Below are positions 1 through 38,822 of a DNA stretch of 38,822 nt, piece after piece. A program made the position numbers and the translations under genes. Source of the stretch: a virus (Duplodnaviria; Caudoviricetes). Numbering within the stretch: position 1 is the first letter of the stretch; each line of letters opens with the position of its first letter. The stretch lies in IMG/VR virus record IMGVR_UViG_3300030090_004705, positions 1 to 38,822 of that record; one strand, 5' to 3'. Below the pieces are notes generated by a model that was not told the origin of the DNA, ran no database searches, and was given only the letters and a program-made list of their open reading frames with translations.

Positions 1-79
1 TCGACACGTCAGAGCTGGTCGATGGTGCTGTCACTAACGCCAAGGTCAGCAGCAGCGCAGCTATTGCTGGCACCAAGAT
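1..79. repeat. Contig-end direct overlap (identical to 38742-38820), indicating a circular or circularly permuted assembly
   Basis: tcgacacgtcagagc...gcaccaagat occurs at both ends, and the reading frame is continuous across the join (VDTSELVDGAVTNAKVSSSAAIAGTKI). Confidence 0.95.
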
Positions 80-1760
80 CAGCCCAAACTTTAACTCTGA
101 TTTGCAGGTATCAAGGCCCGCTGGCTCTGCAACTATTGAAATAAACAATACTGGCACTGCGTCAACAGGTACTTACGGAGCTGTTTCTTTTACGGCAAAT
201 GATAATCATTCCGTAGCATCAATGTACGCCGTAGCGGATGGCGACAATGAAGGAGCGCATTTAGTATTTGGTACTACAAGCGCAGCAAATAATAATAATT
301 GGTTTACCAGTACATCTGAGCGGCTACGCATCGACTCAAGTGGCAATACATTGGTCGGCAAAACAGCTTCAAGCGGCCTAAATGCAGGATGTGAATTTAG
401 GCCCGCTGGCATGGGGTTGTTTACTAGAGCCTCTGCTAATCCTTTGCAAGTTCGTCGCCTTACGGACGATGGAAACTTAGTTGAATTTTATAAAGACTCA
501 ACTTTAAGAGGTTCTCTAGGCGTTTCTGGTGCCTCGCTTACTGTTGGCGTTGCAGGCAGCGAAAAGCTGCGTATTGACAGCACTGGGCTTGGCATAGGAA
601 CTACCTCTCCAACAAAGCCGCTAACTATCAACTCAAGCACAGATCAAATACGCTTGTCTGATGGCTCTGGTGGTTTTGAATTAAGGGCTGGTAACGTCTT
701 CAAACTTTCTGATGATGGGACAGAGAGGATCAGAATCGATAGCTCAGGCAACGTCGGCATCGGCCTTGCGTCGCCCTCAAGCAAAGCTCACGTTAAAGGC
801 GGTTCTCTAACCGTTGAGCACGGATCACCATCAACAGGAACATGTCAGTTTAATATCAACTGTGAAAACAATTCCCAAGTCAGTCTCTCTTATGACGATC
901 AGGGTCATATTGCTTTTGGCACGGCCTCTACACCGCATAACCAAGGTAGTTTTAGCGAAAAAATGCGCCTTGACTCACAAGGTAGCTTGGGAATTGGGGT
1001 CACAAATGCTGCTGATTATCACGCCAATGCTAATGACTTAGTCCTTGCCAACGGCATGACTATTGCCGATAGCACTCAGGGCTCTATCTATTTTGCAGAT
1101 AGTTCTACAGGAACTGGTGAGTATGTTGGTCAATTAAATTATATACACAATCTTGATCGTTTTCAATTTGTTGTTGGAAACACTGCACGGGCTTTGTTGA
1201 TGAATGATGGTGGCTGGGCAACTTTTTCGAGTGCCGTTAACATAGACATTGCAAACTCACAAAGTGCTGGCATCAATGAAGCGTTTATTTACGCCCGTCA
1301 CAGCTCCACCCAGCTTACCGGTGGAACTAACTCTTTTAGGGTTTACACCAACGGCAATGTCCAAAACACTAATAACTCCTATGGATCTACTTCAGATCAA
1401 AACTTGAAAGAGAACATTGTCGATGCCACTTCGCAGTGGGACGACATTAAGGCTTTGCAGGTTCGTAAGTACAACTTTAGAGAAGCCACCGGACACCAAA
1501 CACACACTCAGCTTGGCTTGATCGCGCAGGAGGTCGAAACTGTTTCTCCTGGGTTAGTCGTAACAACTGACGTTAAAGAAGGTGAAACGGTTCTAGACGC
1601 AGATGGAAACCAACTGGAATCCATCAAATCAATCAATTATTCTGTGCTCTACATGAAGGCTGTCAAAGCCCTTCAAGAGGCGCAGACTAGAATTGAAGCA
1701 CTAGAAACACAAAACGCCTCTCTTGAGGCTCGACTTACTGCACTCGAAGGAGCTTCTTGA
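3..1760 (+). CDS. Tail fibre, C-terminal part (continues the ORF starting at 36746), with a C-terminal peptidase S74-type intramolecular chaperone
   Basis: Frame is open from base 3 and matches ORF 102..1760. Contains repeated E(R/K)(L/I/M)R(I/L)DSxG units and the S74-like C-terminus SDQNLKENI...LGLIAQEVETVSPGLV...INYSVL..KALQE plus a coiled coil. Confidence 0.85.
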   Translation, partial: DTSELVDGAVTNAKVSSSAAIAGTKISPNFNSDLQVSRPAGSATIEINNTGTASTGTYGAVSFTANDNHSVASMYAVADGDNEGAHLVFGTTSAANNNNWFTSTSERLRIDSSGNTLVGKTASSGLNAGCEFRPAGMGLFTRASANPLQVRRLTDDGNLVEFYKDSTLRGSLGVSGASLTVGVAGSEKLRIDSTGLGIGTTSPTKPLTINSSTDQIRLSDGSGGFELRAGNVFKLSDDGTERIRIDSSGNVGIGLASPSSKAHVKGGSLTVEHGSPSTGTCQFNINCENNSQVSLSYDDQGHIAFGTASTPHNQGSFSEKMRLDSQGSLGIGVTNAADYHANANDLVLANGMTIADSTQGSIYFADSSTGTGEYVGQLNYIHNLDRFQFVVGNTARALLMNDGGWATFSSAVNIDIANSQSAGINEAFIYARHSSTQLTGGTNSFRVYTNGNVQNTNNSYGSTSDQNLKENIVDATSQWDDIKALQVRKYNFREATGHQTHTQLGLIAQEVETVSPGLVVTTDVKEGETVLDADGNQLESIKSINYSVLYMKAVKALQEAQTRIEALETQNASLEARLTALEGAS

Positions 1761-1762
1761 CC

Positions 1763-3502
1763 ATGACACTCACTCAAGTCACCACTGGCGGCGTCGATGA
1801 AAACATCAACATCGACAGTAATACTCTGAAGGTTGACGGCACTAATAACCGGGTTGGCATCGGGACGGCGTCTCCGGGAAAAGACCTTGAGGTTTATAAC
1901 ACTACTGGTCCCACAATTAGCCTAAACGACGGAGGCCAGTACAAATCATATTTTACTTTATTAGGCAACGATTTAGAAGTTAGAGGGTCTTCTGGAAACA
2001 TTGAGTTCTATACAGGATCTGCTGATGGTGGATCGTCAACCCAGCGCCTACGAATCGACAGCAATGGCCGTGTTGCCATCGGCACAGATAGCCCACCTGT
2101 TGACCCACAATTAACAGTTAGAGCAGCTAATGCTCAAATTTCTGCGTATTCTTCTGCTGGTGGCACCAGTAGCTTAAGCCTTGGTGATGTAAGTAATCAT
2201 GATGACGGTTACATTTCCTATGTAAATGGAAGCGGCTTCCAACAAATGCGGTTTCATACCGCCGCTACCGAGCAGATGCGCCTCGATAGCTCTGGACGGC
2301 TATTGATTGGACTAATTAGCAGCACAGGATCTCACAAATTAGAGGTTAATGGTGGTACTGATAATGAACCAATAAAGGTTGAAAGTTCTGACGCAGGTGC
2401 ATACGTCAGATTTGAAGACAATGACACAACAGGTTCAACACGCCTTGGTGCGGTTGATAACGATTTCAAAATTGATGTAAATAGTTCCGAGCGGATGCGT
2501 ATCGATGCCTCGGGGCGGGTTGGCATAAAAAATGCAAGCCCTAGCTCGCAATATTTTAATGATCTAGTTATTGGCGACGGCTCTAGCGATCACGGAATTA
2601 CGTTGCACGCAGGGAGCAACAACTCTTCTGCTATTGCGTTTTCTGATGCTACATCTGGAACTGGTAGATACGCAGGTTACATCCAGTATGACCACAGTAG
2701 CAATTCGATGAGGTTTTACACCAACGGTGGTAATGAGCGGACGCGGATTACGAGCACTGGTTTTACTCAATTTGGCGGTTACTTAAATGAAACAGCCAAC
2801 CACAGAATTAATGGAATTGACGATACTCAGGGCAATATAATTCTTGTTGTAAGTGGTTATCAATCTAGCGGGGGGTCAAGCCAAGACACCGCAATGTTCT
2901 ACTCAGTAAATTCCGGTGGATCTGTTAGCTCGAATGGGGCAGGGCTAAGAATGTATAAAAATACAGATACGAACCGTTCAATTAACACTGCAGGAACAAT
3001 CAACGCTTCTGGCGCTGACTACGCTGAATACATGACAAAGGCTGGCAACTTTACGCTAGCCAAGGGCGACATCTGCGGTATTAACTCAGAAGGCAAGCTT
3101 ACAAACGTGTTTGCTGATGCTATTAGTTTCGTTGTTAAATCGACAGACCCATCCTATGTGGGTGGCGATAAGTGGCATGAAACTGTTGGAGAAGAGCCCG
3201 GAGGCTATGAAGATACTAGGACAGAAGAAGAAATTGCAGCTGCAAAGGTTGTCTATGAAGAGGCTTTAGAAGCTGCGCGTCAGCTTGTCGATCGCATTGC
3301 GTTTTCAGGTCAGGTTCCTGTCAATGTGACGGGCGCAACTCCTGGGCAACACATCATCCCTACTGCTGCCGCTGACGGTTCTATCGAAGGCACTGCAAAA
3401 GCTGAAGCAGATTTGACAATGGCTGAATACATGTCTTCGGTCGGCAAGGTTATCGCCATTGAGAACGATGGCCGCGCCAAAATCATTGTAAAAGTTGCCT
3501 AA
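1763..3502 (+). CDS. Second tail fibre / receptor-binding protein with a putative peptidase G2-like autocleaving chaperone domain
   Basis: ATG at 1763, just after the upstream stop. Contains NNRVGIGT and ERMRIDASGRVGI-type fibre repeats, and C-terminal ADYAEYM...GQVPV motifs resembling the phi29 gp12-type chaperone. Confidence 0.75.
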   Translation: MTLTQVTTGGVDENINIDSNTLKVDGTNNRVGIGTASPGKDLEVYNTTGPTISLNDGGQYKSYFTLLGNDLEVRGSSGNIEFYTGSADGGSSTQRLRIDSNGRVAIGTDSPPVDPQLTVRAANAQISAYSSAGGTSSLSLGDVSNHDDGYISYVNGSGFQQMRFHTAATEQMRLDSSGRLLIGLISSTGSHKLEVNGGTDNEPIKVESSDAGAYVRFEDNDTTGSTRLGAVDNDFKIDVNSSERMRIDASGRVGIKNASPSSQYFNDLVIGDGSSDHGITLHAGSNNSSAIAFSDATSGTGRYAGYIQYDHSSNSMRFYTNGGNERTRITSTGFTQFGGYLNETANHRINGIDDTQGNIILVVSGYQSSGGSSQDTAMFYSVNSGGSVSSNGAGLRMYKNTDTNRSINTAGTINASGADYAEYMTKAGNFTLAKGDICGINSEGKLTNVFADAISFVVKSTDPSYVGGDKWHETVGEEPGGYEDTRTEEEIAAAKVVYEEALEAARQLVDRIAFSGQVPVNVTGATPGQHIIPTAAADGSIEGTAKAEADLTMAEYMSSVGKVIAIENDGRAKIIVKVA

Positions 3503-3547
3503 TCTCCCGTAGGTCCACTAACGTCTGCGTGTTTTCTTCCGATAAAC

Positions 3548-3910
3548 ATGAAGCGCTTTCTGATTGCTGCTTCTGTCGTCGCTGGGGCGCTTGCATTGGG
3601 CGTCCCGTCTGCGAACGCAGAGGGCAAGATGTATGCGAACCCCGAGTTCGTGACCGGCTTTTCCGGCAGCAGCTCCAGCGGCAGCAGCCTTGACCTCCAC
3701 GTCGGCTACAAGGACGGCCCCTTCTTTATCCAGGCTGGCCCTGCCATGAGCAACGACACCACCAGCACTGACTGGGGCTGGTCAGGCAAGGCTGGCGTCA
3801 GCGGCCAGGTCGACGACCAAGCCAACGTTTACGCCGAGGTGGGCTTCAGCAAGTTCGACGGTTCTGACACCGGCAGCTACGTCAAGACTGGCGCAGTCAT
3901 CGACTTCTGA
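3548..3910 (+). CDS. Small outer-membrane beta-barrel-like protein
   Basis: Signal peptide (MKRFLIAASVVAGALALGVPSANA), alternating amphipathic strands (LDLHVGY, WGWSGKAGVS, NVYAEVGF, YVKTGAVIDF) and a terminal Phe. Confidence 0.7.
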   Translation: MKRFLIAASVVAGALALGVPSANAEGKMYANPEFVTGFSGSSSSGSSLDLHVGYKDGPFFIQAGPAMSNDTTSTDWGWSGKAGVSGQVDDQANVYAEVGFSKFDGSDTGSYVKTGAVIDF

Positions 3911-3913
3911 TAG

Positions 3914-4462
3914 GTGGACCCACTGCAGCTGCCATCCATACAGCTGCCTGGGTCTATCGAACTTCCAAGACCATCGATCGAGGAGCCGGTCTTTCCGGCT
4001 CCCTCGCATCCGGTCTTGATACCGCCAAGCGTCCCACCAAAGAAGCCACCAAAACCAAAGCCGCCACCGAAAGGCGTTGACCAAAGCGCGCGCGATGCTG
4101 CAAAGAAATTGCAGGAGCAGATCCGCCAGCTTAACGACAACATCCAGGCACAACAGGAAACAATCGACCTGCTGGTCAATCCGCCTGAGATTGAGAAGGT
4201 TGAGGTTCAGCAGCCGACGGTGACTGTGCCGGGGACGTCTTTGGAGTTTGCGTTGCCGACTCCTGAGGTGGTGACTGTGGCTGCAACGACGGCGGCAGTG
4301 GCGGCAGCGGCTTCTGTGGGGGCGACTCTTGCTGCGCAGAATCTCGTGAAGGTACTGAAGCCTGCGTTTCAGACGGCGCTGAAGAAGCTGGCAAAACTAC
4401 GGGGGAAAGACCCTGAGACTTTCGGTAGACGTCGATTGAGACTACGTCGGAACAAAGAGTAG
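3914..4462 (+). CDS. Hypothetical protein: Pro-rich N-terminus, coiled coil, Ala/Val-rich hydrophobic segment, basic tail
   Basis: GTG start 3 nt after the upstream stop. The composition pattern resembles a small cyanophage family (recollection, not searched). Confidence 0.6.
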   Translation: MDPLQLPSIQLPGSIELPRPSIEEPVFPAPSHPVLIPPSVPPKKPPKPKPPPKGVDQSARDAAKKLQEQIRQLNDNIQAQQETIDLLVNPPEIEKVEVQQPTVTVPGTSLEFALPTPEVVTVAATTAAVAAAASVGATLAAQNLVKVLKPAFQTALKKLAKLRGKDPETFGRRRLRLRRNKE

Positions 4463-4892
4463 AGCCAAGCCTTGAGTCGGGATGCAGCATGAAGCCGGTC
4501 TTGTAAAGCTCAGCGCACTTCAAAGCCCGGACAAGGTGGTAGTCGAGTTTGTCCTTTTCTATTTCTTGTTGCTGTGCTGCCAGCTTTCGCCGCACCATGG
4601 CCTTGCACATTTCGGTGATCGACCCATCCAGCGGGACGTTGATGCTTAGTTGCATGCCGAAGTTCTGCGCACGGGTGTAGTCCTCTGACGGGATGGGGTC
4701 AGCGTGCGCTTCTAAATGGAATGGAGTCAGCACCAGAGTGGGCCCATTGCAGCTGACGTTGCCGCCAAAGTGCTGCCGGCTGGGCGCACCATTGTTGTTG
4801 AACTGGACCGACTGGTTGGTGTTGTTGCTGGTGGCCTGGGCCCTGGGCGCTGAGTTGTTAGTTGTCTCAGCTGCGGCAGGTGCCGCCAGCAT
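4176..4892 (-). CDS. Putative exported, Cys-containing cyanophage protein (start uncertain)
   Basis: ATG at 4892 overlaps the upstream TGA. Motifs NQSVQFNNNGAPSRQ, SCNGPTL, NFGMQLSINVPLD, LVRALKCAEL and LCSDVV. Confidence 0.65.
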   Translation of the reverse strand: MLAAPAAAETTNNSAPRAQATSNNTNQSVQFNNNGAPSRQHFGGNVSCNGPTLVLTPFHLEAHADPIPSEDYTRAQNFGMQLSINVPLDGSITEMCKAMVRRKLAAQQQEIEKDKLDYHLVRALKCAELYKTGFMLHPDSRLGSTLCSDVVSIDVYRKSQGLSPVVLPASSAPSETQASVPSRDSAQQESPPQKPLPPLPPSLQPQSPPQESATQTPKTSPAQSPSAAEPQPSQSQAD

Positions 4893-5254
4893 CACTGCGA
4901 GAACACACTGAGCGACGTAGTGGTTGAGTCGGTTTCGATCGTGCGGTCGATGTCGATCTGCTCGATCAATGTGTCGGCGTCCCGAGTTGTGTACTCGAAG
5001 GTGAACGCATCGCCATCGGTCGTCAGATCCCATGTTGTGCTGGCGCCCGTAATGTCGGCTGCGCTGGGCGTCACGTTCTCGCCGGACCACGATTGCATTT
5101 CTGAGCCGTAGATTTTCTGGACAATCGTCTCCTCGATTGTCTGCGTCGTGGTGGTCGTGCTCTGCATGCTGCCAGTCGACCACGTCGGTGTGACTGTGTT
5201 GGCTAGCGCTGGAGCGGGCGCTAGGGCTGCGATCAGTAGCCATTGGATCTTCAT
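4892..5254 (-). CDS. Putative secreted Thr/Ser-rich protein
   Basis: Signal peptide MKIQWLLIAALAPAPALA followed by TVTPTWSTGSMQSTTTTTQTI. Coupled to both neighbours by overlapping start/stop codons. Confidence 0.7.
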   Translation of the reverse strand: MKIQWLLIAALAPAPALANTVTPTWSTGSMQSTTTTTQTIEETIVQKIYGSEMQSWSGENVTPSAADITGASTTWDLTTDGDAFTFEYTTRDADTLIEQIDIDRTIETDSTTTSLSVFSQ

Positions 5255-5505
5255 GGCTTAGCAGGTGGCGTGGTCTTGCTTACGTCTAGCTTATTGCTGT
5301 CATCTTTTTTGCCGTTGGTCTTACCAACACTCACCCCATAGGAACTCAACACCGCTGTGAGCATTGAGGCGGCGAATGTGGGATCCATGGCTTTGACCTG
5401 GCCTAGGTAGCTGAGGCTGAGGCACGCCAAAGACCAAGCCAGAACAATGATGCGGATCAGGTCAGACAAAATTCCACCGTTGTGTTCGGTGTCGTTGTTC
5501 GCCAT
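5251..5505 (-). CDS. Small two-TM membrane protein (holin-like candidate)
   Basis: Two hydrophobic segments (LIRIIVLAWSLACLSLSYL; PTFAASMLTAVLSSYGV) and a charged C-terminus. Confidence 0.6.
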   Translation of the reverse strand: MANNDTEHNGGILSDLIRIIVLAWSLACLSLSYLGQVKAMDPTFAASMLTAVLSSYGVSVGKTNGKKDDSNKLDVSKTTPPAKP

Positions 5506-5549
5506 TGCAAAGCAGCGCTACCGTCAAAGCGTAACGAGAGCATCAACCC

Positions 5550-5717
5550 ATGCTTCTGTTAATTAGGCCGATCCTTTTTGCTTTCCTAAAAAGCAACAGC
5601 GTTAAAAAGCTGATCGTCGATCTTCTTACGGCAGCGGCCAAGACCACCGACAACAAGGTCGACGACCACATGGTGGCCATGGTCAAGCAGGCGCTGCTGG
5701 AGGCACCCAAAGCCTGA
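5550..5717 (+). CDS. Small amphipathic protein (55 aa, not in ORF track)
   Basis: Translated by hand: MLLLIRPILFAFLKSNSVKKLIVDLLTAAAKTTDNKVDDHMVAMVKQALLEAPKA. The TDNxxDD motif is familiar from small phage proteins. Confidence 0.7.
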   Translation: MLLLIRPILFAFLKSNSVKKLIVDLLTAAAKTTDNKVDDHMVAMVKQALLEAPKA

Positions 5718-6426
5718 CGCTGCGGGCTTGCTCGTCGTAGTCGCCAGCTCGCAGGATGCGGGCCAGCCTTGCCGTGCGTATGGCGTCTGCTGTTTGCAGC
5801 CCTGCCTTTAGGTATGCGCCAACCACCTTTGGCCACATCTCCTGCACCGTGACCAGGTCGCCCAGGATTTTGTTGGCACCTACTGGGCCAACGCCTTTAA
5901 CGCCCTTGTACCCATCGGTGCTGTCGCCGGTCAATGCCTGTGCCATCCATGCACGGTCAGCATCCATGGCGCTGATAGTCTCCACCTCTTGGTTGGCAAG
6001 CAGGCGGCATGGCACGGTCCGCATGTCCTTGTCGATCGACACGATGACTGGGTCAGGCACGCTGCCATCGGTGGCAAGCAGGCCCATGCAGTCATCAGCC
6101 TCAAGCATTGGCTTGACCACAGTCGAGTAGTTGTCAGTCATCCACTGGCGCATGGCAGACAGGCCTAGCGGCTTGCGCTTGCCCAGGCGGTTGGACTTGT
6201 AGTCGGGAAACTCTTCGTGCCGAAACGTGGGGTAACTGCTGAAGCAGATCATCACGTCGTCGTCGTCAGCAATGGCTCGGTAGCCATCAAGCATGGTGAC
6301 GATCGTGTTCTTCACGTCACCCTCGTCAAGGTGCAAGGTATGCACCGTCTCTGTCCATCGGATGTCCTGCTCGTTGGCAGTGCAGCCGACGTAATTGAGC
6401 CAGTCGCCGTCGCAGAGAAGAGTCAT
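5683..6426 (-). CDS. gp6: 5'-3' exonuclease (T7 gp6-like)
   Basis: Motifs DGD, YKSNR, EADD, SIDKD and GDSTDGYKGVKGVG. Confidence 0.93.
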   Translation of the reverse strand: MTLLCDGDWLNYVGCTANEQDIRWTETVHTLHLDEGDVKNTIVTMLDGYRAIADDDDVMICFSSYPTFRHEEFPDYKSNRLGKRKPLGLSAMRQWMTDNYSTVVKPMLEADDCMGLLATDGSVPDPVIVSIDKDMRTVPCRLLANQEVETISAMDADRAWMAQALTGDSTDGYKGVKGVGPVGANKILGDLVTVQEMWPKVVGAYLKAGLQTADAIRTARLARILRAGDYDEQARSVRLWVPPAAPA

Positions 6427-8048
6427 AACCCGAAGTAGCTGGACATTGGAACAGTCAGGCGCCCTGTCTTGCGGTCAAACACCAGTTCATCCAGCGGTCC
6501 TGTCTCGCCGGAAAACCTGTTCTTGAGCATGCGCAGCTGCAACTTGTTGCGCTCTTCATCGCTGCCCTGCTGGTTGCGTTCTGCGCCTATGCAAAGGTCC
6601 GAGAGCTGGGCTATGGCGTGGCTTCCCCTAAGTTGCGACAGGCTGGTCTGCCCGCCCTCCTCGTGGCCGCGGCCTTCGGGCCGCTTGAGGTGGGACACCA
6701 GCACTAGGCCAACGCCTGTCTGCTCCACCACCTGCCGCAGCTTGGTGCATGTCACGTCTAGGGCACGTCGTTCATCCAGATCGGCAATGCCGCTGACGAC
6801 AATGGTGAGGTGGTCGACAACAACAACGTCGACGCCCTCTGACGTCGCCAGGTATTTGATCTGCTCGACCAGGCGGTCGGGGTCCATGCTCCCGAAGTGG
6901 TCGTAGAGGAACAGGTTGCCGGTGCTCATCAGCTCGTCAAAGGCAGTGCGCACCTTTGGATCGCCGACCAGCTCCGGGTCCAGGTGGATGGGCATGTTGA
7001 TGTCGACGCCCACGATGCCCTGCAGTGAGCGCTGCATGCTTTCCTCCAGCATGAACACGCCAACCTTCAGCCCTGCCCGCAAAAAGTGGACGATCCACTC
7101 ACGGCAGATGGAGCTCTTGCCTGCACCACTGCCTGCCGCCAGCGTCACCATCTCGCCTTTGCGAAAGCCATGAGCAGCAGCGTTGAGCTTGGGCCATGGG
7201 TACTGGCAGATAGCTGATGCGCCTGGCTTGACCAGCACATCCCACAGCTCTGATGCGTTCTTAATGCTGTCAGGCCTGACGGGTGTGGCCTTCCACAGCA
7301 GATCCTTCAGGTGTTCCCCCTCACCTGCAACCAACATTTCGTTGGCATCTTTGCGTGGCAGCCTGCAGATCGCTGCCTTTCCTGGCGGCAAAACTTGCAT
7401 TGCATCCTCGGCTGCATTGATACCCGGCTCATCCGAATCAAAGCACAAAACAATGCGGTTGAATTGACTCAACCACTGCAAGTTTGCGGCCAAGTATTTA
7501 CGAGCAGACGATGCACCGTTGGGCAGTGACACCACAGGGAACTTATTGCCCTGCACTTGTGACACTGACATGCAGTCAATCTCGCCTTCGGTGACAACAC
7601 AAAACATGTTTGTCCCATTGCCATGGTTCTGTCGCCACAGGTGTTGACCGAACAGCTGCAGCCCAGACGTCTGTCCTATCCAGCGAAAGCGCTTGTCTTT
7701 GTACCGCAGGTGCTGTGCTGTCCTCTTGCCCAGCTGATCCCGGTAGGTTGCGACCTGCACCAGCTCACCGTGGTGGCTGGTCACGCCGTAATCAAACTTG
7801 GTGGTGGTGTCTAACGTCAGGCCCCTTGCTTCAAGGGCCAATGGCTTTACGAATTCAAGCAGCTCCACTTTTGGCGGGGGTGAGGGTTTGTATTTAGGCA
7901 GCCGCTCAGGTGACGGGCTCTTTTCAATGACGGCGTCGCAGCTGTAGCAGTACAGATGTCCGTCATCAAAGCGGGCTGCGTTGTCCTTGCTGCCGCACTG
8001 TGGGCACGGCTCATGTTTGACAAACTTTGACTTGCGTCGTTCCTTCAT
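6423..8048 (-). CDS. gp4: DNA primase/helicase (T7 gp4-like)
   Basis: Zn finger CPQC..CYSC, TOPRIM motifs TEGEID and FDSD, Walker A GSGAGKS, VVVDHL, SHLKR, LRGSHAIAQLSD and KNRFSG. Likely start is the ATG at 8048 (MKERRKSKF). Confidence 0.96.
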   Translation of the reverse strand: MKERRKSKFVKHEPCPQCGSKDNAARFDDGHLYCYSCDAVIEKSPSPERLPKYKPSPPPKVELLEFVKPLALEARGLTLDTTTKFDYGVTSHHGELVQVATYRDQLGKRTAQHLRYKDKRFRWIGQTSGLQLFGQHLWRQNHGNGTNMFCVVTEGEIDCMSVSQVQGNKFPVVSLPNGASSARKYLAANLQWLSQFNRIVLCFDSDEPGINAAEDAMQVLPPGKAAICRLPRKDANEMLVAGEGEHLKDLLWKATPVRPDSIKNASELWDVLVKPGASAICQYPWPKLNAAAHGFRKGEMVTLAAGSGAGKSSICREWIVHFLRAGLKVGVFMLEESMQRSLQGIVGVDINMPIHLDPELVGDPKVRTAFDELMSTGNLFLYDHFGSMDPDRLVEQIKYLATSEGVDVVVVDHLTIVVSGIADLDERRALDVTCTKLRQVVEQTGVGLVLVSHLKRPEGRGHEEGGQTSLSQLRGSHAIAQLSDLCIGAERNQQGSDEERNKLQLRMLKNRFSGETGPLDELVFDRKTGRLTVPMSSYFGL

Positions 8049-8478
8049 CGAACCAAGCGGTGGGTATGTGGCCCTCGCACCAGACGAAGCCATGGCGATC
8101 GGCCCATTGCCCGTAAGTCAGTGACTTGGGGGCGCGGCTGAGCTTGACCTTGGCGTTCTGGAAACACAGGCGGATGTCGACATGTGGATGCGCAGCCTTT
8201 ACGGCAAGCATCTTGCGCCTGTCAGTTGCACTGAACAGCCCCTTTGTCTCCACCACACAGGTGGGCAGGATGAAGTCAGGCGTATAGACAGCCTCGATGC
8301 GGTAAGGCAGGGCCCGGGTTTCGTACTGAAACACCAGGCCACGCTTGTCCAAGCTAGAGGCAACATTCGCCTCGAACTTGCTGCGATACCTACCAGTTGC
8401 CTGCTTCTTCGGTTGCCGGCTCTTCCGTGCTTGTGATGTCGCCCGCTTTGAACCCGTTGGTTTCTGCTTGGAAGCCAA
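8011..8478 (-). CDS. gp3: Endonuclease I / Holliday junction resolvase (T7 gp3-like)
   Basis: Motifs YRSKFE, YTPDF, VETKG, DRRKM and YGQWADRHGF. Start uncertain: TTG at 8478 preceded by GAGGGG is favoured, GTG at 8508 is the alternative. Confidence 0.92.
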   Translation of the reverse strand: MASKQKPTGSKRATSQARKSRQPKKQATGRYRSKFEANVASSLDKRGLVFQYETRALPYRIEAVYTPDFILPTCVVETKGLFSATDRRKMLAVKAAHPHVDIRLCFQNAKVKLSRAPKSLTYGQWADRHGFVWCEGHIPTAWFDEGTTQVKVCQT

Positions 8479-9010
8479 AGCTGGTCGCCCCTCTGGTGTA
8501 CTGCACAAACTCCAGGATCTGTGCGCCCAGAACCTTGCATGTCACGCCAGTGCCCTTGCCACCCGTGTAGCCAGACACCGCAAAGTTCAGGCGGCCTGTT
8601 GTTTCGGGCCCCATCTTCTTCAGCCCATCACGGTCGACGATCGGCTTGCCTTGGCTGTCGAACAGCGCAACCTCGGCTGACCATGTAGTGCCGTCAGTGC
8701 GCACGCCGTTGGCGGTGCGCTTCATCTTGATCGAGAAGACGGCACGGCCCTGGTCGTCGTTCTCAAATTTGTATGGCTTGTCGTTCAGCTGCAGCTTGGT
8801 GCCAGGTGCGCTGCCGCTGAGGTGCTGCATGTATGAGGCGTAGTAGGCATCCAGCTGCTCAGCAATCTCTGCAGCCTGCTCAGCTGGGATGTGTGCCGTG
8901 ACCTTGTAAACAGCAGGTGGGTACTTGGTGTCGGGTTCAACCAGCCAGGCGTAGGTGAGACGGCAAGGCGGTGTGGTCAGAGTCAGGGAGTCAAACTTCT
9001 GAGGTTTCAT
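8390..9010 (-). CDS. gp2.5: Single-stranded DNA-binding protein (T7 gp2.5-like)
   Basis: YAWLVEPDTKY, LFDSQGKP and an acidic tail ending in an aromatic residue (EEPATEEAGNW). Sits between the RNAP and endonuclease genes. Confidence 0.85.
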   Translation of the reverse strand: MKPQKFDSLTLTTPPCRLTYAWLVEPDTKYPPAVYKVTAHIPAEQAAEIAEQLDAYYASYMQHLSGSAPGTKLQLNDKPYKFENDDQGRAVFSIKMKRTANGVRTDGTTWSAEVALFDSQGKPIVDRDGLKKMGPETTGRLNFAVSGYTGGKGTGVTCKVLGAQILEFVQYTRGATSFGFQAETNGFKAGDITSTEEPATEEAGNW

Positions 9011-11391
9011 GTGATGAAGTAGTCGGAAGATTTCACGAGAGAAGGATCGAGCTGCCCAGCTTGTGGCCGTGACAGCTCAACCTTGGTGTGTGTGAGGAGC
9101 TGATCCGATATGCGATCGAACCAGCGCTCTGAATAAAGCGCAGCAAACGCTGCCCGTACAGAGTTGCGTAGTTGTGTCATCTCTGCAGGCGTTGTGACGA
9201 AACAGTCATGAACGCCGGCCAAGTTGACCACGCCCTTGCTTGCTGCGTCAATGCTTGCCAGCGCCATGTGGCTGGCATCCATGGAGTGCAGGACGTTTGG
9301 CGACAGTGCGTTAGCCATGCGCCTGCCATCCAGCTCGACCTCGTCGTCGACCTTGATCTTGATGTCAAGCCTGACGTCCGACAAATACTTGAGGCGGATG
9401 CGCTTGACGTGGTCTGCCATGTACTGCTGCTGCACCAGCAGCCCGCTTGGTGTGCGCCATTGCAGTGGCATGTCGGCCTTGCCGGCTGCCTTGCCGATGG
9501 CACGGAACCACTTCATGGCCTGCTCAGCTGGCCCAATCAATGCCGATGCTTCCTTGTGCAGGATGCGCGCCATGTAATGCACGGTCTGCACTGCCCCCTT
9601 GCGCGTGGCCCAGGACTTGCCGCTGAATAATTCCTGCGTGCGCTCGACTGCCCAGTCGTAGCAATGGAAGTAGAAGGCGCTGTGGGTGGCACTGTAGGGG
9701 AGGCACATCACAACTGGTTTCGCCAGCGACCTGTCGGGCTGCAGCTTCAGCCATTTGCGTGCGTCCTCGTCGCCATTGCTGCGCAGCACCTGCAGCACTC
9801 GGTCGATCACTGCGCTGTAGATGTCTTGCGGTGTGTCGGATGGCAGCAGATTGGTCAGCTTGCCCATGCCCTCGTCTAGCAGCAGGCCGCTGTAGTGCTG
9901 GATGCCCGAGCATGTGCAGTCCAGCATGGTGGGCAGCTGGCAGGCGTAGCCGTAGCCCTGCTGCATGAACTCGGCGTAGCTGCGGCAGAAAGCAAGGAAG
10001 GACCACGGTTTTTTGGCACGCATCCAAAACTCGGCGTGCTGCCACGGGTCAGCAGCAGCTGCCCCTATGCGCTCTGCTTCCTGATGCACCCAGTCAATGC
10101 GCGCACGAAAGTCGAGCCCACCGTGCCCATACATGTTTGCCCCATGCACCCGCAGCCAGTCAGCCTGCTCCTCTGTCGTGATGGGCTGGCCGTCACTAAA
10201 CACCAGCAGACAGCGGCTGACGTCGTTGCCCTGGGGGTTGAGGTACGGCGGGCGGTAGTAGTAACGCCCCCTGAAGTCGAGCGACATGGGGAAGTGCAGC
10301 CGTTGCTCGCCGACAAAACGCTTCGCCACCCACAGGCATTTGGCAATGGCAATACGCGCTGTCTTGGTTTTGTCGTTCTTCTCGTGGATGCGGCGGGCCT
10401 GCATGCGCCACTTGCGTACGCCTTCGCTGTCCTCCGGCAAGTGCTTGGGGTACGGCGGCACCGGCCACCCTTCCCGTGGCATGAGACAGCCCACCTCAAT
10501 GCTGTTGTCGTAGGCATGCAGCACCTGCTCCAGCATCCAGCCATTGACCTGCCAGGCCACGGCCTGGTGCAAGTTGGCAGCCTGCAGGTACGGCTCGTCT
10601 CCCTTGGTGTGCTGTGCCACCAGCTCTGCGTTGGACTTCATCAACACCAACGGAATGCTGTCAGTCAGGTAGCCCCCGCTCAGCGGTGACGTCCATGGTC
10701 GTGGTGGCACCAGCATGGGCAGGTAGCTGGGTGTCATCAGCTTCTGCTGCTGCTTCACGTCCTGCACCCATGCCATGCACTGGTCAGTTGGCACCACCAC
10801 CCTGCGTGGCGGCTTGTAGCTGCGGTCGACGGTGATCTCGACGATGCCAACTTCCTTGGCTATCAGTTCAACTAGAAACACACCCGAGGCCATGCGCTCA
10901 CGGGGATGCCAATGCTCTGTCCGTTGCATGTGACTGATCGCAGCGACCTGGTGCTTGCGCCTGCTGCGGCCACGTCGGAACGTGCGCAGCTCTTGTGCGC
11001 TTGCTCGGTCGAGCATGGTCTCGATCCACAGCTTCTCGGCGACCTCCGCTGCGACGTGGTGCAGCGTGTTGCAGGCGCTGATGCTGTCCACTACCACCCG
11101 CACGGCAGTTGCAGCGACCTGCTGGGGTGGAAGGTGTGTCACGGGTGCAAGCAGGGCGAACGCTTGGCCCGCCTTGCCTGCCTGTATGCGGCGCCGAACA
11201 GCACGGAGATGGATCACTAATTGATCCACCCCCGCTGCTGTTAGTGCTTCCCCCCATGTGCTGAGTGATTCCATCCGCCCCTTGCGGTGGCGGTTGGCGA
11301 TCAACTCAACGCGATCCCGCCCGAGCGTGAGCATCTCCCGCTCTAGTTCCAGCTGGTCTGCTGTCGACCTTGTTGAGCTTGGCGATGGCAT
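9007..11391 (-). CDS. gp1: Single-subunit DNA-directed RNA polymerase (T7 gp1-like)
   Basis: DFRGRYY, PQGND, motif A DCTCSGIQH, motif B RSLAKPVVMCLPY, PNVLHSMDASH and motif C VHDCF. Confidence 0.97.
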   Translation of the reverse strand: MPSPSSTRSTADQLELEREMLTLGRDRVELIANRHRKGRMESLSTWGEALTAAGVDQLVIHLRAVRRRIQAGKAGQAFALLAPVTHLPPQQVAATAVRVVVDSISACNTLHHVAAEVAEKLWIETMLDRASAQELRTFRRGRSRRKHQVAAISHMQRTEHWHPRERMASGVFLVELIAKEVGIVEITVDRSYKPPRRVVVPTDQCMAWVQDVKQQQKLMTPSYLPMLVPPRPWTSPLSGGYLTDSIPLVLMKSNAELVAQHTKGDEPYLQAANLHQAVAWQVNGWMLEQVLHAYDNSIEVGCLMPREGWPVPPYPKHLPEDSEGVRKWRMQARRIHEKNDKTKTARIAIAKCLWVAKRFVGEQRLHFPMSLDFRGRYYYRPPYLNPQGNDVSRCLLVFSDGQPITTEEQADWLRVHGANMYGHGGLDFRARIDWVHQEAERIGAAAADPWQHAEFWMRAKKPWSFLAFCRSYAEFMQQGYGYACQLPTMLDCTCSGIQHYSGLLLDEGMGKLTNLLPSDTPQDIYSAVIDRVLQVLRSNGDEDARKWLKLQPDRSLAKPVVMCLPYSATHSAFYFHCYDWAVERTQELFSGKSWATRKGAVQTVHYMARILHKEASALIGPAEQAMKWFRAIGKAAGKADMPLQWRTPSGLLVQQQYMADHVKRIRLKYLSDVRLDIKIKVDDEVELDGRRMANALSPNVLHSMDASHMALASIDAASKGVVNLAGVHDCFVTTPAEMTQLRNSVRAAFAALYSERWFDRISDQLLTHTKVELSRPQAGQLDPSLVKSSDYFIT

Positions 11392-12205
11392 CTCTCAGCT
11401 GTGGGTTGGCGAGGTGTGCGTACTGCTCCGTAACGGTGATGCTCTTGTGGCCCAGGATCTCTTTCACCACATACAAATCGACGCCACGCTGCACCAGTCG
11501 GCTGGCGCAGGTGTGCCGCAGCATGTGCAAGACCCAGTGCTTGTCGTCTTCCCAGCCCAGGTCGCCCCTGGCGCAGTCCCAGACATATTCCAGGTGGCCC
11601 CGCTCCAGCGTGTTGAACACTGAGCCGGTTAGGTTGCGCCGCTTGATGCGACGGCCGACGATCTGCCGCACTCGGTCAGTCATGGGCACCGACCTGGGCT
11701 TGTCTGCCTTGTTCTTCCAAACACTGATGATGTTCTGCTCCATGTCCACGTCGGCAGGGATGACACGGAACAGCTCGCCGACACGCATGCCGGTGTCAAT
11801 CAAAACAATCAACGCCTCGCATACCTGCAGCTCGTTCTCGTTGCAGCACCAATTGATCAGTGCGTCTTCCTCCTCAACTGACATGAAGCGCAGCCGGGAC
11901 GATGTCACCTTCATGGTCGGGATGTGCGGCCGCTTGCTGCAACCATCACGGCGCATGGCGTCCGTGTAAATGGCCTTCAACACCGCCAGCTTTTTGTTGA
12001 TGGTGGCGGGTGCGTTGCCGCTGTCCTTCAGCGTCTGGATGTAGGCGTCGACGGTGCTGGTTGTGATGTCGTCAAGCTTGACCTGGCGGCCGAAGTGATC
12101 CAGCACCAGGCGCATGTTGCACAGCGCCTTGCGTTCGTTGCCGCTGCCTGCGTAGCGGACTTGCTCTGTGACCTTGGCTGCCTCGTGCAGCGTCCAACTA
12201 GACAT
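11306..12205 (-). CDS. int: Tyrosine recombinase / integrase
   Basis: Complete catalytic set: TGMRVGEL (R), KNK (K), HMLRH (HxxR), LGH and QYAH (Y). N-terminal SAM-like region contains PATINKKLAVLK. Confidence 0.95.
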   Translation of the reverse strand: MSSWTLHEAAKVTEQVRYAGSGNERKALCNMRLVLDHFGRQVKLDDITTSTVDAYIQTLKDSGNAPATINKKLAVLKAIYTDAMRRDGCSKRPHIPTMKVTSSRLRFMSVEEEDALINWCCNENELQVCEALIVLIDTGMRVGELFRVIPADVDMEQNIISVWKNKADKPRSVPMTDRVRQIVGRRIKRRNLTGSVFNTLERGHLEYVWDCARGDLGWEDDKHWVLHMLRHTCASRLVQRGVDLYVVKEILGHKSITVTEQYAHLANPQLRDAIAKLNKVDSRPAGTRAGDAHARAGSR

Positions 12206-12515
12206 AGCTGGCCCCCTTCAAGAAAGCCTGGTGGGCAATGGTCTGCTGCTCAAAGGTAAGCTGCTTGCCCTGGCTGTAAGCGGCCAGCCATTGCTCGAAG
12301 CGCTGTTCGTTTAGCTCTTCCCGTGTCTGTGTGATCGGCGGTGCATCGGGCAGCATCATCCAGTGCGTCACGCCCTTGCGGTACTGCACACAGTCCCATG
12401 AGCCGCTCATCCACTTGCCGATGGGGTCGTACAGCAGCACCAGGCCCTGGTTGTTGGCGTGCGCTGCTGTTGGTTGCTTGTCGTTGATGTCGTAAATCAG
12501 TGAGTCGTTAGTCAT
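12198..12515 (-). CDS. Hypothetical early protein with a DUF551-like motif
   Basis: ATG at 12515 overlaps the upstream gene end. VTHWMMLPDAP resembles the THWxPLPxxP motif. Confidence 0.6.
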   Translation of the reverse strand: MTNDSLIYDINDKQPTAAHANNQGLVLLYDPIGKWMSGSWDCVQYRKGVTHWMMLPDAPPITQTREELNEQRFEQWLAAYSQGKQLTFEQQTIAHQAFLKGASYV

Positions 12516-12666
12516 TGGTCTGTTCCTCGATTTTTTTGAGCAGGTGGGTGCCGAACAGCGACGCAATGGCAATCATCTGGCTGTCCGGAGCCCGGCCGAT
12601 TGTGTCCTTGTACCAGTCTCGAAAGATCTGCTGGAGCTGGAGTGTGGTCGGGCCTTTTCGATCCAT
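12508..12666 (-). CDS. Hypothetical early protein (52 aa)
   Basis: MDRKGPTTLQLQQIFRDWYKDTIGRAP...; packs tightly against the downstream gene. Confidence 0.55.
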   Translation of the reverse strand: MDRKGPTTLQLQQIFRDWYKDTIGRAPDSQMIAIASLFGTHLLKKIEEQTND

Positions 12667-12730
12667 TGCGTGCCGTGATAGTTGAGAAAGGCGCCCCATA
12701 CCAAGGCATTGAGCGCCGTGAGGATAAGGA

Positions 12731-13129
12731 TCAGTCGCACTGCTTGGTGTACGCGTCGGACAATTCTTGACAGCGCTTTGCCCTGACCCTGTAGGCCTGG
12801 TCGAGCTGCTCTTCCGCCTCCTTCAATGCGTCAAAGTTGGCCGCAAGCTGTCGGCTGAGCTCCGCCATCTGCTTCATGGTCTGTTCCATGAGGTAGTTCA
12901 TCCGCCCGTTGGCGTCCTCGTCCTCTAGGTCCTCCCATGCCGCAGCAATCAGGTCACGCTGATCGAACACCGCCCGTAGGTGGTACTGCGTTGTGTAAAG
13001 CGTGCTCCTTGCGTCGCATGTTTTCGAGCGGACGTTGCTGATAACAGCTGCTGCGTCCTTGATCTGCTTGTCAGCCTCAAGCGCCTCCGCATAGGTGGCG
13101 GGCTTCTTGGGTCGGCCTCGTGTGGCCAT
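12731..13129 (-). CDS. Early protein with an AT-hook-like N-terminus and coiled coil
   Basis: GGAGG 5 nt before the ATG. Begins MATRGRPKKP and has a helical heptad-like C-terminal half. Confidence 0.7.
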   Translation of the reverse strand: MATRGRPKKPATYAEALEADKQIKDAAAVISNVRSKTCDARSTLYTTQYHLRAVFDQRDLIAAAWEDLEDEDANGRMNYLMEQTMKQMAELSRQLAANFDALKEAEEQLDQAYRVRAKRCQELSDAYTKQCD

Positions 13130-13135
13130 GTTGTC

Positions 13136-13190
13136 CTCCGTGGTGGGTGTTGTGATTCCATTTCCCGTGGGGGGGCGCCCCCCGACGGGA
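13136..13190 (-). promoter_or_regulatory. Early-leader element 1: GC hairpin + ACACCCACCAC + SD
   Basis: mRNA sense: tcccgtcggggggcgcccccccacggga-aatggaatcaca-acacccaccac-ggagg-acaac-ATG. Confidence 0.65.
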
Positions 13191-13358
13191 TTAGTTGGCG
13201 TCGATCTGTCGCTGAATCTCTGCGTTGCGTTGCCGGATGTTCTCCATCAGCTCACCGTGGCCAGCTGTTGGGTCAAACTTGGCGATCAGCCAGGCCGCAC
13301 CGATGGCGGCCGCGGCTGTCGCGTACAGGATCAGCAAGAGATAGGTGCGTAGCTGCAT
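13191..13358 (-). CDS. Small single-TM early protein (55 aa, not in ORF track)
   Basis: Translated by hand: MQLRTYLLLILYATAAAAIGAAWLIAKFDPTAGHGELMENIRQRNAEIQRQIDAN. TGATG coupling to the upstream gene. Confidence 0.7.
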   Translation of the reverse strand: MQLRTYLLLILYATAAAAIGAAWLIAKFDPTAGHGELMENIRQRNAEIQRQIDAN

Positions 13359-13576
13359 CAGCCCATCTCCGACATGTTGGGGAACGTGTAGGTCTCCCGA
13401 GCGTGCAGCAGTTCGCTGGTGATTTCAAACCACGGCGCAACTAGGTCGTAGTGCGTCGGGTGTGCCTTGCAGTCGGCGTCAAGCTGCCTGGCATGGGCCA
13501 GGGCCTGGGCCTTGGTGCTGAAGCTGTCGACGTAGTCGACGCAACCGCAGTCGTGGGCGTAGACGTGAAAAGCCAT
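13358..13576 (-). CDS. Hypothetical early protein (72 aa)
   Basis: GGAGG 4 nt before the ATG at 13576. Begins MAFHVYAHDCGCVDYVDSFSTKAQALAHA. Confidence 0.7.
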   Translation of the reverse strand: MAFHVYAHDCGCVDYVDSFSTKAQALAHARQLDADCKAHPTHYDLVAPWFEITSELLHARETYTFPNMSEMG

Positions 13577-13581
13577 AGGGC

Positions 13582-13640
13582 CTCCGTTGGTGGTGGGTGT
13601 GGGTGCTGGTGAGGGCACCAGAGAGCCCACGAGGGGCTCT
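13582..13640 (-). promoter_or_regulatory. Early-leader element 2: twin hairpin + ACACCCACCAC + SD
   Basis: mRNA sense: agagccc-ctcgt-gggctct ctggtg-ccct-caccag caccc acacccaccac caac ggagg ccct ATG. Confidence 0.65.
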
Positions 13641-13649
13641 AGGTTGCCG

Positions 13650-14126
13650 TCATTCGCCGTAGTAGAACAGGCCGGTGAACCAGTCCAGGGCGTCGGCGTC
13701 GGCGTCCGTGTAGCAGGTCCATGGCGTGCCCCAGTGCTGGTACTCCAGCTGGAAGCCGCAGGGCTCGATGCCGCAGGCAGGCGAGCCGCGCAGCTCGCCA
13801 GTGATGCGGAGCGCAGGGCCGCCCCACGACAACAGGATCATGTAGTCGCCGGGCTCTGCTGGGTAGCCGGGTGCATGCCAACCGCTGCGCACCTCAAGGC
13901 TGAGGATGCTCTCCCGCTGGCGCACCTCAATGGATTCGGCTGTGTCGGCGTGGTTGGTGCCGTCGTAGCCGTGCTCCTTGAGCTGCAGCTTGGCCTCCCG
14001 CGTCAGGTCGCGGCCCTCCGTCTCTTCCTGGCAGAACAGCCACGCCTCGTGGGCGGCGCTGATGTCTGCATTCCAGGCGGCGGCGTTGTCCAGGCCGTGG
14101 TTGGCCTCTGTGGTGGCTGTGGTCAT
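13650..14126 (-). CDS. Conserved-looking hypothetical phage protein (158 aa)
   Basis: GAGG before the ATG at 14126. Motifs EVRSGW, ILLSWGGPALRITGEL and LEYQHWGTPW. Confidence 0.75.
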   Translation of the reverse strand: MTTATTEANHGLDNAAAWNADISAAHEAWLFCQEETEGRDLTREAKLQLKEHGYDGTNHADTAESIEVRQRESILSLEVRSGWHAPGYPAEPGDYMILLSWGGPALRITGELRGSPACGIEPCGFQLEYQHWGTPWTCYTDADADALDWFTGLFYYGE

Positions 14127-14134
14127 TGGTCGAC

Positions 14135-14186
14135 CTCGTGTGGTGGGTGTTGGTGGTGAAACCACCAGAGAGCCCCGGAGGGCTCT
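14135..14186 (-). promoter_or_regulatory. Early-leader element 3: twin hairpin + ACACCCACCAC + SD
   Basis: mRNA sense: agagccc-tccg-gggctct c tggtggt-ttc-accacca acacccaccac ac gagg tcgacca ATG. Confidence 0.65.
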
Positions 14187-14195
14187 GTGTTGGGT

Positions 14196-14456
14196 TCAGT
14201 AGTGGCAGGCGGCCATGGTGGAGCAGGGATTAGTGAGCCAGTCAGGCTCTTCCTCCTCCTCCTCGCCGTCCAGCCGTTGGTTGACCTCCACTTCATCGTC
14301 CAGGGCCTGGGCCAGTGGCTTGGCGATGGCGTCCGTGTCGATGACTTCGGACAGGATGATGAGCAGGTCGGAAGCTAGGCCCTCTGGGTCGTCGTTGCCC
14401 ATGTAGTAACGGGCAAACGATGCAAGGGCTGCTTCGAGCTTGGCGTGTTGGTCCAT
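14196..14456 (-). CDS. Acidic hypothetical early protein
   Basis: ATG 3 nt after the upstream stop. Very Asp/Glu-rich (DGEEEEEEPD). Confidence 0.7.
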   Translation of the reverse strand: MDQHAKLEAALASFARYYMGNDDPEGLASDLLIILSEVIDTDAIAKPLAQALDDEVEVNQRLDGEEEEEEPDWLTNPCSTMAACHY

Positions 14457-14459
14457 GGA

Positions 14460-14663
14460 TCAATAGCCGAGAAAGGAAAGCAGGCCGCGGCCGTCGCGGT
14501 TGAGGATGGCCAGCATCTCGTTGGAGTCGCTGGTGTAGTCCTCGATATTGCGGACGACCTCGTCGTAGCTGTTGCCGTGCTCCTCGAACAGCTGGCGGGT
14601 GGCCTCTAGTGAGGCCTCGCCGTTGCGTCCGCAGAGCTCAAGGAAGGATTCCTCGTAGGTCAT
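14460..14663 (-). CDS. First early gene, acidic hypothetical protein (67 aa)
   Basis: ATG at 14663 follows the CAACACCCACCAC leader motif. Sequence MTYEESFLELCGRNGE...LLSFLGY. Confidence 0.7.
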   Translation of the reverse strand: MTYEESFLELCGRNGEASLEATRQLFEEHGNSYDEVVRNIEDYTSDSNEMLAILNRDGRGLLSFLGY

Positions 14664-14667
14664 GGCG

Positions 14668-14740
14668 GTGGTGGGTGTTGGTGACCTGTTTGAGCCTGGG
14701 CGGCCAAACAGAGAAGAACAGGCAGCCGGGCCGGTTGCCC
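14668..14740 (-). promoter_or_regulatory. Early-leader element 4: twin hairpin + ACACCCACCAC
   Basis: mRNA sense: ggcaaccgg-c-ccggctgcc ... ctgtttg-gccgcccaggct-caaacag gtcacca acacccaccac cgcc ATG. Confidence 0.55.
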
Positions 14741-14746
14741 GTACCC

Positions 14747-14777
14747 AGCATACCAACCAAGGGGACTGCCTGTCCCC
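14747..14777 (-). promoter_or_regulatory. Candidate host sigma70 extended -10 promoter for the early arm, with a palindrome over the -35 position
   Basis: Minus strand TG-g-TATGCT (14755-14747). Palindrome GGGGAC-tgcct-GTCCCC at 14761-14777. Confidence 0.45.
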
Positions 14778-14916
14778 CTGGACCCCACCACCCTAGTCGA
14801 TGTGGCCGGCAATGGCCACCCCGAAGGGGGGTGAGGCCGGCTGCTCCTATATGCGTAAGCCCCTCAGATTTTTCCGCCAGAAATCAGCGTCAGCAGTACC
14901 GCAGGGAGCGAACAGG

Positions 14917-14952
14917 GATCTAGTAAGAGATCTAGTAGGGACTCTTACTAGA
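14917..14952. repeat. Nested direct and inverted repeat cluster
   Basis: TCTAGTAAGAG (14919-14929) and CTCTTACTAGA (14942-14952) form a perfect 11-bp inverted repeat. GATCTAGTA is directly repeated at 14917 and 14929. Confidence 0.8.
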
Positions 14953-15021
14953 GGGGCATGGCGTTCTTCTTATGGGGACAGCCAGTGGTGGCAAGGGGTT
15001 TCGGGTGGGTATAGTGCGGGG

Positions 15022-15088
15022 GTCTTAGCGACGCAGAGCTGGGACAGGGCTTCTCTCCTGTGGTGGGTGTAGAGGCCCTTGCTTTTTT
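15022..15088 (+). ncRNA. Candidate small antisense RNA against early-gene leaders
   Basis: TATAGT at 15010-15015, then a 9-bp stem (AGGGCTTCT/AGAGGCCCT, one G-U pair) enclosing the 16-nt loop CTCCTGTGGTGGGTGT, then T6 at 15083-15088. The loop is complementary to four early leaders. Expression is not shown. Confidence 0.4.
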
Positions 15089-15126
15089 CTTCGATATGCT
15101 GCGGATAACGGGGAAAAGTAAAAGCA

Positions 15127-15354
15127 ATGGAGCTGCAGGACTTACTAAGTGAATTGCACGAGGGATTAGCGCAGCACTTGAAAGAAAAGCTGGATGAGGG
15201 AACGATCAGCACAAGTGAATTAAATGTGCTGCGGCAGTTCTTGAAGGACAATCAAATCAGTGCTCAGCCTGCGGAAGGGACACCGTTTGGTGATCTGGCC
15301 AAGGCATTGCCTGATATTGAAAACGTGGTGAGCTTCAAGCGGCGGGTTAGTTAA
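15127..15354 (+). CDS. terS: Terminase small subunit (T7 gp18-like)
   Basis: LSELHEGLA...SELNVLRQFLKDNQI pattern and TAATG coupling to terL. Confidence 0.8.
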   Translation: MELQDLLSELHEGLAQHLKEKLDEGTISTSELNVLRQFLKDNQISAQPAEGTPFGDLAKALPDIENVVSFKRRVS

Positions 15355-17081
15355 TGAAGAAGACGGCATGGCAGCCGCTGCCGGAACCATTTGACAAAGA
15401 CTTCCGGTATTTCCTGGTGGTGGTGTGGCGGCATCTGCAGTTGCCGGATCCGACACCAGTGCAGCTGGACATTGCGGAGTACATGCAGCAGGGGCCGAAG
15501 CGGCGGATTGTTGAGGCGTTCCGCGGTGTGGGCAAGAGCTGGATGGCTGCGGCTTACACGCTGTGGCTGTTGAGGAATGACCCGCAGAAAAAGATCATGG
15601 TGGTGTCAGCCAGCAAGGTGCGGGCTGATGACTTTGCGCAGTTCTGCCTGCGGTTGATTCGGGAGATGCCGTTGCTCCAGTGCCTGGAGCCAGATCGTGA
15701 TGACCAGCGCAGTGCAAGCAATCGCTTTGACGTGCGTCCCGCCATACCGGACCAGAGTCCGTCGGTGAAGTCCGTAGGGGTCTTTGGCCAGCTGACCGGA
15801 AGCCGGGCCGACCTGATTCTTGCTGATGACACCGAGGTTCCGAACACCAGCTGGACTGTCGGCATGCGGGAGAAGCTGATCTCCTGCGTCGGTGAGTTCA
15901 ACGCCATCCTGAAACCAGGGGGCGAGATCATGATGCTGGGCACGCCCCAGACAGAGGAGAGCGTCTACAACAAGCTGCGCATGCGCGGCTACGACTGCCG
16001 CATCTGGCCAGCTAGGTATCCCGAAAAGCCGGCCAAGTACGGCGATGCCCTGGCGCCAATGATCCTGGAGGGCTGTGACAGCAGCCCAAACAAGCCGACA
16101 GACCCTGGCAGGTTTTCTGACTTGGACCTGCTGGAGCGTGAAGCGTCCTATGGCCGATCGCAGTTCACTCTGCAGTTCCAGCTGGATACCACCCTGTCTG
16201 ACCTGCAGCGCTTTCCGCTGCGTGTCTCTGACCTCATGGTGCTGGAGGTCGACGACCACGTCCCCGAAAAGGTGGTGTGGTCAGCAGGAGCGGAGTACCG
16301 CATCACAGATCTGCCGTCAGTCGGCTTCAGCGGCGACTACTACTACCGGCCAGCGTTCATCCACGGCGACTGGCTGGAACTTGATGGCTGCGTCATGTTC
16401 GTTGACCCTTCAGGCAAGGGCACTGACGAGACGGCCTATGCGATCGTCGGCCAGCTCAACGGCAACCTGTACGTCCTAGAGGTTGGTGCGTACACCGATG
16501 GCTACTCAGACGAGGTCCTAGAGGGCCTGGCAAAGGCCGCAAAGCGCCGTCAGGTGACATTGATCCTGCTGGAGGACCAGTTTGGTCAGGGCATGCTGCA
16601 GAGCCTGCTGCAGCCCTTTCTGCGCAAGTACCACCCCTGCACGATTGAGCCAGTGCGGAGCAACATGCAGAAGGAACGGCGCATCATCAATGCGCTGGAG
16701 CCGGTGATGAACCAGCACCGCCTGGTGGTCAACCGCTCAGTCATTGAGCGCGACAGTCGCAGCAGGGACGACGAGTCGATTGAAACAGCGCTGGCCTACC
16801 AGTTGTTCCATCAACTGACGCATATTACGGTCGAAAGAAATTGCTTACAGCATGACGACCGCCTCGACGCCCTGGCGGGGGCTATTCAGTACTGGAATGA
16901 GTCGCTGGCTATTGATGAAGATCGAGCAATTAAGGAGCGCCAGGCCGAGCTATGGGACCTCGAAATGGAAGCGTATATGGGAAACATTCAGGGGGCGTTG
17001 GACGCAAAGGTATTGGGGATACCCTTGGATCAGATGGGACGCTCAGATGCAGAAGAGTGGATCCAGCTCGCAGGTCGCTAA
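15354..17081 (+). CDS. terL: Terminase large subunit (T7 gp19-like)
   Basis: AFRGVGKSW, GSRADLILADDTE, LGTPQ, FVDPSGKGTDET and HDDRLDALA. Confidence 0.96.
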   Translation: MKKTAWQPLPEPFDKDFRYFLVVVWRHLQLPDPTPVQLDIAEYMQQGPKRRIVEAFRGVGKSWMAAAYTLWLLRNDPQKKIMVVSASKVRADDFAQFCLRLIREMPLLQCLEPDRDDQRSASNRFDVRPAIPDQSPSVKSVGVFGQLTGSRADLILADDTEVPNTSWTVGMREKLISCVGEFNAILKPGGEIMMLGTPQTEESVYNKLRMRGYDCRIWPARYPEKPAKYGDALAPMILEGCDSSPNKPTDPGRFSDLDLLEREASYGRSQFTLQFQLDTTLSDLQRFPLRVSDLMVLEVDDHVPEKVVWSAGAEYRITDLPSVGFSGDYYYRPAFIHGDWLELDGCVMFVDPSGKGTDETAYAIVGQLNGNLYVLEVGAYTDGYSDEVLEGLAKAAKRRQVTLILLEDQFGQGMLQSLLQPFLRKYHPCTIEPVRSNMQKERRIINALEPVMNQHRLVVNRSVIERDSRSRDDESIETALAYQLFHQLTHITVERNCLQHDDRLDALAGAIQYWNESLAIDEDRAIKERQAELWDLEMEAYMGNIQGALDAKVLGIPLDQMGRSDAEEWIQLAGR

Positions 17082-17283
17082 GCCAAAGCCTTACGTCGTG
17101 CGGCTGCCTTCCGGTTTCCTGGGAGAGTGGGGTGGCATGGCCAAAGGTGGCTACCAGACAGTCGTGCTGGCCAAAAGCGCAGAGGATGCGTTTGAAGTAG
17201 CCAGCCTGTGCGACTGCTGGGAGCAGCTACCGTTCGACGTCGAAGGCTGTCAGGTATTTCCAAAGGATCCGTATGCGCGATGA
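17047..17283 (+). CDS. Hypothetical protein (start uncertain)
   Basis: Fills the gap between terL and the next gene. The 3' part of ORF 16852..17283 (YVVRLP...TVVLAKSAEDAFEVA) looks protein-like. Confidence 0.5.
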   Translation: MQKSGSSSQVAKPKPYVVRLPSGFLGEWGGMAKGGYQTVVLAKSAEDAFEVASLCDCWEQLPFDVEGCQVFPKDPYAR

Positions 17284-17455
17284 AAGCGATTGGCCAGGGT
17301 TGGATGAATCAATCCTGAGGCGTCTCGACGAGCAGTACCCAGAGAAATGTCCAGAAGCGGACTGGACTGATCGGCAGATATGGATTTATGTGGGGCAACG
17401 CAGTGTGGTTCGCATGTTGCGTGCCGTTTATTCTGAGCAAATCAACGAGGAGTAA
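17273..17455 (+). CDS. Small conserved podovirus protein upstream of portal
   Basis: LDEQYPEKCP...YVGQRSVVRML motif, and AAGGA upstream of the ATG. Confidence 0.7.
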   Translation: MRDESDWPGLDESILRRLDEQYPEKCPEADWTDRQIWIYVGQRSVVRMLRAVYSEQINEE

Positions 17456-17457
17456 CC

Positions 17458-17886
17458 ATGTGCGGTGGTGGCGGAGGCGGCGGTAACGACAGAGCGCAGC
17501 AGCGTCGCCATGAAGAGCAGATGGCTCTGCAGCGTGAGCAAATGGCTGAGCAAAAGCGTCAGTTTGAGCTGCAGCTCCAGCAACAACAGCAGCGCTACGA
17601 AGAACAGCGTGCAGCTGCAATGGCCGCGCCGGCTCCCGCTCCCAACCCAATTGCAGAGGCGACAGCGGCCTCTGCGCCCGTAGCTGCGGAAGTGGCACCT
17701 ACGGCAACACCTGCTCCTCCGTCAGCTACGGATCCTTTGTACGCCCCTAACGAAACAGCAGGTGGCGGCATGGAACAGCAGCAAACATTGGCTATTGCGC
17801 CTCGCGCGCAGCGTTCGGGCATGGGTCGCCGTCGCTTCCGCACCAGCGTTGCAGGTGGTTCAGGTGGTTTGTCCATCCCCGGATAA
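17458..17886 (+). CDS. Pre-portal virion/assembly protein (position of T7 gp6.7/gp7.3)
   Basis: GAGGAG SD, an MCGGGG N-terminus and a C-terminal GRRRFR...GLSIP, directly before portal. Confidence 0.65.
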   Translation: MCGGGGGGGNDRAQQRRHEEQMALQREQMAEQKRQFELQLQQQQQRYEEQRAAAMAAPAPAPNPIAEATAASAPVAAEVAPTATPAPPSATDPLYAPNETAGGGMEQQQTLAIAPRAQRSGMGRRRFRTSVAGGSGGLSIPG

Positions 17887-17890
17887 TTAG

Positions 17891-19645
17891 ATGCGCTTAA
17901 ATCTGACTAGCAAGGTCGATCGTCAGCCCAGCGATTACGGCCGTAGTGGGCGCTCAGCGGCTGCGCGCTATGAGCAGCTGCGTGGCAACCGCTCGCCGTT
18001 TTTGCAGCGCGCCCGTGATTGCAGCAAGGTCACGCTGCCTGGTCTTATCCCAGACGAGAACTACGGCGATCACGGCAGCTTCAAGACGCCATATCAAAGC
18101 CTTGGAGCCCGCGGGGTCAATTACCTGGCAAACCGCCTGCTTATCACCCTGTTTCCGCCTAACAGTGCGTTTTTTAAGCTGGAGGTTGATGGCCTCGCGT
18201 TGCGCATTGAGCAGGCAGGGCCTGAGATTAAAACCGAACTAGACAGCGCGCTGGTAAAGGTTGAGCATGCAGTGATGCAAGTAATGGAGCTGGCCAATGG
18301 CCGCGCCTCATTGCACGAAGCCTTTAAGCATTTGCTCGTCGGCGGCAACGCCCTGCTGTACGTCTCCGAAGAAGGAATACGAGTTATCCATCTGGATCGT
18401 TATGTGCTTGTGCGTGACCCTATGGGCCACGTCACTGAGATTGTGGTTGAGGAAGAGGTCTACCCAGAGGCCCTTCCCACGGGATTCATCGACTCGGAGG
18501 AGGATTATGAGGACGATGAATACGACGAAGACGAGCCGGCGCAGCGGACGCTGAAGATTTACACCTGCGTCAAGTTCTACGACGGGCAGTGCCACTGGTA
18601 TCAGGAGTGCAAGGGACGTGAGATCCCAGGCACTCATGGCATGAGCTCTGAGGAGAACAGCCCTTGGATTCCACTCCGCTTCGATCGCACGGACACCGAA
18701 GAGTACGGTCGCTCATACGTTGAGCAGTACTACGGCGACCTGCTGGCGCTGGAGTCGCTGTATCAGGCGGTCTTGGAAGGCAGTGCTGCCGCGGCCAAAA
18801 TCCTGTTTTTGGTTAACCCCAACGGCACCACCCGCCCGCGCACGCTGGCCAGTGCAGCCAATGGCGCAATCGTGCAGGGCAACGCCCAGGACGTCACAGT
18901 CGTTCAAAGCCAAAAGGGGCAAGATCTGCAGATTGCAAGCGCAACAATCGACCGCATTGAGGGTCGTTTGCAGTTTGCGTTCATGCTCAACACTGCAATT
19001 CAACGCCCAGGTGAGCGCGTAACAGCGGAGGAAATCCGCTACATGAGCCAAGAACTAGAGGCGTCAATTGGCGGCCTGTATTCCATCCTGACGCAAGAGT
19101 TGCAGCTGCCGTTGGTGCGCAGGCTGATGCACATTTTGAACAAGCAACGCAAGCTGCCTGCTTTCCCGAATGGCAGCAGCGGCGAGCCACTGGTCAATCC
19201 AAAGCCTGTGACAGGTCTTGAAGCCATTGGCCGCGGCGATGACCGCAACAAGCTGATTGAGTTCATTACAGCAGCCCAGACCACACTTGGCCCTGAGGTG
19301 ATGATGCAATACATCAACGTCGATGAGGCGTTGCGACGCCTGGCTGCTAGCGGTTCGATTGATACAACGAACTTGGTTAAAACAAAAGAACAGCTACAAC
19401 AGGAAGCGGAAGCTGCTGCACAAGCGCAGCAGCAGTCAATGGAGCAGCAACAGCTGATGGACATGATGAAGTCCCCAGCCGCTGCACAAATTGCCAAGAA
19501 CTACACCCAACCAGGAGCTACCTATGGCCCCCAGTTCACGGAAGAAGGCGGAGTCCCCGGACCCCAGCCCAACGCCCTCCCAGACGCAGTCGGAGGCACC
19601 GGAATCCCTAGTGGGCCCGCCGGCATCGCCGGAGCCGCCGGCTGA
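17891..19645 (+). CDS. gp8: Portal / head-tail connector (T7 gp8-like)
   Basis: PYQSLGARGVNYLA, YGRSYVE, ERVTAEEIR, LGG-like IGGLYS, ELQLPLV and TGLEAIGRG. Confidence 0.96.
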   Translation: MRLNLTSKVDRQPSDYGRSGRSAAARYEQLRGNRSPFLQRARDCSKVTLPGLIPDENYGDHGSFKTPYQSLGARGVNYLANRLLITLFPPNSAFFKLEVDGLALRIEQAGPEIKTELDSALVKVEHAVMQVMELANGRASLHEAFKHLLVGGNALLYVSEEGIRVIHLDRYVLVRDPMGHVTEIVVEEEVYPEALPTGFIDSEEDYEDDEYDEDEPAQRTLKIYTCVKFYDGQCHWYQECKGREIPGTHGMSSEENSPWIPLRFDRTDTEEYGRSYVEQYYGDLLALESLYQAVLEGSAAAAKILFLVNPNGTTRPRTLASAANGAIVQGNAQDVTVVQSQKGQDLQIASATIDRIEGRLQFAFMLNTAIQRPGERVTAEEIRYMSQELEASIGGLYSILTQELQLPLVRRLMHILNKQRKLPAFPNGSSGEPLVNPKPVTGLEAIGRGDDRNKLIEFITAAQTTLGPEVMMQYINVDEALRRLAASGSIDTTNLVKTKEQLQQEAEAAAQAQQQSMEQQQLMDMMKSPAAAQIAKNYTQPGATYGPQFTEEGGVPGPQPNALPDAVGGTGIPSGPAGIAGAAG

Positions 19646-19748
19646 GTACGAAGTTATTCAGATCGGCGAAGTTCCTGAGCGCAAGGTTGTTGAGGTAGAA
19701 AAGCCTGTCGTCACTGTTGATGACGACGGCGTTATCCAGATCAAATAA
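19524..19748 (+). CDS. Small protein overlapping the portal 3' end
   Basis: AGGAG at 19513-19517 before ATG 19524. Fills the gap to the scaffold gene. Confidence 0.55.
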   Translation: MAPSSRKKAESPDPSPTPSQTQSEAPESLVGPPASPEPPAEYEVIQIGEVPERKVVEVEKPVVTVDDDGVIQIK

Positions 19749-19757
19749 GGAGAGCAC

Positions 19758-20564
19758 ATGCCTGAAGCAATTACCATCAAAAGTGATCCCGCACCCGCAA
19801 TGGCGCCTGATCAGGAGCAAGCTCCTGAAGGCGATATTCAGGTACAGGGCGAGGAGCCACTTCTTGCTGGCAAGTACAAAACCGTTGACGATCTGGTCAA
19901 GGGCTACAAGGAGCTCGAAAGCGAGCGCAACCGCCCGGAGCCAGAGCCCGAGGCAGTTGCTGAGGAAGCAGAGCCAGCCGAGCAGTCCGACGATGCTCCC
20001 GATGCCAATTCTATCTACGGGGAATACATCGGCTCACGTCTGACTGAGGCTGGAATTGACTTCCAAAACATGAACAGCCGCTGGCAGGAAACTGGCCAGC
20101 TGTCTGACGACGACTACAACGAGCTCGGCAATGCTGGCTTTGGCCGTGACATGGTCGACGCCTATCTGTCTGGCTTGCAGTTCCAGCAATCGCAGGACTC
20201 TGCGCTGGCTGCACAGCAAGTTATGCAGATTAAATCTGAGTTTGGTGGCGAGCAGGCCTATCAGGACATGATCCAGTGGGCCGGCGAAAACCTGTCAGAA
20301 GGCGAGCAAAAGGCTTTTAACAAGTCGATTGCTTCTAGCGACATGGACCAGGTCCGCTTTGCAGTTGCTGGCCTACAGAGCCGCTACTCATCACAGACCG
20401 GCGTTGAGCCGCGTCTTGTTGGTGGTCGCTCCTCTCGCAGTAGCGAGGCCAAGTTTGAGTCAACAGCTCAGCTGGTTGAAGCAATGCAGGACCCGCGGTA
20501 CAAGACAGACCCGGCATACCGAAGAAAGCTGGAGGAAAAGCTATCTCGGTCAAACGTCTTTTAA
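19758..20564 (+). CDS. gp9: Capsid scaffolding protein (T7 gp9-like)
   Basis: Acidic. LLAGKYKT, GGEQAYQDMIQWA and AMQDPRYKTDPAYRRKLEEKLSRS. SD AAGGAG. Confidence 0.92.
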   Translation: MPEAITIKSDPAPAMAPDQEQAPEGDIQVQGEEPLLAGKYKTVDDLVKGYKELESERNRPEPEPEAVAEEAEPAEQSDDAPDANSIYGEYIGSRLTEAGIDFQNMNSRWQETGQLSDDDYNELGNAGFGRDMVDAYLSGLQFQQSQDSALAAQQVMQIKSEFGGEQAYQDMIQWAGENLSEGEQKAFNKSIASSDMDQVRFAVAGLQSRYSSQTGVEPRLVGGRSSRSSEAKFESTAQLVEAMQDPRYKTDPAYRRKLEEKLSRSNVF

Positions 20565-20589
20565 GATGTAGGTCGAGCATGAAGAGGGG

Positions 20590-20614
20590 CCCCTGGTTTA
20601 CCCAGGGGTTTTTT
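20590..20614 (+). terminator. Intrinsic terminator-like hairpin between scaffold and capsid genes
   Basis: CCCCTGG-tttac-CCAGGGG followed by TTTTTT. Confidence 0.7.
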
Positions 20615-20726
20615 CTTGGGTATATTTCTGTTACCTAGACCCTCTCACGGAAGCTCTGGCCCTCTGCGGAGGACACCCTTTGTGAAGGTGGTGGTGACAG
20701 GTAGTAAAACCTATTAGACACAAACT

Positions 20727-21692
20727 GTGGCTAACTTCACCGCTTCCAGGCTTGGCCTGGTCAACAACACTGGCACCGGCTACGACGCACTTTTTCTGAA
20801 GGTGTTCGCAGGGGAGGTACTTTCTGCCTTCCGTAAAAATACAATCTTCGAAAATCTGCACGTTTCTCGTACTATTGCATCAGGCAAAAGTGCGCAGTTT
20901 CCAATTATTGGCCTTAGCTCAACTTCATATCATACGCCTGGCACCCAACTGACAGGTAACGCCATCAAGCACGCAGAAGCAACTGTGCTAATTGATGACA
21001 AGCTGGTGAGCAATGTCTTCATCGCAGATATTGATGAAGCCAAGAATCACTACGACGTTCGCTCTGAGTATTCAACTCAGATGGGTAACGCTCTGGCCTA
21101 CACTTTTGACCAGAACGTTGCAGCAATGATCGCCAAAGCTGCTCGTACCACTACGAACTTCAACACTGACCTGCCTGGTGGTTCTGCGGTCAACATCACT
21201 CCTTCCTCTTCTAACAAAGCAAACATTACGGGCGCACAACTTGCGACTGCATTGTTCTCTGCTGCGCAGAAGATGGACGAGAACTCGGTCCCCGAGGACG
21301 ATCGCTACTGTGCATTAGCGCCCCGCGAATACTACAAATTGGTCCAAGAAACCAATGTAATTAACCGCGATTGGGGCGGCCAAGGTGCATACGCCGAAGG
21401 CACCGTGCTGAAGGTTGCCGGCATCTCGATTGTTAAAACCAATCACCTGCCGACCACTAACCGTTCAGCAGCTACCGGCGAAAACAACAACTACGCCGCC
21501 AACTTCACTAACAACGTCGGCCTGGTGTTCAACCGCCAAGCTGTCGGCACCGTGAAGCTGATGGACCTGAAGATGGAGCAAACCGGGGCCGACGTGCATG
21601 CTCTTTACCAGGGCACGTTTATGGTCGGATCCATGGCTTGTGGTACAGGTGTACTACGTCCTGATTGCGCAGTTGAGATCACTTTCAGCTGA
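20727..21692 (+). CDS. gp10: Major capsid protein (T7 gp10-like)
   Basis: ALFLKVFAGEVLSAF, RTIASGKSAQFP, HYDVRSEYSTQMGNALA and GVLRPDCA. GTG start. Confidence 0.96.
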   Translation: MANFTASRLGLVNNTGTGYDALFLKVFAGEVLSAFRKNTIFENLHVSRTIASGKSAQFPIIGLSSTSYHTPGTQLTGNAIKHAEATVLIDDKLVSNVFIADIDEAKNHYDVRSEYSTQMGNALAYTFDQNVAAMIAKAARTTTNFNTDLPGGSAVNITPSSSNKANITGAQLATALFSAAQKMDENSVPEDDRYCALAPREYYKLVQETNVINRDWGGQGAYAEGTVLKVAGISIVKTNHLPTTNRSAATGENNNYAANFTNNVGLVFNRQAVGTVKLMDLKMEQTGADVHALYQGTFMVGSMACGTGVLRPDCAVEITFS

Positions 21693-21704
21693 CCGTATCC
21701 TGAA

Positions 21705-21726
21705 GGGGCCTACGGGCCCCTTTTTT
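21705..21726 (+). terminator. Terminator after capsid gene (T-phi position)
   Basis: GGGGCC-tacg-GGCCCC followed by TTTTTT. Confidence 0.85.
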
Positions 21727-21739
21727 ATTGGAGACCACC

Positions 21740-21802
21740 ATGCACAAGAAAGGTTCTAAGGGCCACAAAGGTGGCAAAGGCGGCAAGAAGAAGGGCTACT
21801 GA
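21740..21802 (+). CDS. 20-aa Lys/Gly-rich peptide
   Basis: GGAG SD. Sequence MHKKGSKGHKGGKGGKKKGY, with TGATG coupling to the next ORF. Confidence 0.55.
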   Translation: MHKKGSKGHKGGKGGKKKGY

Positions 21803-21951
21803 TGGCACCTAAAAAACGCGGCTTGTACGCCAACATTCACGCTAAACGCAAGCGCGGCGAGGCTCCTCGCAAGCCCGGCAGCCCAGGTGCGCCCACTGAC
21901 AAAGCGTTTCGCGATTCAGCAAAAACAGCCAAAAAGAGAAAAAAGAAGTAA
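21802..21951 (+). CDS. 49-aa highly basic protein
   Basis: MAPKKRGLYANIHAKRKRGEAPRKPGSPGAPTDKAFRDSAKTAKKRKKK. The GLYANIHAKR...GAPT motif is familiar from marine phages. Confidence 0.75.
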   Translation: MAPKKRGLYANIHAKRKRGEAPRKPGSPGAPTDKAFRDSAKTAKKRKKK

Positions 21952-21954
21952 CCC

Positions 21955-22563
21955 ATGGCACTCACTCGCACCAGCTTTTTAGAGGCCGTCAACCGCGTCC
22001 TGCAAATGCTGGGCGAGGCGCCGGTCAACAGCCTGCAGGGTCAGTTTGGCCTGGCCAAGCAGGCTGAAGATTCGTTGAACGATGTCAGCCGCAAGATCCA
22101 AGCAGAGGGCTGGTCGTTTAACACTGACTATGAAGTGACGCTGCAGCGCAACACCAGCAACGAGATTCCTGTTGGTGCCAGCGTCAGCCGTGTCGTCGTC
22201 AGTCCTACGGAGTACCCGGACTACGACGTCATCCAGCGTGGCGCAAAGCTGTATGACCGCCGCCGGCAGTCGTACACGTTTACGGAAGACCTCAAGGCTG
22301 ACGTCACGTCCCTGCTGACCTGGGATGACCTGCCTGAACATGCGCACCAGTACATCATGATCAAGGCTGGCCGGCAGCTGCAGGAAGCAATCCTGGGCAG
22401 CGGCGACTTGACCAAAATCAACTTGACCCAGGAGCTAGAGGCACGCAGTCAGTTCTTAGAGGAAGAGACGACGAAGAGCGAGCACAACATGCTGCGGGGC
22501 AACCCCAACATGACTAGCGCTCTGAACACCTACTTGCCTAGCCGAGCCCTCCGCCGCATCTAG
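21955..22563 (+). CDS. gp11: Tail tubular protein A (T7 gp11-like)
   Basis: LEAVNRVLQMLGEAPVNSL, QAEGWSFN and WDDLPEHAHQYI. Confidence 0.92.
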   Translation: MALTRTSFLEAVNRVLQMLGEAPVNSLQGQFGLAKQAEDSLNDVSRKIQAEGWSFNTDYEVTLQRNTSNEIPVGASVSRVVVSPTEYPDYDVIQRGAKLYDRRRQSYTFTEDLKADVTSLLTWDDLPEHAHQYIMIKAGRQLQEAILGSGDLTKINLTQELEARSQFLEEETTKSEHNMLRGNPNMTSALNTYLPSRALRRI

Positions 22564-22565
22564 TC

Positions 22566-24986
22566 ATGCCCCTGATTAGCAGCTCAATCCCGAACCTTAT
22601 TAACGGGGTTAGCCAGCAGCCGGCTGCATTGCGATTGGCATCGCAGGCAGAGTCTGTCATCAACTGCATGTCAAGCCCCGTGGAGGGCTTGAAGAAGCGG
22701 CCGCCGATGAATCACCTCGCCCGTATGTTTACGGGCAGCGCAGGGTCCAGCAGGCCCTTTACGCACATCGTCGACCGTGACGGCAATATCCAGTACATGG
22801 TGCTGATCCAGGACGGCGCTATCAAAGTGTTTGGCCTCGATGGCTCGGTCAAGACAGTCAGCACGCCAGACGGCACCAACTACCTAGACGTCACAGGCGA
22901 ACCCAGCGAGCAGTTCCGCGTTGCGTCGATCGCCGACTACACCTTCATCGTCAACCGCGAAAAGACGGTTGCTATGAACACGTCGAGCTTGTCGTACAAC
23001 TGGGGCACCAAGTCGATGGTGTTTATCAAGTCGGCTGACTACGACACCACCTACCGGGTCAATCTCAACGGCACAGTCAAGACTCACACGACTGGCGGCA
23101 CCAGTGGTTCTGCGCCAGACACCATCACCATTGCCAACGACCTGGCGACAAAGCTGAACACAATTAGTGGGTTCACGGTCACAAACGACGACTACATCAT
23201 CCGAATTACTAAAGATGATGGTGGCGACTACACGCTGAGCAGCAGCGATACAGCGACTGCAGCGTCGACATCAGCGATCAAAGGCACGGTCAACGACATC
23301 ACGGACCTGCCCACGATTGCTGAGCACAACTTTATTGTCGAAATCCAAGGCTCAGCCAGCACCAGCTTTGACGATTACTACGTCCAGTTCGTCACGTCTG
23401 CTGGCAGTGGCTTTGGCCCTGGCGTGTGGCGAGAGACCGTAGCGCCAAACATCCAGTACCTGTTTGACACCAACACAATGCCGCATGTGCTTATTCGCAA
23501 CGCGAATGGCACGTTTACGTTTCAGGAGTTTGCGTGGACTGGCAGGTCGGCTGGTGATGCAACGACTGCGCCTAACCCGACATTTGTCGGCAGTCAGATA
23601 AAAAACATCAACACGTTCCGCAACCGCCTGGTGCTGCTGGCGGATGAGAACGTGATCCTGTCAGCTGCTGATGCCTACGACAGGTTTTGGCCAGAGACTG
23701 TGCAGACGGTCATTGATTCAGACCCCATCGACATCAGCACTGGTGGTCAAGAGATTAACTTCCTGACGAGCAGCTTGGCGTTTGCCAACACGCTCCTGCT
23801 GTTTAGCCGGCATGGCCAGTTCCGTTTGGACACTGGCGCCACAACGGTAGGCACGTCGCTTACACCTAAGACGGCAACCGTCACGGCTACAACGACGTTT
23901 GACCAGCTAGACAGTGTTGACCCTGTAGGTGTTGGCCGAACGGTTTACTTCGGCATCCCTAAAGGCACGTTTACCGGCTTGCGCGAGTTCTTCTTGCCGG
24001 ACGCCAGTGGCCCTGTGCCGTTGTCAGAAGAGGTGACGTCGTCGGTGCCTCGGTTTATCCCAGGCAACTTGGTCAACCTGACAGCGTCTGTGTCTGAAGA
24101 AGCGATTGTGATGCTGAGCAAAGATCAGCCACGGCGCCTGTATCTCTACAAGTTTTTCTTCGAGGACGACACCAAGCTGCAGTCCTCTTGGTCGTATTGG
24201 GAAGTTGCGCCCAACAAAAGCATTATCGGCGTGTCAATTCTCGACAGCGACATGTATGCCGTCGTGCAATGCAGCGATGGCGTTTACATGGAGAAAACGT
24301 CGTTGCGGCCAGAAGAGGTTGACGTTGACAGCGAGTTTGAGATTTTGCTTGATCGCAAGACAACAGAGGCGCAGTGCAGCGTTGCTTTGACTAGCCCGTC
24401 AGGTTTGGACGTGCAGTCGACAATCACCTTGCCGTATCCGATGGCAAACACCGGAACGATGGTGGTAGTTGGCCGGGCAGCAGCCGGCAACACGCTGAAG
24501 CACGGCGTTGTCATCACGCCTATTAGCGAAACAGCTGCTGGTGGCGCTGGCGGCAACGGCACCATGGTTGTTCGTGGCGACCTGACCAGCGCCAAGTTCT
24601 TTGTGGGTGAGCTCTACGACATGACGTATGAGTTCTCTACGCCCTACCTCAAAGAGCAACCGCCTGGTGGCGGCCTTGCTGTTGTGGCCGGCCCTCACTT
24701 GCAGCTCCGTACATGGACTGTGGTCTTTGACGACACGTCGCACTTTGACCTCAAGATCACACCGCAAGACCGCACAACACAGACGTATCCGTTTAACGGC
24801 ACAACAACTGGCAGCGGCCAGTTTCCACTTGGCAGCCCTGCATTGCGAACAGGGTCTTTCCGCGCACCTGTGATGGCACGCAATACAGAGGCCAAGATTG
24901 AGTTGTTTAGCGACAGCCCGCTACCGTGCAGAGTGCAATCAGCCGAATGGGAAGGGTGGTATCACAGCCGGGCCAAGAGGCTGTAA
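22566..24986 (+). CDS. gp12: Tail tubular protein B (T7 gp12-like)
   Basis: IPNLINGVSQQP, GLKKRPP, ADYTFIVN, PTFVG..I..FRNRL, QSSWSYW and SAEWEG. Confidence 0.94.
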   Translation: MPLISSSIPNLINGVSQQPAALRLASQAESVINCMSSPVEGLKKRPPMNHLARMFTGSAGSSRPFTHIVDRDGNIQYMVLIQDGAIKVFGLDGSVKTVSTPDGTNYLDVTGEPSEQFRVASIADYTFIVNREKTVAMNTSSLSYNWGTKSMVFIKSADYDTTYRVNLNGTVKTHTTGGTSGSAPDTITIANDLATKLNTISGFTVTNDDYIIRITKDDGGDYTLSSSDTATAASTSAIKGTVNDITDLPTIAEHNFIVEIQGSASTSFDDYYVQFVTSAGSGFGPGVWRETVAPNIQYLFDTNTMPHVLIRNANGTFTFQEFAWTGRSAGDATTAPNPTFVGSQIKNINTFRNRLVLLADENVILSAADAYDRFWPETVQTVIDSDPIDISTGGQEINFLTSSLAFANTLLLFSRHGQFRLDTGATTVGTSLTPKTATVTATTTFDQLDSVDPVGVGRTVYFGIPKGTFTGLREFFLPDASGPVPLSEEVTSSVPRFIPGNLVNLTASVSEEAIVMLSKDQPRRLYLYKFFFEDDTKLQSSWSYWEVAPNKSIIGVSILDSDMYAVVQCSDGVYMEKTSLRPEEVDVDSEFEILLDRKTTEAQCSVALTSPSGLDVQSTITLPYPMANTGTMVVVGRAAAGNTLKHGVVITPISETAAGGAGGNGTMVVRGDLTSAKFFVGELYDMTYEFSTPYLKEQPPGGGLAVVAGPHLQLRTWTVVFDDTSHFDLKITPQDRTTQTYPFNGTTTGSGQFPLGSPALRTGSFRAPVMARNTEAKIELFSDSPLPCRVQSAEWEGWYHSRAKRL

Positions 24987-25450
24987 ACCGCGCCTATCAA
25001 CGAATCTCTGTCATCAGTGACGTCTCATACGTTGCCGATGGCATGCGCGGGCCAGATGTCGAAGAAGTAAAGGCGCAATCAGGGCTATCGCCTCACGGGT
25101 CCTTGCTCTACTCTTTCTTCATGAGCAAGCCTTGCATGACTATTGTCGGTCGCCATGGCCGTCCGATTGGCATGTGGGGCGTCGTCCCTGACGGCTCAAC
25201 AGCGGGTCGGATCTGGATGCTAGGCCGCAGTGAAATGCTCACTGACGTTGCAGATAAGTGGGAGTTTTTGCGCCAGTCGCGGATTCATCTCGCAAATTTG
25301 CAAGACAAGTATCCGGTGCTGTTCAACTTTGTAGACGCCCGCAACACTGTTCACCTGCGTTGGCTGCGCTGGATGGGATTTACTTTCATCAATCGGCACG
25401 ACAACTTTGGGCCAGAACAGCGCACGTTCTATGAGTTCGTGAGGATCTAG
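24947..25450 (+). CDS. Internal virion protein A-like (T7 gp13-like, GNAT-like fold)
   Basis: GMWGV, GRIWMLG and LFNFVDARNTVHLRWLRWMGF, positioned after gp12. Start uncertain (24926 or 24947). Confidence 0.8.
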   Translation: MGRVVSQPGQEAVNRAYQRISVISDVSYVADGMRGPDVEEVKAQSGLSPHGSLLYSFFMSKPCMTIVGRHGRPIGMWGVVPDGSTAGRIWMLGRSEMLTDVADKWEFLRQSRIHLANLQDKYPVLFNFVDARNTVHLRWLRWMGFTFINRHDNFGPEQRTFYEFVRI

Positions 25451-25452
25451 TC

Positions 25453-26160
25453 ATGTGTGATCCCGTATCCATCACGCTTGGCGTTGTTAGCGCTGGCCTT
25501 GGCATTGCCCAGGCGCAAGCTCAATACCAAGCGCAACGCCAACAAATTGCATACCAGAACCGGGTAGCTGAGCAGCAGTTCCAATACAGCAAGCTGCAGG
25601 CGCAGGCGTCACGAGACAGCGAAGCCCAGAAAGCTTTGGCTCGTGAAGAGCAAATGCGGCAAAACGAAGAGCTGGCCAGGATGGTTGAGGCAAACAACAT
25701 TCGGCAGATCAACCTTGCTTACATGGAGCAGCAGCAGGCGACGGCCCAGCAAAAGCGAGGGGCGGCTCTGGAAGCAGCTGAACAACGCGGCGCTGTCTTG
25801 GCCTCGGGCCGTGTCGGCAACGTTATCGATAGCTTGCTTGCGGATGTGGACCGAGAACGCGCTCAGTTTGATTTTTACAGTGACACTAATCTTGCTTTCG
25901 TTGGAAGACAGTCAGCCGAGCAAAAGAGAGGAGCAGCGGCAACAAGAGCAAGCAGAGTTGCATCAGTAACGCCATACATTGAGCAGACGGTGCTTGACCC
26001 AATAGAGCCAATTAAGAGGGAGGCGCCAAGTAGTACGCCGTATGTCTTGGCCGGCGTTAGCTCTGCTATTGGCGGAGTTACCACCGGCCTTGGCGTTGCA
26101 GGTGGCATTAACGACGCTGGCTTCCAGTGGAAGAACGGCGGATACGAAAGGATTTCTTAG
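25453..26160 (+). CDS. Internal virion protein B-like (T7 gp14-like)
   Basis: MCDPVS N-terminus, hydrophobic ends and a Gln/Ala-rich helical core, in the syntenic position. Confidence 0.8.
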   Translation: MCDPVSITLGVVSAGLGIAQAQAQYQAQRQQIAYQNRVAEQQFQYSKLQAQASRDSEAQKALAREEQMRQNEELARMVEANNIRQINLAYMEQQQATAQQKRGAALEAAEQRGAVLASGRVGNVIDSLLADVDRERAQFDFYSDTNLAFVGRQSAEQKRGAAATRASRVASVTPYIEQTVLDPIEPIKREAPSSTPYVLAGVSSAIGGVTTGLGVAGGINDAGFQWKNGGYERIS

Positions 26161-26162
26161 TC

Positions 26163-28985
26163 ATGGCGAAGCTCTCACTCGGCAAGAACACTGGCGTCAC
26201 CACTCGCCAAAGCTCACAGCGCACTGTTGGTTTAGGCAACCAGCAATCGGGCAACGCACCGATCCAGTTCAGCGGCATCGAGGCGCCACAGCTTCAGCCA
26301 CGGGCGTCGGTCATTGACACGTTTTCTCGCCCTGCAGAGCTGCAAGCACCTGGGCCTGTGCGGCTAGGTGCAATGCAGACAGAGCCGGAGCCAACAAGCA
26401 TTGGAGATTTGCGCAGACTTGCTGAATCGCTTGGCAACTTTGACTCCAGCATTAAGGGGCTAACAACAGGGATTCTGAATTACAAAAAGCGTGAGACGCA
26501 AACGCTAAAGACTGAAGCCGAGGAGTTGGCAGCTGGCACGTTGTTTGGCAGCTCAGCCAACAACAAATTGCGTGGCGGCTTGCGGGAATTAGAAGCAGCA
26601 AGCAAAGACGAAAACCTGACACTTGAGCAGCGCAAAGAGGCAGAAGATGCACTAATCAGGCTGCAGGCAAAAGTCGACAACAACCCGTACTACCAAAGGA
26701 CGCTTGATCGTCTTGAGGTGCAGAGCCGCGCTTACCAGCTCAGCTCATTTGTGCAAAGCAATCCGTCTGTCACTCTTGCTGACGGCAGTGAAATCCAGCT
26801 GCGCTCACTAAAGCCGGACAGTGCAGAGTTTATGGAAATCCTGCAGAAGGAGCTGTATGGCGACCGCGTGCTGCAGCCGGCAGAGGCCCGCAAACTTACG
26901 CCGACCATCATCCAAGCAATTGCTGGGGCAAAGGGCACGCAAGCCAAGCAGCACATGGACTATCAGCTTGGCGAGATAAGAACACAGACCAACACTGTCA
27001 TCAACACCACGCTTGCAGCGCTGCATGCTCCGGGCAGCACGATGACTGCCGCTGATGCAGCAGAGGAGCTGCAAGAAGCATTTGAAAGCATTGGCCCTAA
27101 AGGTATTCCCAACCTGTCGCTGGACAAGGTTGATGCACTGCGCAAAGACTTTGTATTTGATTACTTTGCTGCGCTGAACAACTCTCCTAACAGGCCAAAG
27201 TCTTTTGACGATGCCCTGGCAATGATGGGCAATCTAATGGTTGGCCCCGTCGGCGACCGCAGGCGTGCTGACGGCAGCGTCAACGACAAGCTGCGTTACA
27301 TCAACCAGATGGATGCGCAGGACTTGCAAACACTGCGTCGGCAGTGGAACACTGCTACGTCAGCCGCAAAGACAGAGGAGGACAACCAGCGCGACCTGAT
27401 GGCGCAGCAGATATTTAGCGACAAGTTAAAAGAGCTAAATGAAGTAGTTGTGTTTGGCGATGACGGCCTGCCAACTGATGAATCGCTTACTGCCTACGAA
27501 GAGTTGAAGGCAAAAATGAGCGGCGAACTTTTCCTAGAGCTAAGTGGCCAACCCTTGCTGCAACAGCAAGTAATGACCAAATTCAACACCGCAACAACGC
27601 AAATACCAAAGCTATGGCGTGCAGACGCTCAAGTCGACTTTTTTACTGGCCTCGAAAAAGATATTTCAACAATAATTGATGACCCAGCTGCGCGCGGCGT
27701 AGAAACTTTGGAAGTCAAAGTTCAAGCCGCAATAGATCAACGCCTTATCTCACCACAAACTGGTGGCACTTATCTAAAGCGCCTGCAAGCATTGCGCGAG
27801 GGCCGTTACAAGGAAGCAAGAGATGCTATGAGAAATTTAATACAAAGACGCCGCGATCAATATGTCGACGCAGGCAAAGGCGCTAGCACAATTGGCGGCT
27901 CATCAACAGACAAAGAGGAACAACTGTTTGAAATACGAAAACCGGACATTGCGCGAGACGGCATAAAAATGATGATGGAGTTGTATGAAAAAGGCGGCGC
28001 AGATGCGCTAGCAACTTTTCCTCAGCAATTTGCTGACATGCTTGGCAGCGATGCTGCTACACAAAAGTACGGCTTAGCTGTAACTAAAATGGATCCTGGC
28101 TTTGCGCAATACCAAAGCATTGACGCATTGCAGCAAGATTTTGACAAGCAAACTGACAGGCAACTGCAGGAGCATTTACAGCAGGCAGCCGCCAGCCCGT
28201 TCCCGATATTTACAGAACAAGTTATCAGCGACATTGCTGACATGGCAGCAAGCGGCCAGCCATTGCCGCCGCACGTTTCTGCAGCCGTCAGGGCCTATGG
28301 CGGCCTGCGCCCGTTCTTGGAGCGCGAAATGATTAAGAACGAAATTAAGGCCGACCAGGTACAAATCATCCTTAATCAGCAGTTCCCAAGTGGCGCATAC
28401 GACGTTGAACTGCAGGAACGCCCACAGCCACAGCAAGAAGTTTCGATGATTGATCGCATGCTTGGCATTGGCACTTACCTCGTCGGCTCTGTCTTGCCAG
28501 GCGCTCCTGCGCAGGCGGCGATCACGCCACCTCCGCCAATTATTGGAGACACCAGCCGTGCCCAGGCCATTAGAGCCGCAGCTGCGCGTGTTGGCATCCG
28601 CCCCGACGACCTGGCCGCTGCTATGTCCTACGAGACGATTGGCAGCTTTGACCCTGCAATTACCAACCAGTACGGCTACTCCGGCCTAATTCAATTCAGC
28701 CCTGACAACCAGAGAACGTACGGCGTCAACGCAAACAGCACGTTTGAGGAGCAAGCACAGGCTGCTGCCCAATACCTCATTGACCGTGGAGTGCGCCCTG
28801 GTGACGGCATGTCTCGTATCTACGCCGCGATCCTGATTGGCAACGCAGATGGGCGTGGTCCCAACGGCGAGGACTACATGAACGCAAAAGACGCCAACGG
28901 CAACAGCGTCAACAGCGCACTAAAAGATTTGCTTCCTGGCGGTGGTCACTACCAAAATGGGTTGCGAATCCTGCGGGGCGAGTAA
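26163..28985 (+). CDS. Internal virion protein C-like (gp15 position) with a C-terminal lysozyme/lytic transglycosylase-like domain
   Basis: Synteny. C-terminal IRAAAARVGI..DLAAAMSYET.GSFDP...YSGLIQF...EQ...AAQYL. Start at ATG 26163, 2 nt after the upstream stop. Confidence 0.75.
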   Translation: MAKLSLGKNTGVTTRQSSQRTVGLGNQQSGNAPIQFSGIEAPQLQPRASVIDTFSRPAELQAPGPVRLGAMQTEPEPTSIGDLRRLAESLGNFDSSIKGLTTGILNYKKRETQTLKTEAEELAAGTLFGSSANNKLRGGLRELEAASKDENLTLEQRKEAEDALIRLQAKVDNNPYYQRTLDRLEVQSRAYQLSSFVQSNPSVTLADGSEIQLRSLKPDSAEFMEILQKELYGDRVLQPAEARKLTPTIIQAIAGAKGTQAKQHMDYQLGEIRTQTNTVINTTLAALHAPGSTMTAADAAEELQEAFESIGPKGIPNLSLDKVDALRKDFVFDYFAALNNSPNRPKSFDDALAMMGNLMVGPVGDRRRADGSVNDKLRYINQMDAQDLQTLRRQWNTATSAAKTEEDNQRDLMAQQIFSDKLKELNEVVVFGDDGLPTDESLTAYEELKAKMSGELFLELSGQPLLQQQVMTKFNTATTQIPKLWRADAQVDFFTGLEKDISTIIDDPAARGVETLEVKVQAAIDQRLISPQTGGTYLKRLQALREGRYKEARDAMRNLIQRRRDQYVDAGKGASTIGGSSTDKEEQLFEIRKPDIARDGIKMMMELYEKGGADALATFPQQFADMLGSDAATQKYGLAVTKMDPGFAQYQSIDALQQDFDKQTDRQLQEHLQQAAASPFPIFTEQVISDIADMAASGQPLPPHVSAAVRAYGGLRPFLEREMIKNEIKADQVQIILNQQFPSGAYDVELQERPQPQQEVSMIDRMLGIGTYLVGSVLPGAPAQAAITPPPPIIGDTSRAQAIRAAAARVGIRPDDLAAAMSYETIGSFDPAITNQYGYSGLIQFSPDNQRTYGVNANSTFEEQAQAAAQYLIDRGVRPGDGMSRIYAAILIGNADGRGPNGEDYMNAKDANGNSVNSALKDLLPGGGHYQNGLRILRGE

Positions 28986-31900
28986 ATGCCACTGGTACAA
29001 GACGAAAACGGCGTTTACTCGTTTGTTATGCCCCAGGCCATGGAGCCTGAGGCGCCTGCAGAACAAGAGCAGCAACCGGATTTAGACACTGTTGTCGAGG
29101 CAGCGCAGCCAGTCGTCGAGGAGTTGACGGAGGCTGCGGCCGAGGACCAGGGCGGCTTTGGCGCGCAAATTCAGCAGGCATTGTCAGACCCGGCCAGCGT
29201 CTTGTTTGGCGAGCCAGGCAGCAACGTCGTGCGTGACACGCTCGATGTGGCAGCAAGCCGTGTTGCTCAGAACCTGCAGAACTTTGTCGCAACTGAGCTC
29301 AGCAAAACTGATTCGACGAGAGACTTTGCTAATCGCGTTGGCCTGCGAGCTCCGTCTGCAACAGAGCCAAACCCGCCCAGCCCGGTAACGGGTCAACCGC
29401 TGTATCAACCAAGCGGCAACCCAGTAATGGACTTTGTCGGCGACCTGACGGCGTCAGGCCTGCAGTTTGCTGCCATTGCCAGCGGCCTTAAGGCAGGCGG
29501 AATTAGGACACCGCGCATCCCAATTGCGCCTAATTACGCCGCACGCATGCGGGCAAGCCGTGCGCCAGGCCTGCAGGGTGTAAGGCAAAGGGCAATTGGC
29601 CGCGCAATCGAAGGCGCGCAAGAGGGCTACCTGCCTGGTGCAATCAATGATTTTTACTTTGAAAACCCGTACGAAAGTTTTGGAGCTGCCGTCAAGTCGT
29701 ACACCGACGGCACGTTTGCCGAAGGCTTTGTCAACGACTACCTAGCCGCAACAGACGACGACACTGTCGGCGAAGCACGCCTGAAAAATGCCTTTATGGG
29801 CGCATTTGCCGGCACGTTTCTTGGCGCTGGCTTGGAAATGGTTACTGGCCCAATCGGTCGGCGGCTGGCTGGTGAGTATGTAGAGGCACAGGCTGATCGT
29901 GCTGTTGCTGAAGTCAAGCTTGCAAAGAGGTTGGACGAAGTCGCTGCAGACCAGCCAGAGGTCGCTGCAGACCAGCAAGTCGTTGACGTAGAGGCGACTC
30001 AAGCTCCTGTACGCATGACAGGCCGTACGCCTGAGGTTGAGCGCGACGTGGTGGCAGAGGTCAACACGGTTGTAGCGGAGCAAGCTATTCGTCCAGGACG
30101 CGAAGCAGCAGCAGAGACGGATGAAGAAATTATCAATCGAAAGCTCGATGAAATTGAGGCCACAACTGACAGGCTTATAGGTAGAGCCGAAGCAATAGAT
30201 CAGCGCTTGATGCAAGCAGCTGATCAAATGATTGAGGCGCAAGAACGCGTCGAAAACGTCGAGGCCGTCTACAGGGCAACTGCGCCTAGCGAGACTGTCC
30301 CTGACAACCTGCCGGAGCCTGCTGTCGCAGAGCTGGCGCGGCCCACCCGCGAGGACTACGCAGCTGGCACTGTCGGCGCGTATCCCGTTGCTGATATTGG
30401 CATTGATCCTCAGCGGTTCCAGTTCAAAGAAGCGGGCCGCTTGACAAAGACAGGGCAAAGCGGGTCACTTGCCGGCACCACTGTCTTCAACCCGGACATG
30501 GCCAACGTCATCAGCGTTTGGCGTGATCCTGCGGACGGCAAGGTCTATGTGGTCAATGGCCACAACCGCTTGGCCCGTGCGCAAAAGGCAGACCGGCAGT
30601 CGATCAATGTCCGGTTTATGGAAGCCGCAGATGCTGCAGAGGCGCGCATTAAAGGCGCAATGCAGAACATCTCTGAGGGCAACGGCACTGCTGTCGACGC
30701 AGCAAAAATCATGCGCGAGTCGGCAATGACTGCCGAGGACATGATTGCCCAGGGCATGCCAATTCGTAACGAGGCAGCGGAAAAGCTGTTTCTTAAAGCC
30801 GCCCCTTTGTCCAAGCTGCCGCAAGAACTGTTTGACCAAGTCGCTCGTGGCGACGTCACGATCGACATCGGCGCAGCTATTGGCAGCAGTGGCGCTGAGG
30901 AGCAGGTCATGCGTGACCTGGCAGCAGCTGCAAAGAAGAAGAAGTGGTCAGCGCAGAAGACTGCAGAAGCGGCAAGCATTGCTCGTTTTTCGCAGGTAGA
31001 AGCGGCCACCGATCCCAATGCTCTGGCACTGCCAGGCTTTGATGAACTGCTCAGCAGTGACTTCAGCCGCCAGCTGGAGGTGCGTGTCGCTATTCGCGCT
31101 CAGCTAAAGGCTGAAATCAACGCTTTGGCCGCAGCAGCGAGCGAGCGCAAGGCTGGCTTCCTTGAAGCCGCTGGCAATGTCATCAATGTCCAAGCGTCAG
31201 GCGCCGCACGGCAAGAAGCCATGCAGGGCGCAGCTGTGTTTAACCAGCGGGCAAACATGGTCGGCCCGCTTAGTGATCTGATTACAGAGCTGACGGGGCA
31301 GGTCACGCCGAAAAAGAACGCGGTGACTGTCGTCCGCGAAAACCTCCAGCGACTGCGGGGTGTGCTGCAAGAAGAGTTTGCGCCTGCACCACGCCCAGAG
31401 CCCGCAGCTCCAGAGGCACGGGCAGAAGCCGCTCCTGAGCCGCAGCCAACACGCCCGGAAATTGACGTAGAGAAGCTGCGCAGAAGCCTGCAGCACCTGT
31501 CGCAAGAAGAATTTGACCGGGTGCTTGAGAAGCTGCAGGCGTCTGGTGGCCGGATCACGTCTAACCCGTCACGGATTAACGAGCCGACCGTTGAGCAGCC
31601 TGTCGACAATGCTGCCTACAGCGATCTGAACGAAAGGCAGATTGCAAAGCTCAAAGCAATGAGCCCTGTAGAGCGGGCTGCTGAGCGGACAAAATTGCAA
31701 AAAATGATTCTTGGCGATCGCGCCAAAGCCAACCGTAAAGCCAAGCGTGCTCAGCAACAAGCTGATGAGGAAAGAAGCCTTGAGCTTTTTAAGGACGAAG
31801 GTGCTCTGGCGGATGGCACGATGTCGGAAGAACAATTCAACGCAAAATACGGGCCTGGCGCTGCAACAAGCGAAGAGCCTCCGTTTTATGCGCCTAAGCA

Positions 31901-34900
31901 AAGCGAGGTAGCCAAGGTCAGGCGCGAGCTTGATCGGGATGCCTATGCCCGCCAGGCAATTGCTTGGCTTGAAGCAAACACAGAGGCGCCGCGTGCAGTG
32001 TCTACGCCGCAGACACCGCCAACAGTGCCGTTTAAGTACGGCTCACCGCGCTACCGCTCGACGGTGCTGCAGTGGGAATCAGACGTTGATGCGCTTATCT
32101 ACAGCGTCACCAAGACGTCAGGCCGTCCCTCTAAAAACAGGGACAAGTTTTTGAACTACCTGCAGAACGACCTGGGCCTGCATGACAACGTGATCCAAGA
32201 GGCTGGTGCTCGCATCCGTGCTGACCTTGGCAACAAGGCAACCGGCGACACTTATACCGTTCCTGACAGCGGTGTCTGGCGTGAAGGTGGGCAGCTGGCT
32301 GAGCTCCCCCCTGTCAGCAGCACCCGTGGCGCAGGCCAGCTGGGCCAGGACTACACAGGCCGCAACGTTCTTTCGTCGCAAGAAAAAGCCGCGTTGTCGG
32401 CAGTGATTGAGCAAGTTGCAGGCGTTGACGTCAATATCGAGTTTGTTGACAGGATTGAAGGCCGGTTTACCCCTGCCCAGGCCCGTGCTTACGGCGTCAA
32501 GAAGGGTCAGGCCTATTCAGCCTCAGGCGTGTTTATCCGTGGCCAAAGAGCTATGGACGATGTGATTAAGGTTGCGATGTTCCATAAATCAAATCCGCTT
32601 TCTTTTACTCGCACGCTGATTACTGCATACCACGAGGCATTTCACCGCCTACAAGATCTTTTTCTATCAAGGGGTGAGCTACAAATTCTTCGCAATGCAG
32701 ATAGCCAGATTCGGGAATTAGCGGCGAAGACTGTCCCAGAGCAGGCTCAAGCAATACTAAGTGGGCAAATTGGAAGCAAAGAAGTACAGGCAATGGCCTT
32801 TAGTGGCTGGTGGAAGTTTGGCGACAAATACAAAAAGGCCACATGGGCACAACCTTTTACCAAGATTTCGCAGATCGCAGAAGCGGCTGGCAATTGGCTA
32901 CTGGGTCGTGGGTATCAAACTTGGGATGACGTATTTGAAAACGCGTTCCAGGGCGATATTGCAACGCGGCGCGCAGAGCAGAGCGCGGACCTAGAGCCAC
33001 AGTTGGCTGTGCAAATGCCTGACCCTGACGACGTCTCGCGCAAAATTGCTGAAAACATGGAAGCCCTGAAAAAGGGCGACATCACAATCGAAGAGCTGCT
33101 GCAGGACGACATCCGTCGCTATGCCAGCCGCAGCGGCAAAACCCGGTACATCGAACTAAGTAACGACGAGCTTGCTGCTTCCTTTGACGCTGTGCGTCGT
33201 GGCATCTCTGGCGACTTTCTGGACCGTGCTGACCTGACTGGTCGCGACACATATACCGATGAGCAAATCAATGGCAAGGCCATTGAAATCCTCAGCGAAA
33301 CAGGTGCCGACCCTGACCGCTTAATTGAGATGGCAGACCGTGCTTTGCGCGGTGACTTGCAAGCAGGTGACGACCTTGGCTCTATTAGGGCAACACAGAT
33401 CCTGCTAGACGCTGCCAACAACGACGCAGCAATTGCAGCAATTAACTACACAGGCGCGACAACTGCAGCAGATAAAGCGTCTGCGGCAAGCAAGCTGTAC
33501 GCCTCTATCAATGACTCGCTCAAGATTGGCGCGGCATACGCCGAGATGACGCGAGTAGCAGGCCAGCGCTTGCGCATTGCTCAGATGGATGCTGACCCCA
33601 ACATCCTCAACTCCAAGCTGATCCCTGGCGTCAACTTGCAACACGCCACGACAGAAGCAGCCGGCAAGGCTGCGCTTGCGGAAGGCTTGCAGCCAACAGC
33701 TGGTCCTCTTGGTGACGGTGTCTATTTCACGGCAAGCACTAGCGGCTACGAAAATATGGCTGGCTACGGCGGCGCCCTGGTCGAGGGCACGCTGCAGAAG
33801 GACATCAAGATCATGGACTTGCCATCCATGGACAAGGACCTTGCCGACCTGCTCAACGACCTTGACTTAGGCCGCATGCGGGAAGGGCCCAACGGCCTTG
33901 AGCTGACACCTGCACAAAAGGCAGGGCTGCAGGACTACGTCACTGGCCTGGGTTACCAGGGTCTGCGGCATGAGCCTGAGATGATCGGTCGCCAGGGCGG
34001 GCCTGTCGACGAAGTCGTTATCTACGACGTCAATGCTGCAAACCGTGTTGTCGGTTCAGAAGCGGAGGCTGTGCCGCCCAACCAGCCAAGCAAATCAGCA
34101 GCAGAGCAGTTTGTCGAGACGACAGCTGACGCAGGCAACATGCTTGATCGGGTTCTGCCTGCAGAGGTAGTCAACGCTGTCAAGCAAAACCAGTCGACAG
34201 CAAGCACTGACGAGGTGATGAAGGAGCTGGCTGAGGTTGCCATTCAGGCAAAGAACAGCAAGAAATATCAGGCCAACATGCTCGGCCACATGCGTGATGC
34301 TGCGCCTGGCTCAGGCACTGCGCAGAACATCAGGCAGTTCCATGTCATGTCGATCCTGTCTGCGCCGCGAACTCATTGGACGATGTTGCTGGGCAGCGCG
34401 TTTAGAGCGGCCACTATGCCAGTAAGCACTATTTACGGCGGCGCTGTTGACGCAGCACGCCTTGCCGCGACAGGGCGATTTGCTGAGGCAAAGGCCGCTA
34501 CGCAAGCCACTGGCCTGGGCTTCCGCATGTACGCCAAATATGTTTCCAATCTCAACTACGCGCTGCGCCTTACCGGCTCGTCGTTTGTTCACAACGAAGC
34601 CTTTGTAAACCTCGGCGTCGACTACATCGGCATGGATCGCCGGCTCACTAATGGGCCCAAGCAAGGCAACTTGCAGGACATCCAGATAGATGAGATTCAG
34701 GACGGTCAGTGGTACATGGACCGCAACAACCCAAACTTTGTCGCAATTGCTGTTAATTACATTCGCAATGCAACGCCACGGTCGGTGGCAAGAGACGCGA
34801 CTGGCGCTGCAGCACGCGGCATGAAAGCTGTTGTTGGCCGTCCGATCACAATGATCGACACGTTCATCAACGGCCTGGTCGGCCCCTCAGCTGAATGGGC

Positions 34901-36743
34901 GCGACTGATGGATGAGCAGCTGGAGCATGCAGTGCAGACCGGCGTTGGCAAACCTGGCTCTAAAGAAGTATGGGATTACGCCAATGCTGAGGCGGAGCGG
35001 TTGCTGGAAAAGCAATACCGTGACGTCACCATGCCTAACGGTGCAGTAATTAAGAAAGGCGCGCTGACTGGGATTCACGCAAAGAACGTGATGGATTACG
35101 TCGCGTTTACTGATCCTCTTGATGTTGTGCATGAGCCGCGCACATATCAGATGGGCATCCGTAAAGCACGGCAAAAAGGTCTGACTGACCAGCTCGACAT
35201 TCACAACAGCGCTCTTGCCTACATGAAGAGTGGCTATGAAGGGCGCCCTGCGATGGCAGCGCTATGGGCTCCGTCTCGCGCAGCCGGCAAATTTGTAAAC
35301 GATTACCCGCTTGCCGGTGTGATCTACGCATTGCCGCGTGGGCCAGTTGACATTCTCAAAGCAGCCATGCGCATGACGCCCGGCGGCGGATTGTTGACAG
35401 ATACTTTGTGGCGTGACCTGCACAGCGAAGACAAATTTACGCGGTACAGAGCCGTTGGAGATGCAGCACTTGGCACGTTTGCAATGGCAAGCGGCTTAAT
35501 GCTGCTGCAGTCTGACTACATTCGCGTCACTGGATTTGACCCAACTAATTGGCGTGAGCGCTATACAGGCGCGAAGGCTGAATACACTGGCTATCAGGGC
35601 AGTTCTATCTCATTTAGGATTCCTGGCACCGATAGATTTACGCCCCAATTTAGGCTCAATGCGTTAGATCAACTTGCCACAATTTTTGGCATGCTTGGCG
35701 AGTACAAAGAAATGGTTGAAAACGTACCTTACGAGCAGGCTGAAACTGTTGCTGCGCAAGTGCAAGCTGCAATTTGGCACACAGCTCGTGAGCTTGGTCC
35801 GGCTAAATTTAACTCACAAATTCTTGAGCCATTCCGTCGGCTTATTGATTTGTACTCTGACATAATTGAGAACAGCAGGTTTGGCAAAAAAGAAGGCAGA
35901 GTAAACGCAGTAACTAAATACATTTCAACCAACCTGCGTGCGTTTATGCCAAGCACGTTTGCTGCCGCACGCGTTGGCCCTCAGCTCAAGCCGCCTGGCC
36001 CTGCTACTGACAACCCCTTCCTTGCTATTCCGCTGCAAACTTTGCAGATGATGCGCATGCGCCTGCCTGGTGCAAGCGAGGAGTTCCCGCCGCAGCGTCA
36101 CCCGTTTACAGGCGCAGCCATTCCCATGCCGCAGCCACTGGGCTTGAACCTGATTCCTGAGGATCAATGGTTCTTGCGCAGCGCCTACAACATGTTCAGC
36201 CCTACATCCGCGTTTCCCACTCGGGTGCTGTCTGACGATCCGATCGACGTCGAGCTGCGTCGTCTGTATGGCCAAGGCTCTATGGAGACATGGTGGTCTG
36301 ACACTGCGTTTGGCCCAGAACTGCCTAATCGTGTGCTGTCTCCGCAGGAGCTCGACCGCCTGGAGGTGCTTGGCACTCAGGTCGTACGCATGAAGGGCAC
36401 CAAGCCAGACCCTGAAGGCAAGCTGCTGGCTGAAGAGATCCGCGACCTTATTACTAAGGACATCACCTACAAGGCAACGCCAATCGGTGGCAACGAGGAA
36501 GATCGCACGCGTCCTTCCGAGGATTACCAATCAGTGCGGCTGACCAGAATTAAGGCGGTGTTCAACAGATATGCCAGAGAAGCAAAGCTGTTGCTGGAAG
36601 AAGAAAGCCCAGCGCTTAAAGCAGAGCTGACTGAAGCCAGGCAAAGACGGGCTGACAATGCTTACATACAGAAGAGGACATCACTTGACATCCAGCGTGC
36701 TGCGCCTGCTGGAGCCCAAACCTTCATTGACGCTCTGAACTGA
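28986..36743 (+). CDS. Giant internal virion protein D-like (gp16 position), multidomain
   Basis: 2585 aa, located between the gp15-like gene and the tail fibre. Carries embedded ParB-like, HExxH and ADP-ribosyltransferase-like motifs (see findings). Confidence 0.8.
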   Translation: MPLVQDENGVYSFVMPQAMEPEAPAEQEQQPDLDTVVEAAQPVVEELTEAAAEDQGGFGAQIQQALSDPASVLFGEPGSNVVRDTLDVAASRVAQNLQNFVATELSKTDSTRDFANRVGLRAPSATEPNPPSPVTGQPLYQPSGNPVMDFVGDLTASGLQFAAIASGLKAGGIRTPRIPIAPNYAARMRASRAPGLQGVRQRAIGRAIEGAQEGYLPGAINDFYFENPYESFGAAVKSYTDGTFAEGFVNDYLAATDDDTVGEARLKNAFMGAFAGTFLGAGLEMVTGPIGRRLAGEYVEAQADRAVAEVKLAKRLDEVAADQPEVAADQQVVDVEATQAPVRMTGRTPEVERDVVAEVNTVVAEQAIRPGREAAAETDEEIINRKLDEIEATTDRLIGRAEAIDQRLMQAADQMIEAQERVENVEAVYRATAPSETVPDNLPEPAVAELARPTREDYAAGTVGAYPVADIGIDPQRFQFKEAGRLTKTGQSGSLAGTTVFNPDMANVISVWRDPADGKVYVVNGHNRLARAQKADRQSINVRFMEAADAAEARIKGAMQNISEGNGTAVDAAKIMRESAMTAEDMIAQGMPIRNEAAEKLFLKAAPLSKLPQELFDQVARGDVTIDIGAAIGSSGAEEQVMRDLAAAAKKKKWSAQKTAEAASIARFSQVEAATDPNALALPGFDELLSSDFSRQLEVRVAIRAQLKAEINALAAAASERKAGFLEAAGNVINVQASGAARQEAMQGAAVFNQRANMVGPLSDLITELTGQVTPKKNAVTVVRENLQRLRGVLQEEFAPAPRPEPAAPEARAEAAPEPQPTRPEIDVEKLRRSLQHLSQEEFDRVLEKLQASGGRITSNPSRINEPTVEQPVDNAAYSDLNERQIAKLKAMSPVERAAERTKLQKMILGDRAKANRKAKRAQQQADEERSLELFKDEGALADGTMSEEQFNAKYGPGAATSEEPPFYAPKQSEVAKVRRELDRDAYARQAIAWLEANTEAPRAVSTPQTPPTVPFKYGSPRYRSTVLQWESDVDALIYSVTKTSGRPSKNRDKFLNYLQNDLGLHDNVIQEAGARIRADLGNKATGDTYTVPDSGVWREGGQLAELPPVSSTRGAGQLGQDYTGRNVLSSQEKAALSAVIEQVAGVDVNIEFVDRIEGRFTPAQARAYGVKKGQAYSASGVFIRGQRAMDDVIKVAMFHKSNPLSFTRTLITAYHEAFHRLQDLFLSRGELQILRNADSQIRELAAKTVPEQAQAILSGQIGSKEVQAMAFSGWWKFGDKYKKATWAQPFTKISQIAEAAGNWLLGRGYQTWDDVFENAFQGDIATRRAEQSADLEPQLAVQMPDPDDVSRKIAENMEALKKGDITIEELLQDDIRRYASRSGKTRYIELSNDELAASFDAVRRGISGDFLDRADLTGRDTYTDEQINGKAIEILSETGADPDRLIEMADRALRGDLQAGDDLGSIRATQILLDAANNDAAIAAINYTGATTAADKASAASKLYASINDSLKIGAAYAEMTRVAGQRLRIAQMDADPNILNSKLIPGVNLQHATTEAAGKAALAEGLQPTAGPLGDGVYFTASTSGYENMAGYGGALVEGTLQKDIKIMDLPSMDKDLADLLNDLDLGRMREGPNGLELTPAQKAGLQDYVTGLGYQGLRHEPEMIGRQGGPVDEVVIYDVNAANRVVGSEAEAVPPNQPSKSAAEQFVETTADAGNMLDRVLPAEVVNAVKQNQSTASTDEVMKELAEVAIQAKNSKKYQANMLGHMRDAAPGSGTAQNIRQFHVMSILSAPRTHWTMLLGSAFRAATMPVSTIYGGAVDAARLAATGRFAEAKAATQATGLGFRMYAKYVSNLNYALRLTGSSFVHNEAFVNLGVDYIGMDRRLTNGPKQGNLQDIQIDEIQDGQWYMDRNNPNFVAIAVNYIRNATPRSVARDATGAAARGMKAVVGRPITMIDTFINGLVGPSAEWARLMDEQLEHAVQTGVGKPGSKEVWDYANAEAERLLEKQYRDVTMPNGAVIKKGALTGIHAKNVMDYVAFTDPLDVVHEPRTYQMGIRKARQKGLTDQLDIHNSALAYMKSGYEGRPAMAALWAPSRAAGKFVNDYPLAGVIYALPRGPVDILKAAMRMTPGGGLLTDTLWRDLHSEDKFTRYRAVGDAALGTFAMASGLMLLQSDYIRVTGFDPTNWRERYTGAKAEYTGYQGSSISFRIPGTDRFTPQFRLNALDQLATIFGMLGEYKEMVENVPYEQAETVAAQVQAAIWHTARELGPAKFNSQILEPFRRLIDLYSDIIENSRFGKKEGRVNAVTKYISTNLRAFMPSTFAAARVGPQLKPPGPATDNPFLAIPLQTLQMMRMRLPGASEEFPPQRHPFTGAAIPMPQPLGLNLIPEDQWFLRSAYNMFSPTSAFPTRVLSDDPIDVELRRLYGQGSMETWWSDTAFGPELPNRVLSPQELDRLEVLGTQVVRMKGTKPDPEGKLLAEEIRDLITKDITYKATPIGGNEEDRTRPSEDYQSVRLTRIKAVFNRYAREAKLLLEEESPALKAELTEARQRRADNAYIQKRTSLDIQRAAPAGAQTFIDALN

Positions 36744-36745
36744 CC

Positions 36746-38822
36746 ATGCCCTACGCATACAACGTCTACACCGGCAATGGCAGCGCCACTCAGTACACGA
36801 TTGGCTTCCCCTACATCAGGAAGGAGCACGTTAAGGTTTTCGTCAACTACGTCGACACCACCTTCACCTTCGCCAACGACACCACAGCGCAGCTGTCGTC
36901 GGCACCTGCCAACGGCGTACGGGTGGAGGTACGTCGAGTTACGCCCGCCGACAACGTCCTGGTCGACTACACCGACGGCTCAACGCTGACGGCTGCTGAC
37001 CTAGATACCAACGCACTGCAGCAGCTTTACCTTGACCAAGAGCTAGATGATGCGCAGAAGCAGGTCGTCACGATTAGCAGCACCACTGGCTTGCCGACGC
37101 TTGGCAACCAGCGGCTGACCAACGTATCTGACCCGACAGGGGCGCAGGATGCAGCCACCAAGAACTACGTCGACACCAACTTCCAGCCGCTTGACGCTGA
37201 GCTGACTGAGCTAGCGACCATGTCGTCTGGCACTGCCAGTGCGTTGGCGGACCTGACTCAAACAGAGACACAGATTCTTGACGGGGCGACTGTTACCACG
37301 GCAGAGCTAAACACCCTTGATGGGATTACTGCGTCTACAGCAGAGCTCAACAAATTAGATGGCGTTACCGCTGACACAGCTGAGCTAAACAAGCTCGACG
37401 GCGTGACTGCCAGTACGGCTGAGCTCAACATCCTCGATGGCGTTACGGCAACTGCTGCTGAGATCAACAAGCTTGATGGGGTTACTGCGTCTACGTCAGA
37501 GCTGAACACGCTCGATGGCGTGACTGCCACAGCTGCGGAAATCAACAAGTTAGACGGCGTCACTGCAACAACGGCAGAGCTGAACTTTGTCGACGGTGTC
37601 ACCTCTGCAATTCAGAACCAGATCGATGGCAAGCAGCCTCTGGATTCTGAGCTGACTGAACTGTCGACGATGCAGAGCGGCACGGCATCTGCCCTTGCTG
37701 ATCTGACTCAGGCAGAAGTGCAGGTGCTTGATGGCGCCACGCTCAGCACTGCAGAACTAAACAAGCTGGACGGTGTCACGTCTACCACTACTGAGCTCAA
37801 CATTCTTGACGGCGTCACTGCCACCACTACTGAGCTCAACGTCACTGACGGCCTGACTGCATCTACAGCAGAGCTGAACCAGCTAGATGGCAAGACGATC
37901 AGCAGCACGCTGACACCTGCTAACACCAACGACATTCCCACCAGCTCAGCAGTCAATACGTTTGTGTCTGGCTTGCTCAACGCCCTGGGCGGCTTTGTCG
38001 CTATTCCAAACGAAACCAGTTTTCCGACAACTAACCCTGACCCCAGCGACAACGCTGGCACGGTGGTGTCGATTGCTGATGCAGGTGGCGTTGTTGTTGA
38101 TGCCAACGGCACGAGCACTACTGGCCGCACAACTGGCAACGTCACGGTCACAATTACTGGCTTCCCCACCAGCCTGCGAAGCAGCACGTTGACCGCTGGC
38201 CTAGGCCTGCAAGTGCAGACCACCAGCACGCTTAACACTTACACCTATCACAAGCTCATTGCTAAGGAGACTGACGTCGTTCAGCTCAGCGATGACATCA
38301 ATGATTTCAACGCTCGCTATCGCGTATCAGACAATGCGCCAACTACAGATCTAGACGAAGGCGATCTCTGGTACGACAGGACTGCCAACAAGATGAAGGT
38401 GTACGACACCAGCACTTCTGCGTGGAAGGAAGTGCAGTCTGTCGGCAACTTCTTTATCAACACGCTGTCGTCGTCGAGCGGCACAGGCGGCGGATCTGCC
38501 ACGTTTAACAACAACGCCTATCGATTCACTCTTAGCAACGCTGGCGCTAACGCCCAGCAAATGCTGGTCAGCGTCAACGGTGTAATTCAAAAGCCAAACA
38601 GTGGCACTAGCCAGCCGTCTGAAGGCTTTGCGATTGACACCAACGACATCATCTTTGCTGCTCCGCCCGCCACTGGCGCAAGCCACTTCATCGTCACTAT
38701 TGGCTCGACGGTCAATATCGGCCAGCCCAGCAACAACACGGTCGACACGTCAGAGCTGGTCGATGGTGCTGTCACTAACGCCAAGGTCAGCAGCAGCGCA
38801 GCTATTGCTGGCACCAAGATTA
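36746..38822 (+). CDS. Tail fibre, N-terminal part (T7 gp17-like anchor); runs off the end and continues at 1..1760 (~1251 aa if joined)
   Basis: Absent from the ORF track because there is no stop. Hand translation begins MPYAYNVYTGNGSATQYTIGFPYIRKEHVKVFVN...VEVRRVTP...DYTDGSTLTAADLD, the phage T7 tail-fibre N-terminal pattern. Confidence 0.9.
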   Translation, partial: MPYAYNVYTGNGSATQYTIGFPYIRKEHVKVFVNYVDTTFTFANDTTAQLSSAPANGVRVEVRRVTPADNVLVDYTDGSTLTAADLDTNALQQLYLDQELDDAQKQVVTISSTTGLPTLGNQRLTNVSDPTGAQDAATKNYVDTNFQPLDAELTELATMSSGTASALADLTQTETQILDGATVTTAELNTLDGITASTAELNKLDGVTADTAELNKLDGVTASTAELNILDGVTATAAEINKLDGVTASTSELNTLDGVTATAAEINKLDGVTATTAELNFVDGVTSAIQNQIDGKQPLDSELTELSTMQSGTASALADLTQAEVQVLDGATLSTAELNKLDGVTSTTTELNILDGVTATTTELNVTDGLTASTAELNQLDGKTISSTLTPANTNDIPTSSAVNTFVSGLLNALGGFVAIPNETSFPTTNPDPSDNAGTVVSIADAGGVVVDANGTSTTGRTTGNVTVTITGFPTSLRSSTLTAGLGLQVQTTSTLNTYTYHKLIAKETDVVQLSDDINDFNARYRVSDNAPTTDLDEGDLWYDRTANKMKVYDTSTSAWKEVQSVGNFFINTLSSSSGTGGGSATFNNNAYRFTLSNAGANAQQMLVSVNGVIQKPNSGTSQPSEGFAIDTNDIIFAAPPATGASHFIVTIGSTVNIGQPSNNTVDTSELVDGAVTNAKVSSSAAIAGTKI
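37184..37890 (+). repeat. 39-bp (13-aa) tandem repeats in the tail fibre shaft
   Basis: Consensus TAELNKLDGVTAS in blocks of 8 and 4 units. Each block is preceded by a duplicated QPLDxELTELxTMxSGTASALADLTQxExQxLDGAT module. Confidence 0.9.
38742..38820. repeat. Contig-end direct overlap (identical to 1-79)
   Basis: 79 identical bases, then T at 38821 versus C at 80. Confidence 0.95.

What the first reader, a model, noticed from the sequence alone, without database searches (positions are those of the whole stretch)
15003..15090. Candidate trans-acting small RNA whose hairpin loop is antisense to the ribosome-binding regions of four early genes (RNA-based early shut-off or lysogeny switch)
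Seen: on the + strand, TATAGT (15010-15015) precedes a 9-bp stem (15046-15054 with 15071-15079, one G-U) that encloses exactly the 16-nt loop CUCCUGUGGUGGGUGU, followed by U6. The loop's complement is ACACCCACCACAGGAG. It matches the minus-strand leader of the gene starting at 14126 at 15/16 (14135-14150) and of the gene at 13129 at 15 nt with one bulge (13136-13150). It matches the genes at 13576 and 14663 over an 11-nt core (13590-13600 plus the GGAG further on; 14668-14678). In the two best targets the pairing covers the Shine-Dalgarno. Read on the minus strand, this fifth copy has an SD but no ATG after it, and the G-U pair becomes an A-C mismatch, both favouring a + strand RNA. Known: P4 CI RNA and P1/P7 c4 RNA are precedents for antisense-RNA immunity. 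Inference: a phage with an intact integrase but no recognisable repressor could silence its early arm with one sRNA hitting several leaders. Polarity would then affect int and RNAP downstream. The RNA could act as lysogenic immunity or as the early-to-late switch. I know of no such system in T7-like cyanophages.
Basis: partly seen in the sequence, partly recalled or inferred. Interest (0 to 1): 0.88.

Follow-up and report, generated by a model that had tools for sequence, protein, structure and literature searches.

The report
Phage small RNA mirroring early-gene leaders
A relative of cultured ocean cyanobacterial viruses carries a conserved hairpin, likely made as a small RNA, whose loop is the mirror image of a tag in front of four of its early genes, so the RNA likely switches those genes off by base pairing, though no transcript has been seen.

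Summary
The window is a DNA-polymerase-less T7-like (MPP-C-like) cyanophage. A predicted 67-nt two-hairpin RNA (15022-15088, +) shows GUGGUGGGU in a loop. Its complement precedes four early start codons, which rank 1-4 of 35 leaders. The loop lies upstream of terS in 63 of 71 non-redundant loci, with a covarying stem. Of 143 other exact copies, 109 precede a start codon. Loop variants are mirrored in the leaders, tag and hairpin are lost together, and the antisense relation survives inversion of the early block. Best reading: a trans-acting multi-target translational repressor of early genes in the lytic cycle (0.62). Lysogenic immunity is not supported: only 10 of 42 loci have an integrase, and the cultured integrase-less P-SCSP1u has the element. 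No transcript or repression is shown. It works like GcvB and c4/CI but belongs to neither family; Rfam has no match. This scan noted similar anti-leader RNAs in other phage genomes; I found none for this lineage.

The parts
15010..15015 (+). -10 box (TATAGT) of a host sigma70-type promoter for the small RNA; weak -35-like hexamer at 14988-14993
   Evidence: A TAnnnT box in register with the first helix in 56 of 62 loci, against 14-41 of 62 for nine control hexamers.
15022..15088 (+). Predicted small RNA of about 67 nt, two hairpins and a U run
   Evidence: (z -3.24). Ends are inferred; no transcript seen.
15022..15045 (+).
   Evidence: A 5' hairpin of varied sequence is present in relatives.
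15046..15079 (+). Seed-bearing hairpin, probably also the terminator; loop 15055-15070, seed 15060-15070
   Evidence: 98.4% of cells paired, 7 of 9 pairs with changes on both sides in 27 selected sequences.
15083..15088 (+). U6 tract
   Evidence: Sequence.
15095..15100 (+). Second -10-like box (TATGCT), a possible separate promoter for terS
   Evidence: A TAnnnT box 24-38 nt before terS in 39 of 63 loci, no control run.
14668..14678 (-). Tag 4 nt before the ATG of the first early gene (14460-14663); no SD
   Evidence: (-21.5 kcal/mol, rank 4 of 35).
14135..14150 (-). Tag plus SD of gene 13650-14126, 15/16 match; two hairpins upstream (about 14151-14190)
   Evidence: (-27.4, rank 2).
13590..13600 (-). 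Tag 13 nt before the ATG of gene 13358-13576; hairpins upstream (about 13601-13640)
   Evidence: (-26.0, rank 3).
13136..13150 (-). Tag plus SD of gene 12731-13129, 15 pairs with one bulge; hairpin upstream (about 13167-13192)
   Evidence: (-28.4, rank 1).
8057..8067 (-). Possible fifth target before an alternative primase/helicase start (ATG at 8048): 11 pairs, two of them G-U; overlaps endonuclease codons
   Evidence: -21.1. Present in 6 of 21 loci; doubtful.
14747..14752 (-). -10-like box (TATGCT with TG upstream), candidate host promoter of the early arm
   Evidence: Sequence; inferred.
14963..14988 (-). Single-copy conserved motif, back to back with the small-RNA promoter; candidate phage-RNAP promoter pointing at the genome end
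   Evidence: 33 of 71 loci; one copy each in the window and in P-SCSP1u. The likeness to SP6/T7-type promoter layout is recalled.
14846..14876 (-). Conserved signature like the sequence around the start of the P-SSP7 terminal repeat; likely marks the virion DNA end
   Evidence: Compared by eye; contig ends were inconclusive.
15127..15354 (+). Terminase small subunit, the gene the element precedes

Best explanation
The stretch 15022-15088 likely encodes a small RNA, likely made by the host polymerase, whose G/U-rich hairpin loop is complementary to a C/A-rich tag in front of four early genes; it would pair with those leaders and likely block ribosome loading, likely turning the early genes off as the lytic cycle moves on. 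Shown by sequence and relatives: the complementarity, the position of the tags 0-18 nt before early start codons, the covarying stem, the strand, and the joint change or loss of loop and tags. Inferred: transcription from the 15010 box, termination at the U run, pairing in the cell without Hfq, repression rather than activation, and the lytic role. More weakly inferred: the unit sits near the last-entering end of the virion DNA, so that completion of DNA entry would time the shut-off, together with terminase expression from the next promoter.
For: Five exact copies against 0.05 expected. The four leaders rank 1-4 of 35. The loop motif is on the terS strand in 63 of 71 non-redundant loci and on the other strand in 1. 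Stem: 98.4% paired, 65 cells with double changes, slid controls 49-71%. The terS strand folds better in 58 of 59 segments; z -3.2 against -1.0 in the window. Of 143 other exact copies in 50 loci, 109 precede an ORF start; 0 of 8 downstream of terS do. In L111, L112 and L039 the very-early block is inverted and its tags flip with the genes, while the hairpin still reads antisense. Variant loops are mirrored in the leaders: in A-loop phages 8 T to 1 C at the facing base, against 24 to 145 in G-loop phages; both L006/L007 leaders mirror a U-to-C loop change; L080 leaders relax where its loop changed. L063 and L065 lost both hairpin and tags. One-base deviations in leaders are G-U compatible in 28 of 57, against 24 of 97 controls. 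A -10 box is in register in 56 of 62. The cultured lytic P-SCSP1u has the element, with two early leaders ranked 1 and 2 of 32. Precedent for a G/U seed silencing C/A-rich enhancers: GcvB (PMC3879156, abstract and introduction). MED4 lacks hfq and cyanobacterial Hfq binds RNA poorly (PMC10989914, passages).
Against: No transcript: only assembled contigs were available, and one RNA-run contig spans promoter to terS, which is uninformative. Loci are related, so counts are not independent events; each loop variant and the loss are about one event each. The 27 aligned sequences were picked for one pairing register, which inflates the percent paired. G-U compatible changes are all transitions, so that bias has a mutational explanation; G/U-rich strands also fold better by composition. 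Mismatched cases exist: an L169 leader keeps C facing A, and an L085 leader keeps A facing C. Several AT-rich phages have no exact tag, only degenerate ones. The -10 test is permissive (best control 41 of 62). A constitutive host promoter needs some delay to allow early expression, and the entry-timing step rests on a by-eye likeness, with contig ends inconclusive.
Confidence: 0.62

Rival explanations
1. Same RNA and pairing, but its main job is immunity: keeping an integrated or dormant genome quiet, or silencing the early genes of superinfecting kin.
For: The window has an intact integrase. The integrase gene itself carries the tag in L151 and L126, and RNAP in L146. The seed is nearly invariant, so kin would be cross-silenced. 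A host-type promoter would work in a prophage. c4 and CI are precedents (PMC5320573, PMC4825925, passages).
Against: Only 10 of 42 loci have an integrase; 0 of 5 whole genomes picked from the integrase-less group have PF00589. P-SCSP2 has an integrase and no element. T7-like cyanophages integrate but form no stable lysogens (PMC8776855, abstract). Immunity specificities usually diverge, whereas these tags stay matched. The three terL-bearing genome contigs found were MAG contigs; I did not examine them for host flanks.
Confidence: 0.15
2. The pairing runs the other way: abundant early mRNA leaders bind the loop, open the terminator and let transcription run into terS-terL (an RNA-triggered attenuator).
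For: In the window and most marine relatives the loop sits in the last hairpin before terS.
Against: In a second architecture the seed is in a 5' hairpin with a separate terminator-like hairpin behind it. A second -10-like box lies after the hairpin in 39 of 63 loci. It does not explain why the tags sit in the ribosome footprint.
Confidence: 0.06
3. The RNA activates or stabilises the early mRNAs, or the hairpin works on the minus strand as a decoy for a protein that binds the tag.
For: Sequence cannot give the sign of regulation. One leader (13576) has its SD paired in the predicted fold.
Against: The tags are mostly single-stranded and abut the SD or ATG, so pairing would occlude rather than free the site. 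Promoter, U run, G-U pairs and folding all favour the + strand.
Confidence: 0.07
4. All copies are DNA sites: phage-RNAP promoters, operators or recombination handles of early cassettes; the hairpin is incidental.
For: All five copies have one orientation in the window. Leaders share longer flanking repeats and hairpins. Joint change of copies also fits DNA sites.
Against: Orientation follows the mRNA, not the DNA. Spacing to the ATG varies from 0 to 18 nt. No tags precede structural genes in the window. The stem keeps G-U pairs. Another single-copy motif fits a phage promoter better.
Confidence: 0.05
5. The main targets are host mRNAs, and the phage tags are translation enhancers that match for that reason.
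For: The invariance of the seed across distant phages could reflect a fixed host target. One lineage carries the host Yfr1 11-mer in its first hairpin.
Against: Loop variants track the phage's own tags. No host genome could be searched here.
Confidence: 0.05

Closest known systems
GcvB sRNA of enterobacteria (PMC3879156; abstract and introduction read)
   Same: A conserved G/U-rich seed pairs with C/A-rich elements inside or next to the ribosome-binding sites of many mRNAs.
   Different: GcvB is a 200-nt Hfq-assisted host RNA with an unstructured seed and an amino-acid regulon. This is a 67-nt phage RNA with a loop seed aimed at the phage's own genes; no Rfam match.
c4 antisense RNA of phages P1/P7 (PMC5320573, passages) and CI RNA of P4 (PMC4825925, passages)
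   Same: A small phage RNA that uses loops to pair in trans with the phage's own mRNA near a ribosome-binding site.
   Different: c4 has three stem-loops and two loops a'/b', is cut from a precursor by RNase P and serves immunity. CI is processed and causes termination through seqA/seqC flanking it. Here: two hairpins, one seed, its own promoter, four or more separate leaders, and mostly no integrase.
P22 sar, lambda OOP and aQ, BTP1 STnc6030, VP882 VpdS, lambda PreS (review PMC12197685, parts 1-2 of 6 read)
   Same: Phage small RNAs that control phage development by base pairing.
   Different: They are single-target antisense RNAs or Hfq-dependent RNAs of temperate phages. In the parts read, none silences a set of the phage's own early leaders through a shared tag.
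Yfr1/Yfr10 sRNAs of cyanobacteria (PMC2190773, abstract)
   Same: A 54-69 nt two-hairpin layout in the same host group; one relative (L169) carries the Yfr1 11-mer.
   Different: The window's RNA lacks that 11-mer, and its seed is G/U-rich. The best Rfam score, in L169, is 21 bits against a cut-off of 43.
MPP-C cyanopodoviruses, P-SCSP1 group (PMC9860041; passages, sections 5 and 8)
   Same: TerL 81% and RNAP 58% identical; no DNA polymerase gene; terS-terL divergent from the early arm.
   Different: The window has 56% G+C, an integrase, and the whole late arm inverted. The paper's main text has no occurrence of 'promoter' or 'non-coding'.

Membership tests
c4 antisense RNA / P4 CI (Rfam C4) | Match to the Rfam model | tested here: not met
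   No such match at E<=5 in window 11000-18000; none at gathering score in 3 relatives.
c4 antisense RNA / P4 CI (Rfam C4) | Three stem-loops with two pairing loops a' and b' | tested here: not met
   Two hairpins and one conserved seed.
c4 antisense RNA / P4 CI (Rfam C4) | Processing from a longer precursor by RNase P | not testable with these tools
   No raw reads; a -10 box in register with the 5' hairpin suggests a primary transcript.
c4 antisense RNA / P4 CI (Rfam C4) | Role in lysogenic immunity | tested here: inconclusive
   Not coupled to an integrase; function not assayed.
GcvB | Homology to GcvB and position beside gcvA | tested here: not met
   No Rfam match; the neighbours are terS and early genes.
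GcvB | G/U-rich seed complementary to C/A-rich elements at several ribosome-binding sites | tested here: met
   (predicted pairing only).
Trans-acting multi-target base-pairing sRNA (class) | Stand-alone non-coding unit with promoter and terminator | tested here: inconclusive
   The boxes, fold and U run are present; no transcript evidence.
Trans-acting multi-target base-pairing sRNA (class) | Conserved structure with compensatory changes and a conserved seed | tested here: met
Trans-acting multi-target base-pairing sRNA (class) | Seed and targets change together | tested here: met
   Three variant loops and one loss, few independent events, with two mismatched leaders.
Trans-acting multi-target base-pairing sRNA (class) | Regulation shown and restored by compensatory mutations | not testable with these tools
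   Needs experiment.
Yfr1/Yfr10 | The ultraconserved 11-mer and an Rfam score above cut-off | tested here: not met
   Absent from the window's RNA; present in 1 of 71 loci, below cut-off.
Phage RNAP promoter | Copies before middle and late genes, with room for a leader before the ATG | tested here: not met
   Copies lie only in the early arm and the hairpin, some 0-2 nt from the ATG.
MPP-C cyanopodoviruses | T7-like core genes and no DNA polymerase gene | tested here: met
   no core-gene tree was built.

The most novel reading that the evidence does not exclude
An abundant clade of mostly integrase-less T7-like phages runs an RNA-only timer. A small-RNA gene at the last-entering end of the virion DNA fires once the genome is inside and silences a whole tagged set of early genes, which the phage recruits by adding a 9-nt tag. 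Because the seed is shared, it would also silence co-infecting kin. This would be a self-targeted sRNA regulon that replaces protein-based early shut-off.
Probability: 0.3. Interest if true: 0.88.

Novelty: new variant of a known kind. Interest (0 to 1): 0.76.

Why it matters
How T7-like cyanophages end their early phase is, to my knowledge, not settled. Lysogeny is not their known lifestyle (PMC8776855). A multi-target phage RNA aimed at the phage's own early leaders would supply a mechanism in a clade reported as highly abundant in surface oceans (PMC9860041). It is testable now, because the cultured P-SCSP1u carries the element and infects Prochlorococcus MED4, which lacks hfq; this would also be a clean case of chaperone-free multi-target pairing. 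The tag marks early host-takeover candidates among unannotated ORFs: 51 of 62 tagged ORFs had no Pfam hit, and the hits include ArdC, DUF7222 and DUF7249. Similar elements noted in unrelated phages by this scan would, if confirmed, make anti-leader RNAs a recurring phage strategy.

Tried and rejected
Expression: ten runs were offered, all as contigs. Four were laid and can show no strand, start or end, so they are not used as evidence. Rfam: nothing in the window or three relatives; a weak Yfr10 score in L169 only. Folding from 15016 gave a different, non-significant structure; rejected because it includes bases upstream of the likely start. Prophages in bacterial genomes: 3 terL hits, all MAG contigs, not examined for host flanks. 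Integrase-seeded search gave only 2 near-identical loci. A DNA-pattern scan gave 19 loci; 16 of the 18 new ones had a terS match and L104 and L105 had none, L104's copy lying inside an ORF. P-SSP7 and P-SCSP2 have no exact copy of the motif. Genome ends from contig ends: inconclusive. Primase as a fifth target: 6 of 21 loci and overlapping endonuclease codons, left doubtful. Functions of the four target genes: no PHROG or Pfam hit at E<=0.001, only weak hits for one, no Atlas look-alike for 12731-13129. Host-target scan: no cyanobacterial genome could be reached. Literature searches listed no paper on this element; subscription papers and supplements (for example motif tables of PMC2864571 and PMC9860041) were not seen. 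The GUGGUGGG/CCCACCAC text search listed only unrelated papers among the 15 of 207 shown.

Full report
Setting. The window is a near-complete virus record of a T7-like phage. RNAP, SSB, endonuclease, primase/helicase, exonuclease and an integrase lie on the minus strand; terS, terL, portal, capsid and tail genes lie on the plus strand; none of the 41 ORFs scanned is a DNA polymerase. TerL is 81% and RNAP 58% identical to Prochlorococcus phage P-SCSP1, of the MPP-C clade that lacks a DNA polymerase (PMC9860041; passages and sections 5 and 8 read). The host is not known; 56% G+C suggests Synechococcus (inference). The finding lies in the gap between the early arm and terS.

Observation. All coordinates check. 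The 11-mer occurs five times against 0.05 expected. From a start at 15019-15023 the RNA folds into two hairpins, 15022-15045 and 15046-15079, followed by U6 at 15083-15088. The z-score is -3.2 on the plus strand and -1.0 on the minus strand. The tags are mostly single-stranded in the predicted leader folds, each behind one or two hairpins.

Conservation. Searches with two terS proteins, a DNA pattern and terL gave 165 sequences including the window; 162 had a terS match, and 71 were left after removing near-duplicates and those with under 150 nt upstream. In 63 of the 71 the motif GTRGYGGG lies within 200 nt upstream of terS on the terS strand, and in 1 also on the other strand. Of the 8 without it, L080 has a variant loop, L063, L065 and L087 keep promoter and first hairpin but lack the second, and P-SCSP2 is co-linear. 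Two layouts exist: the seed in the last hairpin (the window and most AT-rich loci), or in a 5' hairpin right at the start with a terminator-like hairpin behind. I aligned 27 of 59 distinct segments, those of the commonest pairing register, leaving out three of the other layout and four near-duplicates. There 98.4% of stem cells pair, 7 of 9 pairs show changes on both sides, and slid controls give 49-71%; the selection inflates the first number. The terS strand folds better in 58 of 59 segments, with 116 G-U against 60 A-C juxtapositions; base composition favours that strand anyway. A TAnnnT box lies in register with the first helix in 56 of 62 loci, against 14-41 for nine control hexamers and 29-33 for shifted offsets. 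A second such box precedes terS in 39 of 63, without control.

Targets in relatives. In 50 loci with at least 1.5 kb upstream there are 143 exact copies outside the hairpin; 109 are followed within 22 nt (observed 0-18) by an ATG that opens an ORF, and none of the 8 copies downstream of terS is. A few of the 109 are chance or coding overlaps, such as the primase site. Of 62 tagged ORFs scanned, 51 have no Pfam hit; the others include ArdC, two integrases, an RNAP, a primase and DUF7249/DUF7222 proteins. Cultured P-SCSP1u has the two-hairpin unit upstream of its terS, inside an over-long annotated CDS, and two early leaders rank 1 and 2 of 32, both with C-to-U changes that give G-U pairs.

RNA or DNA site? 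Four results favour RNA pairing. First, in L111, L112 and L039 the very-early block is inverted; its tags flip with the genes, while the hairpin still reads antisense. Second, loop and tags change together. In A-loop phages the facing base is T in 8 of 9 leader sites, against 24 of 169 in G-loop phages; both leaders of L006/L007 mirror a U-to-C change; L080 leaders relax where its loop changed. These are about three events, and two leaders disagree (L169, L085). Third, L063 and L065 lost hairpin and tags together, probably one event. Fourth, one-base deviations in leaders are G-U compatible in 28 of 57 cases against 24 of 97 elsewhere, though transition bias could give the same. The promoter rival is further weakened by spacings of 0-2 nt to the ATG, by the absence of tags before structural genes, and by a different motif at 14963-14988 (minus), found in 33 of 71 loci and once per genome in the window and P-SCSP1u, whose layout recalls SP6/T7-type promoters (recalled, untested).

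What is it for? The element is not tied to integration. Of 42 element-bearing loci that reach the RNAP start, 10 have an integrase; five whole genomes picked from the others have none anywhere; P-SCSP2 has an integrase and no element. T7-like cyanophages integrate transiently without stable lysogens (PMC8776855, abstract). I therefore prefer a lytic role: ending translation of the first genes. A host-type promoter needs a delay. A conserved signature at 14846-14876 resembles the sequence around the start of the mapped 206-bp terminal repeat of P-SSP7 (PMC3350473, part 1 of 3). If it marks the ends here, the early arm is at the left end and the RNA gene and terS promoter at the right end, which in T7 enters last (recalled). 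Completion of entry would then switch early genes off and packaging genes on. This step is by-eye and unconfirmed. Pairing of 11-15 G-C-rich bases from a loop could do without Hfq, which MED4 lacks (PMC10989914, passages). Polarity onto int and RNAP is not needed, and is doubtful without Rho (recalled).

Comparison. It works like GcvB, a G/U seed on C/A-rich elements at ribosome-binding sites (PMC3879156), and like c4/CI, loop-mediated pairing of a phage RNA with its own mRNA (PMC5320573, PMC4825925). It fails membership of both. Searches listed no description of this element; supplements and subscription papers were not seen. Earlier notes of this scan report comparable anti-leader hairpins in other cyanophages and an actinophage. 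They are unchecked AI notes and no support; look-ups by place, by terS sequence and by words found none for this lineage.

Verdict. A real, conserved, structured element with strong comparative evidence for pairing with early leaders: about 0.9 that the RNA is made, 0.85 that it pairs, 0.62 for repression as lytic early shut-off. No expression or functional data exist. New variant of a known kind; interest 0.76.

Noticed in passing
L169 about 7017-7098 (also L043, L044, L046): The first hairpin of the phage RNA carries the exact 11-mer that defines the host sRNA Yfr1; Rfam Yfr10 scores 21 bits, E 1.1, below cut-off. L154 and L063 have partial versions. Possibly a phage mimic of a host sRNA.
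   Followed up: partly
window 14963-14988 (-): Single-copy conserved motif in 33 of 71 loci, back to back with the small-RNA promoter and pointing at the likely genome end; candidate phage-RNAP promoter. No second copy before middle or late genes.
   Followed up: partly
window 14846-14876 and 14918-14955: Terminus-like signature shared by eye with P-SSP7, P-SCSP1u and P-SCSP2, next to short imperfect repeats; likely packaging or terminal-repeat region.
   Followed up: partly
L150, L157, L160, L167 and others; L077, L168 and others: First-hairpin region carries further lineage-specific motifs: AUCCCC in 12 and CCAGUG in 14 of 71 loci; possible second seeds with unknown targets.
   Followed up: no
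L111 and L112, 1-3 kb upstream of terS: The very-early gene block, with an ArdC gene in L111, is inverted relative to the RNAP arm in separate assemblies.
   Followed up: partly
L126:9586-9906, L125:3288-3662, L141:6854-7405 (+): Small ORFs with weak helix-turn-helix hits, below cut-off, end just before the small-RNA promoter in several high-G+C relatives; possible regulators absent from the window.
   Followed up: partly
L081 (P-SCSP1u) 36385-36699: The annotated terS CDS seems to start about 76 nt too far upstream and so covers the RNA hairpins; relatives place the start near 36623.
   Followed up: partly
L063, L065 early arm: Phages that lost the seed hairpin have early leaders that share a CCAGG(AGG) motif instead; no complementary copy was evident upstream of terS.
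   Followed up: no
window 8048 and 6423-8093 (-): The primase/helicase probably starts at the ATG at 8048 rather than 8093, behind a wobble-compatible tag variant.
   Followed up: partly
window 14784-14791 and ORF 14800-15072 (+): A one-mismatch tag in the opposite orientation precedes a 90-codon ORF that runs over the promoter region and the RNA; no family hit; probably chance.
   Followed up: no
L085, L086, L087: Contigs of this phage group are binned in three bacterial MAGs of unrelated taxa, probably as contamination.
   Followed up: no
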